In this document: in pieces, positions 1-64,000 of the stretch
Layout: every line of letters starts with the position of its first letter
Numbering within the stretch: position 1 is the stretch's first letter
From: a virus
Strand: one strand, 5' to 3'
Virus record (IMG/VR): IMGVR_UViG_3300046167_000032
Span: 16,375-80,374 of that record
DNA: 64,000 bases
Position numbers and translations under genes: made by a program
Notes under the pieces: generated by a model
The model's input: the letters and a program-made list of their open reading frames with translations, nothing else
What the model was told of the DNA's origin: nothing
Database searches by the model: none

Positions 1-155
1 ATAAACTCACCTTTACTTACGTTAGCTTCAATATCATCACGAACACCTTCACGAGTTCCACCAATAGGAACTTCATTACCAGACTCTTCGTCAATCATAC
101 CGCCCTCATCTTTTAAGCCACCACGTGCGAATAGTTCCATTTGTTTTTCCATCAT
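1..155 (-). CDS. 5' part of the 992-aa virion-region protein (truncated by window edge)
   Basis: Matches start of 52267..55245 (MMEKQMELFARGG...), with V>I and N>K substitutions. Confidence 0.9.
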   Translation of the reverse strand, partial: MMEKQMELFARGGLKDEGGMIDEESGNEVPIGGTREGVRDDIEANVSKGEF

Positions 156-166
156 AGGATGTTTCC

Positions 167-385
167 TTATTTGTGTTTTAATACTTCGTCACGTAATAAT
201 TTTATTCTACGTAATTGAAAGATCGCACCTTGTGCTCGGTATATGATCTTATCATTGTCAGCTTGTTCCATAGTTCTGTGCTGTTGAGCTATTAGAGAAT
301 CTATATAACTATTGAACTGTTCCCATTGCTGGTGGTTGCTGACCATTGCCTTGAGCTTGCTCAGGTGCTCCTTGTCCTTCTGCAT
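167..385 (-). CDS. Small hypothetical protein downstream of portal
   Basis: 72 aa, identical protein in both copies. Confidence 0.75.
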   Translation of the reverse strand: MQKDKEHLSKLKAMVSNHQQWEQFNSYIDSLIAQQHRTMEQADNDKIIYRAQGAIFQLRRIKLLRDEVLKHK

Positions 386-2459
386 TTCCGCTAAATCCTT
401 GTTCTTGTGGTAGAGGTGCTTGTCCTGTACCTATGTTTCCACCACCTGCGCCTGTAGGGTCTGCTGGGTTAGCACCTGCTGGTGCACCTTGCTGATCTGT
501 TGGCTGTTGTGGTTGTTGAAAACCTTTCATGAGTTCAGCTTGAATAGCTGCCTCGTCCATATTGTTAGTAACCTTATCTGGGTCTAACTCAAGAGACTTT
601 GCAATCTCCCGTATAATATACTGAAATTTTGCAAAAGGTGCAAGGGCTGGACTAGAAGAAATTTGCATAAACTGCATTAATCTTTGGCTACGTACTTCAT
701 TAGCCATCAAGCTTTCTGTACCACGAGCCTTAACCTCTAAATCACCTTTGATCTTAGGATCATAATCAAACTGCATATTGAATCTAAATAAGTTCTCACC
801 TAGTGGACGCAATAGGTAGTCATCAATATTCTTGATAACATTCTTAATGCCACCTTGTGCAGCACCCATTAACATACTAATACCAGAAGCGGTACGACCT
901 ACACCTGACACACCTGTCTGACCATGTGCGAAAGATGGAAATCCTGTAGACTCATCTGCAAGGACACGTGCCTTGTCAAAGAGTTGCAAGTTCTCCTGAG
1001 CAACATTAGGAAACTTAGTTCCAAAAATGCTTTGTCCGGGTGCACCACCTTGGCGACGAAAGACTTTGCCGGGATACACGGACATATCCTGTCCCGGTAC
1101 TAAGTTAGTTTCGTCTACCTCTATCAACAAGTTTCCTGATAGTACAGCATTGTCTACAGCCATACGCATGAAACCATTCATTAGTGTTTGTGTATCATCC
1201 ATGTTCTCAGCAATACCTACACCAAAGAAGCTGTAAGGATTGAGTTCGTATGGTACAGCCATGTAAGGGATACGTGCAGGTTTAAACGGATTCATAACCA
1301 TGCGTAGTAGTTTACCATTACAAATCCATACATTAGCTTGTAACTCATCTACATTAGATAATTCATCTGGTATATCTACACCTTGCTCTATCAGCATTTC
1401 GACATCTACCATGCCCCAATACTCTAGTACTTCAAAGCGTTCAATACCATGCTCAGGTGCATAATCAGATAAATCATCTTCCCAATGTTCTTTACTATAG
1501 TTTTCACCTAGTGAGATAGCTTCATCAATTACAGATGAACGGAAGTGTGGTCTACGTTTAAGTGAACGTAACTGTGTCCTTGACATCTTATGACGTTCAA
1601 TAACAAACTGTGCTTCATCCATATTAGTAGCATCAGGATCAGGATAAAAGTTCCATACTGATACGTGAGATACTTGTGGGATTGTTTTCATTACTGGTGA
1701 ATACTCACCATCTTCATCCCAGTTAGGGTATTCTTTATCTACTGCGAATGGTCCTTTCATTACGCCAGTACCAAACAGTGCCATCTCAAATGCTGTACTA
1801 CGTAAATGTTTACTAGCACTAGACTCTTCTAACTGATCATGTATTTTCTTTTGCATCATCTTAGCCGCTATCATAGCAGGGCTAAATGTAACAGATGTAG
1901 GAGTTTTACCTACACCCTCACGGACATTATCAATCTCACCTAATTTATCTTTGAGTGGTCCAATACTATCAAGTAATGTTTTAGCAGTAGCACCTGCAGG
2001 TAAGTCTTTACCATCACCAGCAAAACCATATGGGTTTACTTCTTCGTTTAGTTCTGACTCACGTAATTGCTCAGGTTCTTTAGGATCGAAGTGTACATCA
2101 GATACTACGCCTTCTGGTAGTTCGGTAGGATCAACTGTTAACGGAAACTTCTGCCCAGCAAATAGTACATCTACTATCTGACCATAAGCAGCAAGTGTCT
2201 TAGTTTTAGTTACTTTAATAAATACTCTTGACTTCTCAGCCTCAGTAAACTGTACATCAGGACTATATAAACCACGATAGTTACGATATGCTTGTAACCA
2301 ACGTTGTTCATCTTGTTGTCTGTAGTCATCAGCACGATTGTACTTCTCCATAATAAATGGAATTATCTTTGCTGTATCTGCATCATCAACCGTAGAGTCA
2401 TCAGTATCCTCTAGGATAATTGCATCATCTTCGATAAAGCCTTCGTTTTCTTCTGCCAT
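309..2459 (-). CDS. Portal protein
   Basis: 716 aa directly after terminase large subunit; podovirus portal-like segments (PYELNPYSFFGVG, RSQRLMQF); Gln/Pro/Gly-rich tail. Confidence 0.9.
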   Translation of the reverse strand: MAEENEGFIEDDAIILEDTDDSTVDDADTAKIIPFIMEKYNRADDYRQQDEQRWLQAYRNYRGLYSPDVQFTEAEKSRVFIKVTKTKTLAAYGQIVDVLFAGQKFPLTVDPTELPEGVVSDVHFDPKEPEQLRESELNEEVNPYGFAGDGKDLPAGATAKTLLDSIGPLKDKLGEIDNVREGVGKTPTSVTFSPAMIAAKMMQKKIHDQLEESSASKHLRSTAFEMALFGTGVMKGPFAVDKEYPNWDEDGEYSPVMKTIPQVSHVSVWNFYPDPDATNMDEAQFVIERHKMSRTQLRSLKRRPHFRSSVIDEAISLGENYSKEHWEDDLSDYAPEHGIERFEVLEYWGMVDVEMLIEQGVDIPDELSNVDELQANVWICNGKLLRMVMNPFKPARIPYMAVPYELNPYSFFGVGIAENMDDTQTLMNGFMRMAVDNAVLSGNLLIEVDETNLVPGQDMSVYPGKVFRRQGGAPGQSIFGTKFPNVAQENLQLFDKARVLADESTGFPSFAHGQTGVSGVGRTASGISMLMGAAQGGIKNVIKNIDDYLLRPLGENLFRFNMQFDYDPKIKGDLEVKARGTESLMANEVRSQRLMQFMQISSSPALAPFAKFQYIIREIAKSLELDPDKVTNNMDEAAIQAELMKGFQQPQQPTDQQGAPAGANPADPTGAGGGNIGTGQAPLPQEQGFSGNAEGQGAPEQAQGNGQQPPAMGTVQ

Positions 2460-2469
2460 TTATTTGTCC

Positions 2470-4050
2470 TTAATATCCAAACGTGGAATCTGCTACATTC
2501 ATACCACCTGATGGTCGCCCATTTGGATCATAATCAAATATGCTAAACCGTGGTCTTGACATGATACCATAACGTAATGCATCGTACAAGTGATCTTCTG
2601 AGGTAGTATCTATATCTTCTGGGTTTCTTTTGTCTATGGGTAACGCAGGTAATTGAGCTACCATGTTAGTACATGTATCAAAGAATACTAAGCGTGGTTC
2701 TTCGGTATATTCATCTACCTGTAACCTTCTATGTATCTCATTCTTACCTGCTACACGTGAACCTTTTGATCTATCTGATGGTCGCCATCTGCAACCTCTT
2801 TGAACCATTTGTTCTGCTAGGGAAGGTCCTGTATCACCACGCTTGTGCCATAGTGAGCTATCAAGTACTCCATACTTAATATTACCATCTCCAGCTTCTA
2901 AGTCAAGTACTTGATCAGCTAAATCTGCGGCTAATACTTTACTTACATATAACTCACGATATACTATTAGTTGTTCACTAGGTGATACCGCAAACCATAC
3001 TACACCAGATTTACTACCATATCCATAATCACACGCTCTAAACTTAACCCAGTTACTTGGTATATCGAATGGTTCAATTACGTGTTTAGTTCTATCGAAC
3101 TCAGTAAACGCTGCACCTTCTTTGATATCCCAATCACCTTCTAGTAATTGTCTTCTTTGCTGTTCTGGTAGTGATAGAAGCATTGCTTCGTAATCACCTT
3201 GTTCAGCTAAGTATGGATTATCTGATAATCTTGCAGGTATAAATTTACGTTTGAATAAAGCTTTACCAGCTTTCTCGTGACCTGCAGGGTATCTTAATAC
3301 TTCAGTTGTTTCAATATCAGTAGCATCAAATGATTTATTATGAGGTGCTGGATCAATAAACATCTTCTTAACCCAATGATGACCTCTACCACCGGGGTTA
3401 GTCGTAGCCCTCATGTATACAGGTAAATCACTTGCAGTAGATCGTAAACGTGAGCGCATGTAGTTCCAAGCAAATGGTGTAGGCCACTGTGTAAGTTCGT
3501 CAAAGCCTATCCAACTAAATGCTAAACCTTGGTATCTTAATACATCATCCTCTTTATCTAGGTATGACATCCACAGTCTTGCACCTGATGGTGCTGTCCA
3601 TTGCATCTTACGTTCTGACCATTTGATACCCGGCCATATTTTAGGATACATTTCTTGAGACTTAAATATAAGTTCTCTTAGTTCTTCTGTAGTATGTCTT
3701 AGTAGCAACCCTGAGAATGATGGGTGTCCCATGAAACGTAGTGGATCAGCTAACATAGCATATGATTTACCACCACCAGCACTGCCACCATATAGTACTT
3801 CACGTTCACCTGCGGCAAGGAAGTCAGTCTGTGGTCCAGCATTAGGTTTAAATATTACATTATGCTGTTCTTCAACTTTAGCTAAATCATGATCAACTAA
3901 AACTTTAGGCGGCTCTGGTTTCTTCTGTGTCTTCTTTTTCTTTTGCACCGAGTCTTGTGCGCTCGATTTCTTCCGCTTTGGCGATTGCCTTTTTCGCATA
4001 GTCTGCCCATCTGCGAAGGCTTCCAGCTTTGTTTTTTCTTTGTCGCTCAT
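2470..4050 (-). CDS. terL: Terminase large subunit (true start uncertain, probably downstream of 4050)
   Basis: Walker A YGGSAGGGKS, Walker B IGFDE, coupling motif ATTNPGG, nuclease motifs CDYGY and DHLYDALRY. Confidence 0.95.
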   Translation of the reverse strand: MSDKEKTKLEAFADGQTMRKRQSPKRKKSSAQDSVQKKKKTQKKPEPPKVLVDHDLAKVEEQHNVIFKPNAGPQTDFLAAGEREVLYGGSAGGGKSYAMLADPLRFMGHPSFSGLLLRHTTEELRELIFKSQEMYPKIWPGIKWSERKMQWTAPSGARLWMSYLDKEDDVLRYQGLAFSWIGFDELTQWPTPFAWNYMRSRLRSTASDLPVYMRATTNPGGRGHHWVKKMFIDPAPHNKSFDATDIETTEVLRYPAGHEKAGKALFKRKFIPARLSDNPYLAEQGDYEAMLLSLPEQQRRQLLEGDWDIKEGAAFTEFDRTKHVIEPFDIPSNWVKFRACDYGYGSKSGVVWFAVSPSEQLIVYRELYVSKVLAADLADQVLDLEAGDGNIKYGVLDSSLWHKRGDTGPSLAEQMVQRGCRWRPSDRSKGSRVAGKNEIHRRLQVDEYTEEPRLVFFDTCTNMVAQLPALPIDKRNPEDIDTTSEDHLYDALRYGIMSRPRFSIFDYDPNGRPSGGMNVADSTFGY

Positions 4051-4333
4051 TATCTAACCGTTTCTTTAAACCTACATGAGAAATAGTTCTACCAGTATTT
4101 CTAGTCAACCAGTTAGCAACTTCTCGATATGAATACTGTTTTAAGTATTTCTGTGCTTGCTCAAGCATATCAAGTTCTGCACTGATTGGCAAGAGTATTC
4201 CTTTATCTTTTGGGTCTAATTCATAACCAAAGGGAATTGTTCTTGCTACACGTGGGATTGCTACCCATCTACTATTTTCTTTAAGGTCTGTCGGTTGCGG
4301 TAATTTCCATTTACCTAATGGTTTAGTCATCAT
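3905..4333 (-). CDS. HTH DNA-binding protein, recombinase-domain-like, in packaging operon
   Basis: IPFGY followed by YSYREVANWL...ISHVGLKK helix-turn-helix pattern; between terS and terL. Confidence 0.6.
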   Translation of the reverse strand: MMTKPLGKWKLPQPTDLKENSRWVAIPRVARTIPFGYELDPKDKGILLPISAELDMLEQAQKYLKQYSYREVANWLTRNTGRTISHVGLKKRLDNERQRKNKAGSLRRWADYAKKAIAKAEEIERTRLGAKEKEDTEETRAA

Positions 4334-4697
4334 CTTCCTGTGCTTTTTTAGCTGGCATCAACATAACACCACCCTTAGCTTCTACTTGCATCTTCTCAGT
4401 TTTAACTAAGCCAGTACGATCAAGTAGTTCTTTTGCTGCAGTCATCTTATCACGTATACCTAACTCAGTAGGATCGTATAGTGCACCTACCATAGCCATA
4501 GCCGCTTTAGGTACATTACGTGCTAAGTAGCTGTGAGTAACATCAATGATTTCTTCTTTGAGACTATTCGTTATTTCTGTGTTAGAAGTATTAGCTGAAT
4601 AACCTGCAATGATCTTAGCACTGGTAATATCTCCACCAGCTTCATCCATAAGGACTGCTAAGAACTTCTTCTGTCTATCTGTTAACTCACGTGCCAT
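4323..4697 (-). CDS. terS: Terminase small subunit (start reassigned to MARELT)
   Basis: LTDRQKKFL...AKIIAGYS N-terminal HTH typical of TerS; AAKELLDRTG; position upstream of terL. Confidence 0.75.
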   Translation of the reverse strand: MARELTDRQKKFLAVLMDEAGGDITSAKIIAGYSANTSNTEITNSLKEEIIDVTHSYLARNVPKAAMAMVGALYDPTELGIRDKMTAAKELLDRTGLVKTEKMQVEAKGGVMLMPAKKAQEDDD

Positions 4698-4701
4698 ATT
4701 A

Positions 4702-5214
4702 TTATTCCACCATGTGTAATGCTTGTTCAAGCGTTTCTTTGTTACGCCTAGACCAACCACGTCCAAATGTTTTGTACGTATCTAATCCTTCATAGAACCC
4801 TTGTCTTACTGTATATACATAATCAATAATATACTTAGGGTCTTTCTCCATAACAAGTTGTAGTGTCTTAGGACCAATAGCACCATCTGCTGTAGCACCT
4901 ACTGCACGTTGTATAGCTTTAGCAGGTCTACCACTACCACTATTAACAGCCCAATCGAATGCACACCAATCTACCCCCGATGGAAGTTGATCACCTTTGA
5001 CTCTATCCCAATAGTTCTGTTTATATATTGGGGCTACATCTTCTGGTGTTAAATCACGCATCTCTTCTTCTGTAGACTCACGACCAATCCATTCGTCATA
5101 TACACGTTTAGTTACACCAAGATTAGTCATGCCACCGGGATCACTAGGATGATTAACGTAACCACCCTCGTGTTCCAGTAGCATTTCTAAACATTCATTA
5201 AAATTACTCTTCAT
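4702..5214 (-). CDS. Endolysin, glycoside hydrolase family 108
   Basis: HEGGYVNHPSDPGGMTNLGVT motif; C-terminal FGRGWSRR peptidoglycan-binding segment. Confidence 0.92.
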   Translation of the reverse strand: MKSNFNECLEMLLEHEGGYVNHPSDPGGMTNLGVTKRVYDEWIGRESTEEEMRDLTPEDVAPIYKQNYWDRVKGDQLPSGVDWCAFDWAVNSGSGRPAKAIQRAVGATADGAIGPKTLQLVMEKDPKYIIDYVYTVRQGFYEGLDTYKTFGRGWSRRNKETLEQALHMVE

Positions 5215-5216
5215 TA

Positions 5217-5576
5217 TTATTTTTTCCCACCGAAGAACTTACTTACGCCACGCATACCAATGCTGGCACTAACGATTCCACCTAAAGAGTACTGATACCA
5301 ATCAGGCATAACCTCTAACGCAGTAAAACCTGCTTGTACTATTTCATTACCCCAATCACCACAGAAGGCTAAAATCAAAGGAATGGAAAACAATAAAGTA
5401 ATCCATTCATCTTTCCAGCTATTCTGTGTGGCTTTCATAGCCTCAATATCCCAGTCTATTTCACCTGTGGCTATCTTCATTTTTGTTTCAGCTTCTGCTT
5501 TCTTTACAGCAGTCTTGCCTTCTATAACTGTACCAGCAAGATTAGCTACTTGACCTATTAAGTTTAGTCCTAACAT
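5217..5576 (-). CDS. Holin-like membrane protein
   Basis: SWKDEW motif, two hydrophobic segments, basic C-terminus, adjacent to endolysin. Confidence 0.7.
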   Translation of the reverse strand: MLGLNLIGQVANLAGTVIEGKTAVKKAEAETKMKIATGEIDWDIEAMKATQNSWKDEWITLLFSIPLILAFCGDWGNEIVQAGFTALEVMPDWYQYSLGGIVSASIGMRGVSKFFGGKK

Positions 5577-5905
5577 TATCCGTTGTTACCTTTCACTTCT
5601 TTCTTGCTCATGTTAGTTACTCCGAAGAATACACCAACTATACCAGCTACAGATAAGAAATATATAGAGGCCATAGAGCCAATGATGTCAGCGGCTTGAT
5701 CAGCACCTACAATAGTACATAGCAATACTAGAAATGGATATGCAAGCATACCAACTAAGCAGAACCATGCCATACGTCTTTGTGCATCTCTCTGAGCATC
5801 TTCATCATCGAGTCTACGTCTACGATCTTCTAACGCTAAAGCATCCCACTCAGTCTTGTCTATAGAGCCATTGTTGTCTACATCTACTTCTTCAAAGCTA
5901 GTCAT
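5576..5905 (-). CDS. EF-hand-containing two-TM membrane protein in lysis cassette
   Basis: Canonical 12-residue loop DVDNNGSIDKTE followed by two TM helices. Confidence 0.7.
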   Translation of the reverse strand: MTSFEEVDVDNNGSIDKTEWDALALEDRRRRLDDEDAQRDAQRRMAWFCLVGMLAYPFLVLLCTIVGADQAADIIGSMASIYFLSVAGIVGVFFGVTNMSKKEVKGNNG

Positions 5906-5907
5906 TC

Positions 5908-6165
5908 TTAGACTTTCCTATACCTTTTAGAAGTTTTAGCAGCGCCTTTAGGCTGTTTAGAAAACTGTTTACCAGCTTTAGTATCTTTACGCTTTTTTGC
6001 AGTAGTAGCTGCGTACTGCGAACTAGACATCGCTTTAAGAGCTGCAGCAGGTAAATAACGTTCCCCTGTAGCTTTACTACCTTGAGTCGAAGGTTTTCCA
6101 CTTTTAGTCCCCCACTTTTGACGAGTCCATTTATTAAGACTCTTTTGTGATTTGGAAAGGGCCAT
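5908..6165 (-). CDS. Small highly basic protein
   Basis: 85 aa Lys/Arg-rich, coupled to neighbours, identical in both copies. Confidence 0.75.
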   Translation of the reverse strand: MALSKSQKSLNKWTRQKWGTKSGKPSTQGSKATGERYLPAAALKAMSSSQYAATTAKKRKDTKAGKQFSKQPKGAAKTSKRYRKV

Positions 6166-6350
6166 TATTTATAGCCCCCACCTGCAGCTTTATAGGCTTT
6201 AGCGAGCATCTGTGCTTTACGTGCGGACCATTGATTGGCCTTGCCCCCCTTAGTTCCCCGTTTAATACGTTCAAACAAACGCTTCCGCATAGTAGGCTTA
6301 GTATAATTTCCTGCCTCATTTACCTTTGACTTTGCTTTCGATTTCGCCAC
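6165..6350 (-). CDS. Small highly basic protein
   Basis: 61 aa, QWSARKAQMLAKAYKAAGGGY; TAATG coupling to next gene. Confidence 0.75.
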   Translation of the reverse strand: MAKSKAKSKVNEAGNYTKPTMRKRLFERIKRGTKGGKANQWSARKAQMLAKAYKAAGGGYK

Positions 6351-6459
6351 GAGTAATACCTATATCTCTCAAATCTTTATCAGACATATTATTTAGTAAC
6401 CATAAGTCGGCACTTGCTTGTCTGCTACGCTCTATGCGCTTGAATAATCTTTTAAACAT
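6316..6459 (-). CDS. DUF1127 (YjiS-like) small protein, 47 aa, absent from ORF track
   Basis: Translated by hand: MFKRLFKRIERSRQASADLWLLNNMSDKDLRDIGITRGEIESKVKGK; L-x2-MSD-x2-L-x-DIG-x-TR-x-EI signature; GGAG SD. Confidence 0.85.
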   Translation of the reverse strand: MFKRLFKRIERSRQASADLWLLNNMSDKDLRDIGITRGEIESKVKGK

Positions 6460-6523
6460 TTTAACTATCTCCGTTATGTTAGTAAGGCTTGTTTACCTTA
6501 CAGAGATAGTTATACCATACTTA

Positions 6524-6552
6524 GTTATATCATAATACAGATAATAATGCAA
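6524..6552 (-). promoter_or_regulatory. Sigma70-type promoter TTGCAT-N17-TATAAC upstream of DUF1127
   Basis: Shares TGATATAACTA -10 context with promoters at 21918-21946 and 51050-51077. Confidence 0.6.
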
Positions 6553-6557
6553 CCCCG

Positions 6558-6929
6558 TTATGCATTCCTAGCAGGGTCATAGTATTCTTCTAGTGAAACC
6601 ATTACATCAATTGTGTTAGTAGTCTCACCATATGCTAATAGCTTATCACCAGCGTGCAGGTTAAAGTAACCACCATTAACTAAGTTATCTACAGAGTGAC
6701 CTGCCATACTTAATCCATTAGCTATATAATGATATGCATTATCTTCTTTGTGATAGAATTGTACGTATACCTTTTTAGTTGAGTTACTATTATTACTCAA
6801 GTGTAGATATCGTACTATAGCACTGAAGTTATTAGGGCATGTGTACAACACAGTAGCACTTGCATCTGCAGCAGTAGCGGATACAAGATAACCTTGTGTG
6901 TGAAACTTGGCGTTGTTTAAATTAGCCAT
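6558..6929 (-). CDS. Hypothetical beta-rich protein, possibly virion-associated
   Basis: 123 aa, VLYTCP...LHAGDKL pattern; near-identical in both copies. Confidence 0.7.
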   Translation of the reverse strand: MANLNNAKFHTQGYLVSATAADASATVLYTCPNNFSAIVRYLHLSNNSNSTKKVYVQFYHKEDNAYHYIANGLSMAGHSVDNLVNGGYFNLHAGDKLLAYGETTNTIDVMVSLEEYYDPARNA

Positions 6930-7021
6930 TACTTACCTGCGTCTTGACACTTACCTGTGGCAGAACAGTTAGCTGGTGTAGTACAGCCCTTACATGTTTT
7001 AAATTTACCTGTAGAATACAT
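6929..7021 (-). CDS. 30-aa four-cysteine microprotein, absent from ORF track
   Basis: MYSTGKFKTCKGCTTPANCSATGKCQDAGK; AGGA SD; stop overlaps next start (TAATG); identical in copy 2. Confidence 0.75.
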   Translation of the reverse strand: MYSTGKFKTCKGCTTPANCSATGKCQDAGK

Positions 7022-7035
7022 TTATATTTTTCCTA

Positions 7036-7329
7036 TTACCATTTAACTTTGTGTGACCAGTACTTAGCACTTAGCTTACTAGTCGGTTTACCTTGAGCAT
7101 TATGTCTAGCATAGTAACTCTTCTTACGAGCTTTATCTTTAGCTGATGTAGGATTCTTACCTGCACCACGTACACCCTGTTGTCCAAAGCGAATAAACTT
7201 ATACGTGTCCCCTTCTTTAGCCATCACACAGTGAGACTTCTTAGGGTGACTAGGTGTCCTCTTAGGCTTGTTTACACCCTTGAGTCCTTCCTCTTTCATT
7301 TTATTCTTGACTCGCTCAGGTATTGCCAT
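7036..7329 (-). CDS. Small highly basic protein
   Basis: 97 aa, IRFGQQG...RKKSYYARH...SAKYWSHKVKW. Confidence 0.8.
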   Translation of the reverse strand: MAIPERVKNKMKEEGLKGVNKPKRTPSHPKKSHCVMAKEGDTYKFIRFGQQGVRGAGKNPTSAKDKARKKSYYARHNAQGKPTSKLSAKYWSHKVKW

Positions 7330-7528
7330 CTGTCCAACCTTCTTTTTTCATTGCCCACTCTACGTGTTCTAAAGTAAACTTACGACCATAGTAGGCTTCC
7401 ACTGCAGTTCTTACGTAGAATACATCACTGTGAGGGATATGTAAGTTCTTTAAATTACCATCAAGTAAATGATCGTAGAATTGTTTAAGAACATCGTCTG
7501 TATATAGTTTTACTGATTTCTTTGCCAT
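7316..7528 (-). CDS. Hypothetical protein, first gene of late arm (start MAKKSV)
   Basis: Identical protein in both copies; the track's TTG start is the -35 box of a promoter. Confidence 0.7.
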   Translation of the reverse strand: MAKKSVKLYTDDVLKQFYDHLLDGNLKNLHIPHSDVFYVRTAVEAYYGRKFTLEHVEWAMKKEGWTDGNT

Positions 7529-7534
7529 TGTCAA
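7507..7534 (-). promoter_or_regulatory. Sigma70-type promoter TTGACA-N16-TAAAAC(TA)
   Basis: Direct reading; conserved in copy 2. Confidence 0.55.
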
Positions 7535-7735
7535 TAGTTAATTGCACAAAGTCCTCGCCTAAGAAGGCGATTTCTATGTACGTACATACCTCATTGCTAT
7601 TGCTTATCACTGTACATGTATACTTATATGTTTATATAGTTTAAGTATTATATAATTATAAGTATATATCATAGTACATGTATACTGTACGTGTATCACT
7701 TATAGTGACCCTACCCGGAATATACTATATACATA

Positions 7736-7763
7736 GTTTTACACACTCTGTACCCCATGTCAA
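7736..7763 (-). promoter_or_regulatory. Sigma70-type leftward (late-arm) promoter TTGACA-N16-TAAAAC(TA)
   Basis: Both boxes conserved in copy 2 while the spacer differs. Confidence 0.65.
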
Positions 7764-8267
7764 CCCCTAATCGTACATTGGTAACAAACTGTGATGATAT
7801 TGTAATATATTGTAACATATAGTGATAGTATTTTGTGATCACAAATATACCCTGCACGTATACATAACACCATATCTGTATAGTGGTTAACACTCTCATA
7901 TTTCTGATCTGTGTAATTGTACATATCATACTAACGTACACCCCCCGTATGCCCCCTGCCCACCCTAGCTTGAGGTCGTTTGCGTGCGCCCACAGGCACA
8001 TGTACACGCATGGTGAGAGCATAATGCATAGGCACATACACCACACACGAGGAATATTCCACAATAACAATCACTTATAGTGATATGACAACTGTTATAC
8101 AATCAGTTGCCTTCACATATGGTGCAAGCATAGGCATGCTACGAGCAAGTGACGTGTGTTGCGCAGTTGATGCACATATACACCCACCCATAGGCATGAC
8201 CTACACATCACGTGCATCACACGCTCGGCTGCCTACACGTATACGCATGCGCACTCGCACTGAGAGC

Positions 8268-8298
8268 TGATTCGTTTTGCCCTCCAAAAAGTGATTCG
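8268..8298 (+). promoter_or_regulatory. Two TGATTCG (GANTC-containing, GcrA-type) motifs 24 bp apart
   Basis: TGATTCGTTTT at 8268 and 8292; conserved in copy 2 exactly where upstream divergence ends. Confidence 0.45.
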
Positions 8299-8342
8299 TT
8301 TTTACCCTAACAAGTCCCACATTGGACTTAATTTGCTCCATA

Positions 8343-8410
8343 TACTACTACGTAGTAAAATAGGTGTTGACACCATCGGATTTATCTGATCTAACTGATT
8401 GCATCGAAAC
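8343..8410 (+). promoter_or_regulatory. Early promoter cassette 1: TACTACGTAGTA palindrome, TTGACA, TTATCTGAT, GCATCG
   Basis: Aligns without gaps to 10333-10400 (offset 1990). Confidence 0.75.
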
Positions 8411-8444
8411 GGCGAACTTGCCAAACTCAAAAAGGAAAAATCTT

Positions 8445-9056
8445 ATGACAAATACAAACACAGCTAACACCGACACAAACACAGCAGTACTTGCTACACT
8501 TGAGCTACAAGGTGCTGACATAGCTCGACAATGGAAAGCTATCACCAAAGGTGACAAAGCACGCTTCACTCAGCATACACAAGCCAATGGCTTCGACATG
8601 CAGTTAGGCAAGCTTATGGTTGCACTTTCAGAAGAGTGTGAAGGTCGTATCAAGTCAACTAGACTTGCTGATTGTGGCATCAACATAGTTGATAAGAGAA
8701 GACGTAGCGAAGCTAAATGGTTCGTTGAAAACGAAGTTGAATGCCGTGAGTTTATTGCTAAAAGCAAGAAAGGCTTCACATCACTTACAGCATTGCAAAG
8801 TGCAATGTCAAAAGCCAACAAGCAAGCATCATCTACTGATGATAAAGCGTCAACAGGTAAATCTAGCAAAGCTAGTGCAACACCAACTGAGGCTACTAGC
8901 GAAGCTAAACCTGCAACTAAAGAGACAATCTTTAAAGAGTTGCTTGCCATATGTAAGGCTAGTGATGTGAACATCATGGACATTGCAGAGATGCTTATGC
9001 TTGAAGCAGAAATGCTTACACCAGAAGAATTAGCAGATGAAAAAAAGGTAGCATAA
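8445..9056 (+). CDS. First early protein, helical, possibly DNA-binding (start MTNTNT)
   Basis: AAAGGA SD before ATG 8445; basic KRRRSEAKWF segment loosely like DUF3102-type HTH; Ser/Thr/Ala linker. Confidence 0.75.
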   Translation: MTNTNTANTDTNTAVLATLELQGADIARQWKAITKGDKARFTQHTQANGFDMQLGKLMVALSEECEGRIKSTRLADCGINIVDKRRRSEAKWFVENEVECREFIAKSKKGFTSLTALQSAMSKANKQASSTDDKASTGKSSKASATPTEATSEAKPATKETIFKELLAICKASDVNIMDIAEMLMLEAEMLTPEELADEKKVA

Positions 9057-9065
9057 TATAAGTTT

Positions 9066-9118
9066 ACTTATAGGTTACATCTGGCTCTCTCTCCCTAGCT
9101 AGGTGTAACTTTATAAGT
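9066..9118 (+). other. ~21-bp RNA stem-loop with CU-rich loop
   Basis: Arms 9066-9086 and 9097-9118; all non-Watson-Crick pairs are G-U on + strand, plus one bulge. Confidence 0.7.
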
Positions 9119-9161
9119 TAACTAGTCCAACGTTGGACTTACATATGAAAGGAAATGTCAA

Positions 9162-9296
9162 ATGGCATACAGAACATCAAGGCAACGTAAGCGTCAAGAA
9201 CAGCTACGTGAAGCATTCAAGCACACAGTCATGGGTGCAATGATGGGTTTTATTTTGGGTAGTGCTTTATTTCTACCATTTTTATTGAAAGGTTAA
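9162..9296 (+). CDS. 44-aa membrane microprotein, absent from track
   Basis: MAYRTSRQRKRQEQLREAFKHTVMGAMMGFILGSALFLPFLLKG; GAAAGGA SD. Confidence 0.75.
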   Translation: MAYRTSRQRKRQEQLREAFKHTVMGAMMGFILGSALFLPFLLKG

Positions 9297-9300
9297 TGTT

Positions 9301-9495
9301 ATGTTAATTGAACGTAAATCAATTTATTCTGGCACTATAAGTGCAATGGATATTGATGTAACACCAACGCAGATTAATGCATGGTACTGGCAGGGTGAGC
9401 TTATCCAAAATGCTATGCCTAACATATCTGCACAAGAACGTGAGTTCATTGCTACAGGTATCACACCCACAGAGTGGGACGAAATGTTTAACTAG
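9301..9495 (+). CDS. Hypothetical early protein
   Basis: 64 aa, GELIQNAMP...EREFIATGITP.EWDEMF; SD present. Confidence 0.8.
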   Translation: MLIERKSIYSGTISAMDIDVTPTQINAWYWQGELIQNAMPNISAQEREFIATGITPTEWDEMFN

Positions 9496-9531
9496 TCCAA
9501 TGTTGGACTTATATCTTGAAAGGATATTAAA

Positions 9532-9759
9532 ATGATTAAAGTAATCAATGCTGATAAGGCTGTAACAATTGCGTTTGAAAAAAGAACTAAGTATCTTAAA
9601 GACGTATTAGAACTTGCTATAAGTGAGGGCAGAAATGCTTTGAGTGTTTCATCACACAAAACTAATTCTGTAGATGTGGCACAATTGCGTGAGTATGGCT
9701 ACGATGTTTGGGTAAATCCAGACAATGGTGATGCAGTCATAAGTTGGGGTATTGTATAA
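9532..9759 (+). CDS. Hypothetical early protein
   Basis: GAAAGGA SD after palindrome. Confidence 0.8.
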   Translation: MIKVINADKAVTIAFEKRTKYLKDVLELAISEGRNALSVSSHKTNSVDVAQLREYGYDVWVNPDNGDAVISWGIV

Positions 9760-10091
9760 TGGGTAATCGAGCGACACTTGAAGTAATAAATCAAGACTAT
9801 TCTTGGCAAGAAACACCTTGCTACATATATGTACACTGGTCAGGTAGCCCTGAGACTGTGACTGAACTAGTAAAAGGTGCATCATCTAACATGCGTAAGT
9901 CTGATGTTAACTATGCTACTGCTAGACTAATAGCTCACATATGTAACTATGTGGAGGGTGGTTTGTCTGTAGGTGTACAAAAGAACAAAGAAGATTGGGA
10001 TAATGGACACTATGTCATAGATATGAGTAATGGTAATATCAAGAATGATGATACGCTTATAGCTGAAGGCATACAGTTTGGTAATTTTTAA
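9759..10091 (+). CDS. Hypothetical early protein (start MGNRAT)
   Basis: TAATG coupling; YIYVHWSG motif. Confidence 0.8.
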   Translation: MGNRATLEVINQDYSWQETPCYIYVHWSGSPETVTELVKGASSNMRKSDVNYATARLIAHICNYVEGGLSVGVQKNKEDWDNGHYVIDMSNGNIKNDDTLIAEGIQFGNF

Positions 10092-10131
10092 CTTAGTCCA
10101 ATGTTGGACTTAATATTATGAAAGGATTTAT

Positions 10132-10329
10132 ATGAAATTTAAATTGCATACAAACACACATTACACCATGCCAAAGCCTAGTCGTGCAGATCGTATAGCT
10201 CGGCTGCGAGCACGTATTGAGTTACAGCGTAAGTGTGCTTCACCTGTTGTCGATGTAGTGTATGACAACAAAAATAATGTAGTAGAGTTTGTGAGTGACT
10301 CAGGTTGGAAAACCTACAGCAAATCATAA
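10132..10329 (+). CDS. Hypothetical early protein
   Basis: GAAAGGA SD after palindrome. Confidence 0.7.
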   Translation: MKFKLHTNTHYTMPKPSRADRIARLRARIELQRKCASPVVDVVYDNKNNVVEFVSDSGWKTYSKS

Positions 10330-10332
10330 TAC

Positions 10333-10400
10333 TACTACTACGTAGTAAAATAGTGCTTGACAACAGGTTGGTTATCTGATTTGTTGTTAAGCATCGGAAC
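10333..10400 (+). promoter_or_regulatory. Early promoter cassette 2 (paralogue of 8343-8410)
   Basis: TACTACGTAGTA 10336-10347, TTGACA 10357-10362; 16-bp palindrome follows immediately at 10402. Confidence 0.75.
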
Positions 10401-10440
10401 TAGTCCAACGTTGGACTTCACATAAAAAGGATTACATACA

Positions 10441-10617
10441 ATGAAAAAGAATAACATGTTCAACACTCCTGATTCAGTTGATCAGATACCTGCATTGATA
10501 AAGAACGTAATAAAGTTTATTGAAGCACCTAAAGGTAAAGGTGATACAGTTGAAGCAATAGTTTCAATCATGATGATAAATAATTTTATTGCAGATAACA
10601 ATGGGGATACACAGTAA
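10441..10617 (+). CDS. 58-aa hypothetical protein, absent from track
   Basis: MKKNNMFNTPDSVDQIPALIKNV...; AAAAGGA SD; TAATG coupling to next gene. Confidence 0.7.
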   Translation: MKKNNMFNTPDSVDQIPALIKNVIKFIEAPKGKGDTVEAIVSIMMINNFIADNNGDTQ

Positions 10618-11237
10618 TGTATAGTCGTGATGTAAGAGAAATCAAATCGTTTGTCCGTTGGGGTGGTACAGATGCATTTGTAAACACTGGCCTGTTTGTA
10701 TTGCTAACGATACAAGCAGGTTTATCCACAGTAAAAGGTAGCATGGAAAAAGTAAGCATAGATGGTGTGAAAGCTAATTGCTTATGGGGCAAGAAAGGTG
10801 AAGGTTACAAGTACCTTATCAAGCATGGTGACTACTTACGTGGTGAGATGTACAAGATTGCAGATGCAAAAGGCTACAAAAGTGTTGAAGCTTGTGCTGA
10901 TGTTGTTGAGTTATTTATGCAAGTACCTAACTTGGGTATGGTCAAGGCATCTTTCCTTGCTCAATGCCTAGGTTTCAATGTAGCTTGTATTGATGGACAC
11001 AATGTCAAGCGACTAGGTATCAATCCCAACGCTGTAAAGACACCACCAAAGGCTATGAAGCCAGAGACTGCACGTCGAAAGGTTGAAGAGTACATAGTAC
11101 TTACTCAACGTGCTGGTTCAAAGTATTGGTGGAACACATGGTGCGAGTATGTTGCAGGTAACAAAGCTAATCGTAAGCTTACTACAGGCAATGTCGTATC
11201 TAAATTTCATGTAGAATGTATAACATACGGGAGGTAA
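10617..11237 (+). CDS. HhH-GPD superfamily DNA glycosylase-like protein
   Basis: VPNLGMVKASF...VACIDGHN resembles the helix-hairpin-helix plus catalytic Asp of Ogg2/EndoIII-type enzymes. Confidence 0.6.
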   Translation: MYSRDVREIKSFVRWGGTDAFVNTGLFVLLTIQAGLSTVKGSMEKVSIDGVKANCLWGKKGEGYKYLIKHGDYLRGEMYKIADAKGYKSVEACADVVELFMQVPNLGMVKASFLAQCLGFNVACIDGHNVKRLGINPNAVKTPPKAMKPETARRKVEEYIVLTQRAGSKYWWNTWCEYVAGNKANRKLTTGNVVSKFHVECITYGR

Positions 11238-11256
11238 CATATGAATGCAGTATACT

Positions 11257-11418
11257 ATGAAGAACTTTATTAAGTTCACTAAGTCCAATGTTGGACTAAC
11301 TACTAAGAAGAAGAAGCCTAAGCGTGATGATTGGAAGCGTGAGCGTTCAACAGCACGTAAGATTAAAACTAATATGCAAAGAGGCATAACAGATTACAAA
11401 CCAAAACGTATAGCATAA
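11257..11418 (+). CDS. 53-aa basic protein, absent from track; true start may be 11241 with a 1-nt error
   Basis: MKNFIKFTKSNVGLTTKKKKPKRDDWKRER...; GGAGG SD precedes 11241; palindrome lies inside this CDS. Confidence 0.6.
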   Translation: MKNFIKFTKSNVGLTTKKKKPKRDDWKRERSTARKIKTNMQRGITDYKPKRIA

Positions 11419-11432
11419 GGAGCTAACATAAA

Positions 11433-11759
11433 ATGACTACTATTTCAAAACCACTAGTAAAGAACACTAACCCAGAACTATATGTGAAGCACACAGCACA
11501 CATGTCAAGAGCAGGTATTCATACCTACAACTATGCGTCTGTTGATGATTACATTCTACAGAACTGGAGAGTGTCTACTATAAAACAGATTGCATCTGAC
11601 TTAAACGAATACCCTAATCGTATTGTATATAGGGTACAAGTACTACAATCTGTAGGTTTAATAGGTAGCAAGTACACTACTAAGCGTGCTACATTGAAGA
11701 CACAACAAAAGATGCTTGTCACTTGGTTGGCAGATATCAAACAACAATTGGAGGCGTAA
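11433..11759 (+). CDS. HTH-like hypothetical protein
   Basis: DDYILQNW...TIKQIASDLNE...RIVYRVQVL; AAGGAG SD. Confidence 0.7.
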   Translation: MTTISKPLVKNTNPELYVKHTAHMSRAGIHTYNYASVDDYILQNWRVSTIKQIASDLNEYPNRIVYRVQVLQSVGLIGSKYTTKRATLKTQQKMLVTWLADIKQQLEA

Positions 11760-11764
11760 TAACA

Positions 11765-12004
11765 ATGTCAAATAAAACACAAGCACAGTGGAAAGCTGAA
11801 CGTATGGCTAGGTATAAGGTAAATAAAAAGTTATTGGCTAGTATGTCTAAGGAACAGCGTGAAGCTATCGAAGAAGCTCAAGAGGTTTTGCGTGACACGT
11901 ATTCTATGGCTACAGAAGCGCATGATCTATACATGTCAGACATAGGTAAGATTGAGTCAGCTTGGTATTCACTGAGGTTTGCATTCAAAACTGAGGAAGA
12001 GTAA
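11765..12004 (+). CDS. Hypothetical early protein (start MSNKTQ)
   Basis: GGAGG SD. Confidence 0.75.
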   Translation: MSNKTQAQWKAERMARYKVNKKLLASMSKEQREAIEEAQEVLRDTYSMATEAHDLYMSDIGKIESAWYSLRFAFKTEEE

Positions 12005-12007
12005 CGT

Positions 12008-12244
12008 ATGCCTGTTATGGCATATGAAGTCACGTTAGCCATTGACAGTGAGAATACTATCGTTAAGTTAGATGATACGTATCCTTCTGTAAGTGACTGG
12101 CGTACAGCTTCGGAGTTTGCTATTCATATGATGATGCGTAGCAAACCTGATTCACGAGTTGAGTTTGTCGATTGTAGTGAGAGAGTACATGAGGTATACT
12201 CATCATGGGGATACATAAGTGAAACCCCACCATCAATTCAATAA
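12008..12244 (+). CDS. Hypothetical early protein
   Basis: Contiguous ORF; stop codon overlaps palindrome. Confidence 0.7.
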   Translation: MPVMAYEVTLAIDSENTIVKLDDTYPSVSDWRTASEFAIHMMMRSKPDSRVEFVDCSERVHEVYSSWGYISETPPSIQ

Positions 12245-12280
12245 GTCCAACGTTGGACTAACCATGAAAGGAAATATAAA

Positions 12281-12589
12281 ATGCATTGGGATACATACTT
12301 AGTTGATTTAGATATACCAAAAGAATGGAAGTGTACAAGCCATCATCATGATGAACTACCAAGCTACCAAGTAAATGGTCTACACATATGGATGGGCAGC
12401 CATGATGCAAATGTGCGTGAGGCTGATGCAAAAAACATTTGGGGTACAGATTGGGGTATGTTTACACGTTTCATAGTTCAATTGGCAAGCACCTACAATG
12501 GTGAGTCAGATGATCATGCATGGCTATGTAGTACTGATAGCTTTGAAGAGCTACAACAATTTGTAAAGGAATATAACAATGAAGATTAG
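12281..12589 (+). CDS. Hypothetical early protein
   Basis: GAAAGGA SD after palindrome. Confidence 0.75.
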   Translation: MHWDTYLVDLDIPKEWKCTSHHHDELPSYQVNGLHIWMGSHDANVREADAKNIWGTDWGMFTRFIVQLASTYNGESDDHAWLCSTDSFEELQQFVKEYNNED

Positions 12590-13684
12590 AACACAACTAT
12601 CCTTATGTGATGGCTTATCAGGTGGTCAGATAGCAGGTGATAAGATAGGCTTACGTGCTGATACTTATATAGCTAGTGAGATAGACCCACATGCTATTAA
12701 AATTACACAGAAAAATTATCCTGAACACTGTACAAGTAGGTGATATGACTGAGTGGAGATCATGGGATATTGATTGGTCTAAAGTTGATCTAGTTACAGC
12801 AGGTTTCCCGTGTCAGGCATGGTCAGTTGCAGGTCAACAGAAGGGTGATCGTGATCCACGAGGTCAATTGTTTTGGGTAGTACTAGACATCATGCAACAT
12901 GTGCTAGAGCACAACCCTAATGCTAAGTATCTAATGGAGAATGTTAGAATGTCGAATGCTTTTGAGGAGTACATCACGTATCACACTGAGCAAGCATTGC
13001 CTAATGTAAACAAGTACCTAATCAACAGTGCGCTAGTGTCTGCACAGAATAGGAAACGTTTCTATTGGACTAACATCGAAGGTATTCAACAGCCAGAAGA
13101 CAAAGGTATAGTATTGAAAGATATACTCGAAGGATGGTTTGACTGACAGAACTAAGTCACATTGTCTTGATGCTAACTATTTCAAGGGTGGTAATCTCAA
13201 GTCATACTTCGAGAAGCATCGCAGACAGTTGGTGTTTAGTCCTAGTGGTATGTGCCACGTAGGTGACGCTGATTTGAATGGCAATCAGTCTATCAAGCGT
13301 GTGTATGCAGCCGAAGGTAAAGCACCTACCTTGACTACTATGGGTGGTGGACACAGAGAACCTAAAGTATTGGTGAAGGGTGGACGTATGGTTGGGCGTA
13401 GACTAGATGCTAATGGTACTCGTAAAGACTATGACACATCTATACCAATCAAACAGATGATTGAAGTTAGAGAAGATGATAAAACTAATTGTCTAACTAC
13501 AGTGACTAAGGACAGTATCTTGATTGAGGATATGTCTTGGCGTAAGCTAACACCATTAGAATGTGAACGCTTACAAACAATACCAGATGGGTACACTGAA
13601 GGTGTATCAAACACACAGCGTTACAAGATGCTCGGTAATGGGTGGACTGTAGACGTGATAGCACACATATTGAAAGGGTTATGA
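12579..13684 (+). CDS. DNA cytosine-C5 methyltransferase, broken by two apparent +1 insertions (~12724, ~13130)
   Basis: Motif I variant SLCDGLSGG and SEID from ATG 12579; AGFPCQ, MENV, QNRKR in 12691..13146; RKLTPLECERLQ...LGNGW in 13139..13684. Confidence 0.9.
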
Positions 13685-13685
13685 T

Positions 13686-13859
13686 ATGACAATTAAAGAG
13701 CTAATACTGCAACTTGAACAAGCACTAGAGTCTCACTATTCAGATGAACTTGTGTGTATTTATGATCAAGATACAGGTGAGCGTATAGATATAGAAATTG
13801 TAGATGATACAATTGATGGTGAAGTACAACTAAATGTAAAGGAGTTTTACAATGACTGA
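13686..13859 (+). CDS. 57-aa acidic hypothetical protein, absent from track
   Basis: MTIKELILQLEQ...; fills the gap between coupled genes. Confidence 0.65.
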   Translation: MTIKELILQLEQALESHYSDELVCIYDQDTGERIDIEIVDDTIDGEVQLNVKEFYND

Positions 13860-14037
13860 TGAAATACAAACATATAGTGTATCCAAAGCTTTAAGGGCTT
13901 ATGCAGAAGGTTATGCAGTATACATAGCACACCCTCTTGATGAAGACCCAGATGATAGACTGTTTAGCGCAGATGAAATCATGAGAGCTGATGGACATTT
14001 ATTTATAATAAAAGAAGTAGTGTTTGAGTACACATAA
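13852..14037 (+). CDS. Hypothetical protein
   Basis: AAAGGAG SD. Confidence 0.7.
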   Translation: MTDEIQTYSVSKALRAYAEGYAVYIAHPLDEDPDDRLFSADEIMRADGHLFIIKEVVFEYT

Positions 14038-14058
14038 ATATATTAAAAGGAGAAACAA

Positions 14059-14235
14059 ATGACACAATATAAACCATACTACAGAAGTAAACCTGTAACA
14101 GTACAAGCACGCAAAGAGAAACGTGATGCAACTATAATGACTATAGCTGTAGTAATATTCACAGCATTTGCTATGTTAGGTATTGGCTTTGCCTTCTCAG
14201 TATTAGTTCGCTATGTAACTGGTTTGATATTATGA
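14059..14235 (+). CDS. 58-aa membrane protein, absent from track
   Basis: AAGGAG SD; basic N-terminus then long hydrophobic stretch IAVVIFTAFAMLGIGFAFSVLV. Confidence 0.7.
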   Translation: MTQYKPYYRSKPVTVQARKEKRDATIMTIAVVIFTAFAMLGIGFAFSVLVRYVTGLIL

Positions 14236-14286
14236 AGCATTGACATTACTATACAAACATGGCACAGTTGCCACATACTTAAACAA

Positions 14287-15126
14287 ATGGAGAATAATAT
14301 GACTTATATACCTGATCACCTAGACTTCAAAGTAGCATTTGAACCAACAAAAATGCACGATAAGAAGTACGTTATCAATGAAGATACAGGTGAATACCTT
14401 GGCATTGTGGGTAATACATTCCAGTGTGCAGCACATGGTGATTTCTTTCGTGGTGTAATGGACACTGCTACACAAGAGCTAGGTGCTGATGCATTAGATG
14501 GTGCAGTCAATCAGTTTAGAACAGCACGTAATGGTGCATGGGCTATGCTTGACGTGACACTACCTAACATCAAGACTAAAATTACAACTGACAAAGCTGA
14601 GACTGAGATTGGTAACAGGATCATCAGCTTACATGGTATTGATGGATCATGTAGTAACCAAGTATTCTTTGGTGCTATAGATTTCTTCTGTACTAACGGC
14701 ATGATTACAGGTGATCACGACAAGGTGCGTAAGAAGAACACATCTAACTTTACTATGGATAGTTTTATCTACGAACTAAATCGTGCTCGTACTGACTTCT
14801 TTGATCAAGCTAAGAGGATGCAAGTGTGGGCAGAGACTAGCCTCAAGTTCATCAATGTAAAAGATTTGATTGAGAGTATCATTAGTTCTAAGACTAAGGC
14901 TGAGAAGATGTTCAGCTTGTATAATGCTGAGGCTAGTGTGCGTGGACACAACAAGTTTGCACTGTATTCTGCCTTCACTAACTACGCTAGTTATGCTGAT
15001 GAACGTAATGGTTTCAACCTACGTAACACGGGACATGACACACAAGCTATCAACATGTGGTCACGTGAGCAAGAGGTATCCAAGTGGGTAAGCAGTAATC
15101 AGTTTCGTGTATTGGATGTTGCTTAA
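14287..15126 (+). CDS. DUF932-family protein
   Basis: LGIVG..FQ...H, HGIDGS, FFCTNGMI motifs; TTGACA at 14240 upstream. Confidence 0.75.
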   Translation: MENNMTYIPDHLDFKVAFEPTKMHDKKYVINEDTGEYLGIVGNTFQCAAHGDFFRGVMDTATQELGADALDGAVNQFRTARNGAWAMLDVTLPNIKTKITTDKAETEIGNRIISLHGIDGSCSNQVFFGAIDFFCTNGMITGDHDKVRKKNTSNFTMDSFIYELNRARTDFFDQAKRMQVWAETSLKFINVKDLIESIISSKTKAEKMFSLYNAEASVRGHNKFALYSAFTNYASYADERNGFNLRNTGHDTQAINMWSREQEVSKWVSSNQFRVLDVA

Positions 15127-16248
15127 TGCCTAAGCTACCTAGATATGTACAAGAGAGAGTATCACCTCACGGGGTGATCTCTTACAGATTTAATCCGCCG
15201 CAGAACTTAGTGGATGAGGGTGTGGTATCACGTCAAGAGTATGGCACTGATCTCAAGGAAGTGCGTAGTATTGTGAAGGAGTTGAACGCAGACATTGACC
15301 ATTGGCGTGAACAAAAAGCGACAGTGGTACAGATAAAGCCATCAAGTAAGGTGACAGATTTGATTAACTACTACTATCAATCTAATGATTTCAATATGTT
15401 ACGAGACACAACTAAGGTGGATTACAGATACTTCCTAACCATACTCCATCAGACTATGGGTGGTAAGAAGTACGACAGTGTAACAACTAAGGTTGCCAAG
15501 CAAGCATATGAAGGAGTGGGTTAAGCGTGGTATTAGTTTCGCTAATCATGCTGCAACATGTGCAAGTAGGGTATACAACTACGCTATTGACATGGAACAT
15601 GCCACACAAAATCCTTGGACTAGCATCAAGCGTAAGGCATTGCCACAGCGTAAGGTTGTATGGTCACATGGTGATGTTGTCAGGTTTCTTGATTATTCGT
15701 ACAGCGATTTTGACTACAGGAATGTGGGATTGATTGTGCACATGGCATATGAATGGTGTCAACGTCTAGGTGACATGCGTACACTGAAGTGGGAGAACAT
15801 TGACTTGCGTACACAGCGACTAGAGTTAGAGCAGAGTAAGCGTAGGGCAGATGTATCACTACCAATATCAGATGATCTATGCCACATGCTGAATGAACAG
15901 CGTAATGACTTTGGCTTTCAAGATTATGTAGCACCACACCCACGACCAATGGGCGGTAAGTACCAACCATATGCAATGGAACGTTTGTCTAAGGTAGGTA
16001 GACGTGTCATGAGATTAGCTAAGTTACCAGAAGAGTTACGTCTAATGGACTTACGTAGAACAGGTGTGACACAGATGGTTGATGCAGGTGTACCAATTGG
16101 ACAAGTGATGTCTGTTACTGGACACAATCATGTGTCTTCTGTGCAACCATATATGAAACATACATATGATTCTGCAAATAATGCCTTGACACAGAGAAAT
16201 GTAAGTGTACAATCGAGTGCAGCGAGTAACATAGAAAGTGATACATAA
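15126..16248 (+). CDS. int: Tyrosine integrase/recombinase, one apparent +1 insertion at ~15510
   Basis: Arm- and core-binding part in 15126..15524; catalytic QRLGD, QSKR, DLRRT, TGH and Tyr (QPY) in 15493..16248. Confidence 0.88.
16186..16213 (+). promoter_or_regulatory. Sigma70 promoter TTGACA-N16-TACAAT in integrase 3' end, upstream of replication genes
   Basis: Direct reading. Confidence 0.6.
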
Positions 16249-17012
16249 TGAATATACTTAGTATTATAAATGATTTGTCACTTACTAATGGTGAAACAAA
16301 GCGTATGACATGTCCTATGTGTAATACTAAGAATACATTTACTGTCACAAACAATATGGGTTCTATTGTATGGAACTGTTACAAAGCTAGTTGTACAGCT
16401 AGTGGCGGTACTCGTACTACACTTACTGCTGAGGACATACGTAAGTCATTAGGACGTGTTGCAGAAGAGACACATGCTATAAGTTTCTCAAAACCTGAGT
16501 GGTTTGTACGAGATTACGAAAGCATATCAGGCTTCTGTGATACGTGGGGTCTTGATGCACAACATCTAGGTCTATTATATGATGTGAAGGAACATCGTGT
16601 GGTGTTCCCTGTTGTACACAATGGAGTTATGGTAGATGCTACAGGCAGATCACTTGGAAAACGTATACCTAAGTGGAAGAGATATGGTAAGAGTGACTTG
16701 CCATATGCATTTGGATGTGGTAAAACTGCTGTAGTTGTTGAGGACTGCGTAAGTGCTGCCGTTGTAAGTGAGAGTGGTGTATATGTCGGGGTTGCAGTGT
16801 TGGGTACGTCATTATCTAATGGACACAAGAGGTACTTGTCGCAGTTCTCATCAGCAATAGTTGCATTAGACCCCGATGCATTACCGAAGACACTGCAATT
16901 TGCAAAAGATTTACGTGGTTACATTGATGATGTCAAAGTACTACGACTAGAAGACGACCTTAAATATAGACTGCCATCCGACATGGCTAACCTTTCAACA
17001 CTAGGAGAATAA
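16248..17012 (+). CDS. DNA primase (Zn finger plus TOPRIM)
   Basis: CPMC...CYKASC; VVVED..SA; ALDPDA. Confidence 0.88.
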   Translation: MNILSIINDLSLTNGETKRMTCPMCNTKNTFTVTNNMGSIVWNCYKASCTASGGTRTTLTAEDIRKSLGRVAEETHAISFSKPEWFVRDYESISGFCDTWGLDAQHLGLLYDVKEHRVVFPVVHNGVMVDATGRSLGKRIPKWKRYGKSDLPYAFGCGKTAVVVEDCVSAAVVSESGVYVGVAVLGTSLSNGHKRYLSQFSSAIVALDPDALPKTLQFAKDLRGYIDDVKVLRLEDDLKYRLPSDMANLSTLGE

Positions 17013-17017
17013 AACAT

Positions 17018-18241
17018 ATGGAACTATCCCTCATACGTAGCTTGATGGACAAAGATTTCTATGATGATCACAAGGGCGCACGTTGCCCAGACAGATTGTT
17101 TAGTAAAGATGTTCGCAAGATCAAGCAAGCAATTGATGCAGCCATGAATACATACGAGCGTAGTATTACACCTGCTGAGATTGAGGCATTGTTTATGTCT
17201 AACAACCCAACGCTTACAACTGCACAGCGTCAAGCATACAGTGCATTGTTTCGTCAGGTAAACAAAGAACAACCAATGGGTAGTGATGTAGCACAAGAGG
17301 TGTTATCAAAACTATTCCAACAGGTAATTGGTGAGGACATTGCTAACCTTGGCTTTGATTATGTCAATGGTAGTAAGTCTAGCTTAGAACCTTTACGTCA
17401 AATGCTTGAACAGTATGGTGACGACTTCACACCTAATCTAAAGGTTGAGTGGGAAGACATTGACCTTGATACTATCATTGCTATGACTGACCTTGAGTCA
17501 CAGTGGACGTTCAACATACCCACACTCACACGTAAGGTGGAAGGTATCAATGCAGGTCACTTGATTGAAGTAGGTGCTAGACCTAATACTGGTAAGACTT
17601 CTTTCCATGCGTCACTTGTTGCAGGTCCTAATGGGTTTGCGTGGCAGGGTGCTAAGACAGTTGTGCTATGTAATGAGGAAGGATACCATCGTGTAGCACA
17701 CAGATACATTACTGCTGCAACTGGTATGGACAAGCATGAGATCGTTAAGAATAGAGCGCATGCTATGGCTACGTTTGCTAAGATACGACCTAACATCATG
17801 TTCAAAGATGCAACAGGACGTGATATGAATTGGGTTGAGTCAGTATGTAAGTCATACAAACCTGATGTAGTTATACTAGACATGGGTGACAAGTTTGCAC
17901 GCACTTCAGGTTTCTCACGTCCTGATGAAGCACTCAAGGCCAACGCAATACAAGCTAGGCAGATAGCTAAACAACAGGACTGTGCAGTATTCTATATGTC
18001 TCAGCTATCAGCCGAGGCAGAAGGTAAGGTTGTACTCAACCAAGCTATGATGGAAGGCTCACGTACAGGTAAAGCAGCAGAAGCTGACTTGATGATTATG
18101 ATTAGTAAGAACCCAACTGTAGAAGGACAAGAAGAAGAAGACAATCAACGACACATCAATATAGTTAAGAACAAACTATCTGGATGGCATGGCATTGTAC
18201 ACACCGACCTTGAGTACAAGATTGCTAGGTACGTATGTTGA
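17018..18241 (+). CDS. SF4 (DnaB/T7 gp4-like) replicative helicase
   Basis: GARPNTGKT, VILD, SQL, IVKNK motifs. Confidence 0.92.
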   Translation: MELSLIRSLMDKDFYDDHKGARCPDRLFSKDVRKIKQAIDAAMNTYERSITPAEIEALFMSNNPTLTTAQRQAYSALFRQVNKEQPMGSDVAQEVLSKLFQQVIGEDIANLGFDYVNGSKSSLEPLRQMLEQYGDDFTPNLKVEWEDIDLDTIIAMTDLESQWTFNIPTLTRKVEGINAGHLIEVGARPNTGKTSFHASLVAGPNGFAWQGAKTVVLCNEEGYHRVAHRYITAATGMDKHEIVKNRAHAMATFAKIRPNIMFKDATGRDMNWVESVCKSYKPDVVILDMGDKFARTSGFSRPDEALKANAIQARQIAKQQDCAVFYMSQLSAEAEGKVVLNQAMMEGSRTGKAAEADLMIMISKNPTVEGQEEEDNQRHINIVKNKLSGWHGIVHTDLEYKIARYVC

Positions 18242-18444
18242 TAACGTGGTTAGATGTATCATTACTGGGGTTGGTTGCAATACTTGCATTCAATCTCTGG
18301 GAACAGAATAGACAAAGAGCATTACTTGAGAATATACTACGTGATGTATATGATTTAGTAAACAAACATAACTCATTGGCAGATGCCTTCGTAGAATTGG
18401 CTAATGACTTTGACGAACAACAGGAGATTAATAATAATGGCTAA
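18235..18444 (+). CDS. Small membrane/coiled-coil protein
   Basis: N-terminal TM followed by coiled coil. Confidence 0.6.
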   Translation: MLITWLDVSLLGLVAILAFNLWEQNRQRALLENILRDVYDLVNKHNSLADAFVELANDFDEQQEINNNG

Positions 18445-18706
18445 GTGGAAAGAGTTTGAAATAATGAAAGAGCATCATGTGTTTGATCCTGTTGAGCGAC
18501 CTGCACATTACAATCAAGATGGTATTGAATGTATAGATTATATACGTCAGGTGTTAGGAATAGATGGGTTCATTGCATATTGTCATGGTAACATGATCAA
18601 GTATCAGCATCGGTATCGTTACAAAGGTAATGGTGTAGAGGACATGAAGAAAGCTGAGTGGTATGTAAAGAGAATGAATGAGGCATTAGGGGAGAAACAT
18701 AAATGA
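18437..18706 (+). CDS. DUF3310 / T7 gp1.7-like nucleotide kinase domain
   Basis: DPVERPAHY, IECIDYI, GNMIKY..RY..K, EDMKKAEWY. Confidence 0.85.
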   Translation: MAKWKEFEIMKEHHVFDPVERPAHYNQDGIECIDYIRQVLGIDGFIAYCHGNMIKYQHRYRYKGNGVEDMKKAEWYVKRMNEALGEKHK

Positions 18707-19233
18707 AATGTAATAGATGTGACGTAGTATTAACAGAAGAAAATCAACCACCTTCATGGAGAAAAACAAACAGATCATCCTGTAAAAACTGTTCGAAAGA
18801 AAATAATCAATCAAGTAATCCAGATAGAATGTTTATCAATGGTAAGTATATACCTAAGACGCATCCTTTACACAAGGCAGGTAACTACAAATCATTTGGT
18901 GATCTAGCCTTTGGTTCTCTTAACAACTACAAACAAATAAAAGAAGGTTATGTGTATGCAATTAGTAACTCCGCATGGCCTGATTGGATCAAGATAGGTA
19001 TGGCTATTGATGCAGAAGATAGACTGAGTAGCTACCAAACAAGCTCACCTATGCGTAACTACAGATTAGTACACTCTGTATACTGTAAAGATCGCAGTGA
19101 GTCTGAGCGTTCAGCACATATACTTGCAGCACGTAAGGCGAATACACCTTGGAGTAAACAAGACAATGGTGAGTGGTTTAATATAACTGAGTCAGAAGCT
19201 GTTGATATACTAAAGGAGATTGCAGTTGATTGA
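18703..19233 (+). CDS. GIY-YIG (T5orf172-like) nuclease with N-terminal Zn ribbon
   Basis: CNRC...CKNC; GYVY...KIGMA...RL..YQT..P; GEWF. Confidence 0.8.
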   Translation: MKCNRCDVVLTEENQPPSWRKTNRSSCKNCSKENNQSSNPDRMFINGKYIPKTHPLHKAGNYKSFGDLAFGSLNNYKQIKEGYVYAISNSAWPDWIKIGMAIDAEDRLSSYQTSSPMRNYRLVHSVYCKDRSESERSAHILAARKANTPWSKQDNGEWFNITESEAVDILKEIAVD

Positions 19234-19882
19234 AGCAACATACATAGATCATATGGGTAATGACTTGTCTGTAGTTAATGCAGCTCGTGTTAGCTTCGGT
19301 AAGAAACACACAAAGTTTATTGATGCGGATAGTAATTTGATACGCTATCTTGCGGAACACAAACACATGTCACCCTTTGGGCATTGCTTTGCATCCTTCC
19401 ACATTAACGCACCAATCTTTGTGGCACGTCAGTTAGTTAAACATAAGTTTCTACGTTGGAATGAGATTAGTAGAAGGTATGTAGATGAAGATGTTGATCT
19501 GTATTACCCACCTAATGACGTATGGCGTGGACGTAGTGAGGATAAAAAACAGGGATCAGATGGTGAAGTAGACCTAAAGTACCCTGCAATGAATGGGTTC
19601 TTGCTTGACGATTTAATAGAAGAAAACGAATCGCAGCGATTATTATATAGAAACCTATTGAAAGCTGGAGTAGCTCCAGAGCAAGCACGTATGGTACTAC
19701 CACAAAGTACAATGACTGAGTGGTATTGGTCTGGTAGCTTAGATGCCTTTGCTGATATGTGTAACTTACGTTGCAAGAATGACACACAATATGAAACAAG
19801 AGTAGTTGCTAACAAGATTAGTAAAAAACTTCTTGACTTGTTTCCTGTTTCATGGGAAGCATTAAAGGAGAATGATAGATAG
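19220..19882 (+). CDS. thyX: Flavin-dependent thymidylate synthase
   Basis: VVNAARVSF, HMSPF, KHK-x7-S(RRY), EQARMVLP. Confidence 0.93.
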   Translation: MQLIEATYIDHMGNDLSVVNAARVSFGKKHTKFIDADSNLIRYLAEHKHMSPFGHCFASFHINAPIFVARQLVKHKFLRWNEISRRYVDEDVDLYYPPNDVWRGRSEDKKQGSDGEVDLKYPAMNGFLLDDLIEENESQRLLYRNLLKAGVAPEQARMVLPQSTMTEWYWSGSLDAFADMCNLRCKNDTQYETRVVANKISKKLLDLFPVSWEALKENDR

Positions 19883-19894
19883 ATTGGAGTTGGT

Positions 19895-21940
19895 ATGATA
19901 CTTACCTTAGATGTAGAGAACACAGTAGTAAAAAGAAATGGTAAGCTTCACCTTGACCCATTCGAGCCTGAGAACACACTTGTTATGGTGGGTATGCTAG
20001 ATGATAACAATAACGAAACTATTATTACATTCGATCATTCAGAGCAAACACCAACTGCAAATGGACGAGCTATTGTTCAAGATAAATTGGACAAGACTCG
20101 TCTGCTTGTAGCACACAATGCACCCCATGATCTACTGTGGTTGTGGGAGTCAGGCTTTACATACGATGGTGATGTATTCGACACTATGCTTGGCGAGTAC
20201 GTATTACAACGTGGTCAGAAGCAACCACTATCCCTTGAGGCATGTGCAGAACGTTACATGCTAGAGACACAGAAGCAAGACTCATTGAAGGAGTGGCTCA
20301 AGGCAGGTAAGTCAGTACGTGACATGAATCACGCTGAGTTATCAGAGTACTTGTCTGCTGACCTTCATGCTACACAGCAATTGTATGATCGTTTGCGGAT
20401 ATCATACGAGGGATGCAGTACACTAGAACCAACCATCAAGCTGACTAATCAGTTAGCTGTACACCTAGCACGTATATACCAACGTGGTTTGAAGGTTGAT
20501 ATGAATGCACTAAACTCTGTTAGAGAAGAGTTCGAACAAGAACGTAATCAACTAACAGTTTCACTTGAGCAGCAGACTGCAGAGCTAATGGGTGACAGAC
20601 CTATTAACCTCAACAGTCCAGAGCAATTGTCTTGGGTTATATATAGTCGTAAGCCACATGATAAGAAGTTCTGGAAAGAATTGTTTGATGATCGTATGCC
20701 TGACGCAGAATACAAACGTAATGTAAATGCGTACAGTAGTAAGTTATTCAAACAGAAAGCTAGTCAATGCCGTACATGTAATGGCACTGGCAAAACATGG
20801 AAACAAAAGAAGGATGGTACACCATATGCTAAACCAAATAGATGCGTTAGTTGTGACGCTACAGGATATAGTTTTACTGATATTGATAGTAGGGTGGCTG
20901 GGCTAAAGTTCACACCACCTACTGCTAAGTGGATCAGTGCCAATGGTTTTGGTACAGGCAAGGACAATCTATTATTCCTTGAAGGTATTGCAAGATCAAG
21001 AGGTATGAAAGAAGCTGAGACATTCTTACGTAATGTACGTAGGTTGTCTGCAGTTGAGACTTACCTCAGCAGTTTTGTTGAGGGCATTGCTAACTTCGTC
21101 AAGCCTGATGGCCTACTGCATGTACGTTTATTACAGCATCGTACAGGTACAGGCAGACTATCAGGTGCTGACCCTAACATGCAGAACATGCCACGTGGTG
21201 GTACATTCCCTGTTAAGAAGGTGTTTGTGTCACGTTGGAAAGGTGGACAGATCATGGAAGCTGACTTCGCACAGCTTGAGTTCAGAGTTGCTGCATACTT
21301 ATCACAAGATATGACTGCCATTGACGAGGTGACTACAGGCTTTGATGTGCATAGCTATACAGCTAAGGTTATCAGTGATGCAGGTCAACCTATGTCACGT
21401 CAAGAAGCCAAGGCACACACATTTGCTCCTCTATATGGGGCGAGTGGTTTCGGTAGATCACAAGCAGAAGCTGCGTACTACAAACAGTTCACTACTAAGT
21501 ATGCAGGTATTGCTAAGTGGCATACTGCACTTGCCAAAGAAGCACTAAACACTGGCAAGATAACAACTCCATCAGGGCGTGAGTTTGCATTCCCTGATGT
21601 ACAGCGTAGACGATTCGGGGGTGTGACATATTTCACACAGATTAAAAATTATCCTGTACAATCGTTTGCTACAGCAGACATCGTACCTATCTCACTGATA
21701 TACATAGATAAGTTATTGATGGCTAACAAGTTACACAGTTGTGTTGTGAACACAGTCCACGATTCAATTGTAATTGACATACACCCAGATGAAGAGGAAA
21801 TAGTATTGAAGATCATACAGGTAGCCAACGACAAGTTGATACCTATAGTAAATAAGAAGTGGTCACTGGACTTTAACATACCACTATTATTAGAAGCAAA
21901 AATTGGCCCTAACTGGCTTGACACAAAAGACGTAGTGTGA
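19895..21940 (+). CDS. polA: Family A DNA polymerase with 3'-5' exonuclease and DnaJ-like Zn-finger insert
   Basis: LDVE exo I; TGRLS, DFAQLEFR, KAHTFAPLYG (Phe at E. coli 762 position), VHDS; CRTCNGTG...CVSCDATG. Confidence 0.96.
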   Translation: MILTLDVENTVVKRNGKLHLDPFEPENTLVMVGMLDDNNNETIITFDHSEQTPTANGRAIVQDKLDKTRLLVAHNAPHDLLWLWESGFTYDGDVFDTMLGEYVLQRGQKQPLSLEACAERYMLETQKQDSLKEWLKAGKSVRDMNHAELSEYLSADLHATQQLYDRLRISYEGCSTLEPTIKLTNQLAVHLARIYQRGLKVDMNALNSVREEFEQERNQLTVSLEQQTAELMGDRPINLNSPEQLSWVIYSRKPHDKKFWKELFDDRMPDAEYKRNVNAYSSKLFKQKASQCRTCNGTGKTWKQKKDGTPYAKPNRCVSCDATGYSFTDIDSRVAGLKFTPPTAKWISANGFGTGKDNLLFLEGIARSRGMKEAETFLRNVRRLSAVETYLSSFVEGIANFVKPDGLLHVRLLQHRTGTGRLSGADPNMQNMPRGGTFPVKKVFVSRWKGGQIMEADFAQLEFRVAAYLSQDMTAIDEVTTGFDVHSYTAKVISDAGQPMSRQEAKAHTFAPLYGASGFGRSQAEAAYYKQFTTKYAGIAKWHTALAKEALNTGKITTPSGREFAFPDVQRRRFGGVTYFTQIKNYPVQSFATADIVPISLIYIDKLLMANKLHSCVVNTVHDSIVIDIHPDEEEIVLKIIQVANDKLIPIVNKKWSLDFNIPLLLEAKIGPNWLDTKDVV

Positions 21941-21946
21941 TATAAC
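21918..21946 (+). promoter_or_regulatory. Sigma70 promoter TTGACA-N17-TATAAC upstream of SSB-like gene
   Basis: Direct reading. Confidence 0.7.
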
Positions 21947-21985
21947 TACCTTTCGTCTGATAAACATATATAGGAGATAAGACAT

Positions 21986-22879
21986 ATGAACACAGTAACA
22001 ACAGTAGACACAAACAACTTTGCAGAGATGGCACAAGCTATGGGTATGGGTGCTGACTCACCTAAGACTAGCAAGTCAGCTAGTACATTGGCACGTCTAC
22101 GCATTCATCACACACCCATCATGGGTCAGCAAGAGATTGCAGGTAAGATGAAGAACGTAGAAGTCATTGGCGGCGGTGCATATAAACTAGAGATACCAGA
22201 TGGTCCTACGTACTACGCTGATCAAGTATCTATCCGACCATTCCTACAGCGATTCATGTATAAGAAGTTCGTCAAGGGTAGTGATAAGACACCTAACAAG
22301 TTCGTCAAGACTGTCATGGCTAATGATCTTAACAGTGACATGAAGGACAACGATGGTGGCTTCAACTGTGGTAAACCTGCAGGGTTCATCAAGGATTGGG
22401 CATCACTACCTGACAGTATGAAAGACTTAATCAAGTCAATCAAACGTGTGCGTGCATTGTTTGGTACAGTAGAGTTGGTTAATCCTACTGATGCTGATGG
22501 TAATCCTGTTGATGTAGATACTACTGCATTCATCTGGGAGATTGATAATCGTGATGCATTCAAAACATTAGGTGAACAGTTTGCCAAGTTATCTAAGATG
22601 CGTAGGCTACCACCACAGCATTACATTACCTCTACTACTAAGGAAGTACCACTACCAAATGGTAGCAGTTTCTATGTACCAGAGACTGACATTGACTTGT
22701 CTAACACACTAGACATGGACAATGAGTCGCAAGCAGTCTTTGCTAACTTTGTTGCGTGGATTGAGAACTACAATACATACATTCTCAATGCATGGAATGA
22801 GAACATGCACAAGAATGAAGAGGTAGACACAGATACTGTCGAAGCCTTTGTGGACATTGACGCAGAGGACTTCGTATAA
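21986..22879 (+). CDS. Probable single-stranded DNA-binding protein
   Basis: Between polymerase and exonuclease; acidic tail with penultimate Phe (DAEDFV). Confidence 0.55.
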   Translation: MNTVTTVDTNNFAEMAQAMGMGADSPKTSKSASTLARLRIHHTPIMGQQEIAGKMKNVEVIGGGAYKLEIPDGPTYYADQVSIRPFLQRFMYKKFVKGSDKTPNKFVKTVMANDLNSDMKDNDGGFNCGKPAGFIKDWASLPDSMKDLIKSIKRVRALFGTVELVNPTDADGNPVDVDTTAFIWEIDNRDAFKTLGEQFAKLSKMRRLPPQHYITSTTKEVPLPNGSSFYVPETDIDLSNTLDMDNESQAVFANFVAWIENYNTYILNAWNENMHKNEEVDTDTVEAFVDIDAEDFV

Positions 22880-23733
22880 TGAACCACCCTGCTGAACTGG
22901 CGATAAATCAGTATCTTGAAGATGCTACATCTGGTAAATCTAGTATGTCTGAAGAGACTATACAACAGATTGGTAAGGATGTAATGGATTCAGTACGCCG
23001 CCAGTTCGGTGGGGGCAACAGTCGTGATGAGTTTCGTTTACGTATGTCTAACATAGGTAAGCCTACTTGTCAGCTTTGGTTTGCTAAGAACAAGCCAGAG
23101 AAAGCGTTGCCCAAACCGACAACTTTCGTGATGAACATGTTACTTGGAGACATAGTCGAAGCTGCATTTAAAGGTATCATTACCGAAGCAGGTGTAGCCT
23201 ATGAAGACGAAGATAACTTTGTTCAACTTGAATTAAACGAAGATACAATACATGGGTCATACGATCTTATTATGGATGGTGCATTAGATGATGTTAAGTC
23301 AGCATCTGATTGGTCATATCGTAACAAGTTTGAATCGTATGATACACTCAGTAAGGGTGATTCATTTGGTTACATTGGTCAGCTTGCAGGTTATGCAAAG
23401 GCTACTGGTAAGAAAGCTGGTGGTTGGTGGGTAGTCAACAAGGCTAATGGTAACATCAAGTATGTACCTGCCGATGGACTTGACTTGGATACAGAGATAG
23501 CTAAGATACAAGACACTGTAGACACAGTTAATAAGAATGAGTTTAAAAGATGTTTCAATCCCGTACCAGAAACGTTTCGGGGTAAGCCATCAGGTAATAC
23601 TATTCTAAATCCTAACTGTAAGTTCTGTGACTTTAGGTTTGAATGCTTTCCAGAACTACAAGAGTTACCATCTAAGGTATCACAAGCTAGAGTTAAACCA
23701 ACAGTAAGTTATATTACTGTAAACGAGGGTTAA
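22879..23733 (+). CDS. PD-(D/E)XK exonuclease, Cas4/RecB-like
   Basis: GSYD...DDVKS, QLAGY; 1+3 Cys pattern (PTCQ...CKFCDFRFEC). Confidence 0.8.
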   Translation: MNHPAELAINQYLEDATSGKSSMSEETIQQIGKDVMDSVRRQFGGGNSRDEFRLRMSNIGKPTCQLWFAKNKPEKALPKPTTFVMNMLLGDIVEAAFKGIITEAGVAYEDEDNFVQLELNEDTIHGSYDLIMDGALDDVKSASDWSYRNKFESYDTLSKGDSFGYIGQLAGYAKATGKKAGGWWVVNKANGNIKYVPADGLDLDTEIAKIQDTVDTVNKNEFKRCFNPVPETFRGKPSGNTILNPNCKFCDFRFECFPELQELPSKVSQARVKPTVSYITVNEG

Positions 23734-23736
23734 ACC

Positions 23737-24189
23737 ATGAAGGCAAAGCAGTACGCTGCCGCAAGGAAGCATGGGTATAGGAGTGGGTTAGAGGTCAGGA
23801 CAAGAGACTATCTAATTGAGCATGAGATGCCATTCAAATATGAGGAGATCAAGATTGAATGGGAAGACCTTATGTACCGCACCTATACCCCTGACTTTGT
23901 ATTGAAGAACGGCATTATAATTGAGACAAAAGGAATGTTCAAAGCTGAAGATCGCCGTAAACATCTATTAATAAAGAAGCAACACCCTAAGTTAGACATA
24001 CGATTTGTATTTACTAACAGTCGTTCTAAGATAAGTAAGGGTGCTAAAACTAGCTATGGACAATGGTGTGAGAAAAATGGTATACAGTATCATGATCGTA
24101 TCATTCCATTGGAGTGGCTGAAAGAAAAAGGCAAAGACAAACATCCAGATTTAATTAACTGCCCATACAAAAAGATAAAGAGAGGATAG
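23737..24189 (+). CDS. Endonuclease I / Holliday junction resolvase (T7 gp3-like)
   Basis: YRSGLE, YTPDF, IETKG, DIRFVF. Confidence 0.92.
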   Translation: MKAKQYAAARKHGYRSGLEVRTRDYLIEHEMPFKYEEIKIEWEDLMYRTYTPDFVLKNGIIIETKGMFKAEDRRKHLLIKKQHPKLDIRFVFTNSRSKISKGAKTSYGQWCEKNGIQYHDRIIPLEWLKEKGKDKHPDLINCPYKKIKRG

Positions 24190-24196
24190 CGCAGAC

Positions 24197-24550
24197 ATGA
24201 ATGAAGAGAATGTATTAATAGATTTCCATCCTAATGATTATATTATCAAGCTATCTCCATTTTTAGATGAGAAGGGTAACTGGACAGGAGAGTTGATGGT
24301 AGGCACTATATCTACAGAAGATAATGTGATGAATGATAATGATCACTACCAACTCACACATCTAACTCAGATGATTTGTGCCTCTATACCTGCTATGGAA
24401 GAGAGTGCAGAAGTTCGTGATCTACTAAGTGAGATAGTAGAGGAAGCTAAGAATGAAGGTATCTTAACAGAGTTACCAGAAGAGAAAACTAAAAAGAAAC
24501 CAGATATAACCAGTGTAGATAAAAATATAATCAACGTTAAGTTTCATTAA
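24197..24550 (+). CDS. Hypothetical protein
   Basis: ORF with SD in operon. Confidence 0.75.
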   Translation: MNEENVLIDFHPNDYIIKLSPFLDEKGNWTGELMVGTISTEDNVMNDNDHYQLTHLTQMICASIPAMEESAEVRDLLSEIVEEAKNEGILTELPEEKTKKKPDITSVDKNIINVKFH

Positions 24551-24563
24551 GGGGGACAATGAT

Positions 24564-24722
24564 ATGATAGTAAAAATATTTCTAACTCTTGATTTAGATG
24601 AAGATGAGTATCCTGTACCTGTAGATGGAAAGATACACGATGAAGTAGAAGACGCATTAAAAGAGTTTATATATGATGTTGACGGGATGGAAATCCAATC
24701 AATCAAAACAATAGTGGAGTAG
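24564..24722 (+). CDS. 52-aa acidic protein, absent from track
   Basis: MIVKIFLTLDLDEDEYPVPVDG...; fills gap before nrdJ. Confidence 0.7.
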   Translation: MIVKIFLTLDLDEDEYPVPVDGKIHDEVEDALKEFIYDVDGMEIQSIKTIVE

Positions 24723-24723
24723 T

Positions 24724-26637
24724 ATGAATATGAATAACCATTTACCAACTGACTATCAATCTTTCATACACAAGTCACGTTATGCACGTTGGCTTGAGGA
24801 AGAAGGCCGTAGAGAAACGTGGTCAGAAACAGTAGGACGATACATGACGAACCTAGTGCAACCAGCATTAGGTGATAACCCTAAACAGATAGCAGAGATT
24901 GAACGGGCTATACTAGGACTAGAAGTGATGCCTTCTATGCGAGCATTAATGACTGCTGGTCCAGCTTTAGCTCGTGACAATACAGCAGGTTACAATTGCT
25001 CGTATCTAGCAGTAGACGATGTTAAATCTTTTGATGAAGCTATGTTTATTCTGTTGTGTGGTACAGGTGTTGGGTTCTCAGTTGAACGTCAATCTGTGAC
25101 TAAACTACCAGAAGTACCAGAGCATATGTATGATAGTGAAACTACTATTGTAGTTAAAGATAGCAAAGAAGGTTGGGCTAAAGCATTACGTCAGATGATT
25201 GCACTACTATATAGTGGTGAGATACCAAGATGGGATGTGTCTAAGGTACGACCTGCAGGTGCAAAGCTAAAGACATTTGGTGGTAGAGCATCAGGTCCTA
25301 TGCCTTTGATTGATCTGTTTAACTTTGTTATCAAGACATTTAAAGATGCCAAAGGACGTAAGCTATCGTCACTAGAGTGTCACGACATCATGTGTAAGAT
25401 AGGTGAGGTAGTAGTCGTAGGTGGAGTACGCCGTAGTGCTATGATTTCATTGAGTAATTTATCAGATGATAGAATGCGACATGCTAAGTCAGGCTCATGG
25501 TGGGACAATGATCCTCAACGTGCATTGGCTAACAACTCTGTGTCATACACTGAGAAGCCTGATAGTTTATCTTTCATGCGTGAGTGGATGGCGTTAGTTG
25601 AGTCAGGCTCAGGTGAACGTGGTATCTTCAACAGACAAGCATCTAAGAAACAAGCGGCTAAGAATGGAAGACGTGACCCTAACTATGAGTTCGGAACTAA
25701 CCCATGCAGCGAGATAATTTTGAGGAAGAATCAATTCTGTAATCTAACAGAGGTAGTTGTAAGAGCTACTGATAGTACAGAAGACTTAGAACGTAAGGTA
25801 CGTATAGCTACAATACTAGGTACAATACAATCATCATTCACTAAGTTCCCATACTTACGTAAGTCATGGCAAACTAATACAGAAGAAGAAAGATTACTTG
25901 GTGTATCTATGACAGGTATCATGGATAACCCATTGACTACAAAAGCTAACAAAGGATTGGAGAAAACTCTTGAACACCTCAAACAAATCGCCGTTGCTAC
26001 TAATGCTAAGTGGGCTGAACGCCTTGATATCCCTGTCAGTACTGCTATCAGCTGTGTTAAACCAAGCGGTACTGTCAGCCAACTGGTTGACTCTAGCAGT
26101 GGCATACACGCTCGTCACTCAGCCTATTATATTCGCACTGTACGTGGAGACAACAAAGACCCGTTGACACAGTTCATGATTGATCAAGGTATACCTAACG
26201 AGCCAGATGTAATGAAGCCTGATCAGACTACAGTGTTCAGCTTCCCTATGAAAGCTCCACAAGGTGCAACAGTTACTGCTGACATGACTGCTATAGAACA
26301 GCTAGAGATGTGGTTAGCCTATCAGAGATCATGGTGTGAACACAAACCATCTGTTACGATTAATGTAAAGAATAACGAGTGGTTTGAGGTAGGTGCATTT
26401 GTGTATAAACATTTTGATGAGATGTCAGGTGTATCATTCTTACCATTCAATGAACACACTTATCAGCAAGCACCTTACCAAGATGTAGAAGAGAAGACAT
26501 ACCTAGAGTTACTAGGGTCTATGCCTTCATCTATTGATTGGAGTGAACTATCTGAGTACGAACAGGAAGACAACACAGCAGGTAGCCAGACACTAGCATG
26601 TTCTGGAGATAGCTGTGAGATTGTTGACTTAGTATAA
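24724..26637 (+). CDS. nrdJ: Class II (B12-dependent) ribonucleotide reductase
   Basis: TNPCSEI, CNLTE, KPSGTVS, C-terminal CSGDSC; no beta subunit gene seen. Confidence 0.93.
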   Translation: MNMNNHLPTDYQSFIHKSRYARWLEEEGRRETWSETVGRYMTNLVQPALGDNPKQIAEIERAILGLEVMPSMRALMTAGPALARDNTAGYNCSYLAVDDVKSFDEAMFILLCGTGVGFSVERQSVTKLPEVPEHMYDSETTIVVKDSKEGWAKALRQMIALLYSGEIPRWDVSKVRPAGAKLKTFGGRASGPMPLIDLFNFVIKTFKDAKGRKLSSLECHDIMCKIGEVVVVGGVRRSAMISLSNLSDDRMRHAKSGSWWDNDPQRALANNSVSYTEKPDSLSFMREWMALVESGSGERGIFNRQASKKQAAKNGRRDPNYEFGTNPCSEIILRKNQFCNLTEVVVRATDSTEDLERKVRIATILGTIQSSFTKFPYLRKSWQTNTEEERLLGVSMTGIMDNPLTTKANKGLEKTLEHLKQIAVATNAKWAERLDIPVSTAISCVKPSGTVSQLVDSSSGIHARHSAYYIRTVRGDNKDPLTQFMIDQGIPNEPDVMKPDQTTVFSFPMKAPQGATVTADMTAIEQLEMWLAYQRSWCEHKPSVTINVKNNEWFEVGAFVYKHFDEMSGVSFLPFNEHTYQQAPYQDVEEKTYLELLGSMPSSIDWSELSEYEQEDNTAGSQTLACSGDSCEIVDLV

Positions 26638-26876
26638 TGTTTGTGGTAATATCCAGAGACAATTGTAGCTTTTGTAATATGTCAAAAGATTTAATATATC
26701 TTTACAATCAAAGTTACAGAGAGTATAATGTGGAATCAGGCAGTTCAAAATGGATACTGTCTTTATTAAAAAAGGCAGGGTACAAAACTGTACCTCAAAT
26801 ATATGCTCCCGATGGCTCATACATCGGGGGTTATGAATCACTACTAACCTATATGAAGGAGAATCACAATGGCTAA
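26637..26876 (+). CDS. Glutaredoxin
   Basis: CSFC, TVPQI, IGGY. Confidence 0.9.
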   Translation: MFVVISRDNCSFCNMSKDLIYLYNQSYREYNVESGSSKWILSLLKKAGYKTVPQIYAPDGSYIGGYESLLTYMKENHNG

Positions 26877-27081
26877 AGTAACGATAGATGAGGTTGAATA
26901 TGAATCAGATGATTTTACAGATACTCAGAAGAATCTTTTACAAGAGATCACAATCAATAACAATATCCAATCACAAAAGAACTACGAGATACACTGTCTC
27001 AAGTTCACTAATGAAACACTGGTGGCTAAACTAAAGGAAGAGTTAAACGCACCAGAAGCTGAAGAACCTAAGAAGGAATAA
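26869..27081 (+). CDS. Hypothetical protein
   Basis: VTIDEVEY...FTD.QK coiled-coil pattern; AAGGAG SD. Confidence 0.75.
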   Translation: MAKVTIDEVEYESDDFTDTQKNLLQEITINNNIQSQKNYEIHCLKFTNETLVAKLKEELNAPEAEEPKKE

Positions 27082-27096
27082 CATAGGATAATCCTT

Positions 27097-27354
27097 ATGA
27101 TTAAACGTACAAGAGAATCACGTGGTCTGGGTAAGTATGACGCACCGCTAAAGCTACAACATCAAATGGGATACAGTAGTTTTAAACGTGGTAGTACTAA
27201 GAACCCATTCAGTGAAGATACTATGCAGTATCGTGAGTGGAATAGAGGGTATAGTAAAGCCTTCTATGATAATTTAAAACGGGTAACTACCGATGAACTT
27301 AGAACAAGAAGCCGAGCAATTTATGAAGGAGAAGTACAACATGGTAGAGTTTAA
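27097..27354 (+). CDS. Rmf/CrpP-like small protein
   Basis: GY..F..G...NPF......EW.RGY pattern. Confidence 0.5.
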   Translation: MIKRTRESRGLGKYDAPLKLQHQMGYSSFKRGSTKNPFSEDTMQYREWNRGYSKAFYDNLKRVTTDELRTRSRAIYEGEVQHGRV

Positions 27355-27670
27355 CGTGTACCAAACTACCGCATCTGATACTGCTATATATGACGATCAG
27401 TACAAAATCCTATACCCTGCTCTTGGTTTAGCAGGTGAAGCAGGTGAGATTGCAAATAAGGTGAAGAAACTAATACGTGACGGACCAGTTAACAGGCCAC
27501 CAGATTGGCGTGAACAAATATCTGATGAGCTAGGAGATGTTCTATGGTATTGTGCTGCACTAGCTACTGATCTTAATCTGACATTGGGTAAGGTTGCAGG
27601 TGATAACATAAACAAACTTGCTGCACGTAAAGAAGCTGGCACTATAGGTGGTAGCGGAGACAAACGATAG
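27293..27670 (+). CDS. mazG: MazG-like NTP pyrophosphohydrolase
   Basis: GLAGEAGE, KVKK..RD, DELGDVLWY, N..KL..R. Confidence 0.9.
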   Translation: MNLEQEAEQFMKEKYNMVEFNVYQTTASDTAIYDDQYKILYPALGLAGEAGEIANKVKKLIRDGPVNRPPDWREQISDELGDVLWYCAALATDLNLTLGKVAGDNINKLAARKEAGTIGGSGDKR

Positions 27671-27672
27671 AC

Positions 27673-27705
27673 AAAAAAGAAGGGGCTTAATTGCCCCTTT
27701 TTCTT
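27673..27705. terminator. Bidirectional rho-independent terminator between convergent arms
   Basis: AAAAAAGAAGGGGC-TTAATT-GCCCCTTTTTCTT. Confidence 0.9.
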
Positions 27706-27726
27706 ATTCATTGTTTTGATACACTC

Positions 27727-30700
27727 TTACATAGCTTTACCATATCCAATCAACTCTATTAAGTTGTCAATAGCTGTATCAACTTCTTCTTCAGTGCTAC
27801 CTGATATACTAGGTTCATGATTATTACTATCGAAGAACTCACTACTAGCAAATCTACGTTGAGCTTTAGTTAGTTTGGCATACTGTGATCGTAACATTGC
27901 TAACTCACTTGTGTCTTCAGACATATCCATAGATACACTACTCTTTAAGTTATTTATTTCTTTCTGTAGCTTACCTCTTAACGTATTATTTATATATTGA
28001 TCTTCTGTATATTTCTTTTTAAATGGATCGTCACTTGGGCGTTTATTATATTCTTTACGTAAACCTACTTCTAATCCTTTAAAAATATCTACTATACTAG
28101 GTAAAAACTCTTGTAAAATTTTGTTTTCTGCCCTACGTGTACTAGACATACGTGATCTACTACCCAGTTCAAACTCTGTAAATCCTTTATCTGTTAAGTA
28201 TTCTCCATACTCTTCATCCTTAGTAAATTTTGTTATACCAAGTAACAAACTACTCATCAAACCTTTACGTTCTTTATCGGGAGAGAATACAAACTCTCTT
28301 TCAGTTTCATCAAACTCTTCGCTTGGTCTGAATATATTACTAACACCACGTTGCGCAAACCCACGTTTAATTTCACCTAATATAGAAGGAGCTTCATCAG
28401 TAGATTTATCTATATATGTAGAGGGTCTGTAACCAGTAACCCTCTGTGCTTCTACCACCTGAGTTATGGGTATAGCCCACGTAGTCAAGTAATCTGCTAT
28501 CAACCTACCTGCTGCCTTTTGTAACTTTTCTTCGCCAACAAGATCACCACCATCAGAAAGTATATTTGAAATCTCATTTATAAAAACATTTGATGCGCCC
28601 GTTCTAGCCGAAGCACCTAAGAAAGTTTCGGATGCTTCTTTAGCATCAAACCAATCCATAAATGTACCTGTACCCGTATCTTCTTCTTTCCTACCCATAA
28701 GAGAACCAATTTTATTTGCTACCACAACTCTAGGTATATATTTTTGAGCGTCAGGGTCTAATCTTTTAGCTGCTTCTGCCATCCATAAAAATTGTCTCAT
28801 CGGATACTGTGCTGTAACATCTATAACATTACCTTCTTCAGCATTAATCTCTTTATATTCGGCAGGTGCATCTTCTGATGTGCGGTACTGATAGGCGGCA
28901 GTAAAAGCCACAATACCACTAATATTACGTGATATATTCTGTCTATCTTTAGCGTCTAACGGACCTTTCTTAGCACGAGTCACTCGTTGTATTGCTGGCA
29001 TAAACGCACCACCAGAGTACTGTCCCATTAATTCTATTGAGTTAAACATAAACCTTGGGAATGGTGTAGTGAATGCAGTTAAACCATTACGTGTTAAAAA
29101 GTTAGCTGTTTCTCTAAACAAAGGTACGTCAGGCGCTTTTGCATATGTAACATCTAACGCTTTACGTGTACTATCTTCTATCAATTGAGCAAACTGAGGT
29201 GTACCTTTAGGTCTATACTTACTAGAGTTAGACATCAACTCATTCAAGTCACCTTTCTTTAAGACATCCATTAATTCTACACCATAGTCTCTTAACACTA
29301 GGCGTTCAAGCTCACCCATAAATACACCACGGCGAATAACAAACTCCTGTATTCTGTTAGGTACATTTAACATATTGACTACGTCTTCACCTCTACTCAA
29401 TACAAAATCTGTAACACCACCCTTGCCTCTACCTGTAGCAGTTTGATATTCATTTATATTATCAAATAAAGCTGTGAATTGATTACTAAACTCAGGTCTG
29501 TCTAGCAAATAGTCTGTTATTTCTTTAGCCTGTATTGGATTTGCGTACATTCTTTTTAGTGCTCGTGTACTACCCTTCCAATTACTAGGAGATACAAAAG
29601 TTTTAGCACCCGTAGCCATTGCCTTAGCACCTGCTAATACCTTACCACTACCTGTGGTATCAGCAAACTCTTGAGACATTTTGTAAAGTGTTGTATCAAA
29701 GACGTTCTCTAACGCTTCCATAGGAGTTCTTATCATAGCAGATTGAAAGTTACGTGCTGCAGTTTTTATCATAGAAACCATAGTACCACGGCGCATATTC
29801 TCTACTCTACGCCATGCCTTTACTATTTCACTTTGCCCTTTTTCAATCATGCGCTCTTGTGCGTTTGCTATTTCATCTAAAGAACCTGCACGCCTTATTT
29901 GAGACAACTTGTTTAATATCTTACCAGCCTCAGAACCAGAACCTACAACTGTAAGAACATAATCATCAAAAGTTAATCCATATTTAGCCAAAGAGTCTGC
30001 TAAATCCTGACTCTCAACAAGTTTATCATCTACAGTTAATCTAAATAAACTGTCAACAATACTCTCGCCTTTTTTAAACTCATTTGGATTTGCTTTTTTA
30101 AAGTCTGAAGCAACTGCTACAATAGCATCAAATTTTTCTGGTATAAGTAGTGGGCTAACTAAGTCATCAACCTCATCTGCCATACCACTGTATGCCTGTG
30201 CCTCACTTACACCTGTCTCTCTGTACAGGGCATCTTTTTCTCTTTGTTTACGTAGTCTTTCATTCTTAGATATATTATTGCCAGAAATACCAGAGTTTTC
30301 AATCTTTGCATATCTCTCAGCTATAGATGTTTGTAGTTCAACTACATCTTTAGACACTTCTTTACCTGCTACACGAGCCAGATCACCATCTATTACTTTA
30401 TTACCTTCTTTACCAGTAGATATAACTTTACCTGTAGACTCTTCAAACTCTTTTATTAACTGCTGTGATAGAGCCTTATTATCTTCAGCCACTTTCTTGG
30501 CTGCAAGCCTCTTAGCTGCAATAGTTTCTGCATCAGCTTTAAGTATGCTAGTCATTTGTTCACTAACACCACCCTTGAGAAATTTTGTACCCTTACGTAC
30601 TACTGTACCAGTACCTAATGCGGAGGCAACCATTTCAACTGTGTTTATACCTACATACTTAGCGGCCTCACCGTATTCACCACGATCATAGAACAATTTA

Positions 30701-31386
30701 GCTTGCCTAAAATTTTCTGGTACATCCATTAGACCCATAGCCGCACCAAGAAATGGTGTAAACTCTACGCCATTTATAATAGCATTAATGTCTGTAGCTT
30801 TCATGCCTTTGTCTAGCATAGCACTAGCCATACTTGAGCGTATAACATTAGGGCCATTAAGCATATTATTAACGTCACTAACAGCATCTTTAAAGTGTTG
30901 ACCACGTGTCTCGGCTAATGTACTTGTAAGCTCTGTACCTTGTGGCTTAGGCATTGTCAGTGCTGTTTGTGTCCCATACTTCTCATCGTATGCTTTCGCA
31001 TTTGCAAATCGTATATTGTAGTTATCTATCTGTGCTTGTGCGTCTTTCATAGCATCATCTTGATATGCCTGTGCATCACCTAAACCTTGATCAATTTGTG
31101 AGGCTAGACGTGGGTCAAGTTCTGAAACCTCACCATCATCATTTAAAGTTTCCCTAACTACATTCTCAGTACCCACAACAGATGGTGCTTCAAGACCCCC
31201 TATAGTTGGCAGTTTACTTGCACTAGAAAATATACTTTCTTCATCTGTATCTATAGTAACAGCTTCTTCTTCTTCTTCTGGTATTTCCACATTTAGTAGT
31301 TCTTCATTTTCTTCTGAAGAAGTTTCTGCATCACCAATAGTAGGAAGTTCATTTATATTAGAAAATATACTTGTTTCTTCTTCCAT
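27727..31386 (-). CDS. Large internal virion/ejection protein
   Basis: 1219 aa, helical, last gene of virion arm. Confidence 0.6.
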   Translation of the reverse strand: MEEETSIFSNINELPTIGDAETSSEENEELLNVEIPEEEEEAVTIDTDEESIFSSASKLPTIGGLEAPSVVGTENVVRETLNDDGEVSELDPRLASQIDQGLGDAQAYQDDAMKDAQAQIDNYNIRFANAKAYDEKYGTQTALTMPKPQGTELTSTLAETRGQHFKDAVSDVNNMLNGPNVIRSSMASAMLDKGMKATDINAIINGVEFTPFLGAAMGLMDVPENFRQAKLFYDRGEYGEAAKYVGINTVEMVASALGTGTVVRKGTKFLKGGVSEQMTSILKADAETIAAKRLAAKKVAEDNKALSQQLIKEFEESTGKVISTGKEGNKVIDGDLARVAGKEVSKDVVELQTSIAERYAKIENSGISGNNISKNERLRKQREKDALYRETGVSEAQAYSGMADEVDDLVSPLLIPEKFDAIVAVASDFKKANPNEFKKGESIVDSLFRLTVDDKLVESQDLADSLAKYGLTFDDYVLTVVGSGSEAGKILNKLSQIRRAGSLDEIANAQERMIEKGQSEIVKAWRRVENMRRGTMVSMIKTAARNFQSAMIRTPMEALENVFDTTLYKMSQEFADTTGSGKVLAGAKAMATGAKTFVSPSNWKGSTRALKRMYANPIQAKEITDYLLDRPEFSNQFTALFDNINEYQTATGRGKGGVTDFVLSRGEDVVNMLNVPNRIQEFVIRRGVFMGELERLVLRDYGVELMDVLKKGDLNELMSNSSKYRPKGTPQFAQLIEDSTRKALDVTYAKAPDVPLFRETANFLTRNGLTAFTTPFPRFMFNSIELMGQYSGGAFMPAIQRVTRAKKGPLDAKDRQNISRNISGIVAFTAAYQYRTSEDAPAEYKEINAEEGNVIDVTAQYPMRQFLWMAEAAKRLDPDAQKYIPRVVVANKIGSLMGRKEEDTGTGTFMDWFDAKEASETFLGASARTGASNVFINEISNILSDGGDLVGEEKLQKAAGRLIADYLTTWAIPITQVVEAQRVTGYRPSTYIDKSTDEAPSILGEIKRGFAQRGVSNIFRPSEEFDETEREFVFSPDKERKGLMSSLLLGITKFTKDEEYGEYLTDKGFTEFELGSRSRMSSTRRAENKILQEFLPSIVDIFKGLEVGLRKEYNKRPSDDPFKKKYTEDQYINNTLRGKLQKEINNLKSSVSMDMSEDTSELAMLRSQYAKLTKAQRRFASSEFFDSNNHEPSISGSTEEEVDTAIDNLIELIGYGKAM

Positions 31387-31390
31387 TTAA

Positions 31391-32506
31391 TTACTCCGCA
31401 TTAAAAAATTTAGCATCTACATTAGCCGCATTTAGATAACTTGGTATGCCTAAATCTTTGTATGTACTACCAACGTATGTACCTATTAAGTAACCGCCTT
31501 CGGGATTAGCAACTGCATAAACAGAACCTATAGGCAATGCACCACTAGCTGCGGCTTCTTTCATAAGAGTTTCACTCTCAAACATTTTATACGTGTCTTC
31601 ATCTTTTGATAATATTTTACTCTGTGCGTAATTGTCTAAAGTAACCTTAGCATTTTTTGCTATAGCTTTAATTTCACCATATAGAGATTCTTCTTTTGCA
31701 ACAACATCGTTTTGATTTTGTAGCATAATTGCTGTATCTAACTCTGCCATACCTAGCTTATTAGTACCTTTATACTTGCCTACTAATTGTCCCATAGAAC
31801 CCACAGATAAATCTAAAGTATTTCGTGCTATAGTACGTTGATTCTTTATTAACTCTAATCTTTGAGAAGGGCTATAAAACTCTTTTATACCATCTACATC
31901 ATCTGGCTTACGCTTGGCATCCTCTAACTTAGAAGCCTGTGCAAAAAACTGTCTTTCTTTTTCATCTACAATAGCAATTTTATCGGGATCATCACCTGCA
32001 TCAATACGTTCTTGTAATAGTGCTACCTGAAAGGCTGCTATAGTTTTAAACTCTTTCGTTGGTTTTATTGGTGTAAATCTACTAGCAAAACTATCAATAC
32101 CCATTCCTTCTGGAACATCTGCTGTTTTAGATATTTCACCAATACTTGTTGTATTTGCTGTGTCTATACTAGCAATATCATTATTAGGCATAGTATACAT
32201 AGAGGAAGCAGACATACCTTTTTCATCATAAAACTTTCCTTTACTTACAGCATGTGCAACAGCAATTTTACCCCTTGGTACTATGTCTTCTATTTGCTCA
32301 GGTGTAAAATACAAAGATAAACTTTCTACTAAGTTATCTGCTATCTCTTGTTCTTCATCACGTTTGGCTTGTTTAGCTAACCTCTGACGTGTTGCAATCA
32401 TAGCTTCATCGTCTGCTAACTTGTTTATACGATCTCGTTTATCATCTAAATCTTCAGTAAGTTTTTTAGCAAAACCAGCACCAAATGCTTGTAAGTTAAA
32501 TGCCAT
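31391..32506 (-). CDS. Putative internal virion protein
   Basis: AFGAGFAK N-terminus followed by charged helices. Confidence 0.55.
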   Translation of the reverse strand: MAFNLQAFGAGFAKKLTEDLDDKRDRINKLADDEAMIATRQRLAKQAKRDEEQEIADNLVESLSLYFTPEQIEDIVPRGKIAVAHAVSKGKFYDEKGMSASSMYTMPNNDIASIDTANTTSIGEISKTADVPEGMGIDSFASRFTPIKPTKEFKTIAAFQVALLQERIDAGDDPDKIAIVDEKERQFFAQASKLEDAKRKPDDVDGIKEFYSPSQRLELIKNQRTIARNTLDLSVGSMGQLVGKYKGTNKLGMAELDTAIMLQNQNDVVAKEESLYGEIKAIAKNAKVTLDNYAQSKILSKDEDTYKMFESETLMKEAAASGALPIGSVYAVANPEGGYLIGTYVGSTYKDLGIPSYLNAANVDAKFFNAE

Positions 32507-33030
32507 TATACTCTCCTTGCCATAAGACCACTAGGCTGTGGCTCTTCATCAACTGTATCTTCCATAGGCATATCAGATTTTTCATCAACTTTAATATTGT
32601 CTATTGCTTTAGGTAATCTTTCACGCATCTTTTTCATGGCTATTGCAATCTTAGACTCACTAATTTTATCTTCGTCAACAGCTTTTTCAGTACCTAATGT
32701 ATATTCAATACCAGCTTCATCACCTATAAATGCAAGCATCTCAATGATTACAGGCATAGCTAATATACCTACGTCTATTGTATGTAACCCCTGCATCACC
32801 GCCGTTGATTGCATTGAGTCTGCCATAGTTGTTAGTGGTATACCCAGTTCCATACTGTCGAGTAGTGCATCGTAAACATCGTCAGATGTAAGTCTTGGTA
32901 TATAAAACTCAAGTGCTTCTTCTACTGTGTTATACTTTGGTGGGTTCTGCCAAGGTCTACCGCCAACTTCAGCAGTCATGCCTTGTCCGGGAATAGGATA
33001 GTTAAAAGAGGGAGAAGGTTTATCGACCAT
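32506..33030 (-). CDS. Hypothetical virion-region protein
   Basis: PIPGQGMT..RPWQNPP; ends SGLMARRV. Confidence 0.7.
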   Translation of the reverse strand: MVDKPSPSFNYPIPGQGMTAEVGGRPWQNPPKYNTVEEALEFYIPRLTSDDVYDALLDSMELGIPLTTMADSMQSTAVMQGLHTIDVGILAMPVIIEMLAFIGDEAGIEYTLGTEKAVDEDKISESKIAIAMKKMRERLPKAIDNIKVDEKSDMPMEDTVDEEPQPSGLMARRV

Positions 33031-33235
33031 TGGTAAGTTGCTTTCTCTTTTTACGGATAGAGGTTACATAGTCTCGCACTCTATCAATTGGTTCATTTAA
33101 TTTTTCTTTAGGTTCAGCTTCACGTTTACGAGATAGAAGACCCATACCCATAGAAGATTTCTTAGGCATATCTTCAAGTTCTGCATCTGTAATGTTTAAG
33201 TTTGAATATGCTGTAACTGCTGGGTTAATATTCAT
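33020..33235 (-). CDS. Hypothetical protein
   Basis: 71 aa, coupled to neighbours; SD present. Confidence 0.65.
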   Translation of the reverse strand: MNINPAVTAYSNLNITDAELEDMPKKSSMGMGLLSRKREAEPKEKLNEPIDRVRDYVTSIRKKRKQLTNGR

Positions 33236-33247
33236 TATTGTATTCCT

Positions 33248-35674
33248 TTATCCTAAGATTGCACCTATACCCTTACCAAGTAAGGTATCGCCACCGATAG
33301 GTGATGTAAACATTGTAGCTACTAAACCACCCCATGCAGATGCAGAGTTATAGTCAGCTTGTAGTGCCGCAATATCTGCTTTAGCATCTATCTGTAGTTT
33401 AATTGAAGCTAGATCAACAATACGTTGTCTTTCATTTTCAGCACTATTCCATGCCCACTCCATACTATCAGAGTAGTATGACCACAAATCATTGTATGCA
33501 GTATTAGATATGTCAAGTACATTCTGTGCATTGATTTCATTAGCACGATTGATTGCTACAGTATCTGCAGTAGCAACTTGTCTACGCCACTGTGCATTAT
33601 TCTGATCAATAACTAATCTATTTTGTGCATTGAACTGATCACGTTGATTCATCATCTCTGCCGCAAATCTATTCTGTGCGTTCATCTCACCTGCATTAAA
33701 CTGGTTCTGTGCATTAGTTTGTGCAGTATTAAACTGTGATGTTTGTGCGGCTAAGTTAGCAAAGAACTGATCGGTTTGATTTTGACTTGATGCATTAAAC
33801 TGTGCCGCCGCATTAGTTGCCGCTTGATCTGTAAACAAAGACTGTACTTGTTGTTGTGATTTAAACAACTCAGTTTGTTGTATGTTACTCAAGTTAGTTA
33901 AGTCCATTTGCATAAATGCTTGTGCATTCATTACAGCCGCTTGTTGTCGATTACTTAGGTTAGCCATATCTAAGTTAGACAATGCCGCTGCTTCTGCCAT
34001 TACCATAGCTTGTCTATTAGACAGGTTAGCTATATTAACAGTGTTAGCATTACGACTATTCTCCAAAGCAACCTGTTGTTCAGCAGTGAAGTTCATATTA
34101 GCTACGTCACTAATCTTACTGGCATTCATAACACGTGATTGGAATGCCTGATCAAACTCTTGACCCATGAATGTTGCACGTTGCTGTGCCGCAAGCATAG
34201 CACGTTGTTGTCTGTTTGACAAGTTCTGTGTTTCAAAGGATGCTTGTGTCTGTGCATCAGCCATTGCGATAGGTAATGCTGACTCCATAGCGGCCTGTAC
34301 AATGGCTTGACCTGCCATACTACTAGCACCTAAGCCACGTGCCGCCATAGTCGCTGTAGCAGTCCTCATAGCCCCTGCAGCCCATGCTGGTGTAGCTCCA
34401 CCCTCAAAGTTTGTCATTAATGTGTCAAGTTGCCCTGCCACAGTAGCTTTCTGAGATGGTGATGCAGTAGCCGCTTGCACTTCTTCTGTAAATTTAGCTG
34501 CAGTTTCAGCATTTGCTACACCACTTATAAGTTCACCATTTTCAATCTTACGCTGTACTGGGTTCTCCATTAATATGGATGTACCTTGTGCCGCATCTAA
34601 CTCACTTACACTAGTTGCAGTTGCAGTCTTAGCATCTACAATAGCTTGTGGATTAACTGTACCTGTAGCCGCTTGTGTTTGTGCCAGTGCTTTTGCTACT
34701 TCATCTGCCGATGTAGCCGCAGTCATAGTAGCCGCATCTGTAGGTGCAACAGCACCAGCTTGTGCAACAGTAGCTGTAGTTACAGGAGTAGATATATTAC
34801 CTTCAACCTGCCCACTACGAGGATCAATTATCTGATCACTAGTTATCTGCGTACCTACAGGTTGTACTGTAGCACCATAGGCTAGTGATGGATCAATAGC
34901 TCTATTAGCAATTAACTCAGATACAGATTGACCTTCATATGCACCTGTCTGTGGTACACCACCGACTGAAGTACTTGTACTTTGAGTACTGTTTGCGTTT
35001 ATATTTGGCGTAGTATCACTGGGGCCGGGACCTCTTGCAATAGCATCTGCAATAGCCTTAGCTTCAGCAGGTGATTTTACATCACGTTGTGCCTGTCTAC
35101 TGACAGCCTGATCATATGTGTAGTTATATGTCTGTGGGCTTGTATTAATTGTACCCATATTACCTTGCGCATCTATAGGACCTGTACGTGGGTCTAAAGT
35201 TCCTGATTGTTTAGCTAAATAAGCTTCATATGCTTTATCTTGCGCCTTACCAATACTACCAGAACCCATCTGACCAAAGTAAGGGCTATAGTACATATCT
35301 TGAGTACCCATAGTATTACTATTTTTAAAGTCTGTGTACTCTTGTGAATTGAAAAAGTCTTGGTTTATTTCTGGTAATCGAGGGCGGTTTAATATACCAT
35401 CAGTCTTTGAACCTTCACCTGCAAACATGTTAGGTCTAATATTCATTTGAGAACCAGTAGCTGATGTAGTCACACCACCAACAGCATAGCTAGGTTTCTT
35501 TACCATACCACCCTTAGCCATTTCCATAGCTTTGTTTTGATACATATTCATCTTACTCATTTTATCAGGGTTCTGATTTAAGTAATCATTAAAGCCACTC
35601 ATATCACCTTGATAACCTAAGTTACCTGCAATGCGTTGCATAGCCTGTGGTTTAAATCCTTTGAACTGCATCAT
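33248..35674 (-). CDS. Gln/Asn/Ala-rich internal virion (pilot/ejection-like) protein
   Basis: Long Q/N/A-rich helical region (ANLSNRQQ, QFNA repeats); glycine-rich hydrophobic C-terminus. Confidence 0.6.
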   Translation of the reverse strand: MMQFKGFKPQAMQRIAGNLGYQGDMSGFNDYLNQNPDKMSKMNMYQNKAMEMAKGGMVKKPSYAVGGVTTSATGSQMNIRPNMFAGEGSKTDGILNRPRLPEINQDFFNSQEYTDFKNSNTMGTQDMYYSPYFGQMGSGSIGKAQDKAYEAYLAKQSGTLDPRTGPIDAQGNMGTINTSPQTYNYTYDQAVSRQAQRDVKSPAEAKAIADAIARGPGPSDTTPNINANSTQSTSTSVGGVPQTGAYEGQSVSELIANRAIDPSLAYGATVQPVGTQITSDQIIDPRSGQVEGNISTPVTTATVAQAGAVAPTDAATMTAATSADEVAKALAQTQAATGTVNPQAIVDAKTATATSVSELDAAQGTSILMENPVQRKIENGELISGVANAETAAKFTEEVQAATASPSQKATVAGQLDTLMTNFEGGATPAWAAGAMRTATATMAARGLGASSMAGQAIVQAAMESALPIAMADAQTQASFETQNLSNRQQRAMLAAQQRATFMGQEFDQAFQSRVMNASKISDVANMNFTAEQQVALENSRNANTVNIANLSNRQAMVMAEAAALSNLDMANLSNRQQAAVMNAQAFMQMDLTNLSNIQQTELFKSQQQVQSLFTDQAATNAAAQFNASSQNQTDQFFANLAAQTSQFNTAQTNAQNQFNAGEMNAQNRFAAEMMNQRDQFNAQNRLVIDQNNAQWRRQVATADTVAINRANEINAQNVLDISNTAYNDLWSYYSDSMEWAWNSAENERQRIVDLASIKLQIDAKADIAALQADYNSASAWGGLVATMFTSPIGGDTLLGKGIGAILG

Positions 35675-35706
35675 TCTTCTATCTTCCTTATGTTGTCATG
35701 TGACAA

Positions 35707-35735
35707 ATTATACTCTATCTTAATATCTGTGTCAA
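35707..35735 (-). promoter_or_regulatory. Perfect sigma70 promoter TTGACA-N17-TATAAT for ejection-protein genes
   Basis: Exact consensus read on minus strand in intergenic gap. Confidence 0.85.
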
Positions 35736-35743
35736 GCATTAAC

Positions 35744-36244
35744 TTAATCTGCTAGTGGATTATCTAGTGCACGTTGTAATTTAGTTACTAGTCTATCTTC
35801 TAGTTCTTTCATTTCTGAAGACTGTGATGCCCTTACACGTTCTCGTTGATTCTCAAACCTTATTTCAGCATCATCTATCATAGTACGTACCTTGTCTTCA
35901 TTGTCACGTACCATATCCTCAATACGATCTGTCTGTTGTTCTATTCTTAACAGATCATCTTTCAGACCATTCTTAATATCTCTAGTGTACTCTACACTCT
36001 CTTCAACCTTCTCAGATATACCAGACACTTTAGCATCCATTACATCCATTTGTTGTTGATATGCACCTAAGTCTAACCCTGCAACTTCTTCTATCTTTTG
36101 GTATAGAGTGAAGCCACCATACAGACCACCAACTACTGTAGACAAGAAAGCTATTATAGCTAGTACTGAACTTGCTGTTAGTTTTACACCACCAGCTTTT
36201 ACTTCTTTATCTGCTAGGCTTTCAACGTTTGTTAAATCTACCAT
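35744..36244 (-). CDS. Single-TM coiled-coil protein (exported module)
   Basis: TM VLAIIAFLSTVVGGLYGGFTLY then long coiled coil ending ALDNPLAD. Confidence 0.8.
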   Translation of the reverse strand: MVDLTNVESLADKEVKAGGVKLTASSVLAIIAFLSTVVGGLYGGFTLYQKIEEVAGLDLGAYQQQMDVMDAKVSGISEKVEESVEYTRDIKNGLKDDLLRIEQQTDRIEDMVRDNEDKVRTMIDDAEIRFENQRERVRASQSSEMKELEDRLVTKLQRALDNPLAD

Positions 36245-36660
36245 TAGTTCTCAAAGTCCATACCACCTGTCTGTTGCAGGTTCTTTAATGCTTCTAGCTC
36301 ATTACGTAGTTGTTGTATCTCTAGTCTACGTTGAGCTAACTCTACCTGATACAAGTCGTCACAATTAATACGAGACTTAGGTTTATCAAGAGGTATAACA
36401 ACACGAGCATATAATCCTACATCTTTACTTTGGTGTGCAAAACTTGATGGACTAAATGTACCACCTACATTGTTGACTACACCTGTAACACCAAACTCTA
36501 AGTTTACACCACCACCTACAGCATTACTACAGTCTAAGTTACCTGCCCTAAATCTATCTGACTGATAGTTCATTGGTGGGTTAGGTAGTGTTAGAGCTAG
36601 GTTGTTACTCTCAGCTACTGCTGAACTAGCTACGACACATAATGCCAATGCTAATCTCAT
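36244..36660 (-). CDS. Secreted protein with Cys-flanked amphipathic beta-hairpin and coiled coil (exported module)
   Basis: Signal peptide ending AVA; VNLEFGVTG and VGLYARVVIPL strands between LDC and INC. Confidence 0.75.
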   Translation of the reverse strand: MRLALALCVVASSAVAESNNLALTLPNPPMNYQSDRFRAGNLDCSNAVGGGVNLEFGVTGVVNNVGGTFSPSSFAHQSKDVGLYARVVIPLDKPKSRINCDDLYQVELAQRRLEIQQLRNELEALKNLQQTGGMDFEN

Positions 36661-37043
36661 GCAGGTTCACCATCAATACGAGAGCATATCCTAGAGACAA
36701 CCAAAGTTCTTGAGTCTGTCTTTTTTCTTACCTTTGATGTAGTACAAATATATGTAGCTTCATCTAAATCTAACTCACGTATATACACAATAAAATCTTT
36801 ACGTTCTTTATAACCTACTTTAATGATCCTATACTTAGATGAGAATGGTAGGTTTGTAAAGTTTAAATCAAATAAATCTATCTGATAATATTCTACATCT
36901 TCTCGTGAGTTAAACAAAGACATCTCTGCTTTAACTACACCTGCAACATACGTAGGTTTTAACATTGGGTAGGCTGGTGTCATTTCATGTGCAGAAACAA
37001 CAGTAGCCCAACCCATAAACGCTATGATTAGTTTATTTAGCAA
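36657..37043 (-). CDS. Secreted single-domain PapD-chaperone-like protein (probable TTG start)
   Basis: Signal peptide ending VSA; MTP...SLFN...YYQI...PF...IIKVG...FIVYI...YICTTS...SRIC. Confidence 0.55.
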   Translation of the reverse strand: MLNKLIIAFMGWATVVSAHEMTPAYPMLKPTYVAGVVKAEMSLFNSREDVEYYQIDLFDLNFTNLPFSSKYRIIKVGYKERKDFIVYIRELDLDEATYICTTSKVRKKTDSRTLVVSRICSRIDGEPA

Positions 37044-37521
37044 TACAAGTAGCCTGTACAACTGCAGTGTACGTACCTCCCGGCAAAGGTTTAGCTGAAC
37101 CGTAGACTGCACTTGATGCAGTAGAGAACCATGTTGAACCTGCAAGAGTTAGGTTAAAGATAGTGGTACTATCTACTACAACTTTTGCATCATTATAAGC
37201 TGACATTCCTGACACAGAAGTTTTAGTTACACTTGTACTTCCTGTCCATGCAAGTGTATCTGTAAGGTTGGGTGAAGAGCTAAAGGATGTAGGGTGAGTT
37301 ATGTTTGCAGTGTATGAGTCTGCAATAGATACATCAAACCTAATTACAGGTAGTACACCACCATCTGAAGGTGTTGTGCTTAACTTACTGGCAATAGGGT
37401 TGCCGTATACACCAGCTTTATCTGCTTGAATAACACACTTGGCGGCTACGCTTCCTGTAATATCTACAGTAGCAAATGCTGGTAATGCACAAAGTGATAG
37501 TAGTGCTGTTAAATATTTCAT
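37033..37521 (-). CDS. Secreted fimbrial/pilin-like protein (start MKYLTA)
   Basis: Signal peptide ending AFA; mature N-terminus TVDITGSVAAKC; C-terminal GTYTAVVQATC; S/T/G/A-rich beta protein. Confidence 0.6.
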   Translation of the reverse strand: MKYLTALLSLCALPAFATVDITGSVAAKCVIQADKAGVYGNPIASKLSTTPSDGGVLPVIRFDVSIADSYTANITHPTSFSSSPNLTDTLAWTGSTSVTKTSVSGMSAYNDAKVVVDSTTIFNLTLAGSTWFSTASSAVYGSAKPLPGGTYTAVVQATCIAK

Positions 37522-37529
37522 TGTATTCC

Positions 37530-38402
37530 TCATTTGTTATACTGCATGTCTACCATTTTTTCATGTAGTACTTGTTGGGCTAAATTGTTTCGTAAGGCTT
37601 TCTTATTGTCGGGTATAGTTCCATCTTTTAATCCAGCCGCATCGTTTAGTGTACCGCCGTTTATCTTTGCATTATAATACATATTGATATTAGTTTGTTT
37701 GTTTAGGGCTAATATTATATCGCTTTGATTCTGTGCCTTGAATAGTGTAAGAGCATTAGCAGAGGCAGTTAATCCCATCTCTATGCGTGTCTCCTCTTCT
37801 TCCTCTTCTTCATCTAGTATAAGTTTACCATCTTCGTCATACTGAAACTCTTCAGCTTCTAGTGTATCTACAACTGCATCATCTTCTAGTGCATCATAGA
37901 CTATAACCTCTGGTAATACTGGCATAGGCTTTACATAACCTACACAAGATGGGTCAGACTGTGGATCATAGCATTTGTCTAACCTGTAGTTGTATATTAC
38001 AACAGCATCTTTAACAGTTCCTTCACCCTCAACTTCAACAAACCCAGTACCCCATTTAGATGCTGGTATATTTGAAAGAGGGAAAGACTTAACAATAGTA
38101 TTTCCGGGTACGCCAGACCAGTCATCAGTCTCTCTAAATGTATAACCATCTCCACTTGCGTTGTGATTACCTACATGTACCTTCATGTCAGCATCTGGGT
38201 CTTTTACTGTAGTGTACCTATATAGTAATCCATTTATATCTACACCACCGATACTAGGTAAGATAGAGTCCATAGCCCAACTTAATGCATTAGATGCCGC
38301 ATTACCTGTAGCTCCATACGTATATGGTTCAGAGTAGGAGTAAGAAGGCAAGAGTACTAAAGATAACACCCAAGCCAATCTTAGTTTCACTGTTCTCATC
38401 AA
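37530..38402 (-). CDS. Secreted protein: beta domain, CYDPQSDPSC motif, acidic linker (exported module)
   Basis: Hydrophobic N-terminal signal; Cys pair; poly-Glu linker. Confidence 0.75.
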   Translation of the reverse strand: MMRTVKLRLAWVLSLVLLPSYSYSEPYTYGATGNAASNALSWAMDSILPSIGGVDINGLLYRYTTVKDPDADMKVHVGNHNASGDGYTFRETDDWSGVPGNTIVKSFPLSNIPASKWGTGFVEVEGEGTVKDAVVIYNYRLDKCYDPQSDPSCVGYVKPMPVLPEVIVYDALEDDAVVDTLEAEEFQYDEDGKLILDEEEEEEETRIEMGLTASANALTLFKAQNQSDIILALNKQTNINMYYNAKINGGTLNDAAGLKDGTIPDNKKALRNNLAQQVLHEKMVDMQYNK

Positions 38403-38883
38403 ACATCTTTCTGATTACATCGTTTTGATCTCGTTCGATCTCATCTTTAACTGCTTCCATATCCCATGCTAGTCTAGCTTGATCACCAACTAATCCATCT
38501 TTAGGGCATGGTGTACCTGCATTCATCATAGCATCAAACACTCTTTCGTCTTGACACATTACTGATACTGCGGCTACCTTCATGCCCATGTCATACATAG
38601 TCTTAGCATTCTTGAGCTTCTCACAGTTCATGTCACGTACTGTACGACCTGCTGAGATACCTAGTATCTGTGTCTGTACTGCCCCTGCTACACCTACAGT
38701 ACATAAGTCAGAGTTACTTGCACTTATCTGTGGAGATATAGCCGATGGTGGTGGGCTATTGATTGTAGTATCCATAGAACCATTTGAAGTTATAGTACTA
38801 TTAGTGTCAGTCTTTATAACATCATCATCGGCATGTGCAATACTACCGATTAGTAGGGTAAATAGTATAAGTAAGAGTTTCAT
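38329..38883 (-). CDS. Secreted Cys-containing protein with C-terminal TM anchor (exported module)
   Basis: Signal peptide ending AHA; PPPSAISP, four Cys; C-terminal IGLGVIFSTLAFLLLL. Confidence 0.8.
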   Translation of the reverse strand: MKLLLILFTLLIGSIAHADDDVIKTDTNSTITSNGSMDTTINSPPPSAISPQISASNSDLCTVGVAGAVQTQILGISAGRTVRDMNCEKLKNAKTMYDMGMKVAAVSVMCQDERVFDAMMNAGTPCPKDGLVGDQARLAWDMEAVKDEIERDQNDVIRKMFDENSETKIGLGVIFSTLAFLLLL

Positions 38884-39146
38884 TTATTATCTTGTTCTGC
38901 CATTCTCTCTACTAGGTTACGAATAGCTTTAATGTTTTCATCAATACGTCCTAGAGAGACAGCTTGCATTTGTACTGTCTTCTCTAGTGTATTTATACGA
39001 GTTTCTTGGCGAACTAAATCACGAGCATTATTTTTGACGGAAGAGTCTAATGAAGACACATACCATACAAGTGATATAGTTTGTAGTACGATAGCTACGA
39101 TTAACGTAACTGGTACTGACTTAGAAAGATGCCAACTCTCAGTCAT
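38880..39146 (-). CDS. Single-TM coiled-coil protein
   Basis: TM VTLIVAIVLQTISLVWYV plus coiled coil. Confidence 0.75.
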   Translation of the reverse strand: MTESWHLSKSVPVTLIVAIVLQTISLVWYVSSLDSSVKNNARDLVRQETRINTLEKTVQMQAVSLGRIDENIKAIRNLVERMAEQDNK

Positions 39147-39159
39147 GGTTTAGTATTCC

Positions 39160-39387
39160 TTATTCTGGTTTAGTAGGCCATGTTATATTATTTGGGAAGC
39201 CATCTTGATCTGTAACGTCCAAAAGAGCTTGGCGATAATTTTTCCATGCAGTCTTCTGTTCATCAGATTTTGCTTCCCATTCAATAAATCTGCTAGGCAT
39301 TGGGTCAACTTCAGTTTCTAAAAGTTGATCTCTTATTAACCTAACGGCGCTTTCCATTTGCTCTACTGAGTGTTCTTCACTAGACAT
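39160..39387 (-). CDS. Tail fibre assembly chaperone
   Basis: R..RD.LL.E.D...W.NYRQALLDV..Q.GFP.NI.WP.KP. Confidence 0.85.
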   Translation of the reverse strand: MSSEEHSVEQMESAVRLIRDQLLETEVDPMPSRFIEWEAKSDEQKTAWKNYRQALLDVTDQDGFPNNITWPTKPE

Positions 39388-39406
39388 TTTTAATACCTTT
39401 TTTTAA

Positions 39407-41344
39407 TTAAAGTGGGATTATAGCTAATTGCATTGAGGAATCATACCATTGAAGATAGCCTTGGTTTTGAGTTTCATGTTCCCCAGCCGTAACTCTAATT
39501 TTCTGACCTGAAGAAAGATATGCACTACTCCAACTGCCAAACGGATTACTGATACTGCCTGTACTTGAGCTAGGAGAACCGCCATAAAACGGATTTGTGC
39601 TATTAACGACATTACCATTAACATATACTCTATATGAGTAGCCATAATAACCACCTGTTGAAGTATAATACCTATATTTTAGTAGGGCACTTATCGCAAA
39701 TACAAGACAATCAGAAGTTGCAGTATATTCCAGCAAATACTGACCAGCATTGTATTTTTCTAAAGCACCCTTGTCGTCATTATATGCCGCATTATTACCA
39801 GAAGTTATTGTAACAACGCTCGCTCCACCAGCAGGGTCTGTCCATTGAGCAGTACCAGCAGATGCGTATGTAAGCAGTTGGTTTGCAGAACCGCCACTAG
39901 GGATGTGATTGTTACCATTACCTGTTGGGTGTGTGTAGTTATTAGCACTTGTTGCTATGCCATCAAGCTTAGAACCATCTGATGCTACATCACGTCCGTC
40001 TACTGTACCTGATACAGCTATATTGCCTGTTACGTCAACTCCGCTTGATGTTGTTTCAATTTTCTTTGAATTGTCGTAACGTAGATTTACAGCACCATCC
40101 TTACTAGCACCTATATAAACTTCACCTGATGAACTACCAATCTCAACATAATTATCATCTTGTATATACATATTACCAGTAGTATTAGTAACAAATGTAT
40201 GTGAACCATTGTGATAAATCTGTAGGTCATCAGCATTACCAAATCTAGCTTTCTCATTATCTCCAAAGCTAATTGAGTGACCATTGACATCTAAAGCTCC
40301 ACCTAGTTGTGGTGTAGTGTCACTCACAATGTCTGTGCTTAGATTATCAAATGATGTTTTAAACGCTGCTATGTCTACACCATCTACTGTACCTGATACT
40401 GCAACGTTGCCTGTTACTGATATGCCTGTTGATGTTGTGGCTAGTTTAAGGTTGTTGTCGTAGTAAAGTTTTACTGCGCCATCTTTTATAAACTCAGACA
40501 TTTTTCCGTTTGCGCCGCTACCATCACTTACTAACTGTATCATTGAACCGTTAGTATCTATAGATAGTATGCCATCCCCCACATCTTCTATGTATGAGTT
40601 ATTACCGTCATGGTATATTCTAAAATCAGACCCAGCACCGAATATGGCTTTGTCGTTGTCACCGAATGACAAGTCACCTGTCATTGTGCCACCAGCTTTT
40701 GGTAACTTGGTAGCCAATGCTGTTGTGAGTGTAGAATTATAGTTAGCATCATCATTGATAGCCGCAGCTAACTCATTCAAATCATTGAGTGTGCTTGGTG
40801 CGCCACCTATAAGTGTTGTAATCTTATCTGTAACGTAAGCTGTTGTAGCTACCTTAGTACTATCATCAGACTCAGCTTGTGTTGTTGCTGTAGTAGTAGA
40901 TGATAGAGAACCGCTAAGTGTACCACTGATAGTACCTGTAGCTGTTATGTTACGGAAACCTGTTATATCTTTGTTTGTATTGACTACGACAGCTTTAGAT
41001 GCTGATACTGTACCTGCAGTAATACCATCAATGCTCTCTAAGTCATTCTCATTAATATCAGCACTACCTATTACAAAGCTACCGCCTGAGATAGCACCTG
41101 TAGTTGTTATAGTAGATGAGCCGTTGTCTATATTACCAAAGCCTGACGTTATGCTACCACTATTCAATGAACCTGTAGAGGTGATGTTAGTTGTAGTGAT
41201 ACCATCGACGTATGCTTTGATAGACTGCTGACTAGCAATACCAGTAGCAGAGTCACTAGCAAGATTATCCTCATCAAGGAAGCTCTTACCATCTAAGATG
41301 TTTATCTCTTGAGCACTATCTGCTAAGTCTCTTGCCTTACTCAT
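39407..41344 (-). CDS. Tail fibre protein
   Basis: MSKARDLA start; LNELAAAINDD, GGTMTG, DLQIYHNG fibre modules. Confidence 0.85.
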   Translation of the reverse strand: MSKARDLADSAQEINILDGKSFLDEDNLASDSATGIASQQSIKAYVDGITTTNITSTGSLNSGSITSGFGNIDNGSSTITTTGAISGGSFVIGSADINENDLESIDGITAGTVSASKAVVVNTNKDITGFRNITATGTISGTLSGSLSSTTTATTQAESDDSTKVATTAYVTDKITTLIGGAPSTLNDLNELAAAINDDANYNSTLTTALATKLPKAGGTMTGDLSFGDNDKAIFGAGSDFRIYHDGNNSYIEDVGDGILSIDTNGSMIQLVSDGSGANGKMSEFIKDGAVKLYYDNNLKLATTSTGISVTGNVAVSGTVDGVDIAAFKTSFDNLSTDIVSDTTPQLGGALDVNGHSISFGDNEKARFGNADDLQIYHNGSHTFVTNTTGNMYIQDDNYVEIGSSSGEVYIGASKDGAVNLRYDNSKKIETTSSGVDVTGNIAVSGTVDGRDVASDGSKLDGIATSANNYTHPTGNGNNHIPSGGSANQLLTYASAGTAQWTDPAGGASVVTITSGNNAAYNDDKGALEKYNAGQYLLEYTATSDCLVFAISALLKYRYYTSTGGYYGYSYRVYVNGNVVNSTNPFYGGSPSSSTGSISNPFGSWSSAYLSSGQKIRVTAGEHETQNQGYLQWYDSSMQLAIIPL

Positions 41345-41363
41345 GTTTGATCTCCTATGTAAA

Positions 41364-41672
41364 TCATTCTTCTACTAACATCCAAGATGTAATATCTTCA
41401 TTCCAAATATATTTGTTTTCTATATCAGGTATTTCTACTGGTGCATTCCATTGACAAGTAGTTTCGTTTAATACCCATGAAGGGTATGGTTTTGGGTGTA
41501 TAAAAGCGTCTCTAGTGCTATCGTAAGTACCACCTACACTAGCATAATTTTTTCTTATGTTGCTATTGTATGAGGTTTGTACCCACGTACCTTCAAGCTC
41601 ACTAATATAATCTTCATCAGCAACAATTACCTCTACAACTGTGCCTTCTATAATCTTTGCGTAATGTGCCAT
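41364..41672 (-). CDS. Tail-associated hypothetical protein
   Basis: MAHYAKI...WVQTSYN...RKNYA..G..YD...DAFI.PKPYPSW; between fibre genes. Confidence 0.7.
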   Translation of the reverse strand: MAHYAKIIEGTVVEVIVADEDYISELEGTWVQTSYNSNIRKNYASVGGTYDSTRDAFIHPKPYPSWVLNETTCQWNAPVEIPDIENKYIWNEDITSWMLVEE

Positions 41673-41685
41673 ATTTTATTTACCT

Positions 41686-42657
41686 TTAAGAGATAGCGTA
41701 TCTAACAATAACAATTCCAGAACCGCCACCGCCACCATATCTAGTGCCATCGTAACCAAGAGATCGGCCACCACCGCCACCTCCACCTGTGTTAGCAGAA
41801 GCTGAAGGGGCATAGGGTTGGCTTCCACTAGCACCATTTGCACCGCCACCAGACCCACCAGAACCACCTGAGTAATCCCAAGCACCACCACCTCCGCCAC
41901 CAGCGTAGTAAGTTCCATTTAGCCACTGAGAACCATTACCTCCAGCAGTACCATTAGAGCTACCATAACCTGTTTGATTAGTCCCAGATTGACTTGCGCC
42001 TCCACCGCCAGCACCAGCAGAATAATAGCTGTTAGTTCTATTACCTCCACTATTACCTTGACCTGAAGTTCCTGAACCACCTGATTTATTATCTGGCCCA
42101 CCTGATGCTCCACCACCAGAACCCCCAGAGTTACCATTATAGCCTTCACCACCACCGCCACCGCCGCCAGTTGAGGTCAAACCAAAGCCAGAACTGTTAG
42201 AACCATTGCTACCTGATGATAAATAACCACCGCCGTTACCGCCAGCACCTATAGTAATACTATATCCTTGAGCAGAAGAGTTAGCAGAACCTGTCCTGTA
42301 CCCTCCAGCACCACCACCGCCGCCGTGGGCTGTACCACCGCCTCCACCACCAGCTACTACAAGATACTGTAAAGTGTTTGAACCTGCGGCATTTCCAATA
42401 GAGCTGACAGTAAATGTACCTGACGAAGTAAAGACATGATATTTATAACCACCAGAAGTAGATGTTGTACCACCAGAGGCTGAAATATACTGTGCATTAG
42501 CCTTACCATGACCTTGAGACATAGCAATTTGACCATCAGCATCATCAAATAGAGTTCTTACAGCACTGTCATTCATGGTGATTTGTGCTGTACCACTTAG
42601 GCCAAGCTCTACATTTACGTCATTTAAAGATATCTGTCCGCTAGATGGTAACGTCAT
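41686..42657 (-). CDS. Glycine-rich tail fibre/adhesin
   Basis: YHVFTSSGTF, YLVVAGGGGGG, GGSGIVIVRY polyglycine domain. Confidence 0.85.
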   Translation of the reverse strand: MTLPSSGQISLNDVNVELGLSGTAQITMNDSAVRTLFDDADGQIAMSQGHGKANAQYISASGGTTSTSGGYKYHVFTSSGTFTVSSIGNAAGSNTLQYLVVAGGGGGGTAHGGGGGAGGYRTGSANSSAQGYSITIGAGGNGGGYLSSGSNGSNSSGFGLTSTGGGGGGGEGYNGNSGGSGGGASGGPDNKSGGSGTSGQGNSGGNRTNSYYSAGAGGGGASQSGTNQTGYGSSNGTAGGNGSQWLNGTYYAGGGGGGAWDYSGGSGGSGGGANGASGSQPYAPSASANTGGGGGGGRSLGYDGTRYGGGGGSGIVIVRYAIS

Positions 42658-42660
42658 GTG

Positions 42661-45600
42661 TTATCTCGCCTTTAGTTCTTCGATTTCAGCTTTAAGTTCT
42701 TTGATTGCTTCAATCATTAATCCATGAAGTTGATCATACTGCACTGTCTTGTATTCAGTCTCATCATCTTCACCCATCTTGAGAGGTAATGTACTTTCAG
42801 TAATTGCACTTGGCATTACCTTCTCGACTTCTTGGGCGATAACACCAGCAGACTTTTTGCCATCGGCTAGGTATTCAAATGTGTAACCATTTAGCTGTGA
42901 TACTTTATCTAAGGCATTGTCTATCTTCACGATGTCTTTCTTTAGACGCTCATCAGAGACTGTTGTAGAATAAGCAACAACGTTACCTTCAACGTGTAGG
43001 TCGCCATCATTCTCAAGGCGCATGTCTTCTGCACCATCTAAATACCACTTGTGAGTTGTCGTTCCAACAAGGTAGTAATCGTTAGTGTCACGACCCATGT
43101 AGAAAATCTCACCACGACAGTCGCCGCCGTTGATTGTGCCTGTTACTGTGACACCGCTTGATGTTGTTTCAAATTTCTTGGAGTTGTTGTGGTATAGCTC
43201 TACTGCTCCATTCGGTATAGCTTTAATCATATTTTCGGATGCAGTTTTAATCTGGATTGGGTGGTCATTTACAGCAACAATCTGATTGAAGCCGCCAGCA
43301 TCATGGTAAATCTTTAAATCATGTGAGTTACCAACTCTTAATTCTTTGTTATCTGCTAATTCAATGTGAGAACCAAATGTAGCAATCCCACCTTCAGACA
43401 TATCAAGTGTGAGGGCTGTAATACCAGAACCGCCATCATTGCCTTTAAATACAATGTCTCCGTCTTGTTCCCCAGACCTTAACACAAAATTACTAGAAGC
43501 CTTTTCAACTACTCCGTAAATAGTTCCAGCGTCTTGAAAATAAACTGTACCACTATTATCAGCATCAAGTTTTATAACTCCTGCAACATCTAAGGTTAGG
43601 TCGCCGTTATCTGCAAAAATCCTACCGTTTGTTCCATCGCTGTTTATGGATAAATCTGCCCCTGCTCCCATCTTGACATAAGCGCCATCAGGAAAAGTTG
43701 CATCGTGATTAAAGATTGCTGTACCAGCATCAGACATATCAAGACGAAGGGCTTCTCTCTCTACGCCACCATCATTACCTCTAAAAATAATGTCTTTGTC
43801 TTCGATTATAGATTTAAAAACTGCATCTTCACCATTCCTTCTAATACTTGCAAAGTGTAATCCACCATCCTTAAAAATGATATCAGCACCATCCGCATCA
43901 AGAATAATCTCCCCTGCGGAATCTAGTGTTAGGTCGCCAGATGGACTAGCTATAGAGCCATCTAAGTAGAAGTCTTTAAAACGGCGGCTTGTACTCCCTA
44001 GATCAACAGTATTATTTGATGTAGTACCATAATTGTTAGTTGGTATGACACTGCCAGATGCGAAAGACAAACCAACATGATTTGTAGTTGATGAATATAT
44101 TACAAGGTCATCAGATTTAGTCCCAATATTACCTACAGTTGTGCTGTCTTTGCGGAAGTTGAGTATGTCGCCATCAGAGTTTAGCCTTCCAAAATATCCT
44201 GATGTCTGACCATCAGCCACAGCGGCTATTGCATCAAGGTCTGACCTAAGTTTTATACCTTGACTTACTGTTGCTTGGCTAGTAGTACCCACCAACAAGT
44301 TGCCTGATGAGTCTATACGCATTGTCTCCCCCGACCCACCAACATTTGTAAAAACAAGAGGTGCGGCAGAAGATGATGAGGTAGCAGTTCCACTTTGAAT
44401 ATAATTTACGCCGCCTGTGCTAACAAGCCGCATGGCAGAGTTACTGCTGGAAATATACTGCTCACCAGCGGTTGAGTTATAAACGTGCAAACCCCCACTA
44501 GGCGAACTCGTCCCAATACCAACTCGGCCTGACGAATCTAATGTCATAGCAGTGCTTGATGCATTATCATCAATACCTGTAGATTCAAAACCTGCAATAG
44601 TACCAGTCATAGTACCACCAGCTAGTGGTAGTTTAGTAGCAATAGAGTTTGTTATAGTAGTACTAAATGATGCATCATCGTTTAAAGCTGCGGCTAACTC
44701 ATTAAGTGTATTAAGAGAACCCGGTGAGCTATCTACAAGGTTAGCAATAGCTGTGTCTGTATAAGCTTTGATAGACTGTTGTGTGGCTAGTGCTGTTGCA
44801 CTGTTAGATGCCATATTATCTTCATCAAGTATGTTTGTAATAGACACAGAGCCTGTACCAGATAAACTATCAAACTCAACCGATCCACCAACGTCTAAGT
44901 TACCTGTCATAGTACCGCCAGATAAGTTTAGTTTTTCTGTATCATTAGCTAATGGAATCCAGTTACCTGCATGTGCGAAGTAACCTTTACCTGTTGCATG
45001 AACGTGAGCAAACATACCGTGATAAGTTGATGCACTTGGTAAGTCTGATAATTGAGAATATACGTTACCGAATAGAACTTTATTGCCGTTACCATCAATG
45101 TCACCTGTCATAGTGCCACCAGCTAGACCTAAGAACCTAGCATCAGATGCTGTCTTACTATAGTGATCTGCAAGTTGGAATGTACCGTAACCTACGATGT
45201 CAATAATATCACCAGCAGTAGCACCTGCACTTAGTACTACAGTAGAACCGCTTGTAGCTGTTACGTCTGTACCGACTAAAAGTTTTACACCATTAAGATA
45301 TACATCTACGTAGCCTACATCATATGTTGCAGAGAATGTAGTCTGTCCTGATGTAGCAGTATATGTGTTACGACCAGATGTACCATTAACTGATGAACCT
45401 GCCGCTTGCCAACCACCTGATCCACTACGAACAAACATAATGTTACTTGTAGTGTTAAAATACAATGCACCTGCTATTAAAGCGTCACCATCATTGTCTA
45501 CTGAAGGAGCAGATGATTTAGCACCTAAGTATCTGTCGTCAAAGTCATCATAAGAATTAGCGGCATTAGTAGCACTGGTAGCCGCAGCTGTTGCTGAGTT

Positions 45601-47439
45601 AGCTGAGTTTGTAGCTGATGTTGCCGCTTGAGTAGCTGAAGTAGCCGCTTGAGTAGCACTTGCCGCCGCCGCTGTATTAGAACCTGCGATACTATCAACA
45701 TACAGTTTTGTTGCCGCATCAGTATTAACAGTAGGTGTACCTAATCCAGTAATCTTATTGCCACCCATAGCTATAGCAGATGCCATAGTACCACCTGATT
45801 TTAGTAAGGCAGTTGTGTCAACGTAGTTCTTAGTAGCACCATCTTGATTAGCAGTAGGATCACCTAGTCCAGTTATCTTACTTGTACCCATAGCTATAGC
45901 ACCAGACATAGTGCCACCTGATAAGTTTAACTTAGTAGCATCTTGTGCATCTACATAACCTTTACGAGATAGCTCATCATTTGTTGCAGGGTTAGCTGTA
46001 GATGTTACAGCGTTAGTACCCATTACAATGTCACCTGTTAGTGTTCCACCAGCTAGAGGTAACTTAGTAGCTATAGAATTAGTAATAGTAGTTGAGAAGT
46101 TTGCATCGTCATTGATTGCCGCAGCTAACTCGTTAAGAGTATTTAGGGCATCAGGAGATGAGTCAACTAAAGCAGACACCTCAGTGTCTACATATCCCTT
46201 AGTAGCGGCATCTGTTGAAGCACTTGGAGCACCTAAGCCTGTTACTTTACTACCGCCCATAGCAATAGCACCTGACATAGTTCCACCAGACAAGTTAAGC
46301 TTTAGTGCATCTGCAGTATCTACATAGTTCTTTGTAGCCGCATCTTGAGCACTGGTTGGATCAGTAACATTAGCAATAGTTGTACCTGTAACATCTAGTG
46401 TACCGTTTACAGTTACATTGTTAAATGTAGATAAACCTGACCCTGCAGTTACATTACCCGTCACATTGCCTGTAAGATTACCAGTAACGTTACCTGTGAT
46501 ATTGCCTATTACGTTACCTGTAAGTGGGCCTACAAGACTTGAACCTGTAATTGTTGTACCTGTGATTGCGGCTGTAGAAGAAGCACCAATAATAGTACCA
46601 TCAATATTACCACCGTTTATATCTACAGTAGCTAACGTAGCCTGACCAGATGTAGAGACTGTAGTAAAGCTACCAGCAACGGCTGTTGATGCACCTATAA
46701 CTGTATTGTCTATATTACCTGCATTAATGTCTACAGTAGTTAATGTTGATGTTCCTGTAGCTGTTAGGTCTGTCACAGTAGCAGGTGAAGCTGATGAAGC
46801 ACCAATAGTTGTACCATCAATAGAACCTGCATTAATATCTACAGTAGCAAGAGTAGAAGTACCTGTAGCACTTAGTGTAGTAAATGAACCAGCACCAGCA
46901 GTTGTACCACCTATAGTTACGTTATCTATAGCACCAGAGTTTATGTCTACAGAAGTAATAACACCTGTAGTTATATTAGCTGTGCTTAGGGTAGTTGTTC
47001 CAGTAACACCTAATGTACTTCCTATAGTAAACGTACCTGCAACTGCACCATTAATATCTACATCTAGTGTATCTATGTGTGCTGTACCATCTAAGTATAA
47101 ATCTTTAAACTCTAAACCAGATGTACCTAAGTCTATATCATTAGTTATTACAGGTATAATAGCCCCATCAGAGAAGCGTATTTGTTCTACTGCGGCTGAA
47201 GATACCTCTACAAAGACACCTACTTGATTAGTAGCAGTGTTTATGACGACTTTGTTTAGTGCGTCAACATCACCGATAAGAGGAATGTAACCACCTTCTC
47301 CTGTTGAGCCATCGTGCTTGTGTCCACTTGATACAGCGAATGCATCACGGAGTTTGTTATACTCGGCGTTAATAGGCGCTGCACGAACTGTAGCTGTTGG
47401 TATTATGTCTGCTGAAGACTGTCTTACGTAACCTGCCAA
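42661..47439 (-). CDS. Long tail fibre with C-terminal S74 intramolecular chaperone (probable TTG start)
   Basis: INAGSIDGTTIG and DAATKNYVD repeats; SDERLKKDI...GVIAQEVE; AGGAG SD before 47439. Confidence 0.9.
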   Translation of the reverse strand: MAGYVRQSSADIIPTATVRAAPINAEYNKLRDAFAVSSGHKHDGSTGEGGYIPLIGDVDALNKVVINTATNQVGVFVEVSSAAVEQIRFSDGAIIPVITNDIDLGTSGLEFKDLYLDGTAHIDTLDVDINGAVAGTFTIGSTLGVTGTTTLSTANITTGVITSVDINSGAIDNVTIGGTTAGAGSFTTLSATGTSTLATVDINAGSIDGTTIGASSASPATVTDLTATGTSTLTTVDINAGNIDNTVIGASTAVAGSFTTVSTSGQATLATVDINGGNIDGTIIGASSTAAITGTTITGSSLVGPLTGNVIGNITGNVTGNLTGNVTGNVTAGSGLSTFNNVTVNGTLDVTGTTIANVTDPTSAQDAATKNYVDTADALKLNLSGGTMSGAIAMGGSKVTGLGAPSASTDAATKGYVDTEVSALVDSSPDALNTLNELAAAINDDANFSTTITNSIATKLPLAGGTLTGDIVMGTNAVTSTANPATNDELSRKGYVDAQDATKLNLSGGTMSGAIAMGTSKITGLGDPTANQDGATKNYVDTTALLKSGGTMASAIAMGGNKITGLGTPTVNTDAATKLYVDSIAGSNTAAAASATQAATSATQAATSATNSANSATAAATSATNAANSYDDFDDRYLGAKSSAPSVDNDGDALIAGALYFNTTSNIMFVRSGSGGWQAAGSSVNGTSGRNTYTATSGQTTFSATYDVGYVDVYLNGVKLLVGTDVTATSGSTVVLSAGATAGDIIDIVGYGTFQLADHYSKTASDARFLGLAGGTMTGDIDGNGNKVLFGNVYSQLSDLPSASTYHGMFAHVHATGKGYFAHAGNWIPLANDTEKLNLSGGTMTGNLDVGGSVEFDSLSGTGSVSITNILDEDNMASNSATALATQQSIKAYTDTAIANLVDSSPGSLNTLNELAAALNDDASFSTTITNSIATKLPLAGGTMTGTIAGFESTGIDDNASSTAMTLDSSGRVGIGTSSPSGGLHVYNSTAGEQYISSSNSAMRLVSTGGVNYIQSGTATSSSSAAPLVFTNVGGSGETMRIDSSGNLLVGTTSQATVSQGIKLRSDLDAIAAVADGQTSGYFGRLNSDGDILNFRKDSTTVGNIGTKSDDLVIYSSTTNHVGLSFASGSVIPTNNYGTTSNNTVDLGSTSRRFKDFYLDGSIASPSGDLTLDSAGEIILDADGADIIFKDGGLHFASIRRNGEDAVFKSIIEDKDIIFRGNDGGVEREALRLDMSDAGTAIFNHDATFPDGAYVKMGAGADLSINSDGTNGRIFADNGDLTLDVAGVIKLDADNSGTVYFQDAGTIYGVVEKASSNFVLRSGEQDGDIVFKGNDGGSGITALTLDMSEGGIATFGSHIELADNKELRVGNSHDLKIYHDAGGFNQIVAVNDHPIQIKTASENMIKAIPNGAVELYHNNSKKFETTSSGVTVTGTINGGDCRGEIFYMGRDTNDYYLVGTTTHKWYLDGAEDMRLENDGDLHVEGNVVAYSTTVSDERLKKDIVKIDNALDKVSQLNGYTFEYLADGKKSAGVIAQEVEKVMPSAITESTLPLKMGEDDETEYKTVQYDQLHGLMIEAIKELKAEIEELKAR

Positions 47440-47443
47440 AGTA

Positions 47444-48985
47444 TTATCTCCTGTCGGCTGTCTCATACGTCAAGGCTACTGCCTGTATAGTATGACTTGC
47501 ATTTGTATTATTCGTAACATAACTTATTGAAACAGAGTTACCTGATCCAGATATATTTGTAAGTGTTTTAGGTGAGGGATTACCATCATATATACCACCT
47601 GCTCCATATATAGCTGTACCATAAATTGAAGCTGCACCCTCTGTAGTAAACTCATAGTTAGTAGGGTTGCTTGTCCCTGTGTCATCATAGTCATAAGAGA
47701 CACCAACAAAAACTTCTGTATCACCCTCTGATTTTAAGTAAGTGTTTACTTTATGTACTATCTTACGTACTTCTGGGTCTTCCATATAGTAATAGGGTGT
47801 TTGATATAAACTAAAGATAGAGTTACCACCAAAGCTATTACCTTTTTCTTGTCTATGTACTCTACCAGAACCATCTCCATGTATTACATGTTCAAATTGT
47901 CCTATGTATCCACTAGCTACACAATTTGCTTCCATACCAGTAAGCTGACTATATTCAAAAATACTTTGTTTATTCTGACTTTTACGTATACCACCTATTA
48001 AAGATAGAGAAGCATCATTCTTAAAGAAGAATCTAAACTGTGACTTCTTCCTAAGTACTACGATAGCTACATCTTCTATTTGTTCTGATAGATAATAGTT
48101 ATCGAATATAGACTGTATTTCTTTAGAAACTGTAGCGAGTTCAACATCACCAATTTTATCAGTACCAGAAACAGGACGTATACCATCAGGACCTAAGAAA
48201 AGTAAGTCACCACCAAACTCTACCACAGAATCGGGTGCAAGGCAACCCATATTTGAAGTAACATTCTCTAGTGTAAAATTAGCTACATTGTTTCCTATTA
48301 ATCTTTTTATATTATTAGCACCAAAAATATATAGTTGGTTACGAAACTTTTTTATGGCAGTTATAGTAAAACCTACATTAATAACTCCAGCACCACTACC
48401 TGCATCAAAATCATAAGCATTTACGGGTGCACTAAAGTGTAAATTGTAAGGTTCAGAAGAATCACCACACAAAAATACATGAGAACTAAACTCTTCTGAG
48501 TACTTAGGATTATTTGGAGCATTAGCATGCGTAATCTGTGTGTATGTAGTACCATCATATGTTGCCGCTGGATTAATACCATCTGTAAGTAGTAACACTT
48601 CACCTGACCAGTTAAAGCTAGTAAAGCGAATCCGAGTAACATTAGTCATACTAGGATTACCAGCTTCTGGTATGGCTACCCAAGAACTACTAGAGTTATG
48701 CCAACGATATAGATAGTCATGACCAGTTGTAGGTTTTCTACAAGCAAATATACCGTCATGTAAGTTACCGTTAACTGTAAGGCCAAGTACAGCACCTGTA
48801 CCGGGAACAGTGCCGTAGTCATTGGAATAACCACTAATACGGCGATACCCACCAGATAAGGCAGGTTCATAGTTAATCATACGTATAGCACTACCTGATA
48901 AGTTAGTCGCTTGGGTCAGGGGGTCTATGTTAGTAACCAATCCCCCAGAACAAACCGATAAGTATGTACTTAGTCTATCTGCCAT
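47444..48985 (-). CDS. Tail nozzle / DNA stabilization protein (tail tubular B-like)
   Basis: 513 aa beta-propeller-like; position after adaptor gene. Confidence 0.65.
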   Translation of the reverse strand: MADRLSTYLSVCSGGLVTNIDPLTQATNLSGSAIRMINYEPALSGGYRRISGYSNDYGTVPGTGAVLGLTVNGNLHDGIFACRKPTTGHDYLYRWHNSSSSWVAIPEAGNPSMTNVTRIRFTSFNWSGEVLLLTDGINPAATYDGTTYTQITHANAPNNPKYSEEFSSHVFLCGDSSEPYNLHFSAPVNAYDFDAGSGAGVINVGFTITAIKKFRNQLYIFGANNIKRLIGNNVANFTLENVTSNMGCLAPDSVVEFGGDLLFLGPDGIRPVSGTDKIGDVELATVSKEIQSIFDNYYLSEQIEDVAIVVLRKKSQFRFFFKNDASLSLIGGIRKSQNKQSIFEYSQLTGMEANCVASGYIGQFEHVIHGDGSGRVHRQEKGNSFGGNSIFSLYQTPYYYMEDPEVRKIVHKVNTYLKSEGDTEVFVGVSYDYDDTGTSNPTNYEFTTEGAASIYGTAIYGAGGIYDGNPSPKTLTNISGSGNSVSISYVTNNTNASHTIQAVALTYETADRR

Positions 48986-49696
48986 TTAGATAATACTTTT
49001 ATATAAAGAGTTACCTGATCTATGTATTACAGTTGAGCGTAAATAGTCTTTGCTATCTACAAGTAACCTACGCATAGACTTAATGCCTGTTCTAAATTTA
49101 GTTTCATGTAACTGTGCTGATTGTTCATTAGACCTAAAGTGCATTAGGTACATCATAGCACCATCAAGTACTACATGTTTAAATCTATCGGGAATAATAC
49201 ACACATCAGTACTTAGTACTAGATCAGCAGGTACTTTCCAGTATCTGTATTCTATAATATAAGTATTATCTGGTACAGGTGAAACACCAAACTTATCTTC
49301 TTGTGTTTTATATACTACATCAGGTTTTGTATAACCATCAGTACCAGCTACATCATCAAGACTTCTTCTATCACTTATGTATGATTCATACGAAATGCTA
49401 GGCAGTTGTGTTGGGTACGCAGATTGTGCATTAGTTAAATAAAATGTTTCCCAATCTGCTTTAGAATAGTCAGAAGGGAAGTCGTAGGTCTTTGTGCCTA
49501 CTGCAAGTGTTTGTTCGTAAGTTACTAGTGTAAAAGGCCACTCTTGCGCCTCTTGTAGTATCTCACGTATAGAGGAATTAATAGAGTCTTTAGCTAATGA
49601 CTGTACATTTTTAGTAGATGGGAAATCTTCTAAGTTTATCTCAACCTCGTTAAGACGGCGAAGTAACTCATTCACTAGATTTATATATGTCGCCAT
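48986..49696 (-). CDS. Head-tail adaptor (tail tubular A-like), start MATYIN
   Basis: LVNELLRRLNE...WPF; position after capsid gene. Confidence 0.7.
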   Translation of the reverse strand: MATYINLVNELLRRLNEVEINLEDFPSTKNVQSLAKDSINSSIREILQEAQEWPFTLVTYEQTLAVGTKTYDFPSDYSKADWETFYLTNAQSAYPTQLPSISYESYISDRRSLDDVAGTDGYTKPDVVYKTQEDKFGVSPVPDNTYIIEYRYWKVPADLVLSTDVCIIPDRFKHVVLDGAMMYLMHFRSNEQSAQLHETKFRTGIKSMRRLLVDSKDYLRSTVIHRSGNSLYKSII

Positions 49697-49722
49697 GTTA
49701 ATTCCTACTGTTACAAATATAA

Positions 49723-49744
49723 GTGGGCTAGTTTCCCAGCCCAC
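49723..49744 (-). terminator. Stem-loop terminator/attenuator after capsid gene
   Basis: GTGGGCTGG-GAAA-CTAGCCCAC followed by TTATATTT. Confidence 0.65.
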
Positions 49745-49759
49745 CTACAATATTTTATA

Positions 49760-50830
49760 TTATGCTAAGTTATATTTAGCAGTAACAAGAGCTTCTGGAC
49801 GAAGAATCTTGCGGCCATATAGATGCATGCCGCGCACGATGTCAGCGAATGAATCTGGATCACGGTATGATTCAGTTTTGTTGATCTGCTCTGCAGTTGC
49901 AACAGCCGAATCGTGACCAGCACAGATAACACCGTAGTTAGTGTTCTGGTTAGCCGCACCTGTTGTAGATGCACCAGTACCTACTGATGGTAAGTTGTTT
50001 GAAACGTATACACGGAAACCGTGGAAGTTGTTCAAGACTAGACCATTCTTTAGGCCATCACCACCGAAGTCAGCATTTAATAGACGTGAATCTTCATCAC
50101 GTAAGACTTCCATCATGACCGGGTCAATTACGATCCAACGACCTTGTGTGTCTACGTTTTGAACGTCTAGTAAACGACTCATACGTGCCACCAACATAGC
50201 TGGTGAAACAGTAGCTGTTGGTAATGCAGTAGCTCCCGGCAGACGTGCTGCAACTGGAATCGAATGATCACCAGCAGAAGTTGTTGTAATGTTACCAAAT
50301 GAACCTTTGATAAGCTTGTTCGCTGCAAGCAGTTCGTCTGAACCAGCTGCTGAGTTAGCTTTAGTACCATTTACTACATTGTTTACTGCACTAGCATTTG
50401 CATGTAACGCAGCCTGTTTGTAACCAGATAAGTAACCAAGAACATCTTGGTCATACTGATCAGCCAAACGATATGCCGCACGATCCGAAGCCAAGCTTTG
50501 GAAGTTTACATGTGAGTGTGCTTCTTCGATGTCATCAACTTTAAATGCAAAGTAGTTTGCTTTGTCGATTGTTAATGAAAAATCATTATCGGATAAATCC
50601 TGAGTTGAGATAGTAGTACCACGTAGATATGCAGTTACTGAAATCTCAGGCTCTTTTATGATTTTTACTGAGTCGCCCATTTGAGCGATTTCTCCGAAAT
50701 AGTCAGAGTTAGTGATAGCTTCACAGATAGCAGATTTGCGAAATGCAAGTTGCACCTGTTTGCTGTAAATAACGGGCGAGAAGTTACCGTTTGGTAAGTT
50801 TGTATAGCCCGAAGCCTTTCCAAATGCCAT
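49760..50830 (-). CDS. Major capsid protein
   Basis: 356 aa after scaffold; YFGEIAQMGDSVKI, AFKVDDIE, FADIVRGMHLYG; AAAGGAG SD. Confidence 0.92.
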   Translation of the reverse strand: MAFGKASGYTNLPNGNFSPVIYSKQVQLAFRKSAICEAITNSDYFGEIAQMGDSVKIIKEPEISVTAYLRGTTISTQDLSDNDFSLTIDKANYFAFKVDDIEEAHSHVNFQSLASDRAAYRLADQYDQDVLGYLSGYKQAALHANASAVNNVVNGTKANSAAGSDELLAANKLIKGSFGNITTTSAGDHSIPVAARLPGATALPTATVSPAMLVARMSRLLDVQNVDTQGRWIVIDPVMMEVLRDEDSRLLNADFGGDGLKNGLVLNNFHGFRVYVSNNLPSVGTGASTTGAANQNTNYGVICAGHDSAVATAEQINKTESYRDPDSFADIVRGMHLYGRKILRPEALVTAKYNLA

Positions 50831-51040
50831 TTTAATTCTCCTTTAGCATTAGATTACAGATGCAAACGACTATTCACTTATATAGAGGCTAAGTACTTGT
50901 AGGGTGCGTTATTATGAAAGTTGGCCTACCTTCAGTATAACGGGCCATAAGACATTAGGTTGTCAAGAAGTATTTTGTTGTTTGCGTGGGTTTAGTCGTA
51001 GTGTGAGTAACCTGTGTCTTAGGGGTCACACTACTACATT
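50831..51040 (-). promoter_or_regulatory. Structured 5' leader of capsid gene
   Basis: Stem 50998-51006/51026-51034 whose loop is complementary to 50945-50961; second hairpin ~50908-50942. Confidence 0.55.
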
Positions 51041-51049
51041 GTACATATA

Positions 51050-51077
51050 GTTATATCATAAATATATTATATGTCAA
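51050..51077 (-). promoter_or_regulatory. Sigma70 promoter TTGACA-N16-TATAAC for capsid operon
   Basis: Direct reading; TGATATAACTA context. Confidence 0.7.
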
Positions 51078-51082
51078 TAGCT

Positions 51083-51955
51083 TTATCGAGCATTGCCCGA
51101 CATATCGTAAATAAATTTACCAGTACGAATGGCTTCCATAATAGCGTCAGAAGCTTTTTCATACTGTTGTGCTGTCATCTTATTCACTTGTGATTCTTTA
51201 AATACATTCTTAGAATCATCTGAATCAGGTGTAGCATTACTACGACTGTTTACTGAACGTGCAGCATCTTTGTTGTTGCTTGCAGGTTTTTGTTTCTTAA
51301 TACCCATATCAGCTTTGTACAAATCAATTGCACGTGAAGCTGATCGTGAATCATCAGCATTCTCATATAATGCGTCTTGTACCCACTTGGGTTGTTCATC
51401 TACCCAATCATGGAACGCATCATCATCTCTGATTTCACCAAAGTCAGGATGTGCAGTCATTAATTCTACTTCAGCTTTCTTGCGTGTTGCATCAGCTTTC
51501 ATTTCATCAATTTCTTTTACACGTTCTTCTAATCCAGCGGCTTGTTCTCTTGCTTTTTTAATAGCAATAGTTTCTACTATAGCCGCTACATCTGGGTATT
51601 CTGTTGCCCAAGCTTCAATGTCATCATCTGACTTAGGTAACTTAATCTCTTGTCTAGTGGAGTCTTCAAGTTGACGTTGTAACGTTTTAAACTTGTCATC
51701 CCAATCTTTTTCTTTGTCTTGCATATGTCGTCTAAGATCACCGTAGCGTTTCTTAAAACTTTTTTCTTCAGCATTAATAGGTTCAGCTTCAGCTACTTCC
51801 TCTGTAGCTTCTGTTGTTTCACCTTTTTGTTCAGCAATAAGTTGTTCGAGTTCTTCCTCTTCCATCTTACGCTTATCTTCATTAGAGTATTTACGATTTG
51901 CAAATGCAACTTTAGTTTCTGGCTTTACTTCTTCTGCCATTATTTTATCATTCAT
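51083..51955 (-). CDS. Capsid scaffolding protein
   Basis: Acidic coiled coil, FKKRYGDLRRH, HPDF; directly upstream of capsid gene. Confidence 0.8.
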   Translation of the reverse strand: MNDKIMAEEVKPETKVAFANRKYSNEDKRKMEEEELEQLIAEQKGETTEATEEVAEAEPINAEEKSFKKRYGDLRRHMQDKEKDWDDKFKTLQRQLEDSTRQEIKLPKSDDDIEAWATEYPDVAAIVETIAIKKAREQAAGLEERVKEIDEMKADATRKKAEVELMTAHPDFGEIRDDDAFHDWVDEQPKWVQDALYENADDSRSASRAIDLYKADMGIKKQKPASNNKDAARSVNSRSNATPDSDDSKNVFKESQVNKMTAQQYEKASDAIMEAIRTGKFIYDMSGNAR

Positions 51956-52034
51956 GTTTCAGTCTTTCATACTGGGGCCGCCGTAGCCTAGTGTTGGTAG
52001 GGGGATGGGTAGCCAGTTCAAATTTAGCAGTGTT

Positions 52035-52244
52035 TTAAATAACGGGTGCTGCTAATCCACGCCTTACAGGTGCAGTAGGTTCGATAACATCTGGTGTACC
52101 TAAGTCCAACAGTTCTGTTCCTAATACACTTATTAAAATTTCTCCTATGGGACTTCTCAACAAGTCAGCCAATTGTTCTCGTTCTTCATCTAGTAGTGCA
52201 TCAAATCTACTTGATACTTCATTTTTATATTCTTCAAAATCCAT
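52035..52244 (-). CDS. Hypothetical protein
   Basis: 69 aa; ends RRGLAAPVI. Confidence 0.65.
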   Translation of the reverse strand: MDFEEYKNEVSSRFDALLDEEREQLADLLRSPIGEILISVLGTELLDLGTPDVIEPTAPVRRGLAAPVI

Positions 52245-52266
52245 TATATTTATACCTTTTACATAG

Positions 52267-55245
52267 CTATTTTTTATTTGGTTTTTTTACTAACCCACCT
52301 GTGGCTCTACCACCAGTAGCTAATTTTTTACCTAATTTTTTAGCTGCCTTAGAAGCGGATGCTTTTGCCTGAGCTTGAGTTCTGTTTTTGCTAGGTTTTG
52401 ATTGATTCTTAACAACATTACCACCAGACCAAGTAGTAGGCCTACTATCACGCTGTGCTATTCTTGCAGCATTAGCGGCGGCTTCTTGCTCTTGTCTACG
52501 TTTAGCTTCAGCTAGTGCTCTAGCATCTGCGGCTTTTTTATCAGCAACAGCCTTTCTAGTTTTTTCTATTCTAGCTTGTTTATCCTGTTCAGCTTTTATC
52601 TTTTTCTTTTCAGCCGCTGTTGGGAACTTACGAGTTAATACATTAGTACCCGGTTGATTATACCATACAGCACCTTTCATATTAGGATCACCACCACTAG
52701 CATCTTTACCTATCTTAGCTTTAGCAGTTGCGGATAGTTCATTTTTTCTAGCTGCGGTAACTGTAGAAACCCTATCAGTACTAGCAACACTAATCGTATT
52801 TTTATCATAAGTACCTACATTACGTTGTTTAAAGTTTCGACCATTCTTTATCATTTCACCCAATGTAGGTCTATGATATTCACCTTGCTCATCTACAAAT
52901 ACATTTCTGCCATTATCTGCTCTAATAGCAAAGCCTTGATCATCAGCAAGTATACCTGTAGAACTACCATCTGAAACAGCACCTACTGCATAATTATCAA
53001 CTGTAGTGCCACCTGTAACTTTATATCTTTCACTTAACTCATATGCTTGATCTAAATTTACATCGGGTAAGTTTTCCCATGCAGTTGCTTGGTTAGATTG
53101 ACCAGCTTTATATGTTTGTTTAGGTTTGCTTACTTTAACACCCAATCCAGTTTTTTCAACTGTCTCTGGTTCTGTTTTTGTAATATCTAACTTAGCAGTC
53201 TCTGCAATATCTAAAGGCATCTCAGAGACTAAAGGTCCTACAACTTGGTCAGGTCTACTTGTTTGTGCTAAGTCTAAAGCATCTGGTCTTGTACTTGTAA
53301 ATACTCCAGTAGTACCTGTTTCGCTTGGATCACCGCTTGCATTAGTTGGTTTAGGTGGTGTTATACCAGAAACACTAGGCGGTGTATATGAAGGAAATGC
53401 ACTAGTAGTTTGCTGTGCTACAGTTTGGGGTGTAGCAGAGGGTATTGCTAAATCAGGATCACCAGCATCAATCAAATAAGGAGATGCAATGGCTCTTTTA
53501 CCCAGAGCAGTTGAAGTATCGTATACTGGTTTTGTTCCTATAGCACTTTGTACTGAAGGTGCTACATATGGTTCTATCTGGGGGTCAGCACTACTACCCC
53601 GTAACATTGCATCCGTTTGAGATAATGCCGTATTTCTTTGGTTTGCCACAGACTTCATAAAGGGTAGTGTACCAGAAGGTGTTGAATAATCTATAGCAGG
53701 TGTAGTGATTAAAGGATCAGCACGTTGTACTAAAGGTGCTACATATGGTTGTAGCATTGGATCAGCACTAGTTCCTGTAGGAGAAAATCCCATAGAAGAT
53801 GGTGGTGTATACGTAGAAGTATCTACAGGAGTAGTAGCTGTTTCACTCGGATCACCGCTTGCATTTGTAAATACTCCAGTAGTACCTGTTTCACTAGGAT
53901 CACCACTTGCGTTTGTGGGTCTAACAAACCGATTACTTTCTGTACTAGCTAATGTATATTGATCAGGTGTGACTACACCAGTAGTACCTGTTTCACTAGG
54001 ATCACCGCTTGCGTTTGTAGGTAATACAGCTTTTGTTAAAAACGTACCTGTGTCTTGTGGTAAAAGTTTTATAGGTGTTGGGTCTACGTTAACACCAGTT
54101 TCTACAGCAACCTTTTTAACTTCTGCTACTTCTTCTGGTAATTTACCTAAAGCACCTGCTACTGCATCAATAACACCACCAAAAACATCACCTAACACAG
54201 TATTAACTAAACCACCAGCGTGTTCATTTATACCCTCAGTTCTAGCTTTAAGTGCTGCAATTTGTTCTGCATTTAATGTACCAGAGTTTAAAAGTTTAGT
54301 AGCACCTAGTAATGCTTTTTTATCTTGGTGTGCCATAGCTGCCATAGGAAATATAGCAAGTGGCCCCATGAATAAAGTAGCCGCTTTTGCAAAAGTTCTT
54401 CCAACACCAACTAAAGTAGATGACTTATCCATATATTCTTCATAGCTTAGATTATCCCAATCAATAGCTTCTGGTGGTGGAAGTGCAACATTAGTACGAT
54501 CATCGTTGTCTCTGCGTACTTCTTGTGTGGCGGCATTAGCATCAGCAACTATACTATCAGCAGGTGTAGTACCAGAGCCAACAGGTGCATCAGTACCCGT
54601 ATATAAACTATACCCATCTGGAATAGGGAAAGCAGCTTTACCACCTATAAATGGTATTAATATATTATTACCAGCAGCATTACGATATTCTTTATATTCA
54701 ATAGCGGCATCACCCATAAGTTTTTTAAAGTCTACTGTAGTACGTACAGGTTGTGTAATTTCTGGTGTAAGTCTACGTGTACTAGTGCCTAATGGTACAA
54801 CAGGTTGATTTGCTACAGCTGCAACAGGATCAGGAGTACGCATAACACTTGTAGTACCTGTAGCTAAACCACCAACAGCCATATTAATTTCACCATCATT
54901 ATCATCGGCAGGTGAACCTGCTACAATAATTAAATCATCCATACCAAATGGTAAGTCATCATCCATAGTAGCTTCATCACTGTTGCCCATCTGACCCATA
55001 GCTTCCATTTTCTTTAAACCCATTTTAGCTTGTTGTCGTAATTGCATAAGCTTATCTAAACCAATATATCTTGTAACATCCTCTGAAAATATAAACTCAC
55101 CGTTGCTTACGTTAGCTTCGATATCATCACGAACACCTTCACGAGTTCCACCTACAGGAACTTCATTACCAGATTCTTCGTCAATCATACCGCCCTCATC
55201 TTTTAAGCCACCACGTGCGAATAGTTCCATTTGTTTTTCCATCAT
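52267..55245 (-). CDS. 992-aa low-complexity virion-region protein with internal repeats
   Basis: RDDIEANVSNGEFIF N-domain; TNASGDPSET repeats; Lys-rich tail ending GGLVKKPNKK. Confidence 0.8.
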   Translation of the reverse strand: MMEKQMELFARGGLKDEGGMIDEESGNEVPVGGTREGVRDDIEANVSNGEFIFSEDVTRYIGLDKLMQLRQQAKMGLKKMEAMGQMGNSDEATMDDDLPFGMDDLIIVAGSPADDNDGEINMAVGGLATGTTSVMRTPDPVAAVANQPVVPLGTSTRRLTPEITQPVRTTVDFKKLMGDAAIEYKEYRNAAGNNILIPFIGGKAAFPIPDGYSLYTGTDAPVGSGTTPADSIVADANAATQEVRRDNDDRTNVALPPPEAIDWDNLSYEEYMDKSSTLVGVGRTFAKAATLFMGPLAIFPMAAMAHQDKKALLGATKLLNSGTLNAEQIAALKARTEGINEHAGGLVNTVLGDVFGGVIDAVAGALGKLPEEVAEVKKVAVETGVNVDPTPIKLLPQDTGTFLTKAVLPTNASGDPSETGTTGVVTPDQYTLASTESNRFVRPTNASGDPSETGTTGVFTNASGDPSETATTPVDTSTYTPPSSMGFSPTGTSADPMLQPYVAPLVQRADPLITTPAIDYSTPSGTLPFMKSVANQRNTALSQTDAMLRGSSADPQIEPYVAPSVQSAIGTKPVYDTSTALGKRAIASPYLIDAGDPDLAIPSATPQTVAQQTTSAFPSYTPPSVSGITPPKPTNASGDPSETGTTGVFTSTRPDALDLAQTSRPDQVVGPLVSEMPLDIAETAKLDITKTEPETVEKTGLGVKVSKPKQTYKAGQSNQATAWENLPDVNLDQAYELSERYKVTGGTTVDNYAVGAVSDGSSTGILADDQGFAIRADNGRNVFVDEQGEYHRPTLGEMIKNGRNFKQRNVGTYDKNTISVASTDRVSTVTAARKNELSATAKAKIGKDASGGDPNMKGAVWYNQPGTNVLTRKFPTAAEKKKIKAEQDKQARIEKTRKAVADKKAADARALAEAKRRQEQEAAANAARIAQRDSRPTTWSGGNVVKNQSKPSKNRTQAQAKASASKAAKKLGKKLATGGRATGGLVKKPNKK
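53297..54021 (-). repeat. Four copies of a ~45-bp coding repeat (TNASGDPSETxTT)
   Basis: Copies near 53.3, 53.83, 53.87 and 53.98 kb. Confidence 0.9.
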
Positions 55246-55256
55246 GGGATGTTTCC

Positions 55257-55475
55257 TTATTTGTGTTTTAATACTTCGTCACGTAACAATTTTATTCTAC
55301 GTAATTGAAAGATCGCACCTTGTGCTCGGTATATGATCTTATCATTGTCAGCTTGTTCCATAGTTCTGTGCTGTTGAGCTATTAGAGAATCTATATAACT
55401 ATTGAACTGTTCCCATTGCTGGTGGTTGCTGACCATTGCCTTGAGCTTGCTCAGGTGCTCCTTGTCCTTCTGCAT
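55257..55475 (-). CDS. Small hypothetical protein (copy 2)
   Basis: Identical protein to 167..385. Confidence 0.75.
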   Translation of the reverse strand: MQKDKEHLSKLKAMVSNHQQWEQFNSYIDSLIAQQHRTMEQADNDKIIYRAQGAIFQLRRIKLLRDEVLKHK

Positions 55476-57549
55476 TTCCGCTAAATCCTTGTTCTTGTGG
55501 TAGAGGTGCTTGTCCTGTACCTATGTTTCCTCCACCTGCGCCTGTAGGGTCTGCTGGGTTAGCACCTGCTGGTGCACCCTGTTGATCTGTTGGCTGTTGT
55601 GGTTGTTGAAAACCTTTCATGAGTTCAGCTTGAATAGCCGCCTCATCCATATTGTTAGTAACCTTGTCTGGGTCTAACTCAAGAGACTTTGCAATCTCCC
55701 GTATAATATACTGAAATTTTGCAAAAGGTGCAAGGGCTGGACTAGAAGAAATTTGCATAAACTGCATTAATCTTTGGCTACGTACTTCGTTAGCCATTAA
55801 GCTTTCTGTACCACGAGCCTTAACCTCTAAGTCACCTTTGATCTTAGGATCATAATCAAACTGCATATTGAATCTAAATAAGTTCTCACCTAGTGGACGC
55901 AATAGGTAGTCATCAATATTCTTAATAACATTCTTAATGCCACCTTGTGCAGCACCCATTAACATACTAATACCAGAAGCAGTACGACCTACACCTGACA
56001 CACCTGTCTGACCATGTGCGAAAGATGGAAATCCTGTAGACTCATCTGCAAGGACACGTGCCTTGTCAAAGAGTTGCAAGTTCTCCTGAGCAACATTAGG
56101 AAACTTAGTTCCAAAAATGCTTTGTCCGGGTGCACCACCTTGGCGGCGAAAGACTTTGCCGGGATACACGGACATATCCTGTCCCGGTACTAAGTTAGTT
56201 TCGTCTACCTCTATCAACAAGTTTCCTGATAGTACAGCATTGTCTACAGCCATACGCATGAAACCATTCATTAGTGTTTGTGTATCATCCATATTCTCAG
56301 CTATACCTACACCAAAGAAGCTGTAAGGATTAAGCTCATATGGAACAGCCATGTAAGGAATGCGTGCAGGTTTAAACGGATTCATAACCATGCGTAGTAG
56401 TTTACCATTACAAATCCATACATTAGCTTGTAACTCATCTACATTAGATAATTCATCTGGTATATCTACACCTTGCTCTATCAGCATTTCGACATCTACC
56501 ATGCCCCAATACTCTAGTACTTCAAAGCGTTCAATACCATGCTCAGGTGCATAATCAGATAAATCATCTTCCCAATGTTCTTTACTATAGTTTTCACCTA
56601 GTGAGATAGCTTCATCAATTACAGATGAACGGAAGTGTGGTCTACGTTTAAGTGAACGTAACTGTGTCCTTGACATCTTATGACGTTCAATAACAAACTG
56701 TGCTTCATCCATATTAGTAGCATCAGGATCGGGATAAAAGTTCCATACTGATACGTGAGATACTTGTGGGATTGTTTTCATTACTGGTGAATACTCACCA
56801 TCTTCATCCCAGTTAGGGTATTCTTTATCTACTGCGAATGGTCCTTTCATTACGCCAGTACCAAACAATGCCATCTCAAATGCTGTACTACGTAAATGTT
56901 TACTAGCACTAGACTCTTCTAACTGATCATGTATTTTCTTTTGCATCATCTTAGCCGCTATCATAGCAGGGCTAAATGTAACAGATGTAGGAGTTTTACC
57001 TACACCCTCACGGACATTATCAATCTCACCTAGTTTATCTTTGAGTGGTCCGATACTATCAAGTAATGTTTTAGCAGTAGCACCTGCAGGTAAGTCTTTA
57101 CCATCACCAGCAAAACCATATGGGTTTACTTCTTCATTTAGTTCTGACTCACGTAATTGCTCAGGTTCTTTAGGATCGAAGTGTACATCAGATACTACAC
57201 CTTCTGGTAGTTCAGTAGGATCAACTGTTAACGGAAACTTCTGCCCAGCAAATAGTACATCTACTATCTGACCATAAGCAGCAAGTGTCTTAGTTTTAGT
57301 TACTTTAATAAATACTCTTGACTTCTCAGCCTCAGTAAACTGTACATCAGGACTATATAAACCACGATAGTTACGATATGCTTGTAACCAACGTTGCTCA
57401 TCTTGTTGTCTGTAGTCATCAGCACGATTGTACTTCTCCATAATAAATGGAATTATCTTTGCTGTATCTGCATCATCAACCGTAGAGTCATCAGTATCCT
57501 CTAGGATAATTGCATCATCTTCGATAAAGCCTTCGTTTTCTTCTGCCAT
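55399..57549 (-). CDS. Portal protein (copy 2)
   Basis: Same protein as 309..2459. Confidence 0.9.
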   Translation of the reverse strand: MAEENEGFIEDDAIILEDTDDSTVDDADTAKIIPFIMEKYNRADDYRQQDEQRWLQAYRNYRGLYSPDVQFTEAEKSRVFIKVTKTKTLAAYGQIVDVLFAGQKFPLTVDPTELPEGVVSDVHFDPKEPEQLRESELNEEVNPYGFAGDGKDLPAGATAKTLLDSIGPLKDKLGEIDNVREGVGKTPTSVTFSPAMIAAKMMQKKIHDQLEESSASKHLRSTAFEMALFGTGVMKGPFAVDKEYPNWDEDGEYSPVMKTIPQVSHVSVWNFYPDPDATNMDEAQFVIERHKMSRTQLRSLKRRPHFRSSVIDEAISLGENYSKEHWEDDLSDYAPEHGIERFEVLEYWGMVDVEMLIEQGVDIPDELSNVDELQANVWICNGKLLRMVMNPFKPARIPYMAVPYELNPYSFFGVGIAENMDDTQTLMNGFMRMAVDNAVLSGNLLIEVDETNLVPGQDMSVYPGKVFRRQGGAPGQSIFGTKFPNVAQENLQLFDKARVLADESTGFPSFAHGQTGVSGVGRTASGISMLMGAAQGGIKNVIKNIDDYLLRPLGENLFRFNMQFDYDPKIKGDLEVKARGTESLMANEVRSQRLMQFMQISSSPALAPFAKFQYIIREIAKSLELDPDKVTNNMDEAAIQAELMKGFQQPQQPTDQQGAPAGANPADPTGAGGGNIGTGQAPLPQEQGFSGNAEGQGAPEQAQGNGQQPPAMGTVQ

Positions 57550-57559
57550 TTATTTGTCC

Positions 57560-59140
57560 TTAATATCCAAACGTGGAATCTGCTACATTCATACCACCTG
57601 ATGGTCGCCCATTTGGATCATAATCAAATATGCTAAACCGTGGTCTTGACATGATACCATAACGTAATGCATCGTACAAGTGATCTTCTGAGGTAGTATC
57701 TATATCTTCTGGGTTTCTTTTGTCTATGGGTAACGCAGGTAATTGAGCTACCATGTTAGTACATGTATCAAAGAATACTAAGCGTGGTTCTTCGGTATAT
57801 TCATCTACCTGTAACCTTCTATGTATCTCATTCTTACCTGCTACACGTGAACCTTTTGATCTATCTGATGGTCGCCATCTGCAACCTCTTTGAACCATTT
57901 GTTCTGCTAGAGAAGGTCCTGTATCACCACGCTTGTGCCATAGTGAGCTATCAAGTACTCCATACTTAATATTACCATCTCCAGCTTCTAAGTCAAGTAC
58001 TTGATCAGCTAAATCTGCAGCTAATACTTTACTTACATATAACTCACGATACACTATTAGTTGTTCACTAGGTGATACCGCAAACCATACTACACCAGAT
58101 TTACTACCATATCCATAATCACACGCTCTAAACTTAACCCAGTTACTTGGTATATCGAAGGGTTCAATTACGTGTTTAGTTCTATCGAACTCAGTAAACG
58201 CTGCACCTTCTTTGATATCCCAATCACCTTCTAGTAATTGTCTTCTTTGCTGTTCTGGTAGTGATAGAAGCATTGCTTCGTAATCACCTTGTTCAGCTAA
58301 GTATGGATTATCAGATAATCTTGCAGGTATAAATTTACGTTTGAATAAAGCTTTACCAGCTTTCTCGTGACCTGCAGGGTATCTTAATACTTCAGTTGTT
58401 TCAATATCAGTAGCATCAAATGATTTATTATGAGGTGCTGGATCAATAAACATCTTCTTAACCCAATGATGGCCTCTACCACCGGGGTTAGTTGTAGCCC
58501 TCATATATACAGGTAAATCACTTGCAGTAGATCGTAAACGTGAGCGCATGTAGTTCCAAGCAAATGGTGTAGGCCACTGTGTAAGTTCGTCAAAGCCTAT
58601 CCAACTAAATGCTAAACCTTGGTATCTTAATACATCATCCTCTTTATCTAGGTATGACATCCACAGTCTTGCACCTGATGGTGCTGTCCATTGCATCTTA
58701 CGTTCTGACCACTTAATACCCGGCCATATTTTAGGATACATTTCTTGAGACTTAAATATAAGTTCTCTTAGTTCTTCTGTCGTATGTCTTAATAGCAATC
58801 CTGAGAATGATGGGTGTCCCATAAAACGTAATGGATCAGCTAACATAGCATATGATTTGCCACCACCAGCACTGCCACCATATAGTACTTCACGTTCACC
58901 TGCGGCAAGGAAGTCAGTCTGTGGTCCAGCATTAGGTTTAAATATTACATTATGCTGTTCTTCAACTTTAGCTAAATCATGATCAACTAAAACTTTAGGC
59001 GGCTCTGGTTTCTTCTGTGTCTTCTTTTTCTTTTGCACCGAGTCTTGTGCGCTCGATTTCTTCCGCTTTGGCGATTGCCTTTTTCGCATAGTCTGCCCAT
59101 CTGCGAAGGCTTCCAGCTTTGTTTTTTCTTTGTCGCTCAT
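57560..59140 (-). CDS. terL: Terminase large subunit (copy 2)
   Basis: Same protein as 2470..4050. Confidence 0.95.
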   Translation of the reverse strand: MSDKEKTKLEAFADGQTMRKRQSPKRKKSSAQDSVQKKKKTQKKPEPPKVLVDHDLAKVEEQHNVIFKPNAGPQTDFLAAGEREVLYGGSAGGGKSYAMLADPLRFMGHPSFSGLLLRHTTEELRELIFKSQEMYPKIWPGIKWSERKMQWTAPSGARLWMSYLDKEDDVLRYQGLAFSWIGFDELTQWPTPFAWNYMRSRLRSTASDLPVYMRATTNPGGRGHHWVKKMFIDPAPHNKSFDATDIETTEVLRYPAGHEKAGKALFKRKFIPARLSDNPYLAEQGDYEAMLLSLPEQQRRQLLEGDWDIKEGAAFTEFDRTKHVIEPFDIPSNWVKFRACDYGYGSKSGVVWFAVSPSEQLIVYRELYVSKVLAADLADQVLDLEAGDGNIKYGVLDSSLWHKRGDTGPSLAEQMVQRGCRWRPSDRSKGSRVAGKNEIHRRLQVDEYTEEPRLVFFDTCTNMVAQLPALPIDKRNPEDIDTTSEDHLYDALRYGIMSRPRFSIFDYDPNGRPSGGMNVADSTFGY

Positions 59141-59423
59141 TATCTAACCGTTTCTTTAAACCTACATGAGAAATAGTTCTACCAGTATTTCTAGTCAACC
59201 AGTTAGCAACTTCTCGATATGAATACTGTTTTAAGTATTTCTGTGCTTGCTCAAGCATATCAAGTTCTGCACTAATTGGCAAGAGTATTCCTTTATCTTT
59301 TGGGTCTAATTCATAGCCAAAGGGAATCGTTCTTGCTACACGTGGGATTGCTACCCATCTACTATTTTCTTTAAGGTCTGTCGGTTGTGGTAATTTCCAT
59401 TTACCTAATGGTTTAGTCATCAT
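58995..59423 (-). CDS. HTH protein (copy 2)
   Basis: Same as 3905..4333. Confidence 0.6.
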   Translation of the reverse strand: MMTKPLGKWKLPQPTDLKENSRWVAIPRVARTIPFGYELDPKDKGILLPISAELDMLEQAQKYLKQYSYREVANWLTRNTGRTISHVGLKKRLDNERQRKNKAGSLRRWADYAKKAIAKAEEIERTRLGAKEKEDTEETRAA

Positions 59424-59787
59424 CTTCCTGTGCTTTTTTAGCTGGCATCAACATGACACCACCCTTAGCTTCTACTTGCATCTTCTCAGTTTTAACTAAG
59501 CCAGTACGATCAAGTAGTTCTTTTGCTGCAGTCATCTTATCACGTATACCTAACTCAGTAGGATCGTATAGTGCACCTACCATAGCCATAGCCGCTTTAG
59601 GTACATTACGTGCTAAGTAGCTGTGAGTAACATCAATGATTTCTTCTTTGAGGCTATTCGTTATTTCTGTGTTAGAAGTATTAGCTGAATAACCTGCAAT
59701 GATCTTAGCACTGGTAATATCTCCACCAGCTTCATCCATAAGGACTGCTAAGAACTTCTTTTGTCTATCTGTTAGCTCACGTGCCAT
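59413..59787 (-). CDS. terS: Terminase small subunit (copy 2)
   Basis: Same as 4323..4697. Confidence 0.75.
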   Translation of the reverse strand: MARELTDRQKKFLAVLMDEAGGDITSAKIIAGYSANTSNTEITNSLKEEIIDVTHSYLARNVPKAAMAMVGALYDPTELGIRDKMTAAKELLDRTGLVKTEKMQVEAKGGVMLMPAKKAQEDDD

Positions 59788-59791
59788 ATTA

Positions 59792-60304
59792 TTATTCCAC
59801 CATGTGTAATGCTTGTTCAAGCGTTTCTTTGTTACGCCTAGACCAACCACGTCCAAATGTTTTGTACGTATCTAATCCTTCATAGAACCCTTGTCTTACT
59901 GTATATACATAATCAATAATATACTTAGGGTCTTTCTCCATAACAAGTTGTAGTGTCTTAGGACCAATAGCACCATCTGCTGTAGCACCTACTGCACGTT
60001 GTATAGCTTTAGCAGGTCTACCACTACCACTATTAACAGCCCAATCGAATGCACACCAATCTACCCCCGATGGAAGTTGATCACCTTTGACTCTATCCCA
60101 ATAGTTCTGTTTATATATTGGGGCTACATCTTCTGGTGTTAAATCACGCATCTCTTCTTCTGTAGACTCACGACCAATCCATTCATCATACACACGTTTA
60201 GTTACACCAAGATTAGTCATGCCACCGGGATCACTAGGATGATTGACGTAACCACCCTCGTGTTCCAGTAGCATTTCTAAACATTCATTGAAGTTACTCT
60301 TCAT
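59792..60304 (-). CDS. GH108 endolysin (copy 2)
   Basis: Same as 4702..5214. Confidence 0.92.
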   Translation of the reverse strand: MKSNFNECLEMLLEHEGGYVNHPSDPGGMTNLGVTKRVYDEWIGRESTEEEMRDLTPEDVAPIYKQNYWDRVKGDQLPSGVDWCAFDWAVNSGSGRPAKAIQRAVGATADGAIGPKTLQLVMEKDPKYIIDYVYTVRQGFYEGLDTYKTFGRGWSRRNKETLEQALHMVE

Positions 60305-60504
60305 TATTTTTTCTTTTTCTTTTTAGTCATATAACCACCTTTAGCGGCCATAACTGTCTTCTTCTTACCAGCAGCAGGTGTTTTCTTTTTAGCAGGTGCT
60401 TTTTTCATATTCTGTGTTAGAAGCTCTCTAATAGGTATACCTAATTTGTCTGCTTCTTTTTTCATAGCTTTTAACCATGCAGGTTCTGTAGTAGTTTTGC
60501 TCAT
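60304..60504 (-). CDS. Lys-rich 66-aa protein present only in copy 2 (start MSKTTT)
   Basis: Between holin and endolysin; ends MAAKGGYMTKKKKKK; TAATG coupling. Confidence 0.8.
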   Translation of the reverse strand: MSKTTTEPAWLKAMKKEADKLGIPIRELLTQNMKKAPAKKKTPAAGKKKTVMAAKGGYMTKKKKKK

Positions 60505-60508
60505 AATC

Positions 60509-60865
60509 TTATTTCTTTCCAAAAAATTTACTTACGCCACGCATACCAATGCTGGCACTCACGATTCCACCTAATGAGTACTGATACCAATCAGGCATAA
60601 TTTCCAAGGCTTCAAACCCTGCATGTACTATATCATTACCCCATTGCCCACAAAAGGCTAGGATTAATGGTATAGAAAATAGAAGAGTAATCCACTCATC
60701 TTTCCAGCTATTCTGCGTAGCTTTCATTGCTTCGATATCCCAGTCTATTTCACCTGTGGCTATCTTCATTTTTGTTTCAGCTTCTGCTTTCTTTACAGCA
60801 GTCTTGCCTTCAATCATAGTACCAGCAAGATTAGCAACTTGACCTATTAAGTTTAGTCCTAACAT
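60509..60865 (-). CDS. Holin-like protein (copy 2, divergent allele)
   Basis: Several aa differences from 5217..5576. Confidence 0.7.
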   Translation of the reverse strand: MLGLNLIGQVANLAGTMIEGKTAVKKAEAETKMKIATGEIDWDIEAMKATQNSWKDEWITLLFSIPLILAFCGQWGNDIVHAGFEALEIMPDWYQYSLGGIVSASIGMRGVSKFFGKK

Positions 60866-61194
60866 TATCCGTTGTTACCTTTCACTTCTTTCTTGCTCAT
60901 GTTAGTTACTCCAAAGAATACACCAACTATACCAGCTACAGATAAGAAATATATAGAAGCCATAGAGCCAATGATGTCAGCTGCTTGATCAGCACCTACA
61001 ATACTACATAATAATACTAGGAATGGATATGCAAGCATACCAACTAAGCAGAACCATGCCATACGTCTTTGTGCATCTCTCTGAGCATCTTCATCATCGA
61101 GTCTACGTCTACGATCTTCTAACGCTAAAGCATCCCACTCAGTCTTGTCTATAGAGCCATTGTTGTCTACATCTACTTCTTCAAAACTAGTCAT
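60865..61194 (-). CDS. EF-hand two-TM protein (copy 2)
   Basis: One aa difference from 5576..5905. Confidence 0.7.
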   Translation of the reverse strand: MTSFEEVDVDNNGSIDKTEWDALALEDRRRRLDDEDAQRDAQRRMAWFCLVGMLAYPFLVLLCSIVGADQAADIIGSMASIYFLSVAGIVGVFFGVTNMSKKEVKGNNG

Positions 61195-61196
61195 TC

Positions 61197-61454
61197 TTAG
61201 ACTTTCCTATACCTTTTAGAAGTTTTAGCAGCGCCTTTAGGCTGTTTAGAAAACTGTTTACCAGCTTTAGTATCTTTACGCTTTTTTGCAGTAGTAGCTG
61301 CGTACTGCGAACTAGACATCGCTTTAAGAGCTGCAGCAGGTAAATAACGTTCCCCTGTAGCTTTACTACCTTGAGTCGAAGGTTTTCCACTTTTAGTCCC
61401 CCACTTTTGACGAGTCCATTTATTAAGACTCTTTTGTGATTTGGAAAGGGCCAT
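61197..61454 (-). CDS. Small basic protein (copy 2)
   Basis: Same as 5908..6165. Confidence 0.75.
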   Translation of the reverse strand: MALSKSQKSLNKWTRQKWGTKSGKPSTQGSKATGERYLPAAALKAMSSSQYAATTAKKRKDTKAGKQFSKQPKGAAKTSKRYRKV

Positions 61455-61639
61455 TATTTATAGCCCCCACCTGCAGCTTTGTAGGCTTTAGCGAGCATCT
61501 GTGCTTTACGTGCGGACCATTGATTGGCCTTGCCCCCCTTAGTTCCCCGTTTAATACGTTCAAACAAACGCTTCCGCATAGTAGGCTTAGTATAATTTCC
61601 TGCCTCATTTACCTTTGACTTTGCTTTCGATTTCGCCAC
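61454..61639 (-). CDS. Small basic protein (copy 2)
   Basis: Same as 6165..6350. Confidence 0.75.
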   Translation of the reverse strand: MAKSKAKSKVNEAGNYTKPTMRKRLFERIKRGTKGGKANQWSARKAQMLAKAYKAAGGGYK

Positions 61640-61748
61640 GAGTAATACCTATATCTCTTAAATCTTTATCAGACATATTATTTAGTAACCATAAGTCGGC
61701 ACTTGCTTGTCTGCTACGCTCTATGCGCTTAAATAATCTTTTAAACAT
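61605..61748 (-). CDS. DUF1127 small protein (copy 2)
   Basis: Two synonymous changes relative to 6316..6459, supporting coding status. Confidence 0.85.
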   Translation of the reverse strand: MFKRLFKRIERSRQASADLWLLNNMSDKDLRDIGITRGEIESKVKGK

Positions 61749-61846
61749 TTTAACTATCTCCGTTATGTTAGTAAGGCTTGTTTACCTTACAGAGATAGTT
61801 ATACCATACTTAGTTATATCATAATACAGATAATAATGCAACCCCG

Positions 61847-62218
61847 TTATGCATTCCTAGCAGGGTCATAGTATTCTTCTAATGAAACCATTACATCAAT
61901 TGTGTTAGTAGTCTCACCATATGCTACTAGCTTATCACCAGCGTGCAGGTTAAAGTAACCACCATTAACTAAGTTATCTACAGAGTGACCTGCCATACTT
62001 AATCCATTAGCTATATAATGATATGCATTATCTTCTTTGTGATAAAATTGTACGTATACCTTTTTAGTTGAGTTACTATTATTACTCAAGTGTAGGTATC
62101 GTACTATAGCACTGAAGTTATTAGGGCATGTGTACAACACAGTAGCACTTGCATCTGCAGCAGTAGCGGATACAAGATAACCTTGTGTGTGAAACTTGGC
62201 GTTGTTTAAATTAGCCAT
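61847..62218 (-). CDS. Hypothetical protein (copy 2)
   Basis: One aa difference from 6558..6929. Confidence 0.7.
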   Translation of the reverse strand: MANLNNAKFHTQGYLVSATAADASATVLYTCPNNFSAIVRYLHLSNNSNSTKKVYVQFYHKEDNAYHYIANGLSMAGHSVDNLVNGGYFNLHAGDKLVAYGETTNTIDVMVSLEEYYDPARNA

Positions 62219-62310
62219 TACTTACCTGCGTCTTGACACTTACCTGTGGCAGAACAGTTAGCTGGTGTAGTACAGCCCTTACATGTTTTAAATTTACCTG
62301 TAGAATACAT
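62218..62310 (-). CDS. 30-aa four-Cys microprotein (copy 2)
   Basis: Identical to 6929..7021. Confidence 0.75.
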   Translation of the reverse strand: MYSTGKFKTCKGCTTPANCSATGKCQDAGK

Positions 62311-62325
62311 TTATATTTTTTCCTA

Positions 62326-62619
62326 TTACCATTTAACTTTGTGTGACCAGTACTTAGCACTTAGCTTACTAGTCGGTTTACCTTGAGCATTATGTCTAGC
62401 ATAGTAACTCTTCTTACGAGCTTTATCTTTAGCTGATGTAGGATTCTTACCTGCACCACGTACACCCTGTTGTCCAAAGCGAATAAACTTATACGTGTCC
62501 CCTTCTTTAGCCATCACACAGTGAGACTTCTTAGGGTGACTAGGTGTCCTCTTAGGCTTGTTTACACCCTTGAGTCCTTCCTCTTTCATTTTATTCTTGA
62601 CTCGCTCAGGTATTGCCAT
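62326..62619 (-). CDS. Small basic protein (copy 2)
   Basis: Same as 7036..7329. Confidence 0.8.
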   Translation of the reverse strand: MAIPERVKNKMKEEGLKGVNKPKRTPSHPKKSHCVMAKEGDTYKFIRFGQQGVRGAGKNPTSAKDKARKKSYYARHNAQGKPTSKLSAKYWSHKVKW

Positions 62620-62818
62620 CTGTCCAACCTTCTTTTTTCATTGCCCACTCTACGTGTTCTAAAGTAAACTTACGACCATAGTAGGCTTCCACTGCAGTTC
62701 TTACATAGAATACATCACTGTGAGGGATATGTAAGTTCTTTAAATTACCATCAAGTAAATGATCGTAGAATTGTTTAAGAACATCGTCTGTATATAGTTT
62801 TACTGATTTCTTTGCCAT
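62606..62818 (-). CDS. Hypothetical protein (copy 2)
   Basis: Same as 7316..7528. Confidence 0.7.
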   Translation of the reverse strand: MAKKSVKLYTDDVLKQFYDHLLDGNLKNLHIPHSDVFYVRTAVEAYYGRKFTLEHVEWAMKKEGWTDGNT

Positions 62819-63658
62819 TGTCAATACTTAATTGTACAAAGTCCTCGCCTAAGAAGGCGATTTCTATGTACGTAGTTACTTTATGCTATTATATATCACT
62901 GTACGTATACACTTACATGTTAATATATTAGTAAGTATATATCATAGTACATGTATACTGTACGTGTATCACTTATAGTGACCCTACCCGGAATATACTA
63001 TATACATAGTTTTACACACTATACCCCCCATGTCAATACCTAATCGTACATTGGTAACATAAAGTGATAATATTGTAATATATTGTAACATACTGTGATC
63101 CTACACGTATACATAACACCATATCTGTACAGTGGTTAACACTCTCATATTCCTGATCTGTGTAATTGTACATGCATACTAACGTACACCCCCCGTATGC
63201 CCCCTGCCCACCCTAGCTTGAGGTCGTTTGCGTGCGCCCACAGGCACATGTACACGCATGGTGAGAGCATAATGCATAGGCACATACACCACACACGAGG
63301 AATATTCCACAATAACAATCACTTATAGTGATATGACAACTGTTATACAATCAGTTGCCTTCACATATGGTGCAAGCATAGGCATGCTACGAGCAAGTGA
63401 CGTGTGTTGCACAGTTGATGCACATATACACACCCCTCCATACGTGTGGACACATCACATGCTACACACGAGGCTTCAAACTGATTCGTTTTGCCCTCCA
63501 AAAAGTGATTCGTTTTTACCCTAACAAGTCCCACATTGGACTTAATTTGCTCCATATACTACTACGTAGTAAAATAGGTGTTGACACCATCGGATTTATC
63601 TGATCTAACTGATTGCATCGAAACGGCGAACTTGCCAAACTCAAAAAGGAAAAATCTT

Positions 63659-64000
63659 ATGACAAATACAAACACAGCTAACACCGACACAAACACAGCA
63701 GTACTTGCTACACTTGAGACTACAAGGTGCTGACATAGCTCGACAATGGAAAGCTATCACCAAAGGTGACAAAGCACGCTTCACTCAGCATACACAAGCC
63801 AATGGCTTCGACATGCAGTTAGGCAAGCTTATGGTTGCTCTTACAGAGGAATGTGAAGGTCGTATCAAGTCAACTAGACTTGCTGATTGTGGCATCAACA
63901 TAGTTGACAAGAGAAGACGTAGCGAAGCTAAATGGTTCGTTGAAAACGAAGTTGAATGTCGTGAGTTTATTGCTAAAAGCAAGAAAGGTTTCACATCACT
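63659..64000 (+). CDS. First early protein (copy 2, partial, apparent +1 insertion at ~63719)
   Basis: Homologous to 8445 onward; GAGACTA versus GAGCTA in copy 1. Confidence 0.75.

Follow-up and report, generated by a model that had tools for sequence, protein, structure and literature searches.

The DNA analysed here (the window) is a stretch of 64,000 nucleotides, positions 16375–80374 of the 80,374-nt IMG/VR record IMGVR_UViG_3300046167_000032. The phage is an HMO-2011-type marine podovirus whose nearest isolates are the Roseobacter phages CRP-345 and CRP-1. Hallmarks of this type are a podovirus genome of ∼55 kb and a Family A DNA polymerase in which a partial DnaJ CXXCXGXG insert sits where the exonuclease domain gives way to the polymerase domain (PMC9038755). 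The polymerase encoded in the window contains DNA_pol_A, exo1, and DnaJ_CXXCXGXG at residues 287–327 (Pfam) and is 79%, 76% and 66% identical to those of CRP-345, CRP-1 and HMO-2011, respectively; the genome period is ∼55.2 kb.

The initial annotation described seven copies of a 16-bp palindrome between 8313 and 12259, and a pattern scan allowing up to two mismatches recovers all seven and none elsewhere in the ∼55.2-kb genome. Six copies match the pattern perfectly (9124, 9494, 10095, 10402, 11282 and 12244), and one with a single mismatch appears at 8313 and 63527, with 0.07 chance matches expected from shuffles; GTCC-N6-GGAC occurs only at those seven places per genome copy. The copy at 63527 exists but is not a separate site. 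Window positions 1–8785 recur at 55091–64000 with 86–100% identity and shifting offsets, so the sites at 8313 and 63527 are one site seen in two haplotype copies. The features of the early region are as follows.

8313–8328: imperfect site AGTCCCACATTGGACT (one mismatch), followed after 15 nt by the P1 cassette and after 117 nt by the gp01 start
8343–8390, + strand: promoter cassette P1, with palindrome TACTACGTAGTA, TTGACA (-35 hexamer, read from the sequence) and TTATCTGAT
8445–9056, + strand: gp01, 203 aa, candidate site-binding protein
9066–9118, + strand: long hairpin (∼21 bp, no U-tract) in the interval that separates the gp01 stop from the next site
9124–9139: perfect site, 22 nt before the ATG at 9162; its orthologue in relative L108 is AGTCCGATGTCGGACT
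9494–9509: site with central TG, overlapping the stop codon at 9493–9495, 22 nt before the ATG at 9532
10095–10110: site with central TG, 3 nt past the stop codon at 10089–10091, 21 nt before the ATG at 10132
10333–10380, + strand: promoter cassette P2, a copy of P1 (79% identical)
10402–10417: perfect site within the predicted early transcribed region, 22 nt past P2 and 23 nt ahead of the ATG at 10441
11282–11297: site inside a small basic ORF (11245–11418), read as K-S-N-V-G-L
12244–12259: perfect site, the last of the array, overlapping the stop codon at 12242–12244, 21 nt before the ATG at 12281
63527–63542: the site at 8313 as it occurs in the record's second, variant genome copy

The arrangement around the sites agrees with the initial annotation in that five of them end 21–23 nt before an ATG with a GAAAGGA or AAAGGA Shine-Dalgarno (SD) sequence in between, three overlap or follow a stop codon, one directly follows a promoter (10402, behind the duplicated cassette) and one lies within a coding sequence (11282). 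The palindrome is real, but its functional core is GTCCAA-NN-TTGGAC, flanked by (A) and (T); the central two bases are free among relatives (CG, TG, CA, CC or GG), and positions 1 and 16 differ from lineage to lineage. The hairpin at 9066–9118 is a different element, which would suit RNase III better than the palindromes. The region around it (9050–9165) folds with a minimum free energy of -35.9 kcal/mol (z -4.9), and the modelled structure could limit read-through from gp01.

Layout of the array in related phages

Conservation in close relatives, whose absence was among the refuting conditions of the initial annotation, is evident: CRP-345, CRP-1 and ∼37 IMG/VR loci all have the motif, although the flanks are unrelated and the SD sequences differ. 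The fixed order runs from a site through the promoter to gp01, whose linker codons often hold a site, and on to further sites, a DUF932 gene and the integrase. There is one imperfect site upstream of gp01, for which the site at 8313 is the window's counterpart and which is present in nearly all relatives, often one in the codons of the gp01 disordered linker, and three to six downstream of gp01, mostly 18–23 nt before a start codon; CRP-345 has further sites within the integrase gene and gp30. The early region between the sites is highly variable, and gp01 is the only early gene present in every relative. Even members that are 24–26% identical to the divergent reference P0172 retain the layout and have arrays of their own, and the site at 11282 is retained in orthologues despite diverged flanks (L108 reads KSDVGL).

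Among 335 unique sites, 59 lie upstream of gp01, 49 inside it and 227 downstream. Many of the downstream sites fit the palindrome-SD-ORF unit proposed initially, in that an SD and start codon follow within 45 nt (mode 18–23 nt) at 162 of the 227 (71%), compared to 24% of random positions, although the unit is an incomplete description because of the sites upstream of and inside gp01. Some downstream sites in relatives straddle a predicted transcription start. A recurrent promoter-like element, [AG]TGAAA-N16-18-TATACT, ends 5 nt before a site, which would thus span the transcription start; it adjoins 26 of the 227 sites (3.8% at random positions).

Site type and the gp01 protein

Relative L108 shares its flanks and 89–93% identity with the window, yet each of its seven orthologous sites reads AGTCCG-NNNN-CGGACT (six are AGTCCGATGTCGGACT and the upstream one is AGTCCGTCATCGGACT), and its gp01 carries T115S and S119K. 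The same association holds more widely. T115 accompanies A at base 6 of the site in 43/43 distinct gp01 proteins, S115 with K119 accompanies G at base 6 in 13/13, and gp01 columns 115, 119, 121 and 122 have the highest mutual information with site type. In a gp01 tree of 93 columns only, built without the helix containing residues 115 and 119, the G type occupies at least six separately supported places, and six of six independent pairs agree in direction (sign test, p=0.031). A clade with S115 and R119 has mixed A/G half-sites. Residue 84 follows the outer bases, with K accompanying AGT, R accompanying T/C-GT, and S or D accompanying C at position 3, a rule drawn from few and perhaps related lineages. 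HMO-2011 has a third site type alongside gp74, a divergent gp01 homologue (hhalign probability 99.4%). As judged from these comparisons, protein and sites appear to have shifted specificity jointly, several times, and part of the association could be co-inheritance through physical linkage. The corresponding codons in the window are at 8694–8696 (K84), 8787–8789 (T115) and 8799–8801 (S119).

AlphaFold models of gp01 predict a helical N-domain (residues ∼15–131), a disordered linker (132–155) and a small helical C-domain (159–196), with pLDDT values of 75 (full protein) and 88.8 (N-domain). No Pfam family, including ParBc and any HTH family, matched 21 gp01 members even at E values up to 5, no sequence match to solved repressors was found, and Foldseek gave no matches at E 0.001 or below. 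Comparison with KorB (1r71_A) by VIA-align gave Z 5.3 for the full model (rmsd 5.7, 92 aligned) and Z 4.0 for the N-domain (rmsd 3.8, 75 aligned), both below the level that establishes homology; further weak matches are 8qa8 (Z 4.0), SopB 3mky (3.4) and VirB 3vwb (3.0). DNA-bound ParB-type domains thus recur among the best, weak matches (Z 5.3 or less), and on these models gp01 is possibly a helical, KorB/ParB-like DNA binder.

Candidate roles of the sites

We favor the reading that the palindromes are double-stranded DNA operators for gp01, the first early gene product, with a probability of roughly 0.7, and that gp01 probably represses early transcription. Operators for a dimeric phage protein were among the roles proposed initially; the candidate at 8445–9056 is supported, with residues 84, 115 and 119 covarying with the sites, and the alternative candidate, the product of 11433–11759, is present in only 12 of the loci retrieved and not tied to the motif. 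We infer that gp01 would bind as a dimer in which each subunit occupies a half-site (A)GTCCAA; inner bases 6–7 would be read by the start of helix 114–130 (T115, S119) and outer bases 1–3 by the start of helix 84–95 (K84), with the central two bases unread. It would be made first, from P1, and as it accumulated would fill the perfect sites across or just downstream of the early promoters and in the short intergenic gaps, halting initiation or elongation there in the manner of a roadblock or 'stoperator'. Weaker self-control would come from the imperfect site ahead of P1 and, in many relatives, from the linker-codon site in gp01. The outcome may be either early-gene shut-off in lytic growth or a lysogen in which the immunity repressor is expressed alone; a survey of 185,579 species genomes yielded no prophage copy, which weakens the lysogeny version.

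A rather unlikely alternative is that a hairpin in the RNA (6-bp stem, 4-nt loop) lies 5' of each early cistron and that a protein, possibly gp01, acts on it to control translation, processing or stability. This would suit the placement of the 162 downstream sites close to an SD and start codon and the sites that begin at a predicted transcription start, which would become 5'-terminal hairpins, and the hairpin appears in predicted folds of the region. Bases 6 and 11 change in a compensatory way, but such symmetric changes are predicted by a DNA palindrome and an RNA stem alike, and covariation alone cannot separate the two. Most hybrid sites could form G-U on the sense strand (15 vs 2), although this bias stems from one clade. 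Against an RNA stem, positions 1 and 16 on the sense strand form A-C 132 times vs G-T 18. Within each lineage the arm sequence is fixed and not just paired, and A7 and T10 are symmetrically conserved though unable to pair across a 2-nt loop. Location also argues for DNA: the window's upstream copy precedes the P1 cassette and is not expected in the P1 transcript, and the 59 sites upstream of gp01, which include uncompensated mismatches, switch type with the others; tolerance of uncompensated half-site changes is expected of DNA half-sites and not of an RNA stem. The 49 sites inside gp01, and those in the CRP-345 integrase gene and gp30, likewise do not fit a leader hairpin. RNase III processing sites are duplexes of about two helical turns, and the palindrome stem, at only 6–7 bp, is too short; there is no U-tract, and only one site has a terminator-like score. 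Processing hairpins, rated less likely in the initial annotation, are thus disfavored.

It is improbable that gp01 and its sites serve in partition, genome marking or silencing in the manner of ParB/KorB, with the sites as the parS-like cluster on first-entering DNA that was proposed initially, or that a conserved host protein reads the sites. A dispersed cluster of palindromes on one replicon does recall parS or the OB sites of RK2 (13–16 bp), the specificity classes recall plasmid incompatibility types, and ParB-type DNA-binding domains recur among the weak fold matches. Against this, the N-terminal ParB/Srx CTP-binding domain with its GERRxR box was not detected in gp01 (Pfam, 21 members) and ahead of the putative DNA-binding part the model contains helices only; no ParA was detected, and the phage has an integrase and not plasmid maintenance genes. 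Reading by a host protein is unlikely, since site type differs between near-identical phages and follows the phage protein, and the host-genome scan suggested initially gave single scattered hits and no enrichment in any species genome listed.

We give still less credence to the repeats being mainly recombination substrates that move small accessory genes, conserved for that role or for a site-specific recombinase. The initial annotation had likened them to PeSL elements, the promoter/stem-loop cassettes of T4-type phages whose stem-loop is described as a terminator (PMC2839356, PMC4122927). The two are alike in that a short conserved promoter and palindrome unit flanks small orphan early genes and some gain or loss junctions fall inside the unit; they differ in that PeSL has a terminator stem-loop and no co-varying protein, whereas the sites described here have no U-tract, in many cases stand without a promoter, and covary with gp01. 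The breakpoint check proposed initially gave a mixed answer. Relative L044 lacks window positions 9526–10082, with its junction inside the palindrome unit at 9494, several replacements end at a motif, the inter-site region is strongly variable, and a tyrosine recombinase gene is always close by. However, many breakpoints are at gene starts without a motif (L012 and L064 at 9297), and the deletions of L076 and L044 begin past the SD. Since junctions fall both in the motif and SD unit and at motif-free gene starts, gene shuffling looks like a by-product of short conserved repeats. Tyrosine-recombinase cores such as loxP, FRT, dif and att have inverted arms around a 6–8-bp overlap region, and the 2–4 bp between the arms here is too short for strand exchange; no serine recombinase was found among the proteins scanned. 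Recombination also leaves unexplained the sites inside and upstream of gp01, the concerted type switches and the covariation with gp01 residues.

Known systems and a possible role in immunity

The operator reading has parallels in several systems. In lambdoid immunity types, such as phage 434 with its 14-bp operators, a helix-turn-helix dimer recognises a short palindrome without contacting its central bases, and close relatives differ by matched changes in recognition helix and operator. Lambdoid operators are clustered at two promoters, and the repressor and cro genes are divergent, whereas here the sites run along one co-directional operon and also lie inside the regulator gene, and a second regulator was not identified. 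In ParB and Noc (parS vs NBS), few residues in or near the recognition helix switch specificity for a 16-bp palindrome via permissive intermediates, and the S115+R119 clade with its mixed sites looks like such an intermediate; those are chromosomal CTPase-domain proteins and the switch is experimentally shown, while here there is natural variation only.

The Cluster A mycobacteriophages have stoperators bound by the immunity repressor, gp71 in L5 (PMC6550527, PMC9283540), which makes the cell immune to superinfection and blocks elongation. There, too, many repressor-site copies are dispersed through transcription units, mostly in short intergenic gaps, with an operator at the promoter, a site upstream of the repressor gene for self-control and more downstream, and motif and repressor diverge jointly into distinct specificities. 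The gp01 system is not of the true Cluster A type, as stoperators are 13-bp, asymmetric, one-orientation sites read by a monomer of a two-domain repressor (PMC9283540) and the palindrome here is two-fold symmetric over 14–16 bp; there are up to ∼30 stoperators genome-wide and here 5–8 copies within the ∼4 kb early region. The proteins are unrelated in sequence, and immunity is a property of Cluster A that gp01 may or may not share. In plasmid RK2 about a dozen palindromic OB operators for KorB are dispersed, some at promoters and some distant or inside genes (PDB 1r71; PMC11790492). KorB is also a self-regulating product of an early control operon, and no other structure matched gp01 as well as its DNA-binding domain, though that match too is weak (Z 4.0–5.3 only). 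It differs in having a ParB CTPase domain, sliding as a clamp, and partnering KorA, TrbA and IncC, none of which was found here; gp01 has ∼200 aa and a disordered linker.

No description of gp01 or its site array was found in the searchable literature, and gp01 is most likely a previously uncharacterised regulator of an abundant marine phage group. A more tentative proposal, which we think has the odds against it, is that gp01 and the array are the immunity system so far missing from the HMO-2011-type phages, a globally abundant group, with gp01 representing a new repressor family and the array a set of roadblocks silencing the first-expressed 4 kb. If so, the site types AA, GA, HMO-2011 type, CCCC and GTCCC, together with the permissive intermediate, would be heteroimmune groups, and these groups would decide which co-occurring marine phages superinfect one cell.

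The palindrome and its genomic setting

A scan of the window for AGTCCAAYGTTGGACT, allowing up to two mismatches, recovers six perfect copies at 9124, 9494, 10095, 10402, 11282 and 12244, and a copy with one mismatch at 8313 and again at 63527, against 0.07 matches expected from shuffled sequences. The repeated palindrome of the early region is therefore real, and the looser pattern GTCC-N6-GGAC is confined to the same seven places per genome copy. Reading of the sequence also confirms the start-codon distances, stop-codon overlaps and Shine-Dalgarno (SD) sequences reported in the initial annotation. The seven early-region copies listed there stand, but position 63527, given as a further site, is the second genome copy of 8313. 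The first 8.8 kb of the window (1–8785) recurs at 55091–64000 with 86–100% identity, drifting offsets and small indels, so that the 80,374-nt IMG/VR virus record, of which the window is positions 16375–80374, is about 1.45 copies of a ~55.2-kb genome, with two haplotypes concatenated, rather than a clean terminal repeat.

A 48-nt promoter cassette lies 15 nt downstream of the imperfect site at 8313 and is duplicated at 10333, where the palindrome follows the cassette by 22 nt. A consensus promoter scan showed no enrichment in the early region. Three features accompany the sites (gp01 is the 203-residue product of the first early gene, 8445–9056).

Features accompanying the sites (window coordinates)
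8343–8390 and 10333–10380: duplicated promoter cassette, including a 12-bp palindrome, TACTACGTAGTA, immediately 5' of TTGACA
9066–9118: hairpin of ~21 bp with no U-tract, directly after the gp01 stop codon and directly before site 9124 (z −4.9 for 9050–9165)
11245–11418: very basic ORF of 57 aa, with the palindrome in frame and read KSNVGL

The cassette palindrome TACTACGTAGTA, which may be a site for a second regulator, occurs at only two places in the window (plus the second genome copy), and also in the related loci L054, L108, L112 and L119. The 57-aa ORF is conserved in distant relatives as well as in CRP-345 (gp06) and CRP-1, where it seems to lack annotation in the latter.

Phages of the HMO-2011 type rank with the most abundant viruses of the sea; to our knowledge every one of their early genes is labelled 'hypothetical' and how these are regulated is uncharacterised. 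Pfam matches in the window include an SU10-type portal, large terminase subunit, DnaB-type helicase, family A DNA polymerase with a DnaJ CXXCXGXG insert, class II ribonucleotide reductase, ThyX, endonuclease I, C5 cytosine methylase and tyrosine recombinase. The polymerase is 79% identical to that of Roseobacter phage CRP-345, 76% to Roseobacter phage CRP-1 and 66% to Puniceispirillum phage HMO-2011, and the phage is an HMO-2011-type marine podovirus (group as defined in PMC9038755). Megablast of window 8000–13000 against GenBank phages found no close DNA relative, and Pfam and PHROGs assign no function to the early ORFs. The main papers on the group make no mention of palindromes, promoters or repressors, and a literature search for HMO-2011 with 'repressor' returned nothing relevant.

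Several further features were noted. The tyrosine integrase lies in two overlapping ORFs in different frames (15126–15524 and 15493–16248); CRP-345 and the related locus L044 carry the same two parts in one frame, and the split is either a frameshift or an assembly error. The methylase is likewise in two ORFs (12691–13146 and 13139–13684), directly downstream of the last palindrome. In relatives, TG or CA frequently replaces the palindrome's central CpG (coding strand: 87 TG, 37 CA), a pattern that deamination of methylated C might explain. A T5orf172/MUG113-domain protein (18703–19233), with a GIY-YIG-like domain typical of mobile endonucleases, is encoded between the helicase gene and thyX. 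The divergent gene arms are separated, where the GC skew switches, by a non-coding region of ~1.4 kb (6930–8300) that contains repeated words resembling ATAGGCATG and CACGCATG; nowhere do the two haplotypes differ more.

Conservation and layout in relatives

The motif scan of relatives proposed in the initial annotation finds the palindrome conserved in IMG/VR, CRP-345 (six sites) and CRP-1 (at least four). The exact motif occurs in 92 IMG/VR stretches, many of them from 54–56-kb contigs with 3–7 clustered copies, in which the core GTCCAA-NN-TTGGAC is invariant apart from its two unconstrained central bases, though the flanks are often unrelated. The neighbouring SD sequences vary (AAAGGA, ACGGAG, AAGGAG). 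Additional palindromes lie within the integrase gene of both isolates (CRP-345 L099:7079-7092; CRP-1 L101:6868) and, in CRP-345, within gp30 downstream of the polymerase (L099:14469-14482); these have no counterpart in the window. In CRP-207, CRP-2, HTVC033P and CRP-3, the first 5–7 kb lack the motif and every other repeated palindrome, and the first 20–25 kb lack a gp01 homologue, which confines the system to one subgroup.

Mapping of the window's early proteins onto the loci shows that the only constant companion of the motif is gp01, with a DUF932 gene, integrase, primase and helicase downstream where a locus extends far enough. When 335 unique site contexts were oriented by gp01, 59 lay upstream of it, 49 inside and 227 downstream. 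The in-gene sites always fall in a variable linker and are read S-N-V-G-(L/P/Q). Among the downstream sites, 162 of the 227 (71%) are within 45 nt 5' of an SD and start codon, mostly at 18–23 nt, compared to 24% of random positions. A promoter-like element, [AG]TGAAA-N16-18-TATACT, recurs and ends 5 nt before one orthologous site, which would thus span the predicted transcription start; such matches accompany 11.5% of downstream sites versus 3.8% of random positions.

Joint variation of the sites and gp01

HMO-2011 carries a different palindrome, AGTCCG(ACAG/CTGT)CGGACT, at five places in the same layout as its relatives: one ~290 nt upstream of gp74, one just after gp74 and three further on, with flanks nearly identical to those of GTCCAA-type relatives. 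The gp01 homologue in this phage is gp74 (hhalign probability 99.4%); the product annotated there as 'gp01' (433–1182) was rejected as a homologue at a probability of 0.2%. Small ORFs lacking GenBank annotation follow palindromes in HMO-2011 (GU557055.1) at L100:97-256 and L100:1289-1447; the latter starts with MRIRNTINPVA, and many relatives have a counterpart of it following the orthologous site.

Addition of 80 gp01 loci and 16 with the HMO-2011 variant brought out a third class, GTCCGA-YR-TCGGAC, as well as a mixed one. L108, which is 89–93% identical to the window over 7022–9557 and 10617–12283 and has the same flanks, is of the AGTCCG-NNNN-CGGACT type at all seven orthologous sites, six of them being AGTCCGATGTCGGACT and the upstream one AGTCCGTCATCGGACT.

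In an alignment of 72 distinct gp01 proteins, columns 115, 119, 121 and 122 share the highest information with site type; a fifth column also scores high, but it holds the N/D that the in-gene site itself encodes and is trivially linked. Threonine 115 is present in 43/43 proteins with AA-type sites (A at base 6), and S115 with K119 in 13/13 of the GA type (G at base 6). In a tree built from gp01 residues 15–106 only, the GA type appears at six or more separately supported places, and all six independent pairs change in the same direction (sign test p = 0.031). A clade with S115 and R119 has mixed half-sites, which switch between A and G from one close relative to the next, and looks like a relaxed intermediate. 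Covariation controls on DUF932 and the integrase had only 3–4 GA-type sequences to draw on, a number too small to be informative. At the outer bases, L176 and L184/L185 have CCCCAA-NN-TTGGGG sites and serine or aspartate at gp01 residue 84; a scan for further examples of this type returned two contigs, both already known. Across all loci, K84 is paired with AGT, R84 with T/C-GT, and serine or aspartate 84 with C at position 3, a rule drawn from few lineages.

A profile search of 1.84 billion representative proteins yielded only 156 gp01 clusters, nearly all of ~200 aa and none with a Pfam family. Every divergent member examined at its locus has an array of its own, arranged as in the other loci. 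Arrays of GTCCCAA-YR-TTGGGAC accompany gp01 with ASQRR at residues 83–87, in proteins 27–36% identical to the query member P0172 (best tblastn segment); the related representatives P0187, P0201 and P0228 are 24–26% identical to it (alignment A5). PSQRR accompanies (C/G)CCCAA-NN-TTGGG(C/G), and PKQRV accompanies GTCCAAGCTTGGAC.

AlphaFold models of gp01 (pLDDT 75 for the full protein and 88.8 for the N-domain) have helices at 84–95 and 97–106, a turn (SKKGFTS) and a helix at 114–130, followed by a disordered linker and a small helical C-domain. The co-varying residues are at the starts of helices 84–95 and 114–130, with 115, 119 and 122 on one helical face. Pfam gave only noise for 21 gp01 members (E up to 5) and 10 distant members, a PDB sequence profile search only a spurious histone match, and Foldseek with both models nothing significant in PDB. 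A BFVD fold search returned no more than S4S2E1, a relative of 205 aa (33% identical), and weak matches to DUF3102 phage proteins; DUF3102 is a weak lead from the protein atlas too. None of the fold matches is strong, but ParB-type DNA-bound domains recur near the top (KorB 1r71, Z 5.3 and 4.0; KorB 8qa8, 4.0; SopB, 3.4; VirB, 3.0), together with TetR-type domains; Pfam detects no ParB N-terminal domain. We regard this model-based likeness as a lead and not a family assignment.

The initial annotation had proposed two binders. The wHTH-like product of 11433–11759 fails, being present in only 12 loci, and gp01 is retained as the candidate, as the only early gene always found with the motif and one whose residues co-vary with the sites.

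Predicted role of the array

The palindrome feature is real and conserved, and is best explained, judging from the sequence comparisons, as the operator array of a putative new family of phage regulators. Covariation of bases 6 and 11 is compatible with a DNA palindrome and an RNA stem alike. We favor duplex DNA as the recognized form, by roughly 4:1, because each lineage keeps one arm sequence, A7 and T10 show symmetric conservation, sites upstream of the cassette with uncompensated half-site mismatches still switch type, sites occur inside genes, and the protein architecture suggests a dimer. RNA elements would fit the position of most sites directly before an SD and of some at the predicted transcript 5' end, as well as the 15:2 bias of hybrid sites toward G-U on the sense strand, although this bias is seen in one clade only.

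Gene gain and loss at the palindromes, as suggested initially, is borne out by L044, which lacks 9526–10082 and has its junction inside a palindrome, but other junctions are at motif-free gene starts. Shuffling at these short repeats is therefore likely a side effect, as was proposed for PeSLs (PMC2839356), and not the purpose of the sites.

Sites that span or closely follow promoters, or lie between the genes of a co-directional operon, point to repression or roadblock, not activation. Owing to the imperfect site upstream, the site within the gene and the hairpin of 21 bp, gp01 could be expressed while the downstream early genes are silenced. Discrete specificity types, here among near-identical phages, are shown by immunity systems such as the Cluster A stoperators (PMC6550527). 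A search of 185,579 species genomes turned up neither a gp01 relative nor a prophage copy, so that a lytic early shut-off role is as open as immunity for the predicted regulator; among the matches listed, the exact motif occurs in species genomes as scattered single matches.

The first early gene of HMO-2011-type phages thereby gains a testable putative function, with a proposed DNA code in which residues 115/119 read base 6 and residue 84 reads bases 1–3. The natural series of specificity switches, with its relaxed intermediate, offers material on the joint change of a regulator and many dispersed sites. A palindrome scan locates the early region and gives the orientation of such phage contigs, and, should the system govern immunity or cross-regulation when phages co-infect a cell, the site type would serve as a simple metagenome marker of interaction groups.

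Follow-up and report, generated by a model that had tools for sequence, protein, structure and literature searches.

A two-unit cassette of probable envelope proteins in a marine podovirus, with a predicted chaperone-subunit pair and no usher

What use does a tailed phage have for a run of apparently exported proteins encoded among the genes of its virion? The question is raised by a marine podovirus of about 55 kb and of the HMO-2011-like type, from which we analysed a stretch of 64,000 nucleotides (the window). Positions 35744-39146 of its minus strand hold seven coupled genes, between a tail-fibre assembly gene and genes for internal virion proteins. Few marine viruses are as abundant as the HMO-2011-like phages and the pelagiphages, and we know of no mechanism by which those of them that lack spanins get through the outer membrane of a host living in seawater, which is rich in magnesium. 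The function of the cassette is undescribed, and all homologues of its proteins are annotated as hypothetical. Its features, in the order of reading, are as follows.

39160..39387, minus strand: adjoining gene upstream, for a tail-fibre assembly protein (PF16778, E 7e-14; PHROG tail-fibre assembly families)
38880..39146, minus strand: g88, 88 aa, N-terminal transmembrane segment and coiled coil; first gene of the block, variable
38329..38883, minus strand: g184, signal peptide, Pro-rich stretch, four-Cys core (about residues 43-140), C-terminal membrane anchor
37530..38402, minus strand: g290, signal peptide, beta-rich N-domain with two Cys, acidic linker, helical C-terminal part
37033..37533, minus strand: g166p, exported Ig-like subunit, pilin-like at the level of motif and, weakly, of fold
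36657..37043, minus strand: g128, exported single Ig domain, TTG start
36244..36660, minus strand: g138, signal peptide, Pro-rich stretch, Cys-bracketed amphipathic beta-hairpin region, C-terminal helix
35744..36244, minus strand: g166cc, type II membrane protein with a transmembrane segment at about 24-46 and a long periplasmic coiled coil
35707..35735, minus strand: perfect sigma-70 consensus (TTGACA, 17 nt, TATAAT; 12 of 12 consensus matches)

All seven reading frames lie where the first-pass annotation had placed them, overlapping or abutting between the tail-fibre and ejection genes. ATGA overlaps join g88 to g184, g290 to g166p and g128 to g138, the g138/g166cc junction reads TAATG, and g166p (likely start at its second ATG, 37521) overlaps g128 by 11 nt. 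At the g128 start, 37043, TTG or GTG is found in 25 of 25 diverse relatives. The overlap of g184 and g290, 71 or 74 nt long and kept in 68 of 68 relatives, encodes the g290 leader in a second frame across the g184 anchor. We regard the genes as real because their dN/dS lies at 0.06-0.15 and the run from g184 to g166cc stays colinear across roughly 100 IMG/VR loci, even where identity falls to 37-68%; the co-occurrence of the genes is thus conserved. The sigma-70 consensus directly after the g166cc stop marks the downstream end of the block, and the gene beyond it encodes a Q/N-rich protein of 808 aa, a homologue of HTVC115P gp47. No strong promoter belonging to the block itself was found, and it is situated inside the late structural operon.

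Sequence comparison among phages indicates that the block is two separable units. Unit A comprises g184, g290 and g166cc, with the variable g88 in front; unit B, comprising g166p, g128 and g138, is inserted between g290 and g166cc. Unit A recurs in pelagiphages: HTVC115P and a further locus, L117, carry homologues of g184 and g166cc (the latter gp49 in HTVC115P, E 1.4e-14) and a g290-like gene, without unit B. The g290 product ends in VDMQYNK and HTVC115P gp53 in VDMQYR. Unit B occurs alone in the T5-like Vibrio phage pVp-1 (hhalign 96.6%, 37.5% and 96.9%, the first for g166p against 0077 and the last for g138 against 0079), and it or its subunit family is present in at least 179 GenBank records of cultured Vibrio phages. 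In 400 sampled Gammaproteobacteria neither profile A2 nor phrog_37374 recovered a chromosomal copy, the single weak hit proving spurious. The initial picture of one seven-gene machine was accordingly abandoned. The g290 and g166cc equivalents in HTVC033P (gp45/gp44) and Mosig (201/200) are equivalents by order and architecture only, the hhalign values of 0-34% giving no support for homology. That the units travel separately, and that one interrupts the other, might mean that they are unrelated cargo brought side by side in this lineage, each with a different envelope function. However, stops and starts are coupled, and relatives from the sea and from fresh water (L106, L113, L116) retain the order g184-g290-g166p-g128-g138-g166cc at identities as low as 29-60%; we consider unrelated cargo distinctly unlikely.

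Several observations support the view that the block encodes exported or membrane proteins. As first proposed, five products begin with Sec-type leaders, ending AHA, SYS, AFA, VSA and AVA; the leader sequences vary among relatives, but all retain the n/h/c pattern, with small residues at positions -3 and -1, and the mature part begins at a conserved point, and we infer from this pattern that the leaders are cleaved. Even numbers of mature cysteines had also been claimed, and the counts (4, 2, 2, 2 and 2) are invariant in 41-64 unique homologues, which fits an oxidising compartment. The description of the two flanking products as single-span coiled coils holds, g88 and g166cc each having one hydrophobic segment and heptad stretches (25-85 and 63-128, respectively), as does that of the C-terminal hydrophobic anchor of g184. 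Pfam, NCBIfam and PADLOC returned nothing for the five exported proteins. The location of the block inside the structural gene cluster, together with that of the pVco-14 copy of unit B, which is flanked by a large protein and the head-tail adaptor among structural genes, could be taken to mean that these are virion components or assembly factors whose hydrophobic N-termini stay uncleaved. We find this hard to credit, given the retained leader pattern with a conserved mature part directly after it, the invariant even cysteines and the lack of any structural PHROG match for block proteins.

Of the exported proteins, g166p and g128 had been read from the letters as a fimbrial subunit (37033..37521) and a single PapD-type Ig domain (36657..37043). 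AlphaFold2 models both as Ig-like sandwiches (pLDDT 90.3 and 80.7), but the fold matches bearing on this reading are weak (Z below 8). For g166p, Foldseek lists chaperone-usher pilins first (E about 0.01, TM 0.4-0.5), while VIA-align favours Ig domains of staphylococcal adhesins (complete domains, Z 7.7) and of integrins, and leaves pilins below Z 6.1. An SCPU cluster appears in the ESM Atlas at rank 25 (score 0.95). The C-terminal strand of g166p reads G-x-Y-x-A-x-V, as in pilins, and its N-terminus has 11 free residues with a nearly invariant I25-x-G27-x-V29 before Cys33, which with Cys163 forms the conserved cysteines (alignment A1); the homologue in pVp-1 has lost this N-terminal motif. 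The protein matches phrog_25895, and phmmer over 1.84 billion representatives recovered 78 relatives, most above 44% identity and no named pilin among them. The fold of g128 draws VIA matches at Z 6.7-8.7, among which PapD-like chaperones and MSP domains are frequent (Z 6.7-7.6); SafB, FimC, CfaA, YadV and PapD domain 1 score 6.7-7.6, within the range of common arrangements. Its likeness, a weak one, is to the N-terminal half of such chaperones, for it has one Ig domain of about 110 mature residues where PapD-type chaperones have two domains. Membership in the known families is not supported: Pfam gives no match to a pilin family (Fimbrial, SCPU) and none in the phage record to PapD (PF00345), profile searches with alignments A1-A4 found no match among PDB sequences, and a BFVD fold search gave no informative match.

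The pairing of the two proteins, by comparison, is predicted with some consistency. The modelled g128-g166p complex has an ipSAE of 0.72 (0.70-0.74 over three runs) against 0.02 for the best of three controls, at a mark that 58 of 80 solved complexes attain but only 2 of 110 mismatched pairs do, with at least 86% of contacts common to the runs and partner pLDDT of at least 88. In the model the last strand of g128 runs beside both terminal strands of g166p, the first and the last, its residues 114-120 lying in register with 158-163 and touching 33-36, and residues 19-25 are also at the interface. The model thus predicts that g128 binds g166p in chaperone-subunit style, the kind of pairing for which the first-pass annotation had suggested a test; the docking score may nevertheless reflect likeness to solved chaperone-subunit complexes. 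The mature N-terminal His-Glu of g128 is invariant in the marine clade (alignment A2), and copper proteins occur among its fold matches. A copper-binding "histidine brace" was considered and rejected, the pVp-1 homologue starting with Leu and the segment being predicted to contact g166p.

Does the cassette, then, build a pilus or other surface appendage, as originally suggested? Nothing we found supports this. The absence of an usher had been noted, and the whole 80-kb phage record indeed has no match to the outer-membrane usher family (PF00577) at E <= 1, in a search that detected the family in E. coli; because there is no usher, no ordinary pilus would be made. An usher-less fibre system may be conceived, in which g128 holds g166p until it polymerises by strand exchange, giving a periplasmic fibre, or a surface fibre passing through a pore of g138 or g184 oligomers, used for aggregation, adhesion or masking. 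The predicted docking, the pilin-like termini of g166p and the weak pilin matches argue for it, as do the two amphipathic strands of g138, bracketed by invariant Cys and followed by a helix (alignment A4). Against it stand the missing usher and family matches, the preference of VIA-align for complete adhesin domains and the loss of the N-terminal motif in pVp-1, and the pore would be read from a sequence pattern. We therefore think a fibre unlikely. The idea that g184 and g138 are homologues was discarded (hhalign probability 18.8%); g138 does match phrog_37374 (2.7e-6). A broader version, which we likewise hold to be improbable, is that many tailed-phage lineages, among them HMO-2011-like podoviruses and T5-like and other Vibrio siphoviruses, share an usher-less chaperone-subunit system in which the half-chaperone would deliver the Ig-like subunit to a small, self-assembling envelope component (g138, with g166cc or a lipoprotein); by this new assembly pathway the phage would make a structure that spans the host envelope or sits on it.

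In unit A, the g184 core is nearly 100% identical in alignment A3, with four invariant Cys; it matches phrog_20531 (1.4e-13), and the domain is present in pelagiphages, roseophages and RSP15. Its ESM Atlas neighbours are exclusively unnamed viral clusters, and its 17 matches in genome contigs all fall in metagenome-bin or single-cell contigs resembling phage DNA. An invariant D-N-P-L motif closes g166cc (alignment A6). In many relatives g88 is absent or replaced by an unrelated 78-aa transmembrane/coiled-coil protein; it weakly matches DUF7365 (1.7e-5, below the cut-off) and holin and Rz-like PHROGs (8e-5 to 5e-3; phrog_1296, a holin, at 8e-5 and Rz-like families at E 2e-3 to 5e-3), and the phage has a separate holin-like gene adjoining its endolysin. 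No block protein has a lysis-family match above threshold, and the "OmpA family" label of CRP-810 gp53 finds no support in Pfam.

The lysis genes of this phage are the following, with a second haplotype copy at 59792-61194.

4702..5905, minus strand: lysis cassette, comprising
5576-5905, minus strand: protein with two transmembrane segments and an EF-hand loop
5217-5576, minus strand: holin-like protein
4702-5214, minus strand: GH108 endolysin

Such a cassette directly follows g166cc in 38 of the 52 distinct haplotypes with room downstream of that gene. Genes with the g184 domain lie 1-4 genes from lysozyme or holin genes in HTVC033P, CRP-207, CRP-810 and Mosig, and in pVp-1 and Thalassa unit B stands two small genes ahead of a T-holin and endolysin. 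Other arrangements exist and weigh against a link to lysis: some 20 kb separate the module from the endolysin both here and in HTVC115P, unit B of pVco-14 is placed among structural genes, and in L113 the module is alone on its strand. The remark that no spanin was recognised also stands, a lipobox screen of ORFs of at least 25 aa finding no credible spanin-type lipoprotein in the window (more than one genome length), nor in HTVC115P or HTVC202P, while detecting the o-spanin of L106. In L106 an Rz-like spanin pair lies directly before g184.

Outer-membrane disruption, offered earlier as an alternative, thus fits the synteny better than an appendage does, and our best guess, tentative and still short of probable, is that the cassette works late, in the envelope, helping to open the outer layers when the cell lyses. 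We picture a late, Sec-exported envelope cassette in which unit A would provide inner-membrane-anchored and periplasmic proteins. For unit B the prediction is that g128, PapD-like but with one domain, caps the Ig-like g166p in the periplasm in the manner of a pilus chaperone, its N-terminal segment and last strand packing on the first and last strands of the subunit; g138, also of unit B, would be a beta-hairpin plus helix protein. The products may form a complex that reaches the outer layers from inner-membrane anchors supplied by g166cc and g184. It would act at the end of infection, after the holin and endolysin, and would help to break the outer membrane or the link between wall and outer membrane in a phage without a lipoprotein spanin. 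Against this, L106 has ordinary i- and o-spanins adjoining the same module, so that the module is not simply a substitute for spanins. Late genes of small phages cluster anyway, and the synteny is for that reason weak evidence for lysis. We also see no reason why lysis should need a chaperone-capped Ig subunit, which counts against the proposal.

The neighbourhood on the other side invites a different reading, in which the proteins serve superinfection exclusion, receptor masking or the control of lysis timing, blocking or sensing incoming phage from the periplasm as T4 Sp, Imm and RI do, or in the way of T5 Llp and Cor. Tail-fibre genes come before the block in the window, in HTVC115P and in CRP-810. 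Three groups of Vibrio phages invariably have unit B after one and the same large protein, of phrog_10818, and together with a small lipoprotein, and the holin of pVp-1 is of the T type, the kind regulated from the periplasm. However, identity across the block stays at 96% or more even where it drops to 39-76% in the adjoining tail fibre, so that the block does not track the receptor-binding gene. The lack of a strong promoter belonging to the block, its placement in the late structural operon, PADLOC matches confined to coiled-coil noise and a complement of six conserved proteins, many for such a function, make this reading doubtful.

A conserved exported cassette beside lysis genes is a concrete candidate for the outer-membrane opening step. 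A one-domain chaperone-like protein clasping a pilin-like subunit without an usher, as predicted here, would widen the range of chaperone-subunit systems. Both ideas are open to ordinary genetics and biochemistry, unit B being present in cultured Vibrio phages (pVp-1, Thalassa) and unit A in cultured pelagiphages.

Three known kinds of system offer comparison. T5 Llp, Cor of T1 and phi80, and T4 Sp and Imm are exclusion proteins that reside in the periplasm or the outer membrane and whose genes neighbour those for receptor binding. The cassette differs from them in being multi-gene and late, in its independence of the fibre and in sequence; it resembles them as a set of small exported phage proteins after tail-fibre genes, with a small lipoprotein in the Vibrio phage version. 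Spanins number one or two proteins rather than six or seven. The cassette has no lipoprotein partner as the two-component spanins do, the g184 leader ends AHA-D and has no Cys, unlike the lipoprotein signal of the unimolecular type, g88 gives weak PHROG matches only, and true spanins coexist with the module in L106. Nevertheless, g166cc and g88 have the i-spanin layout of lambda Rz/Rz1 and P2 LysB/LysC (N-terminal transmembrane segment and periplasmic coiled coil), g184 runs from N-terminal export signal to C-terminal transmembrane segment as does T1 gp11, most relatives encode the block beside holin and endolysin, and the phage studied here lacks an ordinary spanin. From chaperone-usher pili, whether FGL-type (Caf1M-Caf1, SafB-SafA) or archaic (CsuC-CsuA/B), the cassette, which is not known to form a fibre, is set apart by its lack of an usher, its one-domain partner, its place outside their sequence families, and its encoding in a late phage operon with membrane-anchored coiled-coil proteins. 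It is like them in the G-x-Y strand motif of g166p, in weak fold matches to pilins and PapD-like chaperones, and in an exported Ig-like subunit encoded beside an exported Ig-like partner, for which the model predicts contact of the N-terminal segment and the last strand with the subunit's two end strands, first and last.

The cassette of seven minus-strand genes at 35744-39146 is real, strongly conserved and very common in marine viromes, and no description of it was found in the records and papers searched. Its source IMG/VR record, at 80,374 bases, exceeds one genome length of a phage of about 55 kb: window positions 309-2459 recur at 55399-57549, and the module region is found again at the record's start with 96% identity. 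The two overlapping copies (window 1-8300 and 55091-64000) are non-identical, which makes the record a concatemer-like assembly of two haplotypes and not a terminal repeat. The nearest cultured relative by layout is Pelagibacter phage HTVC115P. The relevant features are as follows.

Minus strand, first stretch: endolysin, small and large terminase, portal, major capsid and tail tube proteins
Minus strand, next: 1601-aa fibre, Gly-rich protein, 645-aa fibre, tail-fibre assembly protein
Minus strand, last: the seven genes, then the 808-aa Q/N-rich protein, then more large proteins
38880..39146, minus: g88
38329..38883, minus: g184
37530..38402, minus: g290
37033..37533, minus: g166p
36657..37043, minus: g128
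36244..36660, minus: g138
35744..36244, minus: g166cc
35707-35735, minus: perfect promoter consensus TTGACA-17-TATAAT, 9 nt past the g166cc stop and before the 808-aa gene; the sole 12/12 match within 33000-41500

As the first-pass annotation had observed, the seven ORFs all exist and are coupled. Junctions are of the ATGA or TAATG type, with an 11-nt overlap at g166p/g128, while an overlap of 71-74 nt between g184 and g290 (window 38329-38402) is retained in all 68 relatives compared and in gp54/gp53 of HTVC115P. This same DNA encodes, in two frames, the C-terminal membrane anchor of g184 and the signal peptide of g290. The five signal-peptide proteins noted earlier indeed begin with short leaders, basic in the n-region and hydrophobic in the core, in which positions -3 and -1 are small residues. 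Across 41-64 unique homologues per family, leader sequence varies and the pattern is retained, the conserved mature sequence starts immediately after the leader, and the mature Cys numbers, correctly described as even, are fixed at 4, 2, 2, 2 and 2. We infer that the leaders are cleaved in all five exported proteins. The flanking g88 and g166cc are, as proposed, single-TM coiled coils, both with heptad stretches; g184 does end in a hydrophobic anchor. Gene order is conserved as well, with g184 to g166cc colinear in about 100 viral loci at identities down to 37-68%. Median dN/dS against relatives is 0.06-0.15 (dS being saturated), and a large protein collection holds 1234 homologues of g166p. 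The core of g184 (residues 43-140; gene 38329-38883) is almost 100% identical among relatives in which the other module proteins reach 60-85%, which suggests a very constrained target.

What found no support is the description of the block as one module. It comprises two units rather than one machine: unit A (g184, g290 and g166cc, with the variable g88 in front) and unit B, the trio g166p, g128 and g138. Past its tail-fibre assembly gene, HTVC115P encodes homologues of g184 (E 3e-40) and g166cc (E 1.4e-14), separated by a 466-aa exported protein with a g290-like VDMQYR terminus and by small genes; the 808-aa protein also has a homologue here, next after that of g166cc. The phage lacks g166p, g128 and g138. 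The unit A genes g184, g290 and g166cc recur at the freshwater locus L117, with a 2-TM EF-hand protein between them. In HTVC033P, HTVC202P and the myovirus Mosig, a g184-domain gene precedes, in this order, a long exported protein that has an acidic linker and a TM/coiled-coil protein ending N-P-L, the homology of these two to g290 and g166cc being unproven by profile comparison. Conversely, the T5-like Vibrio phage pVp-1, reached via a freshwater g128 variant, has unit B without unit A: its genes 0077/0078/0079 are colinear with g166p, g128 and g138 (hhalign against their profiles 96.6%, 37.5% and 96.9%). A large phrog_10818 protein comes before them; behind them lie a small lipoprotein, its gene overlapping that of 0079 at the end, another small gene, a T-type holin and an endolysin. 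Such separate occurrences would also suit two unrelated cargo units, a reading we consider quite unlikely.

A phrog_10818 protein of 770-861 aa always stands before the trio in three Vibrio phage groups (L138:422-3007, L139:283-2595, L140:919-3375), and phrog_16916, the family of pVp-1 0080, accompanies the trio in two. The latter gene (L138:4146-4352) is annotated as a 52-aa ORF; an earlier GTG, probably the true start, gives a lipoprotein leader (…LSLMISG-C) over the 3' end of the g138-like gene. GenBank has 179 Vibrio phage records with a member of the g166p subunit family; they span several genome sizes, and every member is annotated as hypothetical. Among the bacterial genomes sampled, 400 Gammaproteobacteria, neither profile A2 nor phrog_37374 led to a true chromosomal copy.

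Tentatively, the most likely reading is that the cassette acts late, in the envelope, in connection with lysis. The g138-g166cc stretch yielded 68 distinct haplotypes, of which 52 extend 1.5 kb or more beyond it and served for counting downstream neighbours. In 38 of these, g166cc is directly followed by a 2-TM EF-hand protein, a holin-like protein and an endolysin; 13 have the 808-aa protein, like the window, and one has another neighbour. In the window, the 2-TM/holin/endolysin cassette lies about 20 kb from the module, upstream of the terminase genes. Its first member, a 109-aa protein (5576-5905 and 60865-61194), combines two TM segments with an EF-hand-type loop at the N-terminus (weak Pfam EF-hand matches), and is found behind g166cc in most relatives and within the module in L117. 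In a distant relative, the g184 homologue is directly preceded by a canonical separated spanin pair (L106:3239-4073), namely an Rz-like i-spanin (phrog_739, 2.5e-13) and a lipoprotein o-spanin (phrog_812, 4.5e-14, LGGC lipobox), and g184-domain genes lie 1-4 genes from lysozyme/holin genes in HTVC033P, CRP-207, CRP-810 and Mosig. The GenBank label "OmpA family protein" for gp53 of Roseobacter phage CRP-810 (L108:3276-4031) is without Pfam support; this protein bears the g184 four-Cys domain (phrog_20531).

No spanin had been recognised earlier, and a lipobox screen of the window likewise gave no candidate; the same screen, which does recover the L106 o-spanin, gave no credible one in HTVC115P or HTVC202P. 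About 15% of phages with Gram-negative hosts are reported to be without spanins (bioRxiv 10.1101/515445). Three observations speak against the lysis reading: L106 carries spanins and module together, the six genes of L113 stand alone on their own strand, and the pVco-14 trio sits amid structural genes. The last would favour virion parts, which the conserved leader pattern and fixed even Cys counts render very improbable.

The tail-fibre genes (window 39407-47466 and loci L006-L012) are mosaic: contigs with an envelope module 96-100% identical to the window show identities of just 39-76% in the fibres and of 57-96% in the 808-aa protein. A role in exclusion or timing control is unlikely in our estimation, and a receptor-specific role is argued against by this drop to 39-76% in the fibre next to a module that keeps an identity of 96% or more.

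Neither g166p nor g128 was assigned to a known family by any sequence library. The AlphaFold2 model of g166p is an all-beta sandwich (residues 33 to 166, pLDDT 90.3). Chaperone-usher pilins top its Foldseek matches (CfaB, CsuA/B, the PapG pilin domain, Caf1, FimG, CupE; E about 0.01, TM 0.4-0.5); by VIA-align the best are complete Ig domains of staphylococcal adhesins and integrins (Z 7.7, rmsd 3.3, 107 aligned), with pilins below Z 6.1. The g128 protein, modelled as one Ig domain (pLDDT 80.7), matches among others a FixG-related domain (Z 8.6), a Cu-only SOD (8.1) and many of the PapD-like/MSP group (SafB 7.6, FimC 7.5, CfaA 7.5, YadV 7.0, PapD 6.7, MSP/VAP domains 6.7-7.3), all at Z scores that may signify no more than a common arrangement.

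The predicted complex is more telling than these matches. The suggested pilin-chaperone pairing was returned as a predicted docking of the mature parts of g128 and g166p, with ipSAE 0.72 (runs 0.70, 0.72, 0.74), whereas three controls gave 0.02 at best. Among solved complexes 58 of 80 attain the mark applied, and among mismatched pairs 2 of 110; a pass may mirror resemblance to solved complexes, binding here being a prediction. At least 86% of contacts recur between runs, and partner pLDDT is at least 88. In the model, g128 114-120 lies in register with g166p 158-163 and contacts 33-36 as well, and the invariant g128 N-terminal segment (residues 19-25) is also at the interface. Weak fold matches and predicted complex together therefore partly support the earlier fold-level proposal: g166p models as Ig-like with weak pilin matches and g128 as a single Ig fold with PapD-like matches, while membership of the fimbrial subunit and PapD families found no support.

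No usher exists in the genome, as had been claimed, and a fibre built without one is an unlikely account of the cassette, on a par with exclusion or timing control. Pilus chaperones grip their subunits by the same strand arrangement as in the model. Set beside chaperone-usher pilins, g166p, which retains I25-x-G27-x-V29 upstream of Cys33, has the C-terminal strand G-x-Y-x-A-x-V.
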